Part shown: in pieces, positions 1 through 64,000 of the stretch
Numbering within the stretch: position 1 is the first letter of the stretch
Layout: each line of letters starts with the position of its first letter
Source: Eledone cirrhosa
Taxonomy: Eukaryota
Reading direction: 5' to 3'
Length of the DNA stretch: 64,000 bases
Assembly: GCA_964016885.1 (NCBI GenBank)
Contig: OZ024742.1
Span: 77,438,001-77,502,000 of the forward strand
Program-made: the position numbers and the translations under genes
The notes under the pieces: generated by a model
The model's database searches: none
Told to the model about the DNA's origin: nothing
What the model saw: only the letters and a program-made list of their open reading frames with translations

Positions 1-1670
1 CTGCAATTTATATTCTGCCTGCTGTCGGTAAACTAGTGCATTAGATTTGCCCCCCAGGACCATCCAACATTTATGTAGTGTCGATAATAAAAAAAAATCT
101 ATTTCAGAAATATATACTACTCAACACAGATATACGAAATTATCTTATTTTTATTATTATATATATAATAATTTTCTCGATTCTAAAACCGATACTATAT
201 ATAAGTATATATAATATTGAATTTTTGGAATAAAAAAAATGTATGATATAATTATAATAAAAGAAATTAGATTTCAGAATAACAGAAATATCTTTATATG
301 TCGCAAGTAAAGGATGTATTTTTATTTTCTCTATTATCTTAAAAATTGTTGAAATTAGATAGGAATCAAAAAAAAGAAAATGTTATCTAGATTTCATAGC
401 GAGATTCGAAAATAGTAAATAAAGATGTTTAAAGCCAAGTAGCTTTCAAAGTACCACGGGGGAATAAAGATACGTTATTTTTAAAGAGAAATGAACAGCA
501 TATATAGATTTTTTTTTCAGAACATAATATGATTTCAGCAGAAAAGTGACAATCAAAACAAAATATAACTGGAGATGGGACTTAGAATGGTATCATTAAA
601 TATAAAAACCAAATCTAAGAATAATTGGTTTTAGAATTACAGATGGAATACTATATATGTATATCTCCACTTATTTAAATTCTCTTAAATATTTCTATAG
701 AGAATGTGAATGTTTTGTAACATAGAAACAAAGCAATATCATTAGAATTTAGATAACATGAACCGTAAAGACATGCATTTCGAATAATAGAAAAAAACAT
801 TTTCCACTTTCACTGATCCTCTTTCTATTCTATTTCGGAATATGAGTTACATTGTAACTTTCATTGATTGAAAACTCCAGTCCTTTCCAGATAATTACCT
901 AAAATTTGATATCATAATATACTGCGCTAATGATACGAGCACAAATATAAATGTATATTATTAGAGGACACGTAAATGTTTGAAGTTAGTTAAGCATGTA
1001 TGTATTCTATGTATATTATATTATATTGCTTTCGTTATTTGATATCTCTCTATAAAGAGGGAGTTATTTTCTAACAAAGGAAAAACATTATAGTTGGTAT
1101 GTTGATAACAATATCGAACATATTTATGGTTCCGTTTACATATTTTATTTTGCAAATTGTGTTTGATGATCAGTTTCTATGCATGAGAAGCAATATACAA
1201 GTTCATTAACTGGCAATGTCAACTAATATTTAGAAATACAAATATGGATTTATAATCTCGTAAGGGAAACGATAGGTTTTAGAAATAGCTCGCCATAAAT
1301 ATGTTCTTTCTGACTGTGTTTTGAAGAAATACTTACATCTGTAAAACAGCCATCATCTATAACTGCATATAATTTTTCTTCTCTTAAATTTTCTGTCTGA
1401 AAGGCAAAATAGTATCACTTGTGTTGAATCACCTTTTCTTGTGTTGAATCACCTTTTCTTGTGTTGAAATATATATATTTATCAACATAAATATGTATAA
1501 CTTTCTCAGTTCAATCTTTTGTTTGCATAAAGTATTGTATTTTGCTTTTGTCACTTGGTAGATAATTCTTCAATGATATTTGTTGAAAGAGATGGATCTC
1601 ACGTGTAATGCCTTCAGTGGAAATTAGATTGAATGAAGGTGGCCGTATATTTTAATGCACATAAAGATAA

Positions 1671-1877
1671 CTAAATCCTGCACTTCAAATGTCCATACAA
1701 GATAAGTCTCATGAGTCCAAGAGAGGCTGCGCTCCCAGTAATTAGCTTCACCTTATGCTTAACATTTGACAGGGGGCATATGCTGTGATTCACTACAGGG
1801 CTCTTTTGAGATATGCTATATAGTTGTTGTTTGATTGTATGGAGCCTATTCGTTATTATTTTTGAAAAGTATTTCAT
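1671..1877 (-). pseudogene. Possible highly decayed non-LTR RT fragment
   Basis: KYFSKIITNRL...SQ resembles the KIFxKIlxxRL...Q motif of early LINE RT domains; no other motif was recovered. Confidence 0.25.
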
Positions 1878-2859
1878 TAATAATTTCTTCTCTGTTTAAG
1901 TTTGTTAACAAATTTATCATTATATTAACACGTGACATTAAAAGATCACCTGAAGAATTATTATTTTATTAGTGTCTTGGATAGAGCCTGCAGTTTCACT
2001 ACTTCCAAGACCCTATGTTTTATAATATAGAGAGAGACGTCTTCTGCTATAGGCAATTTGCGCAATGTGAAATCATTAATTTAAATGTATTGAATTTTTG
2101 TTATAATGAGGAAGCTGTACTCGGAAAATAAACAACAATTAGAGGTTGAAATGTGGATATGTATATATATATATGTGTGTGTCTGTATATAAATATGTAT
2201 CTATATAAATGCATTCGTGTCTGTACGTTCTTCTGTTGTATTATTCAGATTGCGCTCCTCTATTGAAAGAGCCGCTCTCCAGCCTAGAGGCAAGGTTTAA
2301 TATTTGGAATTTAGACAATGTTAATTAATAAGTTATGTATGTGTGTAACTTCAGGCATCTATACGCGAGTAAATAAAATGTTCAGGCGAAACACATAGTG
2401 TATCTTTTAAGGGTATATCCATGCAAAATAGAAATGACAAAATTCTCACACTCTGGACTGCATGAAGTGTCCCGACAAACACAGTAGAACCACAAGAAAT
2501 GATCAACCGGCCTCATATGGAGGAAAGAGAGGAGTAACACACTTATATACACGTTATATATAAACATTTATGTTAAGGCGAAAAGTTGAGTCTTGTTATT
2601 CAAGCATTTCGCCTGTTTACCTGTGATACAGGCAAAACTACAGAGTAACAAGACTCATTTTCTGGACGTAATATAAATCTATATCCAACCAAAGCTCTGT
2701 GATTGTGTGCTTGTCTGTAATTTACTACAGCCAAAATGAAGCATAAGGGGAAACGATTTTGAAAGGAAGTTGACTCTGAAATAGGAATACAAATGGAATA
2801 AAATTTTAAGAGAGGGCTCATTTACGTAAAAGCACACCTGTAAACTGAAGCAACGTGAA

Positions 2860-2960
2860 AAAATGTGTCTTGCTTAAGGACACAACGAATTGCCTGGTCC
2901 TGGAATCGAACTCCCAGCCTCACATTTGCAATCCCAATGATTTAACCAGTAAGCCATGCG
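2860..2960 (-). mobile_element. tRNA-derived SINE 5' head
   Basis: Reverse complement gives the A-box TGGCTTACTGG and the B-box GTTCGATTCC, followed by GTTGTGTCCTTAAGCAAGACAC. Confidence 0.7.
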
Positions 2961-4300
2961 AATTTTATTCTCACGCGCATTTCGACACACCCACATTTAC
3001 CGAATAATAGACAAATTAATACATATAGTATATAGTTATGTAACGTTGGGTGCATATGTTTGTATAAGAATGCATATGAGTATAAAGTTAGAAAATCCAT
3101 TATGTAAATTGATGTCAATGCAAATTTCTTTTGTAGTTAGTGCATTAGAAATTCCGGTCTCAGTGTTCTTTTCATAACGTCGCAGTCAGATTATTTATTC
3201 AAAGTACCTTTATGTATATATTGATTAAAACTATTTCTCTGTTTATATCTCTTCGTAAAAAAAAAAAAAAAGATAAACACATTTTACCTCATTTTAATTT
3301 GATTTATATTGTTCATGTAAAATTCACAGTTGCTTAATTTATATTTAGTAAAAGTTTTCGCTTGAAGAAATAACTTTCATCCGACAATAATAATTATATC
3401 ACAGGATTTTCATAGGAACTAATCAACGGACAATAGCTACAATATAAATTCATATCAGGTCTATGTTATTATCAAGATATTAATATAGTCAAATTCACAT
3501 TCTTTTGAATCCCATTTAAATTTGAATATCTTAAAGACATGCACACATGCACACTCATGCGCACACAGCATATACACACACGCACGCACTCACACACACA
3601 TCGCTACCTCTCTCTCTATATATATATGAATACATAAAGAGGCATTGATATATATAGAGAGTGAGATGGGGAGTCAGGGAGAGAGAAAAGCAAGAGTGAG
3701 ACAAAGATAGATAGTAGATATACAAATGAAAGAAAGGAACACTCAACACATTTGGAGGAGCTTATATTTATTTCCATTATGTAAAGAGACAATAATTCTT
3801 AAGAAAATAATGAAATTGAATGTTTAAAGAGATTATGACATTTAATGGGGCGCTGCAGTGTAAATAGTTTACAAGATTTAGAGAGTGTGTAAGAATGACA
3901 TTCGAATTTCCAATCTGCGGGAAGGTGAGAGAGGAAATTGGAAGTAGACAAAGAAAAAGATAGTAGAGAATGTAAAAAGGTGAAAGGTGAAAAGTTGTTT
4001 AGAACACTCAGTTATGTAGAGAATTAGTTAATTAAATACATTTTTGAAATAAGCGTTTGTATTAGCGAATGGCTTGTCTTGTTAAAACGTTCGAAAAATA
4101 ATGAATTAATAGGATGGAAAGAGAGTGCTTTGAAGAAATATTACGAGACTATTAACAGTTCAATGTCTTAACTAAATAAGTTCAAATGTTTAGAAAAGAA
4201 TAGTGTCCTTAAAATGGTTATCTACATTGTTACGGTTATTGTTACGGTTACTGATAACATTGTTATTATTCTTTAACATCATTCGATATATAATACATCA

Positions 4301-4362
<62 letters not shown>

Positions 4363-4597
4363 TGTTTTTGTTAGATGAAAAGAAAAAAAGGACAATTTAT
4401 ATGAAAACTTGTGACTAATATGTGAATATTATATTATAATAGTATTTTTGGCTGGATGAAGATTTCTTTTCATACTTCTTTAGGCATAATTGGAAACTAT
4501 AATGATTTCTATACAACTCAATATGTGTGAATAGAAGCATTTCTTGAAACAAAGAAAACCCCATTAATTTTATATATACATATGTACACACACACAT

Positions 4598-4660
<63 letters not shown>

Positions 4661-5163
4661 TAAACGGAATAGAAAATGCTGACAAATTGTTCACAGTGAA
4701 AAATAGTTTAATTAGGAATAAGTGATAATTAGTAATGGTATTGGTTAGTATTAAGTTTTGGTTTTAAGTTTTACTGGTTGCGCATTTCTAATGCTTTTCA
4801 AAAATAATTTTGAGATAGAGCGTCCGTGATGTTTGCTCTGATCTGATTAGTTTTGGGAATTCTACTGTTTTTATGTTAAAAAAGTGGCTCCAGCGGTATT
4901 AAAATAAGTTTTGCGCCAATTCGTGTTGCAAAAATTCTTGTGGTCAAAACAATTTTGATTGGTCGGTAGCTGTCATGTGAATGTAAAAAATTGATTTTGC
5001 GCCAAATGTAGGTTTGCGTCGGCTGACTGAGAGATAAGTCTTTCACAACAAATATGTATGTGTGTGTGTGTAGTAGTAGTAAAGAGGTTCGTTGTTGTGA
5101 TAATGGTCAGCAGGGATGTGTGTGCGAACCGCAGCCTGTTGACAGTTCAAATGCCTATTAAGA

Positions 5164-5226
<63 letters not shown>

Positions 5227-5336
5227 CAGGGTAATTCGTGGTAGAGGGATGGTCAGTAGGAATGTGTCTGTAAGTGTCTGGGGGATATTTTAACATGTTA
5301 AAAGATATTTTTTCAGCTCTTGTCTTATACGGAGAA

Positions 5337-5368
<32 letters not shown>

Positions 5369-5624
5369 CTCTTTGTATGTTAATGTACGCGTGTGTATGT
5401 GTGTGTATATATGTGTGTGTGTGTGTGTGAGAGAGAGTGTGTGTGTGTGGGGGGGATCAGTATTTATTTCTGTTAAAATGGTGTACATTATTCGATATTT
5501 TCAGTAAAATCGATTCTCTCAATAGAACATCAAAAAGCTTAATAATAAAAGGTGTGAAAATGATATATAGTATTCGCATAATACCGAGGTGTGTGTGAGT
5601 GTGTCCAGATTGTACGTAATGCAT

Positions 5625-6550
5625 CCTCATTAAGATCCATAACAAAAAAATAGAAACAGACATATACTACAAGCCCACAGACTCCAAGCAATATCTTCTT
5701 TTCAACTCTTGCCACCCTAGACACGTTAACATTAATATTCCCTACAACTTAGCCAAGAGAATCTGTACTATAGTCTCCAATAAAAACACCTGCTACTTAC
5801 GGCTATAAGAACTAAAGGACACACTCATAGGCAGGGACTACCCTGCATCACTAATTGACAATGGAATCCAACGTGCCCTAAAACTCAGTACCCAGGACCT
5901 TAGACACCCTAAAGTAAATCAACCGAAACTAAAAGCTCTTCCATACATCTCCACACACAACCCCCTCAACAATGAGGCCTTTGACACCATCCTCCAGAAC
6001 ATCCCTGTGTTGAAATAGGACCATAGAATGAACCAAATCCTACGAACACACAATATCATAAAGAGCAAAAGACAATGTAAGTCAATGAAAAACATCCTAA
6101 CACATGGAAAAGTACTGCCAACCACAACAACGAAACCCACAGTAAAAAAATGCGATAGACCCAACTGTGGCATTTGTATCAACCCAATAGAGGGTTCGGA
6201 ATTCTATTTCAAAGAAGCACAACGTTTTATAGTAAAACACAATTTCACATGCGCATCAGAAACATTTAATATATGTATTAACTTGCTCAGGTTGTCGAGA
6301 ACAATACATAGGCCAGATCAAAAACAGCTTCCGCCAACGCATGACTGTCCATAGATCCCAAATTAAAATACGGGAATACAGGAAAATACCACTGAGTGAA
6401 CACATTGATACCTGTGCCGCCCAAAATCATCCCAACTTCAGAATCTTTTCCCTCTATAAATTTTAAGATAATGCCACCCACACCCAGCGCATCAGCAAGG
6501 AATCTTACTTTATTAACAAATACGCACCCCGTCTAAACACTTCTCCCTAA
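5625..6550 (+). pseudogene. PLE RT thumb, Cys-rich linker and GIY-YIG endonuclease, disrupted
   Basis: IPYNLAKRICTIVS, YPASLIDNGI, KCDRPNCGIC, FTCASE, and after a frameshift IYVLTCSGCREQYIGQ; stops and frameshifts present. Confidence 0.85.
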
Positions 6551-6764
6551 GACGAACCCACAACATACACACGTCAACATACATACCTACATCAGCATAC
6601 ATCTCTACCCACATATAAACACAATGACATACGTAAACACACATGTTCTATGGTGCAACACAAATATACACAAATTTGCATACCTTTTGATGCCTATAGA
6701 TATAAACGTGCCGACACACACACATACATAAATGCACACATGCATTGCACACTGATAGGCACAT

Positions 6765-7030
6765 ACATATTTGTGCACAGGCATTCCAATACGGCAAGGC
6801 CTAATGAATTCCCCTTGCAGTACGTACAATCTGGACACACTCCAGATACATATTTGTGCACAGGTATACAATTTCTGGAGACACTCCAGATACATGTGTA
6901 CAATTTGTGCACAGGTATACAATTTGTGCACGGGTATACAATTTCTGGACACACTCCAGATACATATTTGTGCACAGGTATTCCAATACGGCAAGGCCTA
7001 ATGGATCCCCCTTGCAGTACGTACAATCAG
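6765..7030 (+). repeat. Tandem duplication of about 190 bp with internal TACAATTTGTGCACAGG subrepeats
   Basis: TTCCAATACGGCAAGGCCTAATG occurs at about 6784 and 6981. Confidence 0.8.
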
Positions 7031-7375
7031 GACACACTCACACACACCTTGGTTTTATGCCAATACTATATATCATTTCACACCTTTTATTATTAAGGTT
7101 TTTGATATTCTATTGAGAGAATCGATTTTACTGAAAATATCGAATAATGTACACCATTTTAACAGAAATAGATACTGATCCACCCACACACACACACATT
7201 CTCACACACACACACACACACACATATATACACACACACATACACACGCGTACATTAACATACAAAGAGACATACACACACACACACACTTCTCCGTATA
7301 AGACAAGAGCTGAAAAAATATCTTTTAACATGTTAAAATATCCCCCACACACTTACAGATACACTAACTTACAAA

Positions 7376-7456
<81 letters not shown>

Positions 7457-7564
7457 CTCAGTATAAGACAAGAGCTGAAAAAATATCTTTTAACATGTTA
7501 AAATATCCCCCACACACTTACAGACACATTCCTACTGACCATCCCTCTACCACGAATTACTCTG

Positions 7565-7659
<95 letters not shown>

Positions 7660-8017
7660 TCTTAATAGGCATTTGAACTGTCAACAGGCTGCGGTACGCA
7701 CACACATCCCTGCTGACCATTATCACAACAACGAACCTCTTTACTACTAAAACACACACACGCACACATATTTGTTGTGAAAGACTTATCTCTCAGTCAG
7801 CCGACACAAACTTACATTTGGCGCAAAATCAATTTTTTTCATTCAAATGACCTCTACCGACCAATCAAAATTGTTTTGACCACAAGAATTTTTGCAACAC
7901 GAATTGGCGCAAAGCTTATTTTAATACCGCTGGAGCCATTTTTTAACATAAAAACAGGTAGAATTCCCAAAACTAATCAGATCAGAGCAAACATCACGGA
8001 CGCTCTATCTCAAAATT

Positions 8018-8054
8018 ATTTTTGAAAAGCATTAGAAATGCGCAACCGGTAAAA
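8018..8054 (+). ncRNA. Variant hammerhead-like motif in the pLTR (mirror copy at about 4770-4805, minus strand)
   Basis: ttt-TTGAAAA-GCAT tagaa ATGC-GCAAC CG GTA-aaa; U3/A8 core and GCAA in place of GAAA. Confidence 0.4.
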
Positions 8055-8203
8055 CTTAAAACCAAAACTTAATACTAATCGATACTATTACTAATTATCA
8101 CACTTATTCCTAATTAAACTATTTTTCACTGTGAACAATTTGTCAGCATTTTCTATTCCGTTTACCAATACATCATAACTTGTGTGTTACACCTCTATTC
8201 TTT

Positions 8204-8288
<85 letters not shown>

Positions 8289-8289
8289 G

Positions 8290-8335
<46 letters not shown>

Positions 8336-9625
8336 GGAGGTGAGTTTTATTGTAGTACAATAAAGCAATGCAAATATCGGATAAGTAGCACTCTACAGTG
8401 TGTAGGACTGGAGTATAAATAATATAAGATCAAAAGATTGTTAAAATAGTTCCAAGTATTTCATTATGCGCATTTCAAAAACAAATATCGTCATGAGATG
8501 ATATCTGCGTTTTGAAATATCGTAAAACTAACCTTGAAAATTTGGAATCCATAAACTTTGAAGTTTCTGAGATTATGTCAAAACTTGGCATTGAAAAAAA
8601 GACCGAACCATTCCTCCCAAGAACTCCGAGGATAAATCTCAAGGATCATAAAAACAATTTTCGAACGGAACTACCTGTTAGACTAATCGCGCCCTCTAAA
8701 TCAGATCTGGGGTTGTTAGTGAAGCCATCTTCGATAGAACTATCCCACAAATTACTCTATTTCTAACTTAAATTTATGGTTTGGTACATCTAAAGTAATT
8801 AGCTGGTTCAACAACCTGAATAAGAAAAACAAACAAAAATTTATTCAATTTGATATTGCCAGCTACTATTCTTTTATTTCGCCTTCCCGTCTCAAAAATG
8901 CTCTATCTTTCGCTTTTAAATATTCTGACATCACCACAGTTGAACTTCACATCATTGTCACCGCAAAAAAAAAACATCTTAGAATTCAACAATGAATACT
9001 GGACTAGAGCTGATACCTCCAACAACTTTGATATCACAATGGGTGCATCCGATTCATCGCAATTGACTGATTTGATTGGTAACTTTATTTTGAATTCTTT
9101 GAATCGGAAAATTCTTCAACTTCGCGGCGGAATTTATCGTGACGATGGACTTTTTTACTATCTTATATTGCAATTTAGTTAACCTTAATATTATTAAGAA
9201 CAATATACGTGATCTCTTTAACAAACATAACCTAAAAATTGAATTTGATAACAACGTCAACTAGCTAACTTCTGAGATATATCCCTTAATCTTGACACTG
9301 GCCTTACCATAAAAACAATGAGAATCTAAATTATGGTAGTTTTAAATCTAACCACCCCACTAACATTAAAAATGCTATAGTTAGTAATATTGGAAAAAGA
9401 ATATCAGACCTATCATCTAATAAAAATATCTTTGATGCTAACGCCAATTACTATAATAATGCGCTTTCTAAAGCTGGTTATCCTGATAAAATTAAATACA
9501 GTAAAGAAACCAATCCTAGAAGATCTTACAGTAAAATAATTAATTATGATCATTCCAATAACTTAAATAAAAGACCTGGATACAAAAATATAATCTGGTA
9601 TAATGTTCATTTCTCTATTTATATT

Positions 9626-9750
9626 AATAATAATTGTTTCTACTTTTGGCACAAGGCCAGCAATTATTCCAGTATATTACTGGCACTTTATTTTATCGAC
9701 CCCGTAAGGATGAAAGGCAAAGTTAACCTCGACGGGATTTGAACTCAGAC
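9626..9750 (-). mobile_element. SINE (family 1), 5'-truncated, inserted in the PLE
   Basis: ggcacaaggccagc...gaccccgtaaggatgaaaggcaaag...gatttgaactcag, shared with the 9956, 11117 and 18102 copies; (AAT)n tail. Confidence 0.85.
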
Positions 9751-9955
9751 CATAAATTGACAATAATATTATTCCTAAATTATTCTTTAGGGCCTTAGAT
9801 AAATGCTTCCCTCCCTTACCTATCTATAGTAAAATATTTAACAAACATACAATAACATTTTCCTATTCCACCTCCTCCAACATCTCCAACATTATCTCTA
9901 AACACAACAATAAAATATTAAATACTAAATCACATCCTTCCAACACTGAATGTCA

Positions 9956-10140
9956 TAATAATTGTTTCTACGTCAGGCACAAGGCCAGCAATTATCCAGT
10001 GCATTACTGGTACTTTATTTTATTGACCCCGTAAGGATGAAAGGCAAAGTTAACTTCGGCGGGATTTGAACTCAGAATGGCAAGGGCCGTAACTCTATAC
10101 GTCAAAGCATGGCGTCCGACCCTCTCCCAATACTGCCAAT
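9956..10140 (-). mobile_element. SINE (family 1), near full length, inserted in the PLE
   Basis: Same body; B-box GAGTTCAAATCC on the minus strand. Confidence 0.85.
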
Positions 10141-11116
10141 AATATAAGCAGTAGTACTCCCGACGTCATTGTTAACTCTAGGCTAGATTCTGCAAACTCA
10201 AATACGACGCCAAACGTAACTTCGTCGATTGTTCATAATACCAATCTAAATCAGAAAACTATTATTCCTATCGTAAATAACTTCTCCAATCCAATTCCTC
10301 CTATAAATAACACTAGGTCACTTGTTAATAACTCTGTTAATCTCTCCAATCGCAATTGTAATTGCCCTATTAAAACTAAATGCCCTCTCAATAACCATTG
10401 TCTTGAAAGAAACTTAGTCTATGAATGTAAAGTTATAACTGATACCAATTCCTTTACCTATTTTGGTTCTACTTCCACTTCCTTCAAAGTGAGATTTTAT
10501 AACCACAATTCTTCTTTTAAATACCAACTTAAAAGAACTAACACGGCACTCTCAGAACTCATATGGTCCTTGAAAGACAAAACTATTAACTATAACATCT
10601 CTTGGACGAAGGTTTGTTCTGCCTCTCCCTATTTGAATGCCTCCGTATCTAGAACGTGGAATCTTTGTTTATCTGAGAAATTTACCATTATATCTAATTT
10701 AGATTCTATAATAAATAGACGCACTGATTTATTTTCTCTCTGCTTGCATAGAACATTCCATAAAGTATACAGCTAGTATCTAATACTTTAATAGTTTAAA
10801 ATCCTTTTTCTCAAAAGCTTATATATATTTCTTTAAAAATATACCCATCTTTCTACCCTATTTCAATATTATTTATTATACATTATATAATACTAGTTAC
10901 TCATTCTATATCCTTCCTCTTTATCACTTTCCTTTCTTCCTCTTTTCTTTCTTCTTTTTCTTTTTAATTTCTAACCTCTAAACTGTACTTTTTCTTCCTG
11001 ACTACTTCTCAATTCTTATTATTACTCACCACAACATATCCACTCTTCCATATTTCTTCATATCATGGGCCATACAAATTATTATTATCTTTTAAATACA
11101 TTATAGTATTACCTTT

Positions 11117-11289
11117 AATAATTGTTTCTACTTTAGGCACAAGGCCAGCAATTACCCAGTGCATTACTGGTACTTTATTTTATCGACCCCGTAAGGATGA
11201 AAGGCAAAGTGAACCTCAGCGAGATTTGAACTCAGATCGTAAAGTGACGTAACTTTGTTGGAAAGCATGGTGTCCGACCCTCTACCGAT
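11117..11289 (-). mobile_element. SINE (family 1)
   Basis: Same body and tail as the other copies. Confidence 0.85.
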
Positions 11290-11660
11290 ATATCTATCTC
11301 AGCAGCGCAACATCCTGATTTATGCTTCCACTGACTTTGATATTGCTTCTTTTTGTTATTCGTCTCCATTCCTTTCCGAGCTATGCCTATGGACTTCATT
11401 TCTCTTCTTCTAACCATTCATAGTATAAATTTGGCTGTTCTTACCTGCTCCGATTATTGTTCTCATTTTCAACAAGCATTTGCCTTGTATAGTAATCATT
11501 GTCTTCCGTTTGGTGTGTGAATTAGAGATGTTTTTCTTTAACTGAAAACTTTGTTTCAATAAGTATTACATATTTAAACTTCTTCTCATAATCTGTACCT
11601 TATCTTCTTCGCCAACGACATTTGGCCACCATCTTTCATCGAAATCATATACATGCATTA
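11290..11660 (-). pseudogene. Probable decayed RTE-type LINE 3' end
   Basis: Minus-strand peptides RWWPNVVGEED and RREMKSIG resemble an RTE C-terminus; many stops. Confidence 0.35.
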
Positions 11661-12186
11661 ACAATGATTAGTTTTGAATTGAGAACCAGTTTATAAATAT
11701 GCAAGTTTTCATATCATTTTGGGGAAGAATTATATACATATGTAGATAAGGGTAAATATGAAATATATGGAAAATAAAATAAACCTAAAGTCAAATTCCA
11801 ATATCATTATTCAATGCATATTAATAAATAAGTAGCATAAACTCAGAACATTCTATAGAAACGAATGCCCCCACACTAATATCACTAGAAGGATGTAGAA
11901 ACAGTGAATAAGACAATCTGTGTACAAAGTGACATTATCATATATCACTAATCACTGATCATATAACTCATCAGTTCTCCAGGGCGCTATCATTAAATAC
12001 AATGTGTTATTTCAAGCCTGTCGTATATACAATCTAAAATTGATAATATCTTGATAAGTAATGAGAGCTCAGAGTCGATGGCTAAAATTGACGCTGAATC
12101 TAGATCATATTACATATTCTTCTGTTGATCTTATGCAGGTTGAATCGCACCGAACCCACACGCAATCACACACACATACACATATA

Positions 12187-12315
<129 letters not shown>

Positions 12316-12442
12316 CTGAGTGTGTTTATATCTTCATCGTGGAACTTATTCCAGCACCAGAGCTTGCATTTCATTATACATCTAATGCACATTCGCTGAG
12401 ACCAAATACGCATTCAAACGCAAGTGTGCCCGAAGACATATG

Positions 12443-12489
<47 letters not shown>

Positions 12490-12689
12490 TAGAGTAATGA
12501 GAATAAATCATCGAAAGCATATCTGTTAAAACAACAAAAAGCCTTCAATGTCAGCGTCGGGTAAAATTTACCTAATACGTCCGGGACTAGAAGCGTTTTA
12601 GCCTACAGAGGTGATAGTGGAAAAGGAGCAAGGGAAGAAAATGAACGTGACAAGATTATACAAATAGCATTTTTTTTCACCTCTTCAGC

Positions 12690-13500
12690 TCTCAAACTGA
12701 CTGAATTTTCGCACCATTTAGTTTGAGAAGATTATATAAGATAGCTGGTTCATACACCCTCTACTGGTAGTATGTATCCGTGACAAAATAAACAAATTAT
12801 ATAAACGGAGAGATAGATCATAGAGATGGAAATAAAATTCGTCCTCTCTACCAATTTGCCGATGGACAGGACAGCAAATGCCCTGACGCTGAGGAAGTGA
12901 CAAGCAAGTGTGATGGAAAAAACAAAGAAAAGGAAAAGAAATATACAGCAAGAATGAGAAGGGAAGAGGTGGGAGTGGGAGGGATAAGCGCAAAGGAAGA
13001 ATGAAGGGAGAGAAAAAAAAGAAGGAAAGAGCCAGCAAACACTGCGTGTGTATTCTAATGCACTCGATCTTCAAATCGACTTTGGGGAAAATTTGTTTAT
13101 ATTTTGATCACAGCTATAGGAGCTTTCTATGTTAAATATATACCATGGCCTGAGGTTCGTTGTCTATTTCGTCCCTTTTTTCTCTCTCTTCCTTTGTCTT
13201 TATCCACCCCAACAGCCCCCACCCCAGCCCCGTACTCTTCCCTTCTACTTCTTGCTCTTTTTTTTTCTTTTCTTCTCCCTTCTCCTACCTGCCGCTAATG
13301 GTTGTCACTTCCGCTTGCTTCCATTTCCGCAGCACCAGGGTTTTTCCTGTCCTTTCTAGCGGTGACTTGGTGGTGAGAGTACGCATTTTACTTCTCTCTC
13401 TCTCTTTGATCTATCTTTCTGTTTATTTCAGGGAACTCCTAGCCACTGATTTCTGTTCCCTTTGGGGTTAATTTTACGGCATTTTGCTGTTTTAACATAT
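12690..13500. repeat. Old, diverged inverted pair (about 12810-13045 vs 13170-13420)
   Basis: gatagatca...taaaat.cgt.ctctc...gacag.aaa..ccctg..gctg.ggaa is present on both strands. Confidence 0.6.
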
Positions 13501-13578
13501 ATTCTTGCGATGAGTTTTTCTCATTATTCTACGAATTCTAATACATTCACCCTTCAAGTCAACCTTCTAAATAACTGT

Positions 13579-13635
<57 letters not shown>

Positions 13636-13719
13636 GTAAAAATTAGAACAGGGACAAAACAGAGAGGCAGTACAATAAATGTCTATTAATTTCACGCTCA
13701 GGAGAGTGGGGGGTAGGTG

Positions 13720-13760
13720 GGGGACGACGTTTCGGGCATAAGCCCTTCCTCAGGTGAGAA
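13720..13760 (-). ncRNA. Minimal type I hammerhead ribozyme in a solo pLTR-like fragment (about 13635-14290)
   Basis: Minus strand CTGAGGA-A-GGGC ttat GCCC-GAAACGTC; stem I weak. Confidence 0.7.
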
Positions 13761-14290
13761 GTGTGTGGGAACAGAGTTCAAAAGGTGTGTAGGGGAGTGG
13801 TGGAGAGACATATAGCGAAAGGAAACGGTGCGAATGAAAAAAAACAAATAAAGATAAAAAATAAAAATAAAGCATGATCAAAATACAAGGAATGAGAAAA
13901 TTTAAAAATAAATGCATGATCAAAATAAACTGAAATTAAAAGGGGGGTAAACAGGTGGTGGAAGGGTGTGGGGTGAGTAGGGGTGGTGGCGGGTGTAGTG
14001 GGGAGAGGGAGACGGAGTGTCCGAGCGGGGAGGGCTGAAGGTGGTGTGTGTGTGTAGGTGTGCGTGTGTGTGTATGTGTGTGTGTATGTGAAAGTAAGGG
14101 TTGGGGGAAGAACGGGGTTGCATGTTCAGGAAGAGGTGTGTGTGGGGGGCTTTTTGTTGGTCGGAGTGTCTGTGCGTGTGTGGATAGGGGGGTGGGGGGA
14201 GAGGAATCAGGAGGCTGAGGATGTAAATATGTGGTGGGAAGCACGTGTGTGTGGGGTTTAAGCGTGTTGTGGGTATGGGTGGCGTGTGGA

Positions 14291-14333
<43 letters not shown>

Positions 14334-14634
14334 CTTGCATGAGTATCTTCACTTTATGTTTATTACTGATTATTGGTATTATTAAATGGAGATGAAATAG
14401 CACAACCTATCTTTATACCGAGTCACCCCAGATTATTGATACTGTAATGAACATAGATTTTGGTGTACACGTAAAATTATTAATATAATAAATGGAATCC
14501 ACAAGAACTACTTAGATCAGAGTATCTATATTTTATCTTTAGAATATATAATTAAAATGTGCGCACTTGAACTTACATTCACAATCTAAAGTTTGTAAGT
14601 AATTCATCAAATAGTATATGATGACTTCATCCAC

Positions 14635-14702
<68 letters not shown>

Positions 14703-15330
14703 GTAGAGATATATAGATAGGTGTATAGATAGATAAAAGAATGAATTATGGGAAGATGGATACAAATAATGAATATATTTACGAATGAAGATATGACAGG
14801 CCTCACAGATATTTTTATACTATATCTAATTTCTAATAATATATTTGTTCTACTTTTCATTCCGCACGCATACCGTTGATCACAAATGATATTATTATGT
14901 TATTATCATATTTATAATAGCATAATATAATCATAAAGTTTCCTTTAGTGCAGCTATTTTCATCATAACGTCTTTGAAGAAATGTAATTTCAACAAGAGA
15001 GTAATATTTTCTCGTTCAGATGAGTTCACACATTTGCGTTCAATTCCTTATATATTTACTCCGTATTCAGGGTGGGAAACACAATGACCCTGACCTTTTA
15101 CAGAACAACTAAGAATCTTGGGAAAGTGGATGTATGAGGGAATCCTAAAATTCAGGGACCTGTTTCGAAGGAATGTATGAGGGCACAAACACATGCACAT
15201 GAATAATTAATCTACATGAATTATTAGAACAGTTCATCCATGGATTACCCATGGATTAACCAGTCTTCAGATTGCTGGACATTTTATCTGTTCGCACACT
15301 CATACGCACACACACATACATATACGTATG

Positions 15331-15379
<49 letters not shown>

Positions 15380-15382
<3 letters not shown>

Positions 15383-15700
15383 TATGTATACGTACATAGA
15401 TATATGTATACAGACGTACAGTAGTAGGTATATATATATACATACATGCACACATATATATATGTGCGTATGGATTTACCGAACATTTATTATAATGCTC
15501 GGTTTGTTTGTAAACAAACATCCCGAAGCAAGCCGTACAGTGTGTAGCAACCATCGTTGCCCTTTTGTTCAACACTGACAAAGGAACGATGTACTAGTTT
15601 CAAGCTTATTAGGTATCGTCAGCACCGTATACCTTCCTGCCAGATGATTGAACGTCTGAAAGTATATACTTTCCTTGTGCATATTAACGGATGAGCAGCC
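15380..15700 (-). repeat. Partial copy of the 422 bp HHR repeat family (see 42531)
   Basis: High similarity to 42590-42905. Confidence 0.85.
15586..15628 (-). ncRNA. Type I hammerhead ribozyme
   Basis: acggtg-CTGACGA-tacct aata agctt-GAAAC TA GTA-catcgt; 6 bp stem I and palindromic ACTAGT stem III. Confidence 0.8.
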
Positions 15701-15707
15701 TAATATA

Positions 15708-15955
15708 TATAACATAGGAATAATGGTAAGGAACCAGATGGACCATAACGCACCAGAGTACTCAATACTTACGGTAGTAGAGTGGGAAATAGGAACAAGT
15801 AAGACCCCGACGGCAGAGCTCAAGCCGTTTCGACGGCTATTTCTGGACTAAATTAGAATTTTTAGCCTTTGTCACCGGGCTAAAAATTCTAATTTAGTCC
15901 AGAAATAGCCGTCGAAACGGCTTGAGCTCTGCCGTCGGGCTCTTAATTTTTCATA
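15708..15955. repeat. Short fold-back element, copy 1 of 3
   Basis: cccgacggcagagctcaagccgtttcgacggctatttctggactaaatt... followed by its reverse complement. Confidence 0.85.
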
Positions 15956-15964
15956 TATATATAT

Positions 15965-16237
15965 ATTAGTCTAAGACTCCTTTTATACCATAAACGTGGT
16001 TTTGTCTTTGCGTGTAATTGTTTTTCACCGCTCCAAATATTATATTCGTTTTTACCCGTTCTTTGCCAGGGAACGTTTCGACGAACCAATGTATCGTCTT
16101 CCTGTCTTCCTCCGGTTGCAACGTTTTTTTAAATATTCACTTCTCCGTTCACAGATTGACTTTGTTAGTTTCAGAAGATTCCGTTAAGGGTGAAAGCAGA
16201 GATTCTTTGCTTAAAATTTAATCTGTTATTTTAATAA
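15965..16237. repeat. Partial copy of the 35.2-36.6 kb element arm
   Basis: Matches 36333-36612. Confidence 0.85.
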
Positions 16238-16332
<95 letters not shown>

Positions 16333-16339
16333 TGTGTGT

Positions 16340-16435
<96 letters not shown>

Positions 16436-16551
16436 AACCACAGACCCTCCATCTCAATTCTACTTTTGAAAAGCAGAAGATCTGCGAAAAGGAACCAAAT
16501 AAATGTATATTTAAAAAAAAAGACTCCAGTTGCATTTGGGATTTCATCTTT

Positions 16552-16614
<63 letters not shown>

Positions 16615-16615
<1 letters not shown>

Positions 16616-16783
16616 CTATCTATCTATCTGAGGCGGGTAAAATTCCCGAGATCCATAGACGAGTTCTTTCCAGCGGTCTCTGTCCCTCATTATCGCTGCC
16701 ATATCCTGCATCTCCAACAGACCAGTGTCTGTCCTTAGGGCATCAACATACGTTAACCTTGGTCTTCCTCTTCTAGTGTGTCC
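16615..16783 (-). mobile_element. RTE-clade LINE 3' end
   Basis: Reverse complement of 46450-46610 with a (TAGA)n tail. Confidence 0.85.
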
Positions 16784-18101
16784 ATGTATATATGTATATA
16801 TGTGTATATGTATATATGTATATATGTATATATGTGCGTGTATGTGAGGGTGTGTGTCTGGCTTTTACAGTTAGCACCTACAATATCCATTTACATATAT
16901 TGGTCAGGAAATAGTAGAAACGCTTGCGCAAGGCGTCCTAAAATGGAATTGAACCCGGAAGCACATGTTTCAGACGCAAGCTCCTTAAGCATACACCTCT
17001 GTCTTATTCTCAAACTATATAGCATAATCAGCTTTTACTAAAACGGCATTATAAAATTCATCTAATCCACCCGCCTCATATAATTTCATTAGCATGCTTT
17101 GCAAATTCAGGTAGATCTGCTGTCGATTAAAATAAATACCATTCGCAAGATTAATGTAGTTTAACTATTAACAAATAATTATTTCAATTCTTTTGTTTTG
17201 CCTACATTTTAGTAGACCATTTCCGTATATTACCCGTTTGATACGTCTCCCCACTTGGCTATGTCTATGAATATATTACATCCTTACTACCACTAAACAG
17301 ACATAGATCATATGCTTTATTGTTAATTAATGTTGATTCTCCAGCCCACATGACACTAGGCGCTTGTTATTTTTGGTTTGTCGTTCTCATTGGTCACATA
17401 TTGATTTTGAACAACCATTAGCCTGGGGAATTTGAGAAATCATTGGCTTTCATTGTGAGTAAATGATGTTTGTCTTCTTTTATTATTAGCCTTGTTAATT
17501 CGCAAATGTTCTTTTTTATTATTTTCGACAATTTCTCGATAAAATATTTGTGAATGTTTTGATATTACACTTCACACATGATGTATTTATAGGAATCAGT
17601 GTATTTTATATACAATTTTTACAAATTCTCAATATGTAAATAACTTTATAAAACATTTATAAAATTTGTAAAATAATAATGGAACTTTATTTTCAGATGT
17701 GTATTGTACCAGTTGCCGCAGGATTATATAGTGATTTGTTGAAAGAATATCGCCTTTTAGATATACCCTGCCCAACCTCATCATCATCATCATCATTATC
17801 AACAGCAGCAGCAGCAGTGATAGTAGCAGCAAAGGCATCTCCCTCTACCCCTTATCAAACCCTCATCATCCTCAACATCAAGAACAAGATCAAAATTGTC
17901 TGTCAAATATGAGGCGAACATGTATCACATATCGACTCTGAGAAACGAAAAGTACAAGATATTACACGGAACCTTTTGAAAGAAAAAGAAAGCTCAATAA
18001 CCCTTGAAAATTTTAGAAATAATGTTTTATTGTTTACAACACAAAAATAAAATGAAATACGCTAGGATGAGAAAAGTTAACGGGCGATTATTATTATGTG
18101 G

Positions 18102-18275
18102 ATTGGCAGTATCGGTAGAGCGTCGGACGCCCTGCTTTGACGCAGAGTTACGGCCCTTTCCAATCTGAGTTCAAATCCCGCCGAGGTTAACTTTGTCTTT
18201 CATCGATAAAATAAAGTACCAGTAAAACAGTGGGTAATTGCTGGCCTTGTGCCTAAAGTAGAAACAATTATTATT
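18102..18275 (+). mobile_element. SINE (family 1)
   Basis: A-box TGGCAGTATCGG, B-box GAGTTCAAATCC, (ATT)n tail. Confidence 0.85.
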
Positions 18276-18497
18276 TAATGAAATACTCAATAAAATGCAG
18301 TTAATGTAATAAGACATTTATATAGTGATACGTGCTACGTATCACTATATAAACGAAGGGTTAACCTATTTATTACTACACAGATTATTAGATAATGTAA
18401 TCTGGTTACGAAGTATCATATTACAAATGGAGAATGATTATGGAAGAAAATTAAATCTAACTATAATAGATAATATATTTAAGATAAAGTGTTCTGT

Positions 18498-18795
18498 GAA
18501 GGTGTATGGTTTAGTTGTTAGAGCGTCGGGTTTACAATCGTAAGTCCGATTCTCAGAACGGGCGTTAAGGTGTGTTCTTGGGCAAGACCCTTTATTTCAC
18601 GTTGTTCCAGTTCACTCAGCCGTAGAAATAAGTTGCGAGCTCACTGGTACCAAGCTATATCAGCCTTTGCTTTGGACAATATCGGTGGCGTGGAGAGGGG
18701 AGACTAGTATGCATCGGTGACTGTTGGTCTTCCAGAAACGAACTTGCTCGGACTTGTGCCTCGGAAAGGAACTTTCTAGGTGCAAATCCCATGAA
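18498..18795 (+). mobile_element. tRNA-derived SINE (family 2)
   Basis: A-box TGGTTTAGTTG, eroded B-box, CTTGGGCAAGACCCTTTATTTCACGTTG body. Confidence 0.75.
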
Positions 18796-19247
18796 GATTA
18801 TTCAGGGATATAAACAGATTAGTGGCTTAATCAGATATATTGTACAATATACTGAAACGTTATACTCGAATTCGAAATAAGACAAAGTTCTTAAACACTT
18901 AAAATATTATAGTATATAGAAGGAGTGAAAAGTTTTGAATCAAACTAGAGAAATTTCGATATGAAAATATCAAAATATATACTAACAATGAGAAAGAATT
19001 TAAATAATTTCAAAGAGAGATAAAGTTTGCACAAACCTATATCGTGAATATAAATATTAGTAAATTATAGATAGAAGACCAACTGACGAGTTAAAAAACT
19101 AATCAAATAAAGTATATATGAAACATTAATGAAACTTCCTCAGAAGTGTTTTCAATGTTACATATAATAATCTTTTTAGAATGATCGCATATATATATAT
19201 TTAGGAGTATACATATGCTGAACTAGACATAAACACAAGATACCCAA

Positions 19248-19348
<101 letters not shown>

Positions 19349-19616
19349 CTACATATATGTAAGATGTAATCACTAATAAAAGAATAAATAAATATATGTG
19401 CAACGAAAGAACTTTGTTAGACTATATATATGTGTATGTGTCTATATTATATCTGTATGTTTTACCGTTGGTCAGTCAATGATAAACATTGAGGACCGAA
19501 TAAATTAAATGATGTAAAAGATACAGAAGCGAAAAGAAAACCAACCAAACAGTGAGTGTGTTCTATTATTAATTCTGGCAATATTATTACAACAATATGA
19601 CCCTCCCCAAGTATAA

Positions 19617-19689
<73 letters not shown>

Positions 19690-19692
<3 letters not shown>

Positions 19693-20480
19693 GATAGTGA
19701 ATAAAATCTAAGTTGCAGCTGCGACTAACATCTTTCGAAAACAAACCTCAGGAGATGGCACAAGCAGTCAATGAGATGATATCGATAAAGCGGTATATTA
19801 TAGCTCAGAGTAATAAACATACGCTAAAGGTGTGACAAATTGAAGAGTGCGGCTGGGTAAAAACACTACCACAAAATCTACAACAACAACGGAAATACAA
19901 ACAGGTTCCATACGACCCAGGAGCTGATCGATAGATATTATAAAATACCTTTAATTGGTTTCTAGGAAAATCCGAAATAAACACTCCAGGTTGCGCAATA
20001 TGCAAGTCAGTAATATATCATAAGATTGAACGTGGATGTTCTTTCTTTCTTTCTCAACAGACGTTTCGTTCCGTATACCAATAGCTCGGCATCATGGCAC
20101 CGCTGTCAGTACCTGTAATATCAGCTATGGAGATGGGTCACGTGTTCTTTCTCATGAAAGGAGGAAGATTCACATCCTTGTTTTTGGAGGGCAAATTCAA
20201 AAGTGGGATCAAAGGAAGTAAGCTCTCGATTAGGATATCAAACAAAGATAATTAATCAATTAATCAATTAATTATAAGGACAAGGAGAAAATAATTACAA
20301 AGATAGTGAGTAAAATCGAAGTTGCAGCTGTGACTAGCATCTCTCGAAAACAATCCAGAGAAGATGGCACAAGCCCTCAATGAGATGATATCGATAAATC
20401 GATAAATTATGGCACATACGTTAAAGTGTGACAAATTGAGAATTGGTGCCGGGTAAAAAACTGCCATAAAAGGTACCACG
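19690..20480. repeat. Diverged direct repeat (about 19690-19880 and 20300-20480), probably an old pLTR or tandem unit with a period near 610 bp
   Basis: gatagtga.taaaatc.aagttgcagctg.gacta.catc...gagatgatatcgataaa occurs twice. Confidence 0.7.
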
Positions 20481-20537
20481 AAAATAAAAGCAAGTCATAT
20501 ATATATAAGTGGTTACACGACAGTTAGTTCACTATAC

Positions 20538-20575
20538 CGAGAACAATTGTTTCACGTTAACGGATCCTCAGCTCG
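20538..20575 (-). ncRNA. Type I hammerhead ribozyme downstream of a PLE endonuclease
   Basis: cgag-CTGAGGA-tc cgttaacg t-GAAAC AATT GTT-ctcg; stem I CGAG/CTCG and palindromic ACAATTGT. Confidence 0.8.
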
Positions 20576-20695
20576 TAATGGACATGGTTATACGGAACAG
20601 GAAGGACAACCGTACGAACACGCATGCGTAGAGACCGGTCACTTCACACAAGCAATACTAAAATGCGTGCAAGAGGTGTAAGGGAGATAAAGTTT

Positions 20696-21140
20696 CTAGA
20701 TGATAAGAACATGATGATGTTGTTGTAATTCAATCCGGAGCTTTGTAGTTATGCAAGAGATGTTCGAGACGTGTGGACAACGTGTGAAGAATTCATATCT
20801 CGTGTTTAGGCAATCACTAGTGCATAATCTCTTTAGAATATTTATTCGTTCATTAATACATAGTCCACACGGATTTCCCCTTGCGTATGGCTTGGACTTG
20901 CTGATAGCTTTCCATTGAATGTAGTAGTTTATAGTTGAGTCATTGAGGGACCATACGTGGTTCGCGAGTTTCGTGGATAAACGACTGTCCGGGTACCTAA
21001 AGGTCGACTGGTGGTTCAGGAAATGTTCCTTAAATCGGCCCTCCGCCATACCCACAGAGGATTTGACCTCCTGTGGTTGATTTGGTCGGTTGGAAGTGAC
21101 CACAGTTTCATAAACTATAGCGGGTGTATTGCATTGCTGT
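20696..21140 (-). pseudogene. PLE (Naiad-like) GIY-YIG endonuclease fragment, 5'-truncated
   Basis: VGMAEGRFKEHFLNHQSTF, TKLANHVWSL, CGLCINER, CPH. Confidence 0.85.
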
Positions 21141-21581
21141 TGAAGGGGTCAAGCTTCGGGCTTACGGAAAGATCACCGTGGTGGGGTGTTGCTCCTAGGG
21201 CTGCTGGTGATGTGGGCCTTCATGTTCTTAGCGCAGGAGTATCCTAGTTTTACTTTGTGTCGGTTAAAGACATATATATATACATGTATGTGTGTGTGTG
21301 TATGCGTGTGTATGTATATACAAATATGCACACGAATACGTACATTGCTATAGACAATATATCAAAGAAAAATCATATATGTACCATAACTAAAGGTACT
21401 CCACGGGAGTTGCAGATATACACTTACACATAATCAATATGTCGTATACATGAAAGGATAGAGAAACCTTAACTGATGAATAAAGACATGAGAAAACTGT
21501 GTGAGACATACACAAAATAAATTCTAAAAACACATAAACAATAATTTATATAAATGATTTGCATACATGGACACGAGAGAC

Positions 21582-21627
<46 letters not shown>

Positions 21628-21656
21628 TTCTCTCTCACACATACTCACGCACACGC

Positions 21657-21723
<67 letters not shown>

Positions 21724-22490
21724 GAAAAGTATGACGAAAATAATTACGCAACATTTAGTATATGTTATGTTAATATGCAATTTATGAATTAAAATTAGGC
21801 ATGATAATTAATTACAATATGGTAAGGTATTTGATAAATACAAGAATTTCGGACGTTTATAAGAATTAAGTGTCGCATGTACTTTGGCAGGCACATCATA
21901 TCACCGTCTCTTTTTATTCTATCTACGTATGGGAATTGTGACGTCAGCCGGTGGAAATTATCTGTAATTTCAAACAAATATGTTGAAACCGTGCCTATGT
22001 CATAGTGAATGCTGATTATGTATTTCATAAAGCATATAATGCTTTAGGATGATTTTCAATTCATGTGTCACAGTGTCAATATTTAAGGCTCTTTCGTTTT
22101 TTATGGATCAATTGAAATCAAAGAACCTATTGAGAACGAAGAGAGTGATTGAAGAATGATATGATTCAATACCATTACCTCCTTTCAAACCACCACTCAG
22201 AATTAGTACTTTCGCTAAGAAAATTTCCCTTGTCACTTCAAAGCTGTCTGCTGAACTAAAGAAACAGTATATTACCAAAAAGAAAACCATGAACCAAAGG
22301 AAATTTAAAGAAGAGCATTGATACATAACTGATGCAAAAAAACAGTATGAAATATTAGAAGCATAAAAATCCATGTCATTCATTATTCAATTTAGGATTA
22401 GACAGAATATTTTGCACTCAGATTATTGATAATATAGTTACGTAAACTAAAACCACATAACAATAGTGTTAACGCAATGTTATCATTCAT

Positions 22491-22560
<70 letters not shown>

Positions 22561-23070
22561 ATATATCTATCTATCTATATATATATAATAGTCGTTTTAG
22601 AAGCCACTACAATTCAGATGGATAAATCTCCGGGTAACAAAATCAGGTGACAGTAGGAGAGAGAAAAGTAGAAATGGCGTAAAAATAGACGTAGAGAACG
22701 TAAAAAGAAAACTAGAAATATACTTTCCTTGGAAGAGAGTTATTATATATGTGTACATGTTGTGTATATATATATATGTGTGTGCATGTGTGTTTGTTTC
22801 AGACTCTGTGTGTGTATGCTTGTGTATGTTTTTGCATGTGTGTGTGTGTGTAAGCCGGTGTGAATTAGAATAAGGTGGCGATTGAAAATTTATGGTAAAC
22901 TGAATTAGATGTTTTCAGCGTCTGGCGACTACAGATTATAATCTAATATTATTGAATGCTAATGCCCATTGTTTCCTTTATGGGTCATCATGTGACTTAA
23001 TACTAAAGTATTTTCTGTAGTCAATGCGCGGTAAAAGCTTCTTTTTATATTTTATATATATATATATATA

Positions 23071-23963
23071 ATAAATCATGTCTATAGAATTATTAGATAA
23101 ATAAAATATATACCATTTCCTCTGCCAATCAGCATAATTAACCATATAAAAAATCAATTAGACCAAGCTATAAGGATAAAGGCTCCTATGAAGAAATCTC
23201 CGACAAATAACCGAAAGTGGCCTCTTCGCGGTGGCCCCAATAGAGTATTTATCCAACATTTCGACAGCATGTAGAAACTGACTAAATATACAATCAACCA
23301 TACACAATTAGGTATAAATTCAAACTAAGAAGAAATGTGTACATACCGTAACTATATCCCTACCATGGTTTCATCCGTATGTTTAGATATCCTATTAATA
23401 GGAAATCCACAGAGTTCGGATTCATCAGGAGACAAACTCAAAAAAATAGACACTTAGTTTCCCAAAGTGATCGCGCCAAAACTAGATTAAAAAATGGCTA
23501 AGAACCGTATCATGGCTGTGGTCAAGTTGGAAAGAATGTGATTAGTTGCTTACGGCGGGTAGGCTTGTTGCTAGAAAGCGCAGCCAAATATCGCCAAATT
23601 GTATATCAACCTAACGGGAGATTATTAAATATAAAGGTTTACATATACATAAAGTTATATATGTTTGTCAGTTTCTACATGCTGTCGAAATGTTGGATAA
23701 ATACTCTATTGGAGCCACCGCGAAGAGGCCACTTTCGGTTATTTGTCGGAGATTTCTTCATAGGAGCCTTTATCCTTATAGCTTGGTCTAATTGATTTTT
23801 TACATGGTTAATTATGCTGATTGGCAGAGGAAATGGTATATATTTTATTTATCTAATAATTCTATAGACATGATTTATGATATATTGCTCTGATTATTTA
23901 ATTTATTAATTCTTCATAGAGCCACAAAGTGACCGGTTGCAACTTTATGTATATGTAAACCTT

Positions 23964-23968
<5 letters not shown>
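23071..23968. repeat. ORF-less unit of about 648 bp present as two opposed, circularly permuted arms between (TA)n tracts
   Basis: 23667-23878 is the reverse complement of 23071-23282; 23941-23968 is the reverse complement of 23629-23656. Confidence 0.85.
23357..23432 (-). ncRNA. Type I hammerhead ribozyme with an extended stem II
   Basis: tctc-CTGATGA-ATCCG...CGGAT-GAAAC CATG GTA-ggga; inner hairpin gatttcctattaataggatatc. Confidence 0.85.
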
Positions 23969-23995
<27 letters not shown>

Positions 23996-24009
23996 ATATA
24001 TACATACAT

Positions 24010-25340
24010 CCTATACCGTCCTCCCTCATGATGACAGCCTCCGCGCTCCCCAACATTCTTTATATTTACGCCCTATCACTTACACCATTACTACCTCTCT
24101 TCTCTGTCAGGCCGAGCTTGATCTGACCCTCAATGGATTTTTTTTTTCTGGTGAATTTGATCAGCAGGTCTCTGGGGTAGCGATGGGAACGAGAATGGGT
24201 CCCAACTATGCCAACTTGTTTGTTGGCTACGTCGAAGCCCAGATCTTCTCCCAGTACGCTGGACCGACTCCTGAGCTATACATTCGTTATATCGACGACT
24301 GTATCGGCGCCATCTCTCTATCACGAGAACAGCTCGACTGTTTTCTTTCTTTTGTCCAATCTTTCCATCCTGCTCTCAATTTCACCTCCTCCGTCTCCGA
24401 TTCTTGTCTCTTTTCTAGATATCTCTCTATCTATTAATCACTCTCACCACACCCTCTCTACTTCCATATTCATTAAACCAACCCGACTCCCAATCTTACT
24501 TCGACTTCACTTCATCCCATCCAACCCACACCCAACACTCCATACCCTATTCCCAATTCCTCCGTTTTCGTCGAGTCTAAAGCCAGGACGACGATTTCGA
24601 AACCCATTCCCTTCGCATGGCTTTCTGCTTCATCCAGCATGTATATCCCCCCACCCTGATCTAAGCGGCTCTCACCCGCGCCTGTGAAACAGATCGCACC
24701 GCAGCCCGCTCACCTCAACCCCGCGCTCCCAACACCCACGTTCCTTTCCCTCTCTCCTAACACCCTATCACCCTACCACTTGGCCAATATATCCTCCGTT
24801 CCTTCCGCATCCTATTTTCTTACGCCATTATTTCGCGCTTTTTCCAAATCCACCTTTTAAGCGGACCCGCAAACTCCGCGACCTCCTGGTACGCAGTTGC
24901 TTCTCGTCCTCTCCGACGACTCCACCCGGCTCTCATCCTCGTTCCCGTTCACGCTGCAAAACTTGTCCCTTCATTTCCACCCTCACCACTCTTACAGGTC
25001 CTAACGGTCTTTCCGTATTCGCCAATCGTTCACCTGCACATCCACCCACGTTGTCTATGCCCGCCCGTGTTCCCTTTACATGTCTTTATATATCGGATAA
25101 ACGGGACGCCGTATGATTGACCGTTTTGCCGAGTATTGGAAGGACATACGACTTGGTTTCGATACTCCTCTCGCCCGTCATTTCTGTTCTCCTGGTAATT
25201 CTTCCCTACATGTTTCAGTCCTGGGTGTCCTTTTACATCATGGATCACAGGCCTCGTGCATCAGGACTGAACAAAGTCTGATACACCGCCTTGTGTCCTA
25301 TTCCCTTCTTGGTCTCAACTCGCATCCCCAATTTCTCTAA
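24010..25340 (+). pseudogene. PLE (Neptune-like) RT core to GIY-YIG, disrupted
   Basis: QVSGVAMGTRMGPNYANLFVGYVE, RYIDD, SFLDI, CKTCPFI, YIG*TGRRMIDRFAEY. Confidence 0.9.
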
Positions 25341-25484
25341 TACCCCGTCCATTATCACACCCCTAGATTCCTATAGTTTCTCTTGATCATTAAAATCTTC
25401 TTATGGATGGACCTGCTATTTTATCTAAAGACATCTTTTCCAATTCCAACCCGCTCATCCCCTCAATATATTTTATTTTTCATT

Positions 25485-25519
25485 CTCTCTTCTGATGGAG
25501 GACTAGCGTCCGAAACGTT

Positions 25520-25520
<1 letters not shown>
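25485..25520 (+). ncRNA. Hammerhead remnant at the PLE 3' end, abutting (TA)n
   Basis: CTGATGG-A-GGAC tagc GTCC-GAAACGTT, then the microsatellite. Confidence 0.65.
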
Positions 25521-26377
<857 letters not shown>

Positions 26378-27883
26378 AGATTACAATAATCAAAGTTCAG
26401 TTTAAGTCATTTATTTGCTTACAATTGTTTCCTCCAAACCGAGGTTTGGATTGTTCGGAGCAACTATTTACTGATCTATAACATACTTGACCTCATTTTC
26501 AACCCAAGAGACACATAAAACATATGCGCATATTGCTCAATAGTGGGGTGACATTCATCAAATGATATAGCATGGCAATTTACATATAAAGGTTACAGGA
26601 TAAAAATAAAATAAAAACAAGAATGAAAATAAAGATAAACATGAAGCGTTGGCTGTCTATGAAAATAAAGCAAGAGGAAAGCTTAGAGTAGTCAGTGTAT
26701 GAAACAATCTAACGTGTAGTATGCACGCGTGTCTTATTTATACATGATTAAAGTGCGTCAGAATGATATTTGCAGGGTCAGGCAGTTGAAGCAGGCAATC
26801 GATCTTATTATGTGGGCTGAAATATTAAGTCATTTATTCTCATACATCTGTATGATATACAGTCTCGGATGCAGGGAAACAACAAAATATCAAAAACTTT
26901 CAACATACTATAAACCTTATTGTATCGTAGGCAAAGCCGTACCACTGTCTTCGCTCACACCACCACTCACATAATCCATGAGACGCAATATATATAGAGA
27001 ACACGTGTCTATCGTATAATTCGCGGTGGTTCAGCATATAATCAAGCTGTAAACCGCATCCAGTCGGTTCTTAATTAATAGATCATGCTGTCCAGATTCC
27101 GGAAGTGTCTGAATGACTAAGGGGAATTAATGCGTAAGGGGGGGTAACTAGCTAGTTATCTTAGTTAAATTTAACTAAGATAACTAGCTAGTAACCTCCC
27201 CTTACGCATTAATTCCCCTTAGTCATTCAGACATTTCCGGAATCTGGACAGCATGATCTATTAATTAAGAACCGACTGGATACGGTTTATAGCTTGATTA
27301 TATGCTGAACCACCGCGAATTATACGATAGACACGTGTTCTCTATATATATTGCGTCTCATGGATTATGTGAGTGGTGGTGTGAGCGAAGACAGTGGTAC
27401 GGCTTTGCCTACGATACAATAAGGTTTATAGTATGTTGAAAGTTTTTGATATTTTAGTGTTTCCCTGCATCCGAGACTGTATATCATACAGATGTATGAG
27501 AATAAATGACTTAATATTTCAGCCCACATAATAAGATCGATTGCCTGCTTCAACTGCCTGACCCTGCAAATATCATTCTGACGCACTCTAATCATGTATA
27601 AATAAGACACGCGTGCATACTACACGTTAGATTGTTTCATACACTGACTACTCTAAGCTTTCCTCTTGCTTTATCTTCATAGACAGCCAACGCTTCATGT
27701 TTATCTTTATTTTCATTCTTGTTTTTATTTTATTTTTATCCTGTAACCTTTATATGTAAATTGCCATGCTATATCATTTGATGAATGTCACCCCACTGTT
27801 GATCAATGCGCATATTGCGCATATGTTTTATGTGTCTCTTGGGTTGAAAAGGAGGTCAAGTATCTTATAGATCAGTAAATAGC

Positions 27884-27930
27884 TGCTCCGAAGAATCCAA
27901 ACCTCGGTTTGGAGGAAACAATTGTAAGCA
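27884..27930 (+). ncRNA. Hammerhead ribozyme in the 5' pLTR (U4C core variant)
   Basis: tgct-CCGAAGA-aTCCAAACC tc GGTTTGGAg-GAAAC AATT GTA-agca. Confidence 0.8.
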
Positions 27931-28184
27931 AATAAATGACTTAAACTGAACTTTGATTATTGTAATCTCTATATAACTGCTCTGTAAAACAACTGATGGT
28001 ATTACATTGAGCTATTTATCTTACTGGTAATAGGATAGTAATTAATGACTATCTTTCACTATTTAGGGTTTGTATATATAATATATTACCATTAAAGGTA
28101 TTATTGCATACATAACTATAAATAGTACAATTAATACTAATAACTGCTCCATTTTGTTGAGCTGATATACCATAAATTACCAGC

Positions 28185-31100
28185 ATGCTGATCAAAGACC
28201 AACTCCCTATGTCAACCAAGAACATACCTTTACCAACCAAAAATACATATGAAAAGTTGTTGATCAACAGTGTAAACTCGCTTATCAATAGAGTGAGATG
28301 GAGGACATTCCATTATGATAGAAACAAATCTGGCAACGATAATAACACTAACAAATTTGACTCCTTCGGCTTTAAAACATTTAGAAGCCCCCCTCATAAC
28401 ACACTACTAAACCACTTCGAAAACGACCTAATTAAACTAGTTAAAAACATTAAATACAAAAAACACCATAATAAAAACAACACCTTCTTAAACAAACTTA
28501 GCACCTCTATTAATGACTTCAAAACTAGTACTAAAATGTTTGTACATGCCGACAAAACTAACAACATATACAGCCTAGATTATCATACGTATAGAAAGTT
28601 TATATATAACTAGCAGTAAAGCCCGGCGTTGCTCGGGGTCGCTCAGTAGCTGTGTTAAAGTTACAATGTTAAGTTTCTTTTTTGGCTTAAAAGCTGTAGT
28701 GTCTACTGTGCAGACTTGCATGTGGTGTTTTTGATTAATATTCCCTCAACCAACAATATGCCTTATGAAGTTAAGAAAACATAACGATAACCCGAATGTT
28801 ATAACAAAAGAGGATGCTGGGGATAAAAACTGCACTGGTTATTTATTAACAAAGATCGAAAATGTAAACACTGCAACGCAGAGAAAAACATTAGCGTAAC
28901 CAAATTATCAGTTATGTCTGTCTGCACGCCTATATCACCTCTCTGCACGACTGTCTGTCTGCACGCCTGAAATATTTGCTTGTTTTACGTAGTCTTTAAA
29001 TAGACTTGTTTTCAAGTAAAAATATTGTTTTAAAATGCTTTTAAATGGAAATGAAGCAAAACGGAAGCTTAGTGTTCGAACTGATGAATTTTGCAGGTCA
29101 ATATTTTGCTGGCTCGACAACTGTTCGTGTATTGTGTTAATGTCATTTTAAACCCTGAGAAAGCCAGCGTAATATTTTACGTAAGACGCTCAATGTAAAC
29201 AGAACAAAGGGAAACAACTGATCACTTACGCTCAAAAATCGATACATTATATTCGATTTCGTCAGATAGGGCGGGTCAATTTGAAATATTTTTTTCCGAT
29301 GTCTTCGCTAGGGCTCAATGTACAAGTATAGCAATTTCGGTGCAATTCCGTCAGAGATTCTAAGAGGAGATGTGTGCCAAAAATCGATAGACAGACAGAC
29401 AACCACAGTTTTATATATATAGATGAACTACATAAAAGCTACAAGAAAACCACTATGAAAAACTTAGAAGATATTAATATGGAAGGCTATAATATAGTAT
29501 CCAAACTAGGGCTCCAGAGACATACACAACCTTACACCCCAAACCCCCCTATATTCTCTCTGAAGGACCATAAGGTAGACTTCATTAGCAAACCTTCGAT
29601 TAGACTAATCTGCCCCTCCAGGTCTGACATTGGCATTATCAGTAAAAAAATCCTAGACAAAATCATCCCACAGATTAAACACAAGATTTACCTTAAACAA
29701 TGGGGAAATACGGGTGAAGTGATTGAATGGTTCAAAAATATCATAGATAACAAGGATAAAAAATTTATTCAATTTGATATCAACTCTTACTACACCTCTA
29801 TTTCCCCTATCCTACTAAATAAGGCACTTATAATGGCCATGGACAATAGTGACTTGACTAGACCCCAGATTGATGTCATACTTGCGGCCCGTAAAACAAT
29901 AATCACCTTTGAAGACCAATTATGGACCCGCAAGGATACGCAAAACAACTTCGACATTACTATGGGGTCTAGTGACTCGGCGCAGGTCACTGATTTAGTT
30001 GGCCTATACTTACTTAACCTAATCCACAGGGAACTTCCGTACCTCAGCGGTGGTTTGTATCGCGACGATGCACTTCTACTTATAGACTATACAAAATTCA
30101 ATATAGAAAGGACTTGAAAACTATTGCACAAAACATTCAAAAACTTTAACCTTAGTATTACCATGGACAAAAACACCAAAAACGTCAACTTCCTAGACGC
30201 CACACTCTACTTAGACTCAATGATATATGCACCTTTCCACAAACCTAATGAAAAACTCATCTACGTAGATACCAAGTCTAACCACCCTAAATCTATATTG
30301 AACTCTATCTCTAAGGGAGTATCTAATAGAATCTCTAATCTATCCTATGACATAAACACATTTAACAATAACTCGCAGTATTATAATCAGGCATTAGCTA
30401 GATCAGGCCATAATACAGGGATAGAGTTCCTACCTACAAAAACACATAGCTACAACATCTTTTCACACAACATGTCCATGGGAAAATTTAATAATAGGAA
30501 TAGCAACTGCGCACACACTAATAGGGATTGTAACAACAAGAGTAACCCGCACCACAGAAATGACCATAGGAACATTAAAGGAAAGAAATCACCATACATA
30601 AAAAACAGAAATAGAAGAAGAAATAATACATTTTTCAACCCTCCTTTCAATTTAAACGTCTCTACCAACCTTCCTAGGGCTTTCTTCTCACTACTAGATA
30701 AACACTTCCCATCCGGCCACAGGTACCACGGCCTTTTAAACAAAAACACTATTAAGATCTCATACTCTACTACGCCTAACTTAGCATACCACATAGCTAG
30801 TACAAATAAAAGAAAAATTAATTCTTACTTCCAACAAACTAAATCACAACGGTCGATAAACCTTCAAAATAACATTCAAAATAACAGTCAAAGTAACATT
30901 ATAACAAATAACCGTAATATCACTGGAAATAATAGTAATAGCACTAGTGTAAACATTAACGCTGCGTACCACAACCCACATAACCATAACCCTATAGCTA
31001 ACATCCAAACTTCTACACAGCATAGTAACCGGCAGACTAGCACCCAGAGTAATTGTAACTGTAGATCAAGTAGAACCTGCCCTTTAGATAAAAAATGCTT

Positions 31101-31482
31101 AACCAAGGATATCATATACTCATGTACAGTCACAACTAACAGCTCTTCTGAAACCTACATAGGCTCCACTTCTAACTGCTTCAAAACTAGATACAATTCG
31201 CACCTCCACTCTTTCAAAAAACACAGTCTAGCCAACTCCACTTCACTATCTAGCTACATACACTATCTAAAAACTAAAAATAAAATATATACACTTAAAT
31301 GGGAAGTGGTAGGTAGTGCAACATCGTACAAACGACCAGATACATTTTGTAACCTCTGTCTACTAGAGACCCATACTATCATCTTCTCTAAACATAATCT
31401 CCTTAATAAAAAATCAGATGTGTTCGCAACTTGCCAACACCGCTTCCGACACTCGTTCCAAAACTTTAAACCCTATATATAA
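28185..31482 (+). pseudogene. PLE polyprotein (RT + GIY-YIG) split by a Helitron and one in-frame TGA at 30115-30117
   Basis: STKNIP, ADKTNN, LKDHK, FDINSYY, TMGSSDSAQVTDLVG, LYRDD, NFLD, CNCR..CPL..C, IIY..ETYIGST, CNLCLLE, CQH; the frame is restored on removing 28610-29423. Confidence 0.95.
28610..29423 (-). mobile_element. Non-autonomous Helitron, 814 bp
   Basis: Minus strand starts TCTATATATATAAAA, has (GTCT)n near the 5' end, and ends in hairpin cccgagcaacgccggg + CTAG; inserted between A and T with no TSD. Confidence 0.9.
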
Positions 31483-33008
31483 TAATGTCAGACTGGAACC
31501 GGCACCACCCCTAGCAATTAACATCAGTAGCACACCTTACACCTCACATCCACACCCATCTCTATACTCTAAAGATAATACTGACAGCATTTTAGTACCA
31601 CCTACCCTGGGAATATCCCCTTGTACCTCTAATTCTGATATCTCGACCGTGGACTACTTATTCTGCATTGCACAAATATAAGATTGGTATAAACTGGGGA
31701 CACGGTACTGGTTGCGATAACATAGTCCTGTGCATGGATTCCCACCAAGAGATAGATTGATGATTAGATAGATAATCGTATTGTTATGTGAATATATACT
31801 GTAAACGATCAGTTCAATGAATTATGCACGTAATCATCTTGATGTGAACTCCTTTAATACCTATTAATAGACTCCACTCTAGCTTGTAGATGTGATACTT
31901 AATTGATTTATATATGAGACGGGGGTTGTCTATTGCTTTATGACCAGACTAGTGCCTTTATATGAGAGATTGGATCTCCGGACCATACCGAAGATTTACT
32001 GGAGATCCAGACATGCAGTGACCCGGAGTCTACCGGGTGGCATATATAATAGTGGGACCATACGAGGTCCTACTGTTATATTACATTTGCATGGAACAGT
32101 GACTTGAGAGTCTGACTCCTCTTATAGAATGTTCAGATATGACACCCCTTAATGGATGGTAATCATCCTAATATATACACCCTTGTACTTCTTAATGGAC
32201 AACTCTCTAACCTATAAATGGGTAACATACTCTAGAAATTAGTTATAACTTCATATGATAGGCACGTATTTGAATCACCATTAATGTAGTTTAGGATAGT
32301 AACTTAACTAAGATAACTAGCTAGTTACCTCCCCTTACGCATTAATTCCCTTAGTCATTCAGACACTTCCGGAATCTGGACAGCATGATCTATTAATTAA
32401 GAACCGACTGGATACGGTTTATAGCTTGATTATATGCTGAACCACCGCGAATTATACGATAGACACGTGTTCTCTATATATATTGCGTCTCATGGATTAT
32501 GTGAGTGGTGGTGTGAGCGAAGACAGTGGTACGGCTTTGCCTACGATACAATAAGGTTTATAGTATGTTGAAAGTTTTTGATATTTTGGTGTTTCCCTGC
32601 ATCCGAGACTGTATATCATACAGATGTATGAGAATAAATGACTTAATATTTCAGCCCACATAATAAGATCGATTGCCTGCTTCAACTGCCTGACCCTGCA
32701 AATATCATTCTGACGCACTCTAATCATGTATAAATAAGACACGCGTGCATACTACACGTGAGATTGTTTCATACACTGACTACTCTAAGCTTTCCTCTTG
32801 CTTTATCTTCATAGACTGCCAACGCTTCATGTTTATCTTTATTTTCATTCTTGTTTTTATTTTATTTTTATCCTGTAACCTTTATATGTAAATTGCCATG
32901 CTATATCATTTGATGAATGTCATCCCACTGTTGATCAATATGCGCATATGTTTTATGTGTCTCTTGGGTTGAAAAGGAGGTCAAGTATGTTATAGATCAG
33001 TAAATAGC

Positions 33009-33055
33009 TGCTCCGAAGAATCCAAACCTCGGTTTGGAGGAAACAATTGTAAGCA
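33009..33055 (+). ncRNA. Hammerhead ribozyme in the 3' pLTR
   Basis: Identical to 27884-27930. Confidence 0.8.
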
Positions 33056-33259
33056 AATAAATGACTTAAACTGAACTTTGATTATTGTAATCTCTATATA
33101 ACTGCTCTGTAAAACAACTGATGGTATTACATTGAGCTATTTATCTTACTGGTAATAGGATAGTAATTAATGACTATCTTTCACTATTTAGGGTTTGTAT
33201 ATATAATATATTACCATTAAAGGTTTTATTGCATGCATAACCATAAATAGTACCCTTAA

Positions 33260-33301
<42 letters not shown>

Positions 33302-33305
<4 letters not shown>

Positions 33306-34200
33306 GACGCAAAATAAGAAAATTTTAAAAATTAAAAATCAACTTACTTACTAAAATTGATATGGGTTCCTAGTGTCCGCGCATTTCCTGGGAATTTAGC
33401 TGAGAATAGACTCCCTGATGACGTAAGGAATTCTCTATAGTTATGTTACGTAACTATAATTATGCCCTTACAGAAAATAATTAGTTGGAGGGAAAATTTT
33501 AGTAAGAAAGTTGATTTTTAATTTGTTAAATTTTCTTATTTTACGTCTTTCATATAATTGTTCTGCATCCCCCTGCATAGAACCACAAAGGAACTAATAC
33601 ATAACATATATATTTGCTAGCATGGGTATACATCTGTATACATATGTTGGTAGATATACTAATTCTCTATTTTTATCTCCAAATTATTTGTTGAGTAAAA
33701 CTTGCCAACATTTACTGCTGTGATTCATGGTAGTAGTAGGCTCTTGTCATAATACCACCCCACTCTTCACTGATTAACCTCAGTGTCACGTGATTGATTC
33801 TTTAGAATCTGCCACTGACCAAAGAGGCAGTGAATTTTTTCAGTGCTTTGGAATTTAGTCTCCGCTAGCTTTATTCCATCAACTGAATTATTATTTTTAT
33901 ATGGGTTCCTAGTTTCCGCGCATTGCCTGGGAACTTAGCTGAGAATAGACTCCCTGATGACGTAAGGAATTCTCTATAGTTATGTTACGTAACTATATTT
34001 ATCCCCTCACAGAAACTAATTAGTTTGAATGAACATTTTAGTAAGTAAGTTGATTTTTAATTTTTAAAATTTTCTGATTTTACGACTTTCATATAATTGT
34101 TCTGCATCCCCCTGCATAGAACCACAAAGGTACTAAGACATAACATATATATTTGCTAGCATGGGTATACATCTGTATACATATGTTGGTAGATATACTA

Positions 34201-34207
<7 letters not shown>
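33302..34207 (+). repeat. ORF-less unit of about 539 bp x1.6 with a short inverted left arm (33302-33357)
   Basis: 33361-33668 repeats at 33900-34207; each copy has CTGATGA-CGTAA...TTACG (degenerate HHR-like); (TA)n flanks. Confidence 0.8.
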
Positions 34208-34234
<27 letters not shown>

Positions 34235-34443
34235 AATATAATTTCAGCGAGATCGAATTTCGGTAGTGGTCGAAAACAAAGCGAAACACAATTTCAGAGT
34301 TCTGCGGCAAGCGCTCCATGGACTAAAAAACACCAGAGCAATAAACATAGGTTATAAAGGCCAAACAAACAGAGAATGGCGGTCAAAAAGCCATCAGCCA
34401 GCTAAGCCAAAAAAAAAACGAAGCAAGCTATATATATATATAT

Positions 34444-34637
34444 ATGGAAAAAGTATGACCCCGACGGCAGAGCTCAAGCCGTTTCGACGGTTATTTCTGT
34501 CCAGAAATAGCCGTCGAAACGGCTTGAGCTCTTCCTCCGGGATCATACTAGTTCCTATTTCCCATTCTACTACCCTAAGTATTGAGTATTCTGGTGCGTT
34601 ATAGTCCATCTGGTTTCTTACCACAACTCCTTTGTTA
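34444..34637. repeat. Short fold-back element, copy 2 (opposite orientation)
   Basis: Same sequence as the 15708 and 39445 copies. Confidence 0.85.
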
Positions 34638-34976
34638 TATATATATACACACAGTATATTATTGACGGATGAGGAAAAAAGAATACACAATACCGAAGTA
34701 GGTTTTACATACTCATTTTATTAATTCTAAATACTCTGGACTTTCGCACTCTTAAGCAAGATTAAGCAGGAAAAACGCTAGTATAACAAGCCTCGCTATT
34801 TAGCCTTAAAAGAACTAGCACTATCATTGATTCATTAATGCCAATTTGACGAATCAAAGAAAGGGGGAAAAACCACACCCTTAAATATATTTTCAGTACT
34901 ATTTCCAATTTCACCATCTCTCTATAGCCACTGTTTTGTATAGAACCCTACTTCCCTTTTCAAATACATATTATTA

Positions 34977-35015
34977 TCATTTGATAATGCATAAAAATGC
35001 TGAAACCGGTAATAG
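34977..35015 (+). ncRNA. Variant hammerhead (U3-A8)
   Basis: TTGATAA-tGCAT aaaa ATGCt-GAAAC CG GTA; stem I imperfect. Confidence 0.5.
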
Positions 35016-35214
35016 ACAATTATTAAATATATAAATAAATAAATAAATGCCATTGTTAATTAATAAATAAATGAACTAATACCTTAACACTTCACACAAA
35101 GTAAAATATTTCGTTTTAATCATTTTCTAACCGAGATAAAAGAGAGAAAAAACATATTTATCTTCCTAATAATCGTCTTTTTTCTGCCTGCTTTCATATA
35201 TGTATATATATATA

Positions 35215-36612
35215 TATTTAATAAAATAACAGATTAAAGTTTAAGCAATGAAACGCTGCTTTTACCCTTAACGGGATCTTCTGAAACTAAAAAAGTCAAT
35301 CTGTTAACGCAGAAGTGAATATTTCAAAAAACGGTGGAACCGAAGGAAGACAAGAAGACGATACTTTGGTTCGTGGAAACGTTCTCTGGCAAAGAACGGG
35401 AAAAAAAACGAATATATTACGTCATTATTTGGAGCGGTGAAAAACAATTACACGCAAAGACAAAACCACGTTTATGGTATAAAAGAAGTCGTAGACTAAT
35501 ATTCTATTAGGTGGTTCATAGAGACGTTCTCTGGCAATGAACGGAAAAAACGAAGATAATACGTCATATGTGGAGCGGGGAGAACATTGCACGCAAAGAC
35601 AAAACCACATAAATTATACAACTGAAGTCGTAGATGAAATTAAATAAATGAAATTAAGTAAATGAAATTAAATAAATACATACACGCATCCATATACGTA
35701 CATACACAAGCATACGCGAAAACACTCCCCATAGGTATCCAAATACACGCACGTACACAAAGAAAAAACGCACGCACATACAGAACCCACGCAACGCCTG
35801 AACCCGCACGCATACGAATGTATACACCAAATACACATAAAAATATATATAAACAAATTTTATTTTATTTATATACGTTTATTTAATTGTATGTATACAC
35901 ACACATATATATATAATTTTTTTTATATATATATGTTTATGTGTATTTGGTGTATACATTCGTATGCGTGCGGGTAAAGGTGTTGCGTGGGTTCTGTATG
36001 TGCGTGCGGTTTTTGTTGTTTTTTTTGTGTACGTGCGTGTATTTGTATACCTATGGCGAGTTTTTTCGCGTATGCTTGTGTATGTACGTATATGGATGCG
36101 TGTATGTATTTATTTAATTTCATTTACCTCTGTATTTTATTTACTTTATTCTTAACTCTGAAGCCGAGAATCATTCGGTTTCCTAGTTAGAATTTTAGTC
36201 TACGACTTCAGTTATACCATTTACGTGGTTTTGTCTTTGCGTGCAATTGTTCTCCCCGCCCCACATATGACGTATTATCTTCGTTTTTTCCGTTCATTGC
36301 CAGAGAACGTCTCTATGAACCACCTAATAGAATATTAGTCTACGACTTCTTTTATACATTAAACGTGGTTTTGTCTTTGCGAATAATTGTTTTTCACCGC
36401 TCCAAATAATCATGTATTATATTCGTTTTTTCCCGTTCTTTGCCAGGGAACGTTTCCACGAACCAAAGTATCGTCTTCCTGTCTTCCTCTGGTTGCACCG
36501 TTTTTTGAAATATTCACTTCTGCGTTCACAGATTGACTTTGTTAGTTTCAGAAGATCCCGTTAAGGGTGAAAGCAGCGATTCTTTGCTTAAACTTTAATC
36601 TGTTATTTTAAT
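35215..36612. repeat. Imperfect palindrome of about 1.4 kb with internal diverged subrepeats of about 140 bp
   Basis: 35215-35633 vs 36197-36612 and 35657-35850 vs 35930-36128 are reverse complements. Confidence 0.85.
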
Positions 36613-36728
36613 AACTATTTGCTCTACGGTTCTTATATATTTGATATATATTTATCCTTATCGAGCCCTCTTTGTATCTTAGTCTTCAAATTTATTATTA
36701 TTACTCTATATATATATATATATATAAT

Positions 36729-36763
<35 letters not shown>

Positions 36764-39134
36764 TCCATACATATAAAACAGATGTCTGTCTGTCTGTCTG
36801 TCTGTGTAACCGCATGCATTTCTACATTTTACAACCGATTTGCACCAAATTTCATACATAGGTTTCTGAAGTCCGGTTACGCGTCGTAGGCTATGTTATT
36901 TTTCCGTATTGTGGGGGCCCCCAGTGGCAGGTAAGCCCCTTAAACCTCTCGCTTGGAGTCAGCAGTACTACTGCATAAAGGCCCCAAAGTTTTTGCATTT
37001 TGCCTCCCATCTTCACCAACATTAATCTTTTATTTGCTTATGGCCTACAAATAAATTTGCAGGCATGTCCTTGCGCAGAAATGTCCTTGCGCAGAAATTC
37101 AAGTAGGCGACCCCTACTGTTGAAGTTGATATCATCAATGCTACAAAACGTCATAACTGCTTGAGTTGGTGTTTGGTTTTCACGAAGCGAGACGTACTGG
37201 TTACCCATGGCTTATAAAGGAAGGTGAACACATAAACTTTTACTTGGACCTATGAAGGGGAGGCCGGGGGAGGGGGTAGTAAGTCACTTCGACTTATCTA
37301 TTGAAGTTCACATTAAAACTGTATTAGTACCTGATAACTTTTGAAGTTTACGTTCGATTTTAACTTTACCGGACCCATTGGTTACCCATTGCCTAAAGAT
37401 GATGTTGAAGACGCTGTCTATGCCCGGAACAAGCAAAGGGAGCCCCAGAGGGAAGTAAGCCCTGGCGAGTCATTTATTGAATTTGGCTATTGTAATGCAG
37501 CAAAGGGTCATAGCTTCGATAATTGGTAGTCCCAAAAATGAATATCGACTTAGTTGTTATTCATGTACTACAGATGAAGATACAGTGAGGCACATTTACT
37601 TTCATTTCAATTCAGCAAGAGGACCCCCTCGGGGACAATGAGCCCAATTCATTAACCTATAAACTGCCACAATAAAAAAATCACCATCACCTCGGGAGTT
37701 TATACTTAGTTCTTACACAAACTAAAGGAAATGGTTATTGCCTGCCATAAGATAATGCACCGCACATTCGTTATCACTTAAATTCTGCAAGAGAAGCCCC
37801 CAGGGAGGGCAGTGAGCCCCTTTGGACCAATTTTAATGTTCATATTATGATCGCAGCAAAGCATTTCAACTTCTGGAAATAATGGTCAATTTAAACGAAA
37901 GTTGACGCATCGGTTACTCATGTCCTACAAATGGAGTAGCGAATTTTTCAATCCCTCTGACTTAACTTTAGTTTGTTTAGTTAACTTTAGAATAATTGAA
38001 TTGAATTTTGCACCCGGTTGTCTCCCCCGTGTAATTGCACCACAATTAAGTGCCGAATGGGGAGTTAAATTTTTTTCCTTGAACTTTGGCGCCATTTTAC
38101 ACTCCTAACCAAGAAAGCGCGATTTAACCCAGGTGTAAATTTTAACGTATACTGTACGTGGATTGTAAATGTTAACGCCTACTGATTGTGGATTTCACAA
38201 TCATGCCTAAACTGTGCGAATGATTGATTAGTTTTTGCACCCGGTTGTCTCCCCCATTTAATTGCACTTCAATCAGACATCAGTGCGTTCTGTTCAGTAG
38301 ATTTCATCACACTTATTTTTATTATCTAACCAATCAGACAACTCCTATATATGTCGGTCAAGTCCGACCTAGTATCACACTTCTTTTTGGCATTTGACAA
38401 GTGGTAGATATTTTTACATGCGTACTCTCATAAACTACCCTATGTTTCTGAAACGCATGCTTCTTCAACATTTGTCACCTTAAAGGAGGTTTAGTTAATG
38501 TGTTTATGGTCATAATGTTCCAGTTTATCATGCTGCGATTTGTCAGCCATTTTTGCCTGTATCCTTTCAATAGTTAGTACTTACTTATTGCTATGTTCGA
38601 ACTGAACAAACATTCTGACACTTATATACCTACCACTGTAGCCACACTATTTAATTTCCTTTATCACAGGTAGTCCGTACGCTGCGTTACCTCTAACTTA
38701 AAACCTGAAATTTGACTGGTACACAAAATCTTGCAAAACATTCCCACTTTCTCAGACCACATAGATTTATCACATTTTTTTCACAACTTATATCCGTATT
38801 TAGATATGCTTACTTAAATGTTATTTGTCCACTATTTATCGTTCTCTTTGGTTAATTTTCTAAAAACAATGGCCCCCAAGAAAAGAACTTTCATTGGTCG
38901 ATTATCTAATAATGAAAGTAGGTCTAAGCGAAGGCGTCCCGCCGAAAATGTAAAATGCGACTGCGATCAGGCTCTCGCAGAATGCTGTGCAGACGCCCGC
39001 TGCAAGAGCGGAGGAGGATGATATTCGACGTGAACTTCAACGGAACAAAGATACTGCCGCGACTGCTGCTGCTCGCGCTCGAAAGGATGAAGGACGACGT
39101 GCCGTTCGACGAAGCAAGGATGCCGCACACGCAC

Positions 39135-39135
<1 letters not shown>
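36764..39135 (+). mobile_element. 5' part of a Helitron with the start of a RepHel-like ORF (ATG at about 38869), 3'-truncated at (CA)n
   Basis: TCCATACATATAAAACAGAT(GTCT)n 5' end resembles the 28.6 kb Helitron; MAPKKRTFIGRLSNNESRSKRRR followed by a charged R/E/A-rich segment. Confidence 0.65.
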
Positions 39136-39204
<69 letters not shown>

Positions 39205-39214
<10 letters not shown>

Positions 39215-39422
39215 CTTACACACGTGGTCAAGTATAGCTCTTTTTACAAAACGTTTTTTTTCCATTTCATTAGACGCTCTCCATCATACACTTTTCTAAA
39301 AATCAAATCATACACGAAACGCCAGCACAAATATCTTCCTGCTATATAAAGCGTTAACCTAATATATACATTCCATATACTGTACCGATTGTGTTGTTAT
39401 TTCTGTTTACCTTTTACATACA
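39205..39422 (+). repeat. Dispersed repeat with a second copy on the minus strand at about 41370-41720
   Basis: ccatcatacacttttctaaaaa..aaatcatacac and ctgtaccgattgtgttgttatttctgtttac are shared. Confidence 0.75.
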
Positions 39423-39444
39423 CATATATATATATATATATATA

Positions 39445-39640
39445 TGTAACAAAGGAACTGTGGTAAAGAACCAGATGGACCATAACGCAGCAGAGTATTC
39501 AATACTTAGATTAGTAGAGTGGGAAATAGGAAAAAGTATGACCCCGACGGTAGAGCTCAAGCCGTTTCGACGGCTATTTCTGGAGTCTAGAAATAGCCGT
39601 CGAAACGGCTTGAGCTCTGCCGTCGGGGTCATAATTTTTC

Positions 39641-39642
<2 letters not shown>
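39445..39642. repeat. Short fold-back element, copy 3
   Basis: Hairpin arms of about 50 bp with (TA)n flanks. Confidence 0.85.
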
Positions 39643-39677
<35 letters not shown>

Positions 39678-39713
39678 ATTTGTATATATATATATATATA
39701 ATATATATATATA

Positions 39714-39780
<67 letters not shown>

Positions 39781-39796
39781 ATTATATATATATTTG

Positions 39797-39831
<35 letters not shown>

Positions 39832-39866
39832 TATTTGTATATATATATAATATATATATATAATAA

Positions 39867-39901
<35 letters not shown>

Positions 39902-39917
39902 ATTATATATATATTTG

Positions 39918-39952
<35 letters not shown>

Positions 39953-40069
39953 TATTTGTATATATATATATATATAATATATATATATAATAAATATATA
40001 TATATATATATTATATATATATATTATATATATATTTGTATATATATATATATATAATATATATATATA

Positions 40070-40122
<53 letters not shown>

Positions 40123-40136
40123 ATTATATATATATT

Positions 40137-40219
<83 letters not shown>

Positions 40220-40287
40220 TAATATTATATATATATATATATAATATATATATATTATATATATATTTGTATATATATATATATATA

Positions 40288-40328
<41 letters not shown>

Positions 40329-40329
40329 T

Positions 40330-40500
40330 ATCATCATCATCACCGTGTTACGTACGTTCATCCACGCCAGCATGGATTAGACGGGTTGTCCTGTTGTGGG
40401 CAGTGTCTGGTCAGCTGACCATGCCTTGCTCATACAGGAACTGATTTGGCTTGATATCTACAGCTGGATGCCCTTCCTAACACCAACATCATTTACAGTG
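40330..40500 (-). mobile_element. SINE/LINE 3' end with a (GAT)n tail
   Basis: (CAT)n then cagcatggattagacggg...ggatgcccttcctaacaccaac. Confidence 0.55.
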
Positions 40501-40568
40501 AGGGCTGAGTTCTTTTTCGTGGCGCCTACACGTCCACTTTACAGTGTGGGCTGCGTGCGGGGGCATAT

Positions 40569-40679
<111 letters not shown>

Positions 40680-40931
40680 TATACATATATATATATTATA
40701 TATATATATATATAGACAATATGCCCCCGCACCCAGCCCACACTGTAAGGTGGACCTTTGATATATTCGGCTCCGTTTTTTTGTTGAGCTATTTCAAATG
40801 TCGAATAAACCTGGCTGCTATTTTTAGTGGAGTAAGTTTGTGAGACACGCTAAGATACCATGTGCGCTAAGAGATATAGCACCCTATTCAGTTACTTAAT
40901 ATACTTAGAAGTGTCTAGGATACTAATTCAT

Positions 40932-41005
40932 CACCCACTGATGAGCTTGAATTGGTAATTCTATTCACAATTAACATTGCGAAACAACACCAAGTTGTCT
41001 TTGTC
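40932..41005 (+). ncRNA. Hammerhead ribozyme with degraded stem I
   Basis: CTGATGA-GC...GC-GAAA CAAC accaa GTTG TC. Confidence 0.65.
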
Positions 41006-41454
41006 TTTTGGTAGTTACCACAATTCCGGTTTGTATTTATTTTCTTGATTTCTTCTTAAATTGAGACAAGCAAACCCAATTGTCTATATTTAGTATTCCT
41101 TGCACCCTAGCGAATCTGATCCCTTACGATTTGAACACATATATGTATATATCTGTGTTCGATTTTCTTTTACATTCTATTATAATATACGGCTCGGAAA
41201 TATCTCTTTCTTAGAGCTATTTTGTTGTAAGAGACTATTTTGAGTTCCTAACTCAATATATACCTTTGATATATATATATATATAACCATGGGATTTAGT
41301 GACTCCGCGCAGGACATTGGCACTATATATATATATATATATAATATATATACGTGTGTGCGTGTGTGTGTGTAAAAAGTAAACAGAAATAACAACACAA
41401 TCGGTACAGCATATGGGAGGGATATATTAGGTTAACACTTGATATAGCAGGAAG

Positions 41455-42445
41455 AGAGTCTTGACGTTTCGGACACTAGTCGTTCATAAGAAGAAAGATT
41501 CAGAAATAAAATAGATTGAGGAGATGGGCGGGATGGAATTGGGAAAAAATGTATTTAGATAAAAATAACAGGTCCATTCATGTTGACATCTCTTGCTGCT
41601 GGCGTTTTGTGTATGATTTGTTTTTTAGAAAAGTGTATGATGGAGCGTGCCTACCTGAAATGGAAAAATAAACCGTTTTGGAAAAAGAGCTATAGTTGAG
41701 CACGTGCGTCAGCATGTGTTTGTGTGTGTATGTGTATGTCTGTGTGCGCGTGTATGTGTTCGTGTGTGTGCGTGTGTTATTATAGGTCCGTACGAAGTTA
41801 AGAAGAAATATGTGTGTATATGTGAGTAAAAGAGTGTGTGTGTGTGTATGTATGTACGAAGCTATGACCAAAAGTATGTTAATATGAGGGTGTGAATCGG
41901 CATGTATTACTTGTAAGAGAAGCTGCTAATGCTCAAGAAAAAGCGATAGGAATCTAGGGGTGTGATAATGGAATTACAGAAATTGCGGAGGTGAGTCGAG
42001 TCCAAGAAGGGAATAGGACCCAAGGCGGTGAATCAGACTTTCTTTAGTCCTGGTGCGTGAGGCCTGTGATCCATGATGTAAAAGGACACCCAGGACTGAA
42101 ACATGTAGGGAGGAATAACCAGGAGAACAGAAATGACGGGCGACAGGAGTATCCAAACCGAGTCGTATGTCCCTCAAATATTCAGCAAAACGGTCCGCCA
42201 TACGGCGTCCCTTTTGTTCGATATATAAAGACCCGGAAAGGGAACAGTGGAGGTCATAGACAACTTGGGTGGATGTGCAGGTGAAGGAATGGCGAATACG
42301 GAAAGACCATTAGGGCCTGTAAGAGTGGTGAGGATGGAAATAATGGGAAAATTGTTGCAGCGGTAACGGGAACAAGGATGAGAGCCGGGTGGAGTCGTGG
42401 CAGAGGAAAAAATGGAACTGCGAAGCAGGAGGTCGCAGAGGTTGC
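41455..42445 (-). pseudogene. Second, fragmented copy of the 24-25.5 kb PLE family (GIY-YIG and pLTR with an HHR at about 41459-41495)
   Basis: DRFAEYLRDIRLGLDTPVARHF matches the 25113 ORF; tctt-CTTATGA-acGAC tagt GTCc-GAAACGTC-aaga. Confidence 0.85.
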
Positions 42446-42462
42446 GGGGGAATGGTTAAAAG

Positions 42463-42530
<68 letters not shown>

Positions 42531-42536
<6 letters not shown>

Positions 42537-43425
42537 GGTAAAAATGAAACGAATTTTCATTTCCCACCCTTAGTACGGATATTACTTAAATATAAGTATG
42601 TACACGTACATACATATATGTATACAGACGTACAGTAGTATGTGTATATATATACATACATGCACACACATATATATATGTACGTATGGATTCACCGAAC
42701 ACTTATTATAATGCTCGGTGTGTTTGTAAACAAACATCCCGTATTAAGCCGTAGTGTCCAGCACCCATCGTTGCTCGTTTGTTCAACACTGACAAAGGAA
42801 CGCTGTACTAGTTTCAAGCTTATTAGCTATCGTCAGAAATGTATACCTTCCTGCCAGATTGTTGAACGTATATACTTACCTTATGCATATTAACGGCTGA
42901 GTAGCCCAATTTGCATATCCAGTGGGATAATCGGCCGGGTGCACCGAAAACGATAAACGGAAAAAATGAAACGAAATTTCATTTCCCACTTTTAGTACGG
43001 ATGTTACTTACATATAAGTATGTACACGTAAATACATATATGTATACAGACGTACAGTAGTATGTATATATATATACATACATGCACACATATATATATG
43101 TACGTATGGATTCACCGAACATTTATTATAATGCTCGGTGTGTTTGTAAACAAACATCCATTATTAAGCCCTAGTGTCCAGCAACCATCGTAACTAATAA
43201 GCTTGAAACTAGTTCAACGTTCCTTTGTCAGTGTTGAATAAACGAACAACGATGGTTGCTGGTCACTGTGGCTTAATACGGGATGTTTGTTTACAAACGC
43301 ACCGAGCATTATAATAAATGTTCGGTGAATCCATACGTACATACATATATGTGTGCATGTATGTATATATATATATAAACATACTACTGTACGTCTGTAT
43401 ACATATATGAATGTACGTGTACATA

Positions 43426-43430
<5 letters not shown>
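42531..43430. repeat. 422 bp HHR-bearing unit x1.6 plus an inverted arm (43193-43430), within (TA)n
   Basis: 42531 repeats at 42953; minus-strand CTGACGA-tAGCT aata AGCTt-GAAACTAGTA at about 42800-42842. Confidence 0.85.
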
Positions 43431-43470
<40 letters not shown>

Positions 43471-44040
43471 ATATTAAATAAATAGAAACTATATTTATTC
43501 TATTATATATATTTCAAGGGTACCAACATTTTGGTACGCTATCATTAGATAAAATACGAAGTGTGTTTTATAAATTTTGACATAACCAAGGAGAATATAC
43601 CTTACCGGTTCAAGATATCCTTGTATAGTGAAGGGATAAGAGAAGAAAAGTCATATATTTCAAATTATTAAGATGAGTATGCAAATGAGGTTTAGGTAAC
43701 AGGGCTGAAAAAAACGTTATTTTAGTAGCTATGGAAAATTTAAATAATTATGATAAGTTATTGTATGCGTAGGAAAGAAGAGAACGGAAGAAGAGATAGT
43801 ATTTACGTTATTTTGGGGGAAAAAATTTATTTACCTATATTATGAGTTATAATATTGTATATATAATCAGAAATATACTTACAACCATAATTCTTCATAG
43901 ATTATATGAAGAATTATGGTTGTAAGTATTTTTGTCTTATTACATTACAATAGGTTATATGTATATAAATATCTATATATATATTAATAAATTGCGTATG
44001 TATTAGTTGTTTATATATCAAATATGAGTTACGATGGGGT

Positions 44041-45698
44041 TGATTTTGTATTTTACTTAAAAATAGGAGGTTCAAGTTGTGAGAGTAGAACAATTTGTGG
44101 ATTCAAACATTTTGTTCAACATTGAAAATGTTTTCTGAATATTGTTAATTTAGCGAAGCTATACAGATTATCAAACATAATATGTTGATGTTTGCTCGAT
44201 TGAGAAAGGAAAGATAACTCTAATTTTGTTTGTTAACCATTAAATTCGATGAATGATTTACTCCAAAATATATAGAGAAAATTACATATTATTTTGTGTG
44301 AGATACATTATTTTAGTCGAAAGATGGTGAATGTTTAAATAACCAAAGGAGAGAGGAAAAATGTAATGTGTGCTTCGAAGATCTATCGTAAAATCTATCG
44401 TAAAGAGGATAAACTTTTAAAATGTAATTTAAAGATTATCAATCCACATGTAAAAATATATTTAGAGGGGTGTCCTTAGAAAAATAATGTCGGAATTAAA
44501 AATAATGTCAGAATTAAAATAATGTCGGAAATTAAAATATTAAATATATATATTAAAAATATATTAACATTTTTTAGAAATATTAAAAATATTTAAAAAC
44601 TATTAAAAATATTTAAAATATTTAAAAAATTTACATTTAAATTTTTAAAAGGTAGGATCATTTTGAAGGTATATAGGAATATTATAAATTTAAAATAGTT
44701 CTGAACGTGGAATCTTGCCGATGTTTGCAAGAAGAAAATAATTCTGTTTTGAGATTAATAGAGTTTTGACAGTTAATTATATAAAAAATTCTTCGATACA
44801 CAATTTACAGAATCTTGATCAAGCCGTATTTCGGTATGCAGGTGCTTTCGAAATCGTTCTACAGGATATTGAATAGTCTATATTGTTGTCTTTTAAATTC
44901 CAAATGTGAAAGTGAAGTAGAAGATTGTTTATCATATCTCCTAAATGTATGATTATGGTTATTCCAGCGTTCTTTCAGAACAGAATTATTTTATATTGCA
45001 AACATCGGCAAAATTCCACGTTCAGTACTATTTTTAATTTATATATATGATCCTACCTTTTAAAAATTTAAATGTATATTTTTTAATATTTTTAATATTT
45101 TTAATATTTTTTAAATATTTTTAATATTTCTAATATTTTTTAATATCTGTAATATTTATAATATTTTTAATATATATATCTAATATTTTAATTTCCGACA
45201 TTATTTTAATTCTGACATTATTTTAATTCTGACAATATTTTTTATTCCGACATCATTTTTCTAAGGACATCCCTCTAAATATATTTTTACATGTAGATTG
45301 TTAATCTTAAAATGACATTCTGAAAAGTTATCCTCTTTACGATCGATTTTACCATAGATCTTCAAAACACACTAAATCTTTCCTCTCTCTTTTTGTTATT
45401 CAAACATTCACACATCTTTCGACTAAAATAATGGATTTCACACAAATAATATATAATTTTCTCTATATATTTTGGAGTAAATCATTCATCTATTTTAATA
45501 GTTAACAAACAAATTTTGATTTATCTTTCCTTTCTCAATCGTGCAAACATAAACATATTATGTTTGATAATCTGTATAGCTTCGATAAATTAACAATATT
45601 CAGAAAACATTTTCAATGTTGAACAAAATGTTTGAATCCACAAATTGTTCTACTCTGACAACTTGAACCACCTATTTTTAAGTAAAATACAAAATCAA
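44041..45698 (-). mobile_element. Severely 5'-truncated Naiad-like PLE: inverted arms of about 700 bp around a GIY-YIG C-terminal remnant (about 44700-44990)
   Basis: Minus-strand KERWNNHNHTF, HIWNLKDNNIDYSI, FCKLCIEE, ELFSSCKH; 44041-44730 is the reverse complement of 44997-45698. Confidence 0.85.
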
Positions 45699-46072
45699 TG
45701 ATTTGAATATTCAAATCAGCAAACAGCGAAAGACGCCTTCCGGACTTGTCCGACAGACAACCTTTTCCCCCACCCCGGAAAAAATCCCAGTTGATGGATG
45801 TGAATCCGAAATATATAGGGACTATTGAATCTCTCCCAAGGTAACTCTCTCTTGTGTTGTTATTTTTATTTTTATCCTTTTACTCTTCCCTCCATTCTAC
45901 ACATCTCACACATCTTATACACACCACGCATCTCAACGTACACCCACTTACATCTCTCTCTCCACCACCGGACCTTGTTACCCGGAGATTTACCCATTTG
46001 CATTGTCGAGGATTCCAAACGACTTATAGATATTTACTTATTGTTCCACAATGCTTCAAGCAAACTTCAATA

Positions 46073-46207
<135 letters not shown>

Positions 46208-46218
46208 TATATATATAT

Positions 46219-46605
46219 AATGGACACTGACCAAGAAACTCACTCAGATGGTGGATGGGTGCTACACGAGAATGCTGAGGATGGCTCTGAACATAAATCA
46301 GTATACACTGAGGATGAAAAACTCAGAGCTGTATGGGAGCATCCCAAAAGTCAGCTCAAAAGTGACACAGAGGAGACTGAGGTTGGCTGGACATGCTCAC
46401 CAATATCCAGAGTTGACATTGCACTCAGTGCTCCTTTGGGAGCCACTACATGGACACACTAGAAGAGGAAGACCAAGGTTAAGATATGTTGATGCCCTAA
46501 GGACAGACACTGGTCTGTTGGAGATGCAGGATGTGGCAGCGATAATGAGGGACAGAGACCGCTGAAGAGAACTCGTCCATGGATCTCGGGAATTTTACCC
46601 GCCTT

Positions 46606-46610
<5 letters not shown>
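46219..46610 (+). mobile_element. RTE-clade LINE 3' fragment
   Basis: WTLT..DGCYTRMLRMALNI...RRLRLAGH...RGRPRLRYVD. Confidence 0.85.
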
Positions 46611-46644
<34 letters not shown>

Positions 46645-46653
<9 letters not shown>

Positions 46654-49600
46654 GATCGAGTATCGAAAAATCGGCGCACGAGTTCACGAAAAACGAAATT
46701 CGATATGAGCGGCAGAGGGCTCAATAATTCAGATGAATCAGAGCTATAACTATCGTTAAAATACCGTCACATATAGAACAAGTCTACAATCAACCATACG
46801 ATTTAAAATCGATAAAGGAAGATTCGGGCCAAACAGATAAAAAATATCAATAAAACAATACGTCAATAATTTAAATGAATGTAAAATCATACCCGGACCC
46901 ACTAGAAAGGTGTTAAATCTAGCTTCATGGGTTTCTGTAAATCCTTAGACAGTACTCTATCAGCTCACATATAAATATAAAAGCCTACTAGAATAAGTGG
47001 AACGGAGTTTACTTTGTCAACGAGTTTTATCCTGGCGGCAAAGGAGTCAACTAGCGGTGAAAAACGCACATGGCATTAGACAAGGGAGATGACCCCTATA
47101 TCCGCGAAAACAATTCGAGTGAATGTGGAAATACACATATCGAATTAGAGTGCTCAATAGACATGTTAAAATAAAACAAAAGCTATTCATCACTCAATAG
47201 AATCGACAAAAAATGAGCAATAAAATTAACTGGTGGATAGCTATGTCCAGAGCTAAATATATTAGAAAGATCGAGTATCGAAAAATCGGCGCACGAGTTC
47301 ACGAAAAACGAAATTCGATATGAGCGGCAGAGGGCTCAATAATTCAGATGAATCAGAGCTATAACTATCGTTAAAATACCGTCACATATAGAACAAGTCT
47401 ACAATCAACCATACGATTTAAAATCGATAAAGGAAGATTCGGGCCAAACAGATAAAAAATATCAATAAAACAATACGTCAATAATTTAAATGAATGTAAA
47501 ATCATACCCGGACCCACTAGAAAGGTGTTAAATCTAGCTTCATGGGTTTCTGTAAATCCTTAGACAGTACTCTATCAGCTCACATATAAATATAAAAGCC
47601 TACTAGAATAAGTGGAACGGAGTTTACTTTGTCAACGAGTTTTATCCTGGCGGCAAAGGAGTCAACTAGCGGTGAAAAACGCACATGGCATTAGACAAGG
47701 GAGATGACCCCTATATCCGCGAAAACAATTCGAGTGAATGTGGAAATACACATATCGAATTAGAGTGCTCAATAGACATGTTAAAATAAAACAAAAGCTA
47801 TTCATCACTCAATAGAATCGACAAAAAATGAGCAATAAAATTAACTGGTGGATAGCTATGTCCAGAGCTAAATATATTAGAAAGATCGAGTATCGAAAAA
47901 TCGGCGCACGAGTTCACGAAAAACGAAATTCGATATGAGCGGCAGAGGGCTCAATAATTCAGATGAATCAGAGCTATAACTATCGTTAAAATACCGTCAC
48001 ATATAGAACAAGTCTACAATCAACCATACGATTTAAAATCGATAAAGGAAGATTCGGGCCAAACAGATAAAAAATATCAATAAAACAATACGTCAATAAT
48101 TTAAATGAATGTAAAATCATACCCGGACCCACTAGAAAGGTGTTAAATCTAGCTTCATGGGTTTCTGTAAATCCTTAGACAGTACTCTATCAGCTCACAT
48201 ATAAATATAAAAGCCTACTAGAATAAGTGGAACGGAGTTTACTTTGTCAACGAGTTTTATCCTGGCGGCAAAGGAGTCAACTAGCGGTGAAAAACGCACA
48301 TGGCATTAGACAAGGGAGATGACCCCTATATCTGCGAAAACAATTCGAGTGAATGTGGAAATACACATATCGAATTAGAGTGCTCAATAGACATGTTAAA
48401 ATAAAACAAAAGCTATTCATCACTCAATAGAATCGACAAAAAATGAGCAATAAAATTAACTGGTGGATAGCTATGTCCAGAGCTAAATATATTAGAAAGA
48501 TCGAGTATCGAAAAATCGGCGCACGAGTTCACGAAAAACGAAATTCGATATGAGCGGCAGAGGGCTCAATAATTCAGATGAATCAGAGCTATAACTATCG
48601 TTAAAATACCGTCACATATAGAACAAGTCTACAATCAACCATACGATTTAAAATCGATAAAGGAAGATTCGGGCCAAACAGATAAAAAATATCAATAAAA
48701 CAATACGTCAATAATTTAAATGAATGTAAAATCATACCCGGACCCACTAGAAAGGTGTTAAATCTAGCTTCATGGGTTTCTGTAAATCCTTAGACAGTAC
48801 TCTATCAGCTCACATATAAATATAAAAGCCTACTAGAATAAGTGGAACGGAGTTTACTTTGTCAACGAGTTTTATCCTGGCGGCAAAGGAGTCAACTAGC
48901 GGTGAAAAACGCACATGGCATTAGACAAGGGAGATGACCCCTATATCCGCGAAAACAATTCGAGTGAATGTGGAAATACACATATCGAATTAGAGTGCTC
49001 AATAGACATGTTAAAATAAAACAAAAGCTATTCATCACTCAATAGAATCGACAAAAAATGAGCAATAAAATTAACTGGTGGATAGCTATGTCCAGAGCTA
49101 AATATATTAGAAAGATCGAGTATCGAAAAATCGGCGCACGAGTTCACGAAAAACGAAATTCGATATGAGCGGCAGAGGGCTCAATAATTCAGATGAATCA
49201 GAGCTATAACTATCGTTAAAATACCGTCACATATAGAACAAGTCTACAATCAACCATACGATTTAAAATCGATAAAGGAAGATTCGGGCCAAACAGATAA
49301 AAAATATCAATAAAACAATACGTCAATAATTTAAATGAATGTAAAATCATACCCGGACCCACTAGAAAGGTGTTAAATCTAGCTTCATGGGTTTCTGTAA
49401 ATCCTTAGACAGTACTCTATCAGCTCACATATAAATATAAAAGCCTACTAGAATAAGTGGAACGGAGTTTACTTTGTCAACGAGTTTTATCCTGGCGGCA
49501 AAGGAGTCAACTAGCGGTGAAAAACGCACATGGCATTAGACAAGGGAGATGACCCCTATATCCGCGAAAACAATTCGAGTGAATGTGGAAATACACATAT

Positions 49601-52600
49601 CGAATTAGAGTGCTCAATAGACATGTTAAAATAAAACAAAAGCTATTCATCACTCAATAGAATCGACAAAAAATGAGCAATAAAATTAACTGGTGGATAG
49701 CTATGTCCAGAGCTAAATATATTAGAAAGATCGAGTATCGAAAAATCGGCGCACGAGTTCACGAAAAACGAAATTCGATATGAGCGGCAGAGGGCTCAAT
49801 AATTCAGATGAATCAGAGCTATAACTATCGTTAAAATACCGTCACATATAGAACAAGTCTACAATCAACCATACGATTTAAAATCGATAAAGGAAGATTC
49901 GGGCCAAACAGATAAAAAATATCAATAAAACAATACGTCAATAATTTAAATGAATGTAAAATCATACCCGGACCCACTAGAAAGGAGTTAAATCTAGCTT
50001 CATGGGTTTCTGTAAATCCTTAGACAGTACTCTATCAGCTCACATATAAATATAAAAGCCTACTAGAATAAGTGGAACGGAGTTTACTTTGTCAACGAGT
50101 TTTATCCTGGCGGCAAAGGAGTCAACTAGCGGTGAAAAACGCACATGGCATTAGACAAGGGAGATGACCCCTATATCCGCGAAAACAATTCGAGTGAATG
50201 TGGAAATACACATATCGAATTAGAGTGCTCAATAGACATGTTAAAATAAAACAAAAGCTATTCATCACTCAATAGAATCGACAAAAAATGAGCAATAAAA
50301 TTAACTGGTGGATAGCTATGTCCAGAGCTAAATATATTAGAAAGATCGAGTATCGAAAAATCGGCGCACGAGTTCACGAAAAACGAAATTCGATATGAGC
50401 GGCAGAGGGCTCAATAATTCAGATGAATCAGAGCTATAACTATCGTTAAAATACCGTCACATATAGAACAAGTCTACAATCAACCATACGATTTAAAATC
50501 GATAAAGGAAGATTCGGGCCAAACAGATAAAAAATATCAATAAAACAATACGTCAATAATTTAAATGAATGTAAAATCATACCCGGACCCACTAGAAAGG
50601 TGTTAAATCTAGCTTCATGGGTTTCTGTAAATCCTTAGACAGTACTCTATCAGCTCACATATAAATATAAAAGCCTACTAGAATAAGTGGAACGGAGTTT
50701 ACTTTGTCAACGAGTTTTATCCTGGCGGCAAAGGAGTCAACTAGCGGTGAAAAACGCACATGGCATTAGACAAGGGAGATGACCCCTATATCCGCGAAAA
50801 CAATTCGAGTGAATGTGGAAATACACATATCGAATTAGAGTGCTCAATAGACATGTTAAAATAAAACAAAAGCTATTCATCACTCAATAGAATCGACAAA
50901 AAATGAGCAATAAAATTAACTGGTGGATAGCTATGTCCAGAGCTAAATATATTAGAAAGATCGAGTATCGAAAAATCGGCGCACGAGTTCACGAAAAACG
51001 AAATTCGATATGAGCGGCAGAGGGCTCAATAATTCAGATGAATCAGAGCTATAACTATCGTTAAAATACCGTCACATATAGAACAAGTCTACAATCAACC
51101 ATACGATTTAAAATCGATAAAGGAAGATTCGGGCCAAACAGATAAAAAATATCAATAAAACAATACGTCAATAATTTAAATGAATGTAAAATCATACCCG
51201 GACCCACTAGAAAGGTGTTAAATCTAGCTTCATGGGTTTCTGTAAATCCTTAGACAGTACTCTATCAGCTCACATATAAATATAAAAGCCTACTAGAATA
51301 AGTGGAACGGAGTTTACTTTGTCAACGAGTTTTATCCTGGCGGCAAAGGAGTCAACTAGCGGTGAAAAACGCACATGGCATTAGACAAGGGAGATGACCC
51401 CTATATCCGCGAAAACAATTCGAGTGAATGTGGAAATACACATATCGAATTAGAGTGCTCAATAGACATGTTAAAATAAAACAAAAGCTATTCATCACTC
51501 AATAGAATCGACAAAAAATGAGCAATAAAATTAACTGGTGGATAGCTATGTCCAGAGCTAAATATATTAGAAAGATCGAGTATCGAAAAATCGGCGCACG
51601 AGTTCACGAAAAACGAAATTCGATATGAGCGGCAGAGGGCTCAATAATTCAGATGAATCAGAGCTATAACTATCGTTAAAATACCGTCACATATAGAACA
51701 AGTCTACAATCAACCATACGATTTAAAATCGATAAAGGAAGATTCGGGCCAAACAGATAAAAAATATCAATAAAACAATACGTCAATAATTTAAATGAAT
51801 GTAAAATCATACCCGGACCCACTAGAAAGGTGTTAAATCTAGCTTCATGGGTTTCTGTAAATCCTTAGACAGTACTCTATCAGCTCACATATAAATATAA
51901 AAGCCTACTAGAATAAGTGGAACGGAGTTTACTTTGTCAACGAGTTTTATCCTGGCGGCAAAGGAGTCAACTAGCGGTGAAAAACGCACATGGCATTAGA
52001 CAAGGGAGATGACCCCTATATCCGCGAAAACAATTCGAGTGAATGTGGAAATACACATATCGAATTAGAGTGCTCAATAGACATGTTAAAATAAAACAAA
52101 AGCTATTCATCACTCAATAGAATCGACAAAAAATGAGCAATAAAATTAACTGGTGGATAGCTATGTCCAGAGCTAAATATATTAGAAAGATCGAGTATCG
52201 AAAAATCGGCGCACGAGTTCACGAAAAACGAAATTCGATATGAGCGGCAGAGGGCTCAATAATTCAGATGAATCAGAGCTATAACTATCGTTAAAATACC
52301 GTCACATATAGAACAAGTCTACAATCAACCATACGATTTAAAATCGATAAAGGAAGATTCGGGCCAAACAGATAAAAAATATCAATAAAACAATACGTCA
52401 ATAATTTAAATGAATGTAAAATCATACCCGGACCCACTAGAAAGGTGTTAAATCTAGCTTCATGGGTTTCTGTAAATCCTTAGACAGTACTCTATCAGCT
52501 CACATATAAATATAAAAGCCTACTAGAATAAGTGGAACGGAGTTTACTTTGTCAACGAGTTTTATCCTGGCGGCAAAGGAGTCAACTAGCGGTGAAAAAC

Positions 52601-53534
52601 GCACATGGCATTAGACAAGGGAGATGACCCCTATATCCGCGAAAACAATTCGAGTGAATGTGGAAATACACATATCGAATTAGAGTGCTCAATAGACATG
52701 TTAAAATAAAACAAAAGCTATTCATCACTCAATAGAATCGACAAAAAATGAGCAATAAAATTAACTGGTGGATAGCTATGTCCAGAGCTAAATATATTAG
52801 AAAGATCGAGTATCGAAAAATCGGCGCACGAGTTCACGAAAAACGAAATTCGATATGAGCGGCAGAGGGCTCAATAATTCAGATGAATCAGAGCTATAAC
52901 TATCGTTAAAATACCGTCACATATAGAACAAGTCTACAATCAACCATACGATTTAAAATCGATAAAGGAAGATTCGGGCCAAACAGATAAAAAATATCAA
53001 TAAAACAATACGTCAATAATTTAAATGAATGTAAAATCATACCCGGACCCACTAGAAAGGTGTTAAATCTAGCTTCATGGGTTTCTGTAAATCCTTAGAC
53101 AGTACTCTATCAGCTCACATATAAATATAAAAGCCTACTAGAATAAGTGGAACGGAGTTTACTTTGTCAACGAGTTTTATCCTGGCGGCAAAGGAGTCAA
53201 CTAGCGGTGAAAAACGCACATGGCATTAGACAAGGGAGATGACCCCTATATCCGCGAAAACAATTCGAGTGAATGTGGAAATACACATATCGAATTAGAG
53301 TGCTCAATAGACATGTTAAAATAAAACAAAAGCTATTCATCACTCAATAGAATCGACAAAAAATGAGCAATAAAATTAACTGGTGGATAGCTATGTCCAG
53401 AGCTAAATATATTAGAAAGATCGAGTATCGAAAAATCGGCGCACGAGTTCACGAAAAACGAAATTCGATATGAGCGGCAGAGGGCTCAATAATTCAGATG
53501 AATCAGAGCTATAACTATCGTTAAAATACCGTCA
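46645..53534. repeat. Tandem array of 11 full 615 bp units plus about 125 bp, nearly identical, ORF-less and hairpin-rich
   Basis: Unit starts at 46645, 47260, 47875 ... 53410; only two substitutions noticed (about 48333 and 49986). Confidence 0.97.
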
Positions 53535-53598
53535 TATATAAATATATACATATATATATATATATATATAATATATATATAAAATATATATATATATA

Positions 53599-53630
<32 letters not shown>

Positions 53631-53643
53631 ATATATATATATA

Positions 53644-53684
<41 letters not shown>

Positions 53685-53781
53685 TATATAATATATATAA
53701 TATATATATATATATAAAATATATATATATATAATATATATAATATATATAATATATATATATAAAATATATATATATATA

Positions 53782-53824
<43 letters not shown>

Positions 53825-53830
53825 TATATA

Positions 53831-53877
<47 letters not shown>

Positions 53878-53897
53878 TATATATATATAATATATAT

Positions 53898-53940
<43 letters not shown>

Positions 53941-54058
53941 TATATATATATAATATATATATATATATAATATACGTTATTCCGGGTTAAAACGGAGGTA
54001 ACCACAGTAAGTAAGGTACTCAATACATAGCAGAGTATAAAAGTTTTAATATAGATGC

Positions 54059-54107
54059 GATTCTACAGGACTAGAACTGTTTCATTCATAAGAAATCATC
54101 AGGAATC
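54059..54107 (-). ncRNA. Type I hammerhead ribozyme
   Basis: gattc-CTGATGA-tTTC ttat GAAt-GAAACAG ttctagtc CTGTA-gaatc; all three stems form. Confidence 0.85.
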
Positions 54108-54514
54108 TGGGTATCAAAAAATAAATATGGTATTATTAGGTCTCTACAAGTGGTAGGAGAGGGTGGGGAGTGGGATGGGTGCAGGTCATTGGTTGATAGA
54201 AAAGGGAATTCATTAAAAGCTAATTCTACAAAGCTATAGTTTATTTTTATTTATTTATGTTTTTAGAGTAACAAGGGCAGACAGAATTCTATAAACAGGT
54301 TCCGGATGGCATACCATTCCTTGTCATTAAGTTTCTCTTAAGCTAACAGGTGTCTATAAAATCAGTGGGGGGTCAGTCATGGTCGATAGAATTAAAGAAA
54401 AGGGAGATTCTTTAAAAGCTAAAATCATTAAGGTTCTACTAAGTGACAAAGGTCTAGAGAATTCTGCAGACAGATTCAAAATACTGAGTGCATATCTTAC
54501 TATTATCTTCGAAC

Positions 54515-55138
54515 TTCTAATTTCTGCCGGACCGGCAACCGCTCTTTCAAACCAGTTCCTGTACACAGCTAAGTATTCTATAAGTCTCTAGCTGTGTCAT
54601 TCTCGATAAAAGCATTGGATATGTAATCCTGATGATTTCAAATAAGAATGAAACGCGTAGGTTACTTCCCTTGCTTTTATCGAGAATCTCGAATTGTAAT
54701 ACGTGACGTATTCTATTCTATAGCGATTAGGTCTTCAAAATGTTTATTATAAACATACAGAATATTTTCGAATATTCTATGCTTGTCTTCACATATATAT
54801 CGCTATTTCAGAGCATTAAATCCAAATTCTAATTTCTGCCGGACCGGCAACCGCTCTTTCAAACCACTTCCTGTACACAGCTAAGTATTCTATAAGTCTC
54901 TAGCTGTGTCATTCTCGATAAAAGCATTGGATATGTAATCCTGATGATTTCAAATAAGAATGAAACGCGTAGGTTACTTCCCTTGCTTTTATCGAGAATC
55001 TCGAATTGTAATACGTGACGTATACTATTCTATAGCGATTAGGTCTTCAAAATGTTTATTATAAACATACAGAATATTTTCGAATATTCTATGTTTGTCT
55101 TCACATATATATCGCTATTTCAGAGCATTAAATCCAAA
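54515..55138 (+). repeat. 312 bp unit x2, each with a type I HHR (54623-54665 and 54935-54977); retrozyme-like
   Basis: gtaatc-CTGATGA-tTTC aaataa GAAt-GAAAC GC GTA-ggttac. Confidence 0.9.
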
Positions 55139-55329
55139 TATATATATATATATATAAATATATATATATATACATACACACATATACATACATACACACA
55201 TACATATACACAGACACATATATATACATATATACACACATATATACACACATACACACACATATATATATATATATGTGTGTGTGTATGTGTATGTATG
55301 TATATGTGTGTACACACACCTGCCCACAC

Positions 55330-55383
<54 letters not shown>

Positions 55384-55401
55384 GCGCACACACATACATA
55401 C

Positions 55402-55456
<55 letters not shown>

Positions 55457-55481
55457 TATACATACATATACACATATATAT

Positions 55482-55534
<53 letters not shown>

Positions 55535-55750
55535 CACATATATATATATACATATACACACATACATATACATACACACACATATATACATAAACATACA
55601 TACATACATACACATACATACATACATACATACACATATATACACATATATATATATATATATACATATATATACACATATATATACATACATATACATT
55701 CATAAATATACACACATAAAACATATACACACAAACATATATATATACAC

Positions 55751-55785
<35 letters not shown>

Positions 55786-55989
55786 TACATATACACACAT
55801 ACAAACAAATATATACACATACAAGTAAATAGCTACTCAATAAATATACGCATATACGCAGGCAGAAAATGTAGATACAAAAGAGGTACTCACATAACCA
55901 TAGTGGCCGTATTTCAGGTTGAGGAGAGGTGGGGGGTAGGGTGGGGAGGAGGTATAGGGGCCAATAGGGGGAGGTCGTTTTTAGCCATC

Positions 55990-56315
55990 GGGCTTTAACA
56001 CTGGCTTAAAGTGTTTGAATGTTGCAAAGTTCTTGTGCATGCAGTTCGGGGAGTGTTCAGAGAGTTTGTTCAGTAGCGGGCCCTTGGCGAATAAAATTTC
56101 GTAGCTCTCTGAAATACAAAGGTCGCAGCCCTTGTGTCCTCCGTTGTAAGAGCGCGCTTTCTGGAGTATTTTCCAATTAAGCGTGAAGGGGGTGGAGTTC
56201 CTTTTAAGGTCCCAAACGTAGGAGGCGAGTGTTGTCTGATTTGATTTATCCGGTCATCTGAAGGAGTGGGTATGGGCATACCAACGGGTCTTAAAGTTGT
56301 TAGAGGTCATGCCGA

Positions 56316-56320
<5 letters not shown>
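55990..56320 (-). pseudogene. PLE GIY-YIG C-terminal fragment
   Basis: YIGMTSNNFKTRWYAHTHSFR*PDKSNQTTLASYVWDLK...CDLCISE...LLNK...CMH (frame not in the ORF track). Confidence 0.85.
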
Positions 56321-57649
<1,329 letters not shown>

Positions 57650-57650
<1 letters not shown>

Positions 57651-59055
57651 CAATTAAGTTAAAGTGTACATCTACATATGTATACGGAAGTATTAGTATG
57701 CATATAAATACACACATGTATACATATGTACATGTACTCAGCTTTTCACTAGACACTTTACAGTGAGTGTCAGCTAGTCTGTATGTAACCACACAGGCGG
57801 ACCGGGTTTTAGAGTCATACGAGTTTACATGTGTGTATTTATATGCATACTAATACTTCCGTATACATATGTAGATGTACACTTTAACTTAATTGTTTAA
57901 GCGTCAGTCATACAAAAGTGAGTTAGAAGCGAAACGAAATTTAATTTCGTTTCGTTATTTGTTTTTATCGTTTCCGCTGAACCGGTGCGTACAATGACTC
58001 ACGTTCTATGCAAATTGGTCTACCCACTACTAATTTTCATAGAAAAAGCATATAACGATATGTGCTTTTACAATTCTCCAGAGAAGCCGGAAGATGGGTA
58101 AATATTGCTGATGAGATGTAATAACATCGAAACTAGTCCAATATTCCTGTCTGGCCCTCCGGGGAATAGAGGAAATGTGTTTCCTTGATAACTCGTATGA
58201 CTCTAAAACCCGGTCCGCCAGTGTGGTTACATACAGACTAGCTGACACTCACTGTAAAGTGTCTAGTGAAAAGCTGAGTACATGTACATATGTATACATG
58301 TGTGTATTTATATGCATACTAATACTTCCGTATACATATGTAGATGTACACTTTAACTTAATTGTTTAAGCGTCAGTCATACAAAAGTGAGTTAGAAGCG
58401 AAACGAAATTTAATTTCGTTTCGTTATTTGTTTTTATCGTTTCCGCTGAACCGGTGCGTACAATGACTCACGTTCTATGCAAATTGGTCTACCCACTACT
58501 AATTTTCATAGAAAAAGTATATAACGATATGTGCTTTTACAATTCTCCAGAGAAGCCGAAGATGGGTAAATATTGCTGATGAGATGTAATAACATCGAAA
58601 CTAGTCCAACATTCCTGTCTGGCCCTCTGCAGAATAGAGGAAATGTGTTTCCTTGAAAACTCGTATGACTCTAAAACCCGGTCCGCCTGTGTGGTTACAT
58701 ACAGACTAGCTGACACTCACTGTAAAGTGTCTAGTGAAAAGCTGAGTATATGTACATATGTATACATGTGTGTATTTATATGCATACTAATACTTCCGTA
58801 TACATATGTAGATGTACACTTTAACTTAATTGTTTAAGCGTCAGTCATACAAAAGTGAGTTAGAAGCGAAACGAAATTTAATTTCGTTTCGTTATTTGTT
58901 TTTATCGTTTCCGCTGAACCAGTGCGTACAATGACTCACGTTCTATGCAAATTGGTCTACCCACTACTAATTTTCATAGAAAAAGCTTATAACGATATGT
59001 GCTTTTACAATTCTCCAGAGAAGCCGGAAGATGGGTAAATATTGCTGATGAGATG
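57650..59055 (+). repeat. 469 bp HHR-bearing unit x at least 2.6 with an inverted left arm (57650-57825); runs into an assembly gap
   Basis: HHRs start at 58101, 58569 and 59038 (the last is cut by Ns). Confidence 0.9.
58101..58145 (+). ncRNA. Canonical type I hammerhead ribozyme
   Basis: aatattg-CTGATGA-GATGT aata ACATC-GAAAC TA GTC-caatatt; 7 bp stem I and 5 bp stem II. Confidence 0.92.
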
Positions 59056-59255
59056 NNNNNNNNNNNNNNNNNNNNNNNNNNNNNNNNNNNNNNNNNNNNN
59101 NNNNNNNNNNNNNNNNNNNNNNNNNNNNNNNNNNNNNNNNNNNNNNNNNNNNNNNNNNNNNNNNNNNNNNNNNNNNNNNNNNNNNNNNNNNNNNNNNNNN
59201 NNNNNNNNNNNNNNNNNNNNNNNNNNNNNNNNNNNNNNNNNNNNNNNNNNNNNNN
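59056..59255. other. Assembly gap (200 N)
   Basis: Seen directly. Confidence 1.
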
Positions 59256-62075
59256 ATGCGAGTGAGGTCGTGGGCGGATAGCACGAGCCCAAGCTTGGGT
59301 GTACACTAAAGATGATGCCAACAACATTTGGGTAAAGCTGGTGGAATATTTTCCACATCATGCAGATAATGTAGCGCTCATGGCGACGTTGGAGAGAATA
59401 ACGTTTAAGCTTTTCTAATCGACTCCAATAGTCATGGCCTGTCATGCCATCTATTATTTTGTAATCGATCTTTGGGGTACTTCAACTTTCCTGATACTTT
59501 GTTTCGTGTGGGGAGACCACAGTGGACAACAGTATTCAAGGTGGGGTCTGGCAAAAGTGGAGAAGAGAATGATAACAGTGTGGATATCTCTCGACTGGAA
59601 AGTTCTGAGAATCCAGGAACACATTCTGCGGGCCATGTCAATTTGCTCTTCATATGAGTGGCCCAGCTTATGTTGTTGTCCACAATTATTCCAGGTCTAT
59701 GATGTTATCTGATGCCAATAGAGTTTCACCAGAAGGAAGAGAGTATGTTAGTTTCAGGGCATCCTTTTTTCCAAAGTGCATTAATTCAAACTTATCCTCA
59801 TTCAACAGCATATTATTCTTTTCTGCCCATTGGGTAACAGCCAGTAGGGCTGACTGAAGGCATGTCCGGTCACTCACTTCATTGATGGCCCTTTGGAGCT
59901 TGGAATCATCTGTGAAGATTCTTATGTTGCTGTGCTTGATGATGTCAGTAATGTCATTATTGGAGATGATGGAAAGAAGTGGGCCCAACACAGTGCCTTG
60001 TGGGACGCCATTGCTGACTTTGGCAGGGCTTTATTGTACTCTTTCGACTAGATGTTGGGTTCTGTCTGTCAGGAAACATTTGATTCACTGTAGTAACTTT
60101 TCAGAGATACCAATATTGGATAGTTTTTTTCAGTATAATCTTATGATCAACCCTGTCAAAGGCCTTGCTGGAATATAGGTAGATGACATCAGTGTTGGAG
60201 CCTTTTCCCAAGGCTCTCAAAACATCGACAAATTGATGCAGGAGCTGCGTTAGGCAGTCCCTTCCATTACGGAACCGATGTTGATTGGAGTTCAGCAGGC
60301 CCTTGCGTTCAAGAAAATGGGTTATTCGTGATCTCACTACCCTCTGAAATACCATGATAGTATGAGAGGTGAGTGAGATCGGACGGTTAGTTCAATGCAA
60401 GGGACTTATTTCCCTTTTTGAAGACTGGGACAACGGACTGGGACAGAAAGTTTTCAGGAATATAGCCAGTGCCCAGTGAGTTCCTCCACATATTAGCGAG
60501 AGGAGATGCAAGTTGGTCTCGACACACCGTCATGACACAAGCAGGGTACCTGTCGGTGCCTACTGCTGAATTGTGTTTAATTTCGTTTATTGCCGCTAAG
60601 ACATCAGGAGCGCCAAACGTTATGTCTGATATACTGTGTTGGGGATTAACAACACTGATACGGCCCAGATCGGCCATATCAGGATTGCTGAAAAGAGAGC
60701 AGTATTGTTTCTGCAGTATCTCGCCCATGGTTTTGGCATTGTCTTGGAGTGTGCCATTTTCATCAACTAGGGGCCAACAGTGGAGACGGTGACCTTGTTT
60801 TTTTAGCAAATGAAAAGAACACTTTGGGGTTGAGTTTGATTTTCTCAATGGCCCAACACTTTTCAGTTGTTCTCTGGTTATTGATGATGGTCTTCATGCA
60901 TTGTGGGAGGTTATATTTTTTTCACTGGAGCAGGGCGATAGCCGTCGAATATGTGTGTTGCTGTTGGCAGTATTTTAGTGTGTTAATTGTTTTGTTTGAT
61001 CTTTTTATTTTTCTGATAAATGTTTTTCTGTTTTGGGTGATACTGCACATAGTTTTGTTCACAGGTTTTGGTGGGGGGTTTTTGTACATATATTTGTGAC
61101 AGTGACTACAAAGATCTGCAAAAATATTTAGGTGTTGGTGGAAATGTGTGCGTGTGTAAAAGACCAGTCAACAGGTGATAGTTCATTCATAATTGCATCC
61201 CAGTTATCATTGTAGAGATCCATGTTATCAAATGGGTGGGCTAGAAAGAGGTCCTTAATATTATCTTTCGGCTGGTGGAATCTCAGGTTACAAAGAACCA
61301 TGTCATGAACCATGTCATGATCTGAGAGAATGGTTTTTTCCACTGTAATATTATGTATAGTGTTAGTGTGGTTACTAAACACTAGATCCAGAATGTTCTT
61401 CTGGTGCCTTGATGGTGCAAGGACAAGTTGGGACAAGATAAACTCATTCATGAAGTCAAGAAGTGACTCGACTGCTTCTTCGTCAGTGGTTGAGGTTGGG
61501 GGGGGGGGGGGGGGGGGGGCTGGTTTCAAACTACATGTAGACCAATCGATACAGGGTAGATTAAAGTCTCCCATCAAAGGTATGTTGCTAGAATGGTACT
61601 GTTTAATAAAGCATTTAATACTGTTGAGGCATTCTTTGAAGCATATTATGGGTGTTTGTGGTGTCCTATAGAGCCCAACTAATATCAGGTCATTGACTTT
61701 GTTGTACACAGTGACTGATTCACAGTAGCCATTGGAGAATGTTGTGTTACTATCTGCTGTAAAGGAATCATGCAGGAAAATGGCAGTTCCACTCTTCGTT
61801 CTGCCAATACGATCCGCGCGGGTGGTTCTGAAATTCCTCACTCTTACTTTCAGTAACACTCTTACTTTCAGTACACTCTTACTCTCAGTAAGAATGAAGG
61901 GGATGTGAAATGGATGGTTACCAACCCAATCCTCAATGAATTGGATCTTCCATTTCTGAGCATTGATGGATGGGCTGATACCTTGTGTATTGAGTAAAAA
62001 TGTGGAGGCTAGTGTGGTGGCTGGTTTTGACAGTTGCAGGAGGCTTGTTTTGAGATTGTGTGTTAGTGACAGCAA
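59256..62075 (-). pseudogene. CR1-group non-LTR retrotransposon ORF2 (APE + RT), disrupted
   Basis: MGDFNLP, LDLVFSN, SDHDMV, SKAFDRVDH, GVPQGTVLGP, FTDDSKL, RPHLEYCCPLWSPH. Confidence 0.9.
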
Positions 62076-62099
62076 GGATGGTGTTGGGTGATGGCTAAA

Positions 62100-63100
62100 A
62101 TGTTTTTCGGTATCTCTTTTGCCAGGTTCATGGCTAAAAAAGAAAAATGTTCTTGTTCAGCGAGCAGTTTTTGATTGGATTTGTGGTTAAACCAGTGGAT
62201 AGGGTTGCAGTTCCTTCATTTGTTGTTGTTGTTGTTGTTGTTGTATTTGCTGTGATTGTGTCTTTGTGAAAAGACTGGGAGCAGCATTACTTTTGTTGTT
62301 GTCGTATTTGTTGTTGCAATCGTGTCTTTGTGAAAAGACTGAAGCAGCATTATTGCAGCAGGGGGGGGGGCTTTATTGTGGTTTGGGTGTTGGCATGGAG
62401 CCCCTTTTCTGTTCGTGCGTTGTGTCCCAGGTAGATGAGTGAAGGGACAGTCAGTTAGCAGACATAGTCTCTCACGTTGGCAATGTCGGCATATTTTGGG
62501 ACTCCGACTTGTGTGCGGGCAGCGTGCTTTGGTGTTGGCTGGCAATGTTAGAGCGTCTAGTACCAGATAAATGGGTAAATATGCAGTCGCTACATGTGCA
62601 TTGCCTCTGACGTAGTGAGTAGCGGCATATTTTGGAGTTTCTAGTTTGTGTAGTGGGGGGTGCATACAGCTACATAGATTTTTTTTAAAGTTCTTTTGAC
62701 TAAAGCATGACTGTGGTGGTGATGTGGGGGAAAAAAGTGGTGGTGACGATGATGATGCTGACGATGAGGTGGAGGCTGTGAGAGTGGTGTGAGAGAAATC
62801 AGTGGTCCATTAATATCAGTTGATGTGGCAGAAGATGTTGACGGTGGTGGTGGTGATGGCGATAATGATGGGAGAGAAAGTGGTTGAGGGATACTGTCGT
62901 TCAGTAACTCAGCTATTATACTTGAATTCAATAGTGGTGGCGGTGGTGGTGGCTCTGAGATTCTGGCTGTTGTTGTTGTTGTGGCTGTTGTTGTTGTTGC
63001 TGTTGTTGTGTTTGACCATTGGAGTAAATATGTCGAAGTTTTTTTTAAATGGTTTTGAATTAGTTTGAAAGAGACTTCGACTTGTTTTAGTTTGTTGTGT
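62100..63100 (-). pseudogene. ORF1 of the same LINE with two CCCH-like zinc fingers and low-complexity tracts
   Basis: ICRHCQRERLCLLTDCPFTHLPGT plus a frameshifted upstream paralogous finger. Confidence 0.6.
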
Positions 63101-63457
63101 ATCTGCCTCGTGGTAAATGTTTGAGCTGTTTTTTCAGCAATCTCATTCAGACACGACGCGTTAATGTGTATTGTTTGTTAGAGAAAATCATCTGTTTATT
63201 AAGAGGTCAATTTCATTATCAGACCAATTTCGTCTGTTGTGGGCTTGCTGGTCAGTAGTCATATTTGTTTTCCCTTGTGTGTGTTTTTAGATATTTGATA
63301 CCCGATATGTGAGTGTGACTTTAGTTATTTGAGGTTATTAAAAGCTTTTGGTTATTTGGTTGTTTGAAGATATTAAGCGAAAAACGAGTGTATATAATAA
63401 TCTGTAGTTAAGAAAACATACTTACGAGTTTGTAGGAAAAACACGTGGTTAGAAATA

Positions 63458-63892
63458 TATCTATCTATCTAGGGCGAGTAAAATTCCGGAGATCCATGGA
63501 CGAGTTCTCTCCAACGGTCTCTGTCCCTCATTATCGCTGCCATGTCCTGCATCTCCAACAGACCAGTGTCTGTCCTTAGGGCATCAACATACGTTAATCT
63601 TGGTCTTCCTCTTCCAGTGTGTCTATGTAGCGGCTCTCACAGGAGCTCTTCATTGCTGTAGTCGAGTCTGTGCTGCTGTACGGGTCTGAGAAGTGGACAC
63701 TGACCAGGAAACTCACTCAGATGGTGGATGTGTGCTACACGAGAATTCTGAGGATGGCTCTGAACATTAATCAGTATACACTGAGGATGAAAAACTCAGT
63801 CCGTATGGGAGCCTCACAAAAGTCAGCTCAAAATTGACACAGAGGAGACTGAGGTTAGCTGAACATGCTCACCGACATTCAGAGTTGACATT
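63458..63892 (-). mobile_element. RTE-clade insertion with a 5' inversion
   Basis: 63470-63646 is the minus-strand 3' end; 63647-63892 is the upstream part on the plus strand. Confidence 0.85.
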
Positions 63893-64000
63893 ACAAATAT
63901 ATATAAATATATATGTACGGTCAGATAGATTTTAAAGCAATGTAGCTTGCTACTGACTTGGTAGAGAGCAATAAAAACACGTCTGTTCATTTCTACATGG

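Follow-up and report, generated by a model that had tools for sequence, protein, structure and literature searches.

A non-coding, hammerhead-bearing repeat with paired start sites in TA microsatellites of Eledone cirrhosa

The closest described systems to the repeat considered here are the metazoan non-LTR retrozymes (Cervera and de la Pena, 2020, PMC7229834; Li, Clavereau and Pollet, 2026, bioRxiv 10.64898/2026.07.22.740005) and the Penelope-like elements (PLEs). In the portions of these accounts available to us, the former are non-coding, AT-rich tandem units of 150-450 bp (PMC7229834) or 51-972 bp (bioRxiv 10.64898/2026.07.22.740005) with one type I hammerhead each; they amount to thousands of motifs in genomes that also hold PLEs, and those of coral, mussel and axolotl form circles (PMC7229834). 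Our comparators among the PLEs are the Poseidon element PAc (Frangieh et al., 2024, PMC11167929) and the insertion layout set out by Craig et al. (2021, PMC8557442). According to the available parts of these two papers, the PLE protein nicks and extends both strands and starts at two internal RNA sites bounding the tail (PMC11167929), and the insertions comprise a partial tandem, an inverted 5' copy, a tail on one end and a TA target (PMC8557442). The origin of such tandem and inverted insertions and the role of the hammerhead are treated there as open questions (PMC8557442, PMC11167929).

Here we analyse a window of 64,000 nucleotides from the contig designated C3 of the 3.0-Gb genome of Eledone cirrhosa. 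It holds a member of a family of non-coding, hammerhead-bearing 657-nt repeats, which, on balance, seem to be inserted into TA microsatellites by a Penelope-type reverse transcriptase/endonuclease from one RNA, probably a circular one. Judged from its genomic copies, the family appears to have the features of a non-LTR retrozyme and to work like a PLE insertion, while being no coding PLE. The element class is already known; what the 657-nt family adds is a counted excess of ends at the ribozyme cut site and the limit that this cut sets on the partner arm. It turns the above questions into countable DNA footprints, namely paired start sites, cut-site stops and cut-limited partner arms. In a search of largely open-access literature, we found no paper on the 657-nt family, which is possibly catalogued in Repbase or Dfam, and none that describes retrozymes with paired start sites and stops at the cut.

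The locus and its repeat family

The insertion in the window is made up of two opposed arms, which end at a main start site (M) and a tail start site (T), between TA microsatellite flanks:

23045..23070, unstranded: left (TA)n target flank
23064..23662, minus strand (ribozyme sense): left arm, 599 nt, 5'-truncated, with its 3' end at M
23110..23300 (approximate limits), minus strand: long rod (predicted) that lies between M and the cut site
23355..23434, minus strand: type I hammerhead of the left arm, core intact, 6-bp stem I
23658..23662, unstranded: head-to-head junction, a 5-nt overlap (TATAT) common to both arms
23658..23971, plus strand: right arm, 314 nt, with its 3' end at T
23879..23971, plus strand: tail, the M-to-T stretch that closes the unit, 92 nt here against 101 nt in the family
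23965..24003, unstranded: right (TA)n target flank

The left arm runs across the unit junction as well as the hammerhead cut site; the right arm, which carries a 9-nt deletion private to this copy, ends about 70 nt before reaching the cut site. The preliminary description of this DNA had noticed that the right arm passes through the start of the left arm, adds 62 new nucleotides (23879-23940) and then continues with the reverse complement of the left-arm end (23941-23968 versus 23629-23656). All of this was borne out, the match to the start of the left arm covering 231 nt at 97.4% and the last match being identical at 28/28 positions and extending to 31 nt with one mismatch, and chance is ruled out by the recurrence of the same junction in other genomic copies. 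Its conclusion that the unit closes on itself at about 648 nt was right as to the closure and needed correction as to the length: the best other copies cover the unit junction over 157-158 nt for a 149-nt query, that is, with 9 more bases, and hence the family unit is about 657 nt.

A genome search with the unit brought up 4506 candidates, and the 40 of these that were scored gave 68 matches. Hammerhead patterns gave 110 matches genome-wide in an exact form and 3453 in a broad one (some counted twice), as against 1 in a reversed control, and all 17 loci mapped from the broad pattern carry the 657-nt unit at 68-94% identity. There is a 688-nt sister family with homologous ends, 72% identical to the 657-nt unit, and a subfamily (loci L288-L316) in which the cut site reads GUC and the period is close to 690 nt. 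The true head-to-tail arrays that the preliminary description had proposed to search for in the genome do exist, with 1.8-3.1 units (3.1 in L031) and, in one case, about 45 units. On C12 (17.02-17.48 Mb; L118, L119), one four-hammerhead insertion is found eight times, mostly with 60-kb spacing, as a result of segmental duplication. Short matches of 45-51 nt to the M end, considered as another element, are truncated stubs in TA.

The unit has a GC content of 34% and, as had been stated before, no ORF: in a natural dimer the longest stop-to-stop frames are 65 aa in sense and 127 aa in antisense. The latter was rejected as a gene, being unconserved and open in 11 of 95 copies. Frame-breaking indels separate the 657-nt unit from its 688-nt sister family, and the 97-aa piece of the antisense frame present in the window has no Pfam match. 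With the metazoan non-LTR retrozymes, as far as their available descriptions go, the family shares the non-coding AT-rich tandem unit, the single type I hammerhead, the thousands of motifs and the presence of PLEs in the same genome; its unit length is above the range of PMC7229834 and within that of bioRxiv 10.64898/2026.07.22.740005.

Directly downstream of the insertion, in the same TA tract, lies a broken PLE (window 24010-25520), 5'-truncated and frameshifted, with an RT motif, a CxxC linker, a GIY-YIG remnant and its own hammerhead-like end near 25430-25520; a second copy of it, about 86% identical, is at 41464-42448. The presence of this neighbour, the match of the insertion layout to that of PLEs in the accessible part of PMC8557442, and the resemblance of animal retrozymes to the terminal repeats of PLEs (pLTRs) in that of bioRxiv 10.64898/2026.07.22.740005 are what might be expected if the unit were merely the pLTR of a coding PLE and its copies 5'-truncated stubs, an alternative that the preliminary description had itself raised. 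We regard this as very improbable, given that in about 200 fetched loci no copy of the unit is fused to a coding PLE. Arms above one unit run into the previous unit and not into an ORF; 41 of the 79 free 5' flanks are TA-rich, with no common continuation at a fixed position, and the two flank pairs that are shared join at different unit positions. PLE protein matches near the unit are separate insertions, apart from it or oppositely oriented, and the neighbouring PLE, which ends in a dissimilar hammerhead of its own, does not resemble the unit. An ancestral origin of the unit from a pLTR is possible.

Paired start sites and head-to-head arms

Read in the sense of the ribozyme, the arms end at the two sites M and T, 101 nt apart, where they run into (TA)n, and unlike these fixed 3' ends, their 5' ends are scattered. 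Exact patterns for the two ends have 501 (M) and 183 (T) matches genome-wide. After removal of overlaps and one segmental duplicate, 190 fetched loci were reduced to 156 distinct ones, in which we counted 91 head-to-head pairs: 71 combine M with T, none combines M with M or T with T, and 20 have a rearranged or truncated end. Two apparent T+T pairs (L363, L366) were found to be T+M pairs in which the alignment overruns into TA. The junctions of the pairs have small overlaps or gaps, and the window insertion, with its M arm at 23064-23662, T arm at 23658-23971 and 5-nt overlap, is a typical case of the family. The arms that start at two fixed sites, which constitute the Penelope 'tail' signature, are the main signal and had been overlooked in the preliminary description; they are found together with the remainder of the PLE-type layout, namely the partial tandem, the inverted 5'-truncated copy, the tail on one end and the microsatellite target.

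The two sites differ in their dependence on each other. Among C1 loci selected solely on their 3' end (40 T matches yielding 32 loci and 87 M matches yielding 28, taken in succession with one exception and leaving out loci already in the set), 26/32 T-anchored loci have an M partner as opposed to 10/28 M-anchored loci with a T partner. This indicates that T ends depend on M, with M being used alone or first and T mostly serving as the second start.

The window abounds in palindromes and microsatellites, and DNA duplication does affect the family, which invites the suspicion that the arms arose by fold-back or duplication at the DNA level or are an artefact of assembly. We give this the least credence of the explanations considered. 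Fixed paired ends with scattered 5' ends, TA targets and stops at the cut site (see below) recur at dozens of independent loci, the opposite-strand joints are present in independent contigs too, and the pairing of M with T is exclusive. Moreover, the M arm reaches as far as the T arm or beyond in 41 of the 71 pairs, the T arm doing so in 30, so that neither arm is a folded-back copy of the other and the fold-back model is contradicted by their lengths.

In L1 twin priming, two target-primed cDNAs on one RNA are joined by microhomology into an inversion. The 657-nt family is similar in the apparent joining of two cDNAs on one RNA into an inversion; it differs from L1 in that both primers start at fixed internal sites and in that the stretches copied by the two arms coincide for hundreds of bases.

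The similarities to PLEs, as these are presented in the available parts of PMC11167929 and PMC8557442, are more extensive: two start sites that define a tail, extension of both strands, AT-rich or (TA)n targets, partial tandems, an inverted 5'-truncated copy and a hammerhead upstream of the start sites. Unlike PLEs, the 657-nt unit is without an ORF, and its tail measures 101 nt versus 30-40. Each arm of a pair strictly uses one site, whereas the accessible account of PAc gives no strand difference in vitro (PMC11167929). Further, the start sites of the 657-nt unit are AT-rich and target-like, while the anole PLE is described as starting at sites non-homologous to the target (PMC11167929, available part).

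The hammerhead and the ends at its cut site

The hammerhead of the left arm is intact, as claimed in the preliminary description, with CUGAUGA at 23428-23422 and GAAA at 23372-23369 as its core, and its cut is predicted after GUA, between 23361 and 23360. The long branched stem II of that description is, in 20/20 copies, a single interrupted hairpin; it measures 49 nt in the window and 45-59 nt across the family, and differs in this from the retrozymes described in the sources available to us. Stem III is a minimal palindrome, CCAUGG, like that of the axolotl HHR_Amex1 (PMC7229834), a type that the available text presents as most effective as a dimer (PMC4209133, PMC7229834). In Rfam there is no match within the window at the gathering threshold, not even for the hammerhead motif.

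For the comparison of structures we aligned 20 copies picked for diversity. Pairs 1-5 of stem II are paired in 18-20 of these, with two-sided changes at 4/5 pairs, and in the long rod 93-99% of cells are paired per helix, with mostly one-sided changes and conservation of the structure across subfamilies. As the structure was derived from the same alignment and the selecting pattern itself favoured pairing in stem II, the covariation of stem II and the rod is support and not proof. The rod is a candidate for a reverse-transcriptase binding domain. Taken as a circle, the sense monomer folds better than its shuffled versions (z -3.1, 40 shuffles), as against +1.6 for the antisense, and the hammerhead motif is confined to one strand, there being none on the opposite strand of the window unit. 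A viroid-like RNA replicon was rejected on the grounds of this single polarity of the hammerhead and of an antisense fold no better than shuffles.

Most end-anchored arms that reach the cut site read through it (41/48), and 7/48 of those reaching this region stop within 15 nt of the cut (p=0.02). To count such ends genome-wide we used a pattern of the first bases after the cut and a preceding non-native base, which has 78 matches. The 54 that were examined (the first 30, 20 chosen as likely truncations and 4 more) contain 23 loci truncated exactly at the predicted hammerhead cut and one truncated a few bases above it; nearly all the others have an intact hammerhead upstream, being of the GUC subfamily or point mutants. 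A control pattern placed 8 nt upstream of the cut has 3 matches, 0 of them truncated. Another placed 11 nt downstream has 8 truncations in 15 matches, and consequently the excess at the cut site is about threefold on that side, though this control begins with the favoured TA, whose overlap with the target makes it draw in several positions. Not one of the 23 cut-stopped arms had already run through another copy of the cut site.

The partner arms show a corresponding limit. Of the 23 cut-stopped loci, 15 have such an arm, and not one of the 15 crosses the cut, with 8 stopping 4-24 nt short of it; in end-anchored pairs, by comparison, 28/72 arms cross the cut (Fisher p=0.004, with 14 partners in the test). 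At family-polymorphic sites, divergence between units of one arm is 0.4% versus 7.6% between loci, and true partner arms differ mostly by 0-1.6%, the pooled two-arm value of 1.35% being raised by five loci that contain separate insertions. In the arm of L053 two haplotypes are mixed (9/102 sites), a point against the circle considered below.

The simplest reading of the cut-site stops and of the partners confined by the same cut is that the ribozyme cuts in vivo and that both cDNAs copy one molecule. These footprints in genomic DNA thus point to a hammerhead that cuts its RNA in vivo and to one RNA that serves both arms. They are at variance with what is given for PAc, for which the available text has no reads ending at the cut site (PMC11167929), and the available retrozyme descriptions that we compared contain neither cut-site stops nor two-armed insertions with two fixed start sites.

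The template, the enzyme and the proposed cycle

These observations can be assembled into a cycle of five steps. Tandem loci would first be transcribed, and the hammerhead would then cut the RNA in vivo, a step that has the DNA footprints in its support. The cut monomers would be ligated into circles, as may be supposed from related retrozymes. We infer that a PLE protein next nicks both strands, one nick serving to prime at M and the other at T; of this fourth step, the two fixed start sites and the TA targets are directly observed in the insertions. The two cDNAs would be truncated and their far ends joined, leaving small overlaps or gaps and the observed pattern of head-to-head arms, and the use of M alone would leave a single arm. 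Most templates would be uncut at the ribozyme, with a minority of cut linear RNAs in which both cDNAs end at or before the cut. In its fullest version, which we put forward tentatively and at somewhat less than even chances, this is a complete retrozyme cycle with in vivo cutting, circularised monomers and a dimeric Penelope-type enzyme that copies one RNA twice at once, each subunit serving a single start site and a single DNA strand. If true, such a dimeric-enzyme cycle would explain the tail and the inverted arm of all PLEs and would be in vivo evidence for a PLE-type hammerhead acting on the template of retrotransposition.

With respect to the template, the preliminary description took the closure of the unit as direct evidence for a circle. 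It cannot serve as such, as the two arms need only 599+101 = 700 nt (1.07 units), and with 13/71 tail arms exceeding one unit plus tail, many linear genomic copies could supply a template of this length. The wider wording 'circular or tandem RNA template' holds as a statement of two alternatives: there are tandem arrays, and the left arm reads across the cut site as well as the junction. We consider a circle about twice as probable as a linear RNA to be the main template. In favour of the circle are the read-through of the cut site by 41/48 arms and the above fold of the circular sense monomer. The internal position of the start sites makes a circle usable as a template, and circles have been shown for metazoan retrozymes in the accounts available to us, while the 657-nt family is known here from genomic DNA alone. 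Further, 79 variants are common to all overlapping segments of one insertion and absent from its nearest neighbours, alongside 501 single variants; such insertion-wide variants would be expected from a monomer bottleneck, in favour of a circle, although they could alternatively come from gene conversion or unsampled subfamilies. There is no A-to-G editing bias among these shared variants (12 A>G versus 22 T>C). Read in sense, T>C and G>A changes (36) outnumber A>G and C>T changes (15) among them, unlike among the single variants (137 and 122, respectively); this lean could be due to RT wobble errors, selection on G-U pairs or a wrong polarity.

The read-through at the cut site is equally well accounted for by uncut linear tandem transcripts, and unprocessed RNA is presented as the main substrate of the anole PLE in the available part of PMC11167929. 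It is conceivable, if rather unlikely, that all templates are linear, either uncut tandem transcripts or hammerhead-cut pieces, with the same two-site priming, circles being absent or a by-product and tandems being renewed by DNA duplication or template jumping. The window locus requires just a 1.07-unit template, cut linear RNA was competent as a template at the 23 cut-stopped loci, and DNA-level expansion is demonstrated in one array. As far as the accessible texts go, minimal hammerheads of the PLE type cleave weakly in vitro (PMC4209133) and cleavage is dispensable for the anole PLE (PMC11167929). However, if linear RNAs were copied with 5' truncation, arrays could do no more than become shorter and would be expected to transmit unit-to-unit differences, whereas the units within an arm are homogeneous, with the above 0.4% at family-polymorphic sites, in subfamilies down to about 70% identity. 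Inspection by eye of 297 sites, 40 of them recurrent, brought up no run of position-specific variants common to insertions, and the sole large array seen is 5.3% heterogeneous.

That array is the M arm, of about 45 units, of a two-armed insertion (G000:C1:92985500-93016030; L198, L197, L196, L191), the 5.3% being the mean divergence over 42 aligned units. It contains 5- and 6-mer higher-order repeats, which show that it grew by duplication of DNA and exclude a rolling-circle product. It was also rejected as the source of the 2.75-unit insertion L181/L192, which is 6-7% from the nearest array unit. The arm has the appearance of a satellite being born from a retrozyme insertion.

As to the enzyme that would copy the RNA, the genome contains a very young PLE family with 150 near-identical matches, many with 775-aa frames, in which Pfam recognizes RT and GIY-YIG domains. 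Its copies (L227-L256, e.g. L229 2100-3330) have two 3' ends 66 nt apart, with 14 long, 13 short and 3 unread of 30, and its linker, CxxxxCxxC, fits the description of Neptune/Nematis in the available part of PMC8557442. With the short, protein-free RNA of the 657-nt unit and an intact PLE protein both coming from one genome, circular and linear templates could be compared directly. Comparison of the unit with the young family and the neighbouring PLE of the window found AT runs and one 19-nt match (E 0.67) and nothing else; both were accordingly rejected as sequence-related partners. In the hammerhead-like motif of the young PLE the core is variant (UUGAAAA for CUGANGA), stem II is short and stem III is palindromic.

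Other hammerhead-like motifs of the window, at 54500-55140, 58000-58700, 33330-34100 and 54075-54102, occur as pairs 312, 468 and 539 nt apart and as one single motif, and probably represent other retrozyme families. The window also contains a 1.6-kb near-perfect palindrome (97%) at 26371-27975, the arm of which recurs 5 kb away (32301-33264).

Follow-up and report, generated by a model that had tools for sequence, protein, structure and literature searches.

Two hammerhead-bearing repeats, a 648-nt unit at 23 kb and a 615-bp unit in a tandem array at 46 kb, carry the same 15-mer within a window of 64 kb (the whole stretch of DNA analysed here). The question raised by this locus is whether so short an island makes the two units one diverged superfamily of noncoding RNAs, as an earlier note on this DNA proposed, and whether it is the cis element through which a reverse transcriptase (RT) recognises them.

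Two retrozyme-like units inserted in (TA)n

23064..23968, no single strand: 648-nt-monomer element in (TA)n, two head-to-head partial copies
23355..23434, minus strand: type I hammerhead of canonical form; helix II is long, helix III palindromic, and cleavage is predicted to follow 23361
46642..53534, minus strand: tandem array of 11.2 copies of a 615-bp unit, flanked by (TA)n at either end
46896..46963, minus strand: non-canonical hammerhead candidate, one per unit, 11 copies

The 648 element is composed of a minus copy, running from 23656 to about 23071, and a plus copy, running from about 23657-23666 to 23968, an inverted arrangement that is typical of insertions of Penelope-like elements (PLEs; PMC8557442). 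A circularly permuted monomer of 648 nt was rebuilt from the overlap of the two partial copies, and the permutation of this partial dimer implies a tandem or circular template. By the usual core rules, in part those of PMC4209133, its hammerhead is canonical, with a helix I of 6 bp, a helix II of 5 bp and a palindromic helix III, and folds at -15.6 kcal/mol against a minimum of -19.3 kcal/mol; helix III resembles the one listed for Hydra-1_Obim (PMC8557442). The array is highly homogeneous, with 2 substitutions across 11 full 615-nt units, and its hammerhead candidate has an extra A in the core, a helix I of 1 bp and a constrained fold of -7.5 kcal/mol, 11 kcal/mol above the minimum of -18.6 kcal/mol; on these folding predictions the candidate may be inactive. 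The ribozyme that had been read in both units is thus a canonical type I hammerhead at 23 kb and only a non-canonical candidate in the array.

In both units the longest ATG ORF has 47 aa and the GC content is about 35%, in line with the non-coding nature and GC below 50% of retrozymes, and both carry the marks of PLE-mediated insertion, namely tandem or inverted structure, tail-type alternative 3' ends and a microsatellite target, the tail-type second 3' end being observed for the 648 element only. Non-LTR retrozymes, non-autonomous derivatives of PLEs, originate from PLE pseudo-LTRs (pLTRs), and their mobilisation by the PLE machinery via circular RNA has been proposed (PMC7229834; bioRxiv 10.64898/2026.07.22.740005). 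The two units have in common with them the non-coding low-GC repeats, type I hammerheads, tandem or solo organisation and a length within the 51-972 bp range (PMC7229834; bioRxiv 10.64898/2026.07.22.740005), but differ from them in the non-canonical hammerhead of the 615 unit and in the arrangement of the 648 unit, which here forms an inverted pair and no tandem. The 648 unit has the canonical type I hammerhead of a non-LTR retrozyme, a single one in an inverted partial dimer in place of the tandem organisation, while the 615 unit is a head-to-tail tandem repeat (11.2 copies) in which a canonical or minimal type I hammerhead is lacking. Because each of them departs from the retrozyme definition in one point, we name them retrozyme-like and not members of the class. 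Both units are non-coding, (TA)n-inserted, retrozyme-like PLE derivatives. The two units are related as a class, but that class, the non-LTR retrozymes, was already known and is no new superfamily of noncoding RNAs. Rfam returned 0 matches at gathering score (best E 2.7 and 4.8 at a looser threshold) and found neither hammerhead, and the tRNA expected of a tRNA-derived SINE is missing (ARAGORN, 0 tRNAs).

The shared 15-mer

23289..23303, minus strand: 15-mer of the 648-nt unit, 57 nt past the hammerhead cleavage site
46785..46799, minus strand: 15-mer of array copy 1 of 11, 96 nt past the putative cleavage site

As had been noticed, the letters at 23289-23303 and 46785-46799 are the same. The window holds 12 matches in total, one at 23289 and 11 in the array at a period of 615 nt (the last at 52935-52949), with no further site at up to 3 mismatches; matches with 4 mismatches are at background level, except that at 23147. 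The short motifs that had been reported around the 15-mer are also present in both units, CATRTAGAA at 23268 and 46770, GWCT at 23280 and 46782, CAATA at 23238 and 46722, AATGT at 23334 and 46878 and CATACC at 23342 and 46888, but their spacing to it is unequal, since GWCT lies 5 nt ahead at 23 kb vs overlapping at 46 kb, and AATGT follows after 30 nt (23 kb) vs 78 nt (46 kb).

An exact shared stretch of at least 15 nt arose between the 615 and 648 monomers in 71 of 20,000 dinucleotide shuffles (56 of them on the same strand), and within the 150 nt that follow the cleavage sites in only one of 20,000. Among the remaining 27 of the 28 pairs of hammerhead-bearing units the longest common stretch is 6-11 nt, the hammerhead of 3 of the 8 compared units (33, 40.7 and 20.5 kb) being judged by eye or by a single scan. 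Everything else in the two monomers is at the level of shuffled sequence: whole-unit local alignment was equalled in 31, 75 and 306 of 500 shuffles under three scorings, the flanking sub-motifs in 1633, 636, 823 and 972 of 5000, and the comparison with the 15-mer removed in 1945 of 5000. The 15-mer between these two monomers exceeds chance, and it is the only signal common to them at the sequence level.

Nevertheless, the wider roles suggested for the 15-mer did not withstand scrutiny. It is not enriched beside hammerheads in general, for only 2 of the 8 hammerhead-bearing units have one, and its shorter core, GTTGAT, occurs in one of the 6 other units, which is not significant. It was not found in the available PLE consensus supplement of Craig et al. 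(PMC8557442), where 70-nt line breaks may conceal matches, nor was it mentioned, as DNA or as RNA, in the literature searched, which left most subscription papers outside. Its distance to the insertion 3' end is 137 nt in the array and about 218 nt or more in the 648 unit, and a sequence at least 137 nt from every insertion 3' end is therefore not the priming site; together with the lack of a copy in six hammerhead-bearing units, this leaves an RT-binding or priming role of the 15-mer unsupported.

A splice-donor reading of the GGTATG that follows both hammerheads was not significant and was dropped. Many PLEs of Hydra magnipapillata have AAGTTG directly after hammerhead helix I (PMC8557442 File S2), which loosely resembles the GTTGAT core of the 648, 615 and 33-kb units; the resemblance is not significant here.

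A Hydra-type coding PLE

26371..33264, plus strand: broken Hydra-type coding PLE with inverted pLTR, pLTR, interrupted ORF and pLTR; candidate partner clade

The hallmarks of the Hydra clade are an RWK-type motif, DKT, a CxCX5C linker, a GIY-YIG endonuclease at the C terminus and a (TA)n target (PMC8557442), and by this definition the element at 26371-33264 has RWR, DKT, a match to CxCX5C, and YIG. Among named relatives, its main RT fragment is best matched by proteins of Argonauta hians (47-50% identity), the host thus probably being an octopod or another cephalopod, and similarity to proteins of this species identified four Hydra-type coding remnants in the window, at 8.5-10.8, 20.8-21.3, 28.2-31.5 and 56.0-56.3 kb; Pfam gave one weak RVT_1 match only over nine ORFs. 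The ORF is broken by a stop codon and by an insertion of roughly 770 nt (about 28613-29380). We call the element Hydra-type because no canonical hammerhead was found in its pLTR by two descriptor scans, which also missed hammerhead-like motifs seen by eye elsewhere. Naiad identity was ruled out by the C-terminal position of the endonuclease.

It had been expected that the 15-mer, sought in the pLTRs of coding PLEs, would identify the partner RT. A partner can indeed be named by clade, as Hydra-type, but not via the 15-mer, which is absent from the coding pLTRs in a window scan at up to 3 mismatches; nor have the 615 and 648 units any alignable similarity to the pLTR of the coding PLE.

A short dispersed repeat is present four times, at 9626-9761, 9955-10140, 11105-11290 and 18102-18287, three of the copies lying within the Hydra-type remnant at 8.5-11 kb. 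Non-Hydra PLE-like fragments occur at 24000-25518 (plus), 41464-42448 (minus) and about 5600-6560 (plus), all without hairpin matches of the kind described below. The first of them, which we take to be a Neptune element, breaks off within a minimal hammerhead (about 25492-25518), where it abuts (TA)n.

A bulged hairpin in Hydra-clade termini and in the window

23887..23922, plus strand: bulged hairpin of the 648 unit
46719..46744, minus strand: hairpin 1 of the 615 unit, 12 copies, 3' arm is CAATA
47152..47253, minus strand: hairpin 2 of the 615 unit, present in 11 copies, with a loop of 78 nt; array 3' end 9 nt ahead
27979..28012, plus strand: hairpin in the coding pLTR; second copy 33104-33137; inverted copy stops 11 nt ahead
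28146..28162, plus strand: hairpin at the pLTR/5'UTR junction; downstream pLTR stops 8 nt before its equivalent
33560..33583, plus strand: covariant hairpin GTTC/GAAC of a hammerhead-like unit; copy at 34099-34122; inverted copy stops 8 nt ahead
40770..40789, plus strand: hairpin of a hammerhead-like unit of about 500 nt; second hairpin at 41192-41217
15760..15783, minus strand: covariant hairpin ACTC/GAGT of a family with three insertions; the others at 34562-34590 (plus) and 39494-39522 (minus)
54018..54036, minus strand: covariant hairpin ACTC/GAGT of a hammerhead-bearing unit, followed after 48 nt by a (TA)n junction
8390..8414, minus strand: hairpin in the inverted 5' piece of a second Hydra-type remnant; a (TA)n junction follows after 57 nt

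Some of the published Hydra consensus termini contain a hairpin whose 4-bp GCTC/GAGC stem has a bulge of two bases (TW) on the 3' side and continues into an upper stem that varies. By eye, it is clear at the terminus in Hydra-2_Amil, Hydra-1_Ajap and Hydra-2_Ajap, three of the six consensus sequences (PMC8557442); a variant is present in Hydra-1_Crog, and none was seen in Hydra-1_Obim or in the incomplete Hydra-1_Amil. When six arm motifs of 10-11 nt were compared with the supplement available (584,131 characters), the 3 matches obtained were all at Hydra termini.

A strict descriptor of this form gave 30 matches at 8 distinct sites in the window, against a mean of 1.34 and a maximum of 4 in 100 shuffles, although the 648, 615, 33-kb and coding-PLE units, like the published Hydra ends, had been seen before it was drawn up. 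The sites lie in the 648 unit, in the 615 unit (two per monomer), twice in the coding pLTR, and in the 33-kb and 40.7-kb units, and all the matches are on the RNA-sense strand of PLE-type repeats. A unified descriptor (RYTC-stem-loop-stem-TW-GARY), widened after the 54-kb and 15.8-kb matches had been seen, gave 36 matches against a mean of 5.1 and a maximum of 11 in 200 shuffles and adds sites at 8.4, 15.8, 41.2 and 54.0 kb; two of the 16 matches listed, at 3795 and 12116, have no PLE context and are probably due to chance. Among shuffled monomers, at least one match was found in 162 of 5000 for the 648 unit, and two matches in 6 of 5000 for the 615 unit.

Across nine distinct short-loop hairpins all 56 of 56 cells pair, and 5 of the 7 pairs change on both sides; since the examples were picked for pairing and two rows were misaligned, this demonstrates covariation and gives no unbiased rate of it. 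Local folding reproduced 9 of 10 hairpins as drawn, the stability of single hairpins being weak (z -2.9 to +0.2) and that at 54 kb not being the minimum-energy fold. In the whole 615 monomer, hairpin 1 has a pairing probability of 0.99, with no terminus beside it here, and hairpin 2, although it is the local minimum-energy fold, has one of 0.07-0.14. A covariance model (R1) regained its training set together with two more copies of the 15.8-kb family (E 0.026 and 0.15) and gave weak candidates near termini at 33674, 8387 and 36619 (E about 3); it gave nothing convincing in the 312-bp and 468-bp arrays, and the long-loop hairpin 2 is invisible to it.

The 3' arm of hairpin 1 has an alternative partner, seen by eye, in a GCTC just downstream, a pairing (47318-47340, minus) that corresponds to the GC hairpin of the earlier note. 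It is possible that this pairing is a switch that masks hairpin 1; fold prediction favours hairpin 1.

The hairpin lies at a near-constant distance from several insertion ends

As junctions we took the 97 boundaries between non-simple sequence and (TA)5 or longer, 36 of which have a longer copy elsewhere, many of these being unrelated repeats. In 8 of the 36 a hairpin begins 8, 8, 8, 8, 9, 9, 9 or 11 nt past the junction, compared with a background of 0.3% of non-simple positions; five of the eight come from the training families and three from one family, so that a binomial P would be far too optimistic. The constancy of the spacing was, however, not built into the descriptor. The eight junctions belong to the 648 unit, the 615 array, the coding PLE (twice), the 33-kb unit and the 15.8-kb family, each of whose three insertions has an end 8-9 nt before the hairpin. 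A second class of ends, in which the hairpin ends 41-57 nt ahead of the junction, is found at 4 of the 97 boundaries (background 0.65%). Both classes occur in the 648 element, whose minus copy stops 8 nt ahead of the hairpin and whose plus copy stops about 41-46 nt past it, and also, by eye, in the three insertions of the 15.8-kb family. Most upstream-type hairpins are preceded by a UAUA tract, and the 40.7-kb unit stops 3 nt before its first hairpin after a TA overlap.

Altered hairpins, counted as near misses, follow the ends at 34205, 16238/35217 and 57650. A clean hairpin is lacking at the ends of the 312-bp array, the 468-bp array and the 20-kb Hydra-type remnant, and the junction of the non-Hydra PLE-like fragment at 25518 is without one. 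The suggested RT-binding or priming role, unsupported for the 15-mer, fits a different element, the bulged hairpin; the CAATA noticed earlier is the 3' arm of one such hairpin in the 615 unit.

Proposed mechanism and relation to known systems

Where reverse transcription is target-primed, RT starts at the point that becomes the 3' end of the insertion. The hairpin just past the insertion point is, judging from these sequences, probably the site that positions the reverse transcriptase. It is likely that the 648 and 615 units are non-autonomous RNAs derived from the pseudo-LTR of a Hydra-type PLE and mobilised in trans by the RT/GIY-YIG protein of that clade. Tandem transcripts would be cut and circularised, by analogy with what has been shown for other retrozymes; the PLE protein would bind the hairpin and nick (TA)n DNA, and the nicked (TA)n would anneal to a short UAUA stretch immediately 5' of the hairpin. 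Reverse transcription would then begin at this stretch or, giving the PLE 'tail', at another position on the 3' side of the hairpin, 40-57 nt away. Since such initiation would be internal and require no 3' end of the RNA, a circular RNA could be copied into a homogeneous array, so that rolling round the circle might generate the 11 near-identical copies in one event. All of these biochemical steps we infer from the sequence of one window.

The units share with Hydra-clade PLEs the (TA)n targeting, the inverted 5' copy, the tail and the bulged hairpin, present at three of six termini, but, unlike them, encode nothing (Craig et al. 2021, PMC8557442). Internal initiation has a precedent in PAc, a Poseidon-clade PLE of Anolis, in which it takes place at two sites tied to a stem-loop and requires RNA 3' of the sites, hence the tail (Frangieh et al. 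2024, PMC11167929). An AT-rich target and two classes of 3' end that produce a tail are common to both systems, while here the starts flank a GC-based bulged hairpin and most upstream-type ends show TA microhomology; the likeness to the PAc stem-loop is one of description only (PMC11167929). The words 'hairpin' and 'stem-loop' do not occur in the main text of PMC8557442 as available, and the available parts of PMC7229834 and bioRxiv 10.64898/2026.07.22.740005 name no cis element for RT recognition and cover no cephalopods. No description of the hairpin or of the 15-mer was found in the two closest papers, as far as available, or in the literature searched, which excluded most subscription papers and Repbase reports. 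The element class is known, and the cis hairpin is apparently undescribed.

An alternative accepts the hairpin as real but has it read as DNA by the endonuclease during insertion into its own pLTR, or has it mark the transcript end, and attributes the array to unequal crossing-over. The Anolis PLE protein does nick AT-rich DNA in its own pLTR, an earlier reading linked the tail to endonuclease recognition (PMC11167929), local tandem expansion is favoured in bioRxiv 10.64898/2026.07.22.740005, and the possible inactivity of the array hammerhead would suit crossing-over. However, the ends adjoin unrelated (TA)n tracts and the hairpin itself is uncopied in upstream-type ends, and it is therefore on the template, not on the target, that the hairpin is read; G-U stem pairs favour recognition as RNA, and the 3' end of the array is of PLE type and adjoins a hairpin, with only 2 substitutions over the 11 units. 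We consider this alternative improbable.

Returning to the hairpin as a site of RT positioning, its wider form is that of a portable, clade-wide RT-recognition tag, extending from corals and sea cucumbers to cephalopods, which would fix internal initiation a few bases upstream, with TA annealing of a telomerase-like kind; the chances for and against this generalisation seem to us evenly balanced. If it is true, the tag lets Hydra-clade RTs copy circular RNAs that have no end, identifies the mobilising PLE clade of a retrozyme when nothing else aligns, and might turn any hairpin-bearing RNA into a substrate for (TA)n insertion. The recognition, priming and RT of circular retrozyme RNA are left open in the available parts of PMC7229834 and bioRxiv 10.64898/2026.07.22.740005, and for RT recognition the hairpin offers a cis-element candidate, one that points to a single PLE clade. 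Within the literature searched, biochemical mapping of PLE initiation exists for one element, of the Poseidon clade; for the Hydra clade, a covarying hairpin of 20-40 nt at a fixed distance from the ends is a direct and mutable hypothesis. The 15-mer is of lesser importance, being at most an element of two families.

Possible origins of the 15-mer

23133..23147, minus strand: 11/15 look-alike of the 15-mer, its predicted pairing partner in the 648 RNA

We tentatively regard the 15-mer as a homologous remnant, or an exchanged patch, that is dispensable for mobilisation, which is the most likely of the readings considered without reaching an even chance. Beyond the hammerhead, the 648 and 40.7-kb units can be aligned to either side of the 15-mer (2 of 5000 shuffles, for a pair chosen by eye), and the 40.7-kb unit is without 12 nt that cover most of it.

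Compatible with the hairpin model, and in our view unlikely, is a role as a DNA promoter element from which transcription would start 0-15 nt downstream. Each insertion does have a 5' junction at 0-15 nt downstream of the 15-mer in the RNA sense (53534; 23657-23666), but these are two events only, each junction coincides with a TATAT microhomology to the (TA)n target, a kind of site that the monomers contain 8 and 5 times, and the second 5' end of the 648 element is distant from the 15-mer. The predicted RNA structure of the 15-mer is unlike between the units, which points away from an RNA-fold constraint, and internal promoters have been reported in PLE pLTRs (PMC8557442). They have also been described in tandem hammerhead repeats, newt satellite 2 and schistosome SM-alpha (both as cited in PMC2220036), a precedent by description only. 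Against such a promoter, the 15-mer is absent from the other units, including the related one at 40.7 kb.

Another possibility, with a low probability, is that the 15-mer acts as RNA, its 14-nt core, self-complementary through G-U pairs, nucleating a long duplex or the pairing between monomers that dimeric hammerhead cleavage would involve. In each monomer no G-U-tolerant palindrome is longer than this core, and this holds for the hammerhead strand alone; such a palindrome is found in only 0.3-1.5% of monomer 15-mers and in 7842 of 200,000 letter permutations, in the 648 RNA the 15-mer is predicted to pair almost fully with the look-alike at 23133-23147, and hammerheads with a short palindromic helix III work as dimers (PMC4209133). 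However, the self-duplex reaches only -5.8 kcal/mol, stronger self-pairing being found in 109 of 648 and 130 of 615 windows, the predicted motif-motif pairing in the 615 dimer is 0.0, and the palindrome was noticed post hoc, among several features examined.

Least probable is a coincidence between AT-rich units of one class: about five other isolated 15-mers connect unrelated sequences of the window (our reading of 42 match rows, same-family rows, palindromes and tandem repeats left out), a P of about 0.003 for one pair rises to about 0.1 for all 28 when position is left out of account, and neither the flanks nor the whole-unit alignments are significant, but the 15-mer is on the same strand and in the same compartment, between hammerhead and hairpin, in both units, and the shuffles matched it within 150 nt of the cleavage site only once in 20,000.

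Other repeats and minor features of the window

The window is AT-rich and dense in microsatellites, and holds further hammerhead repeats. A two-copy array of 312 bp (54509-55139, plus) has type I hammerheads at 54629 and 54941, close in sequence to the hammerhead at 54102 (minus), and ends in (TA)n. An array of 468 bp (57647-59055) carries a hammerhead of canonical form (58108, 58576) together with an inverted 5' copy; its 3' end is followed, at about 58370, by a hairpin-like stem with mismatches, and the array meets an assembly gap at 59057. The partial tandem at 33297-34215 (plus) has a unit of roughly 540 nt, hammerhead-like motifs at about 33416 and 33955 and an inverted 5' piece, and its two classes of 3' end each adjoin a hairpin or near-hairpin. 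A family of inverted copies (15963-16252, 35203-36690) shows two ends followed, after 6 nt, by a hairpin variant with a TC bulge (36621-36666).

Past its hammerhead, the 648 RNA is predicted to form a long G-U-rich duplex (23078-23347, minus). The mismatches of the 15-mer palindrome are all G-U on the sense strand, as drift from A to G or editing would give, although this is speculative. A sequence at 23124-23133 of the 648 unit resembles a CCAAT box (consensus of NF-Y); the 615 unit has none. Finally, LINE-like 3' fragments, presumably RTE, lie at 46221-46621, adjoining the array, and at 16587-16788 and 63455-63895.

Follow-up and report, generated by a model that had tools for sequence, protein, structure and literature searches.

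A tandem array of a 615-bp unit with a predicted hammerhead variant in Eledone cirrhosa, probably one young insertion of a non-LTR retrozyme

How does a 615-bp unit come to stand eleven times in succession, nearly without change, inside a (TA)n tract? The question is raised by a window of 64,000 nt from Eledone cirrhosa (GCA_964016885.1, contig OZ024742.1, positions 77,438,001 to 77,502,000; all coordinates below are those of this window). An earlier note, made from the letters alone, had read the array as one recent insertion produced by a reverse transcriptase (RT) circling a structured RNA. This interpretation proved largely right, being partly supported by the results given here: the array is likely one young insertion of a protein-free non-LTR retrozyme, for which an RT of the Penelope-like element (PLE) type probably circled a 615-nt RNA about 11 times.

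The array and its hammerhead variant

The array occupies 46642..53534 and comprises 11.21 units of 615 bp, i.e., 11 full units and one partial unit, the copy number being given as assembled. Its RNA sense is taken to be the minus strand, in line with the polarity of the fixed end and the strand of the hammerhead (see below). At a period of 615, 6096/6100 positions match, as compared to 1518–1923 at neighbouring periods, which confirmed the low divergence noticed earlier; the array carries two substitutions, C>T at 48333 and T>A at 49986. An ORF of 60 aa or more is absent, as the note had stated; the longest stop-to-stop frame (62 aa, minus strand) contains no start-codon ORF of that length. 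The unit is non-coding, has a GC content of 36%, and shows no LTR structure. One base, present in all 11 units, sets the array apart from every other array examined.

Both ends merge into (TA)n, and this could be read in the sequence. On one side, the (TA)n target (46608..46647) is followed directly by TTAGAAAG on the plus strand; on the other, a partial unit with a variable, 5′-truncated end (53410..53534, minus strand) meets a degenerate (TA)n flank (53535..53974) at GTCA followed by TATATA. The left flank (46221-46607) consists of a piece of a different abundant repeat, which is present three times in the window, appears LINE-like by eye, and has no Pfam match; the array occupies the (TA)n at the end of this repeat.

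The hairpins named in the note exist in the unit, and the excess of structure over shuffled controls that it had expected was found to be modest only, both in linear folding of the whole unit (20 shuffles; z −2.4 on the plus and −2.9 on the minus strand) and in circular folding (60 shuffles; z −1.5 and −2.6). A ribozyme motif of the retrozyme type was recovered on the minus strand by aligning subfamilies, with evidence from folding, shuffling, covariation, and model matches. This type I hammerhead variant, the first of 11 copies of which lies at 46891..47025 (minus strand), measures 135 nt. Helix I consists of 5 bp (ACUCG/CGGGU), the core reads UUGACAA with one extra A, and helix II (GUAAA-UCC/GGAUUUAC) encloses a 60-nt extension and is followed by one extra A and GAAA. 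A long helix III (ACCC/GGGU plus an inner helix) then leads to GUC, after which the cut is predicted, between 46896 and 46895. The variant is matched by the model in all 11 full units at 615-bp steps, the last copy being located at 53041-53175 (minus strand), and the unconstrained local minimum-energy fold of the region in the window is the hammerhead itself. A descriptor composed after the motif had been seen matched 3/5000 shuffles, and 0/5000 also adopted the fold. A first guess with the core CUGAUAGA was abandoned, as the helices it implied are not conserved. On the minus strand at 46888-46895, a GTATG, GTAAG, or GTGAG starts three bases past the predicted cut in all subfamilies and resembles a 5′ splice donor.

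Searches with Rfam (array start, window, and four older copies) missed the family hammerhead and returned (TA)n artefacts or matches elsewhere, and a strict CUGANGA descriptor found nothing in the unit. In the two youngest subfamilies alone, no two-sided change was detected in hammerhead pairs. When a family of 70% identity was added, 99.2% of cells paired and two helix II pairs changed on both sides, which is one lineage split and not many events. Genome-wide, a general hammerhead pattern gave 4,562 matches and none in the control. A further 29 copies were selected for a change at position 10.2, L317 being dropped due to a chance 5′ half. In these copies the partner base became G in 27/29, the unconstrained strand of helix I pairs in 27–28/29 at four positions, all four bases occur at N7, and (TA)n lies 241–247 nt from the cut in 16/29. 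In older subfamilies, helix II is poorly preserved at pairs 3, 4, and 5 (19, 12, and 21/29). The core pair 3·8 is U3·R8, with U3·G8 in some subfamilies and C3·A8 in 3/29 further copies. In the whole-unit fold another pairing displaces helix I, and in several copies of older subfamilies the local best fold differs from the full hammerhead. A metagenome scan yielded five matches, none with hammerhead helices. At the base of helix II, hammerheads tolerate a U-U mismatch (PMC3088659, PMC7229834, available sections), and the A·A or C·A of this family can be understood likewise. Judged by these models, the unit carries a conserved type I hammerhead fold with predicted self-cleaving activity.

A dispersed family with one fixed end

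A genome-wide search had been proposed in the earlier note, with the expectation of dispersed (TA)n loci that differ in permutation point and copy number. In the genome of 3.0 Gb, a one-unit query gave 534 candidates, with 220 unit matches among the 35 that were scored; the 150 unit matches listed are all near-identical and spread over many contigs. For 34 loci fetched from the unit-search matches and chosen without regard to their ends, the same unit position stands against (TA)n in 32, with the opposite end scattered, which is what internal initiation of the PLE type would produce; of the remaining two, one has its end ~6 nt off and the other is interrupted by a gap. The expectation of young, dispersed copies in (TA)n with variable copy number thus held, while free permutation of both ends was rejected.

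The fixed 3′ end of the element, which would be the main start of reverse transcription (site 1), corresponds to 46642..46660 (minus strand) in the window. It lies at the same site in older subfamilies as well as in the related family of 70% identity, which was found via a chance match in a flank and has spacings of 601–609 bp. The exact fixed-junction pattern was matched 715 times in the genome, and its reversed control 0 times. All 97 fixed junctions listed on one contig (C1) were then taken in position order: 35/97 copies consist of one unit or less and the others reach up to at least 25 units, the range across the family being <0.1 to at least 25 units. Once the junctions with an unreached far end had been set aside (2/56 and 7/41 in two batches), TA repeats adjoin the variable end in 35/54 and 22/34 copies.

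A second fixed site (46751..46762, minus strand), 109 nt from site 1, is not an end in the window copy; elsewhere it forms the outer end of inverted arms. Such an arm occurs in 3/34 of the loci first fetched, ending at this site in all three, and the 12 exact (TA)n junctions of the second site belong to eight two-armed and four single-armed insertions. Within the sequence fetched for the C1 sample, no inversions were found. Target-site duplications are unreadable inside the (TA)n flanks. Four loci (L279, L295, L304, and L306) contain precisely one or two whole units and end at the internal TA-like unit boundary.

Fixed end, variable end, arrays, and inverted arms from a second site together make up the anatomy of a PLE insertion, and the 715 junctions, the 5′ truncation, and the strand-biased errors described below argue that the dispersed copies were made by retrotransposition. 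The minus strand is the likely RNA because of these PLE traits, namely the fixed 3′ end, 5′ truncation, arms, two start sites, and a microsatellite target.

Near-identical units were also seen in the runs X2, X3, and X6, whose labels name three different organisms; two of these runs contain older variants as well. Among contigs of four sequencing runs, a 645-nt contig spans the unit and returns after 615, as tandem DNA would too, and a run guessed to be RNA contained one 144-nt exact piece of the unit; neither result has a bearing on expression.

Copying errors, short copies, and competing explanations

For the 38 arrays of at least three units, 20 majority haplotypes were distinguished, with a median distance of 5 between arrays and 75 departures in 288 units inside them (L049 left out); two minor variants occur in more than one array, neither in register. 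Array-wide haplotypes with few internal departures indicate that each array descends from one monomer. Within 46 arrays, 58 substitutions were counted on the cDNA strand, with A>G 17 versus T>C 0 (p=4e-4) and C>T 12 versus G>A 4, and the bias is alike in both genomic orientations. L064, on a noisy small contig, was left out of the haplotype, variant-recurrence, and error-spectrum analyses, and the chimeric L049 out of the error spectrum. Wobble errors are established polymerase behaviour, and the strand-biased spectrum fits such errors on minus-strand RNA and not later DNA mutation. A-to-I editing of plus-strand RNA was considered as the source of A>G and is made less likely by the strand of the hammerhead, the polarity of the fixed end, and the excess of C>T. 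The proposal that an RT made the array from one monomer is supported by the haplotypes and the RT-like errors.

Some variants arise mid-array and then persist, and others recur in non-adjacent units (L088 units 5, 9, 10, 12, and 13; L101 units 20 and 22–25; L053 units 1, 4, and 6), as would be expected from re-reading of one damaged template, the alternative being conversion. Adjacent-unit variants occur in L045, L052, and L103. In L049 (G000:C24:28.62 Mb), the haplotype changes at units 6–7 of 12, beside a gap, by template switch, recombination, or an assembly join. Arrays with no or almost no internal change already have 16–25 units.

A different footprint was found in copies no longer than one unit. 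In the first C1 batch, 8/22 of them end at unit positions 230–256 (actual ends 231–246; scan-corrected p 0.0002 under a uniform and 0.01 under a declining null), and in the second batch, for which the interval had been predicted beforehand, 4/13 do so (p=0.002). Multi-unit copies end there in 2/32 and 2/21 cases (4/53 in total). A cleaved linear monomer would offer 254 nt from the start site to its 5′ end. As the pile-up stops 4–23 nt short of the cut within an AT-rich stretch, microhomology contributes, and trimming to microhomology must be assumed. The pile-up suggests that linear monomers were used as templates. Across the cut itself, at positions 250–260, three within-array variants were counted in 369 unit passes, and such nearly error-free passes favour a ligated circle over jumping.

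The best reading of these sequence footprints is that both cleaved linear monomers and circles served as templates. Minus-strand multimers would self-cleave to monomers, some of which would be ligated to circles and give rise to the long arrays; on unligated monomers the enzyme would meet the cut 5′ end after only 254 nt, which would yield the common copies of ~240 bp. Priming by the Penelope-like RT would take place at nicked (TA)n, with an internal start at site 1 and, in two-armed insertions, at site 2 on the opposite DNA end. The array in the window likely goes back to a single such event, in which one 615-nt RNA circle was read about 11 times.

It is unlikely that the same retrozyme and enzyme built arrays from linear cleaved monomers only, with the enzyme jumping, once at a 5′ end, to the 3′ end of that monomer or of another one. 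Use of linear monomers is itself implied by the short copies, and the switch of haplotypes within L049 and the variants that begin mid-array and persist would also suit jumping; yet the few variants at the cut would demand almost flawless jumps, ends near it are not in excess among multi-unit copies, and known retrozymes form abundant circles, as stated in the available part of PMC7229834.

Copying of long uncleaved multimeric transcripts with internal priming, the ribozyme being slow or idle, is rated as quite unlikely. In vitro, PLE insertion did not need hammerhead cleavage and its main substrate was unprocessed RNA (PMC11167929, available sections), and RT errors on such a template would be equally strand-biased. 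However, such copying only shortens, yet 20 array-wide haplotypes exist, several of them in arrays of 9–25 units; the two minor variants common to more than one array are out of register; and the ends near the cut site are left unexplained.

We regard as very improbable that short PLE-type insertions grew by duplication or conversion at the DNA level, as a satellite, or that the assembly was over-expanded. It has been proposed that a satellite can grow out of the terminal repeat of a PLE (10.64898/2026.07.22.740005, as far as available), the adjacent-unit variants could be read in this way, and the copy number is that of the assembly. The error spectrum, however, is biased relative to the element in both orientations, unchanged or almost unchanged arrays are already long, and the ends lie mid-unit at scattered positions. 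Helitron or Helentron-type rolling-circle DNA transposition also yields tandem arrays with one fixed end, the Helitron end motif being a 5′ TC; it can practically be dismissed here, as the fixed end, (TA)n followed by TTAGAAAG, has no 5′ TC, and an RNA intermediate fits the conserved hammerhead, the RT-like errors, and the second fixed site of the two-armed insertions.

Relation to known elements and significance

By sequence criteria, the element is a non-LTR retrozyme, and it would work like one; all comparisons here refer to the available portions of the cited sources. As in the metazoan non-LTR retrozymes of coral, mussel, and axolotl (PMC7229834) and those of vertebrates (10.64898/2026.07.22.740005), it consists of non-coding tandem repeats with GC <45%, there is one type I hammerhead per unit, and dispersed copies range from monomers to multimers, with PLEs coexisting. 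The unit of 615 nt is larger than the tested circles of retrozymes (170–400 nt) and falls within a surveyed range of 51–972 bp. Unlike that of the metazoan retrozymes described there, the predicted hammerhead is non-canonical, 135 nt long, and missed by Rfam and the strict descriptor. Of nine retrozyme dimers tested in vitro, eight did not cleave (10.64898/2026.07.22.740005).

The hammerheads of PLEs (PMC4209133) share the U3-A8 core variant, a nucleotide between 9 and 10.1, G10.1-C11.1, a long helix II, and a helix I of 4–5 bp. Helix III is long and stable here, which in the same source holds for fungal and protist but not for metazoan PLEs, and the further A before G12, the U3·G8 of some subfamilies, and the 60-nt helix II extension differ from the PLE hammerheads described there. 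In its insertion anatomy, the element resembles PLEs and non-autonomous PLEs such as MRC1 (PMC8557442, PMC11167929): the 3′ end is fixed and the 5′ end truncated, copies stand head to tail, a 5′ arm may be inverted, there are two start sites, and the target is a microsatellite. For PLEs, these sources describe two sites of internal initiation, insertion into AT-rich targets, and copies inverted at the 5′ end. The start sites, between which PLEs carry a tail, are 109 nt apart here, as compared to 30–40 bp for the tail, and, unlike the PLEs and MRC1 described there, the element has no ORF and forms arrays that reach at least 25 units. Non-autonomous PLEs are active in an alga (PMC9977147).

One PLE RT query gave 28,735 candidates genome-wide, and the 150 that were scored included young PLEs with intact ORFs of 830–832 aa; in the two families examined, the repeats have no similarity to the unit. 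Neither 12 stretches of these two young intact families nor the 26 sources searched contained an autonomous PLE whose repeat matches. A pattern with the same core and a short helix II matched 13 times versus 5 in the control, none of the matches being a partner.

The window holds other elements of related kinds. A Penelope/Poseidon-like element at 26371-33100 has 753-bp inverted ends between (TA)n tracts, and its close relatives have intact ORFs of 830–832 aa, many identical scores, and two end sites 164 nt apart. At 57647-59056, a 468-bp tandem repeat of 2.6 copies, which ends in a gap, has a canonical minimal hammerhead on the plus strand, as well as a ~180-bp arm in inverted orientation that abuts (TA)n; it looks like another retrozyme-like family. 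A 312-bp dimer at 54515-55139, which has a minimal hammerhead on the plus strand (U·U at the helix II base) and ends in (TA)n, is possibly a PLE terminal repeat. Decayed PLE-like RT or GIY-YIG fragments at 5900-6500, 10093-10776, 20696-21148, 23910-25500, 41900-42450, and 55870-56306 were judged by eye from motifs, and those that were scanned had no Pfam match.

The class and the proposed mechanism are already known, the gain being the hammerhead form and three footprints. Circle-templated insertion has been proposed for retrozymes (PMC7229834, 10.64898/2026.07.22.740005), and rolling reverse transcription by PLEs of a ribozyme-made RNA circle since 2014 (PMC4209133, PMC7229834); in the literature searched, no demonstration of the latter was found. 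Three sequence footprints bear on it here, i.e., array-wide haplotypes, strand-biased errors, and clustering of ends at the predicted cut in short copies only, and the family names exact sites, the predicted cut and two putative start sites. The hammerhead form appears to be new, and similar variants may stand in the supplements of PMC4209133 and PMC7229834.

More broadly, and with somewhat less than even confidence, the family could be an old clade of retroelements with circular RNAs of ~600 nt and one undescribed long hammerhead form in ~4,500 copies. Its genomic copies would then record an entire life cycle, with self-cleavage in vivo seen in run-off copies near the cut, ligation, and rolling reverse transcription of single RNA molecules over as many as 25 or more turns, lesions of the template being read again on successive turns. 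An enzyme able to write concatemers of up to 15 kb into (TA)n on a small RNA template would also be of practical interest. As the hammerhead form is missed by standard searches, current retrozyme counts may be low.
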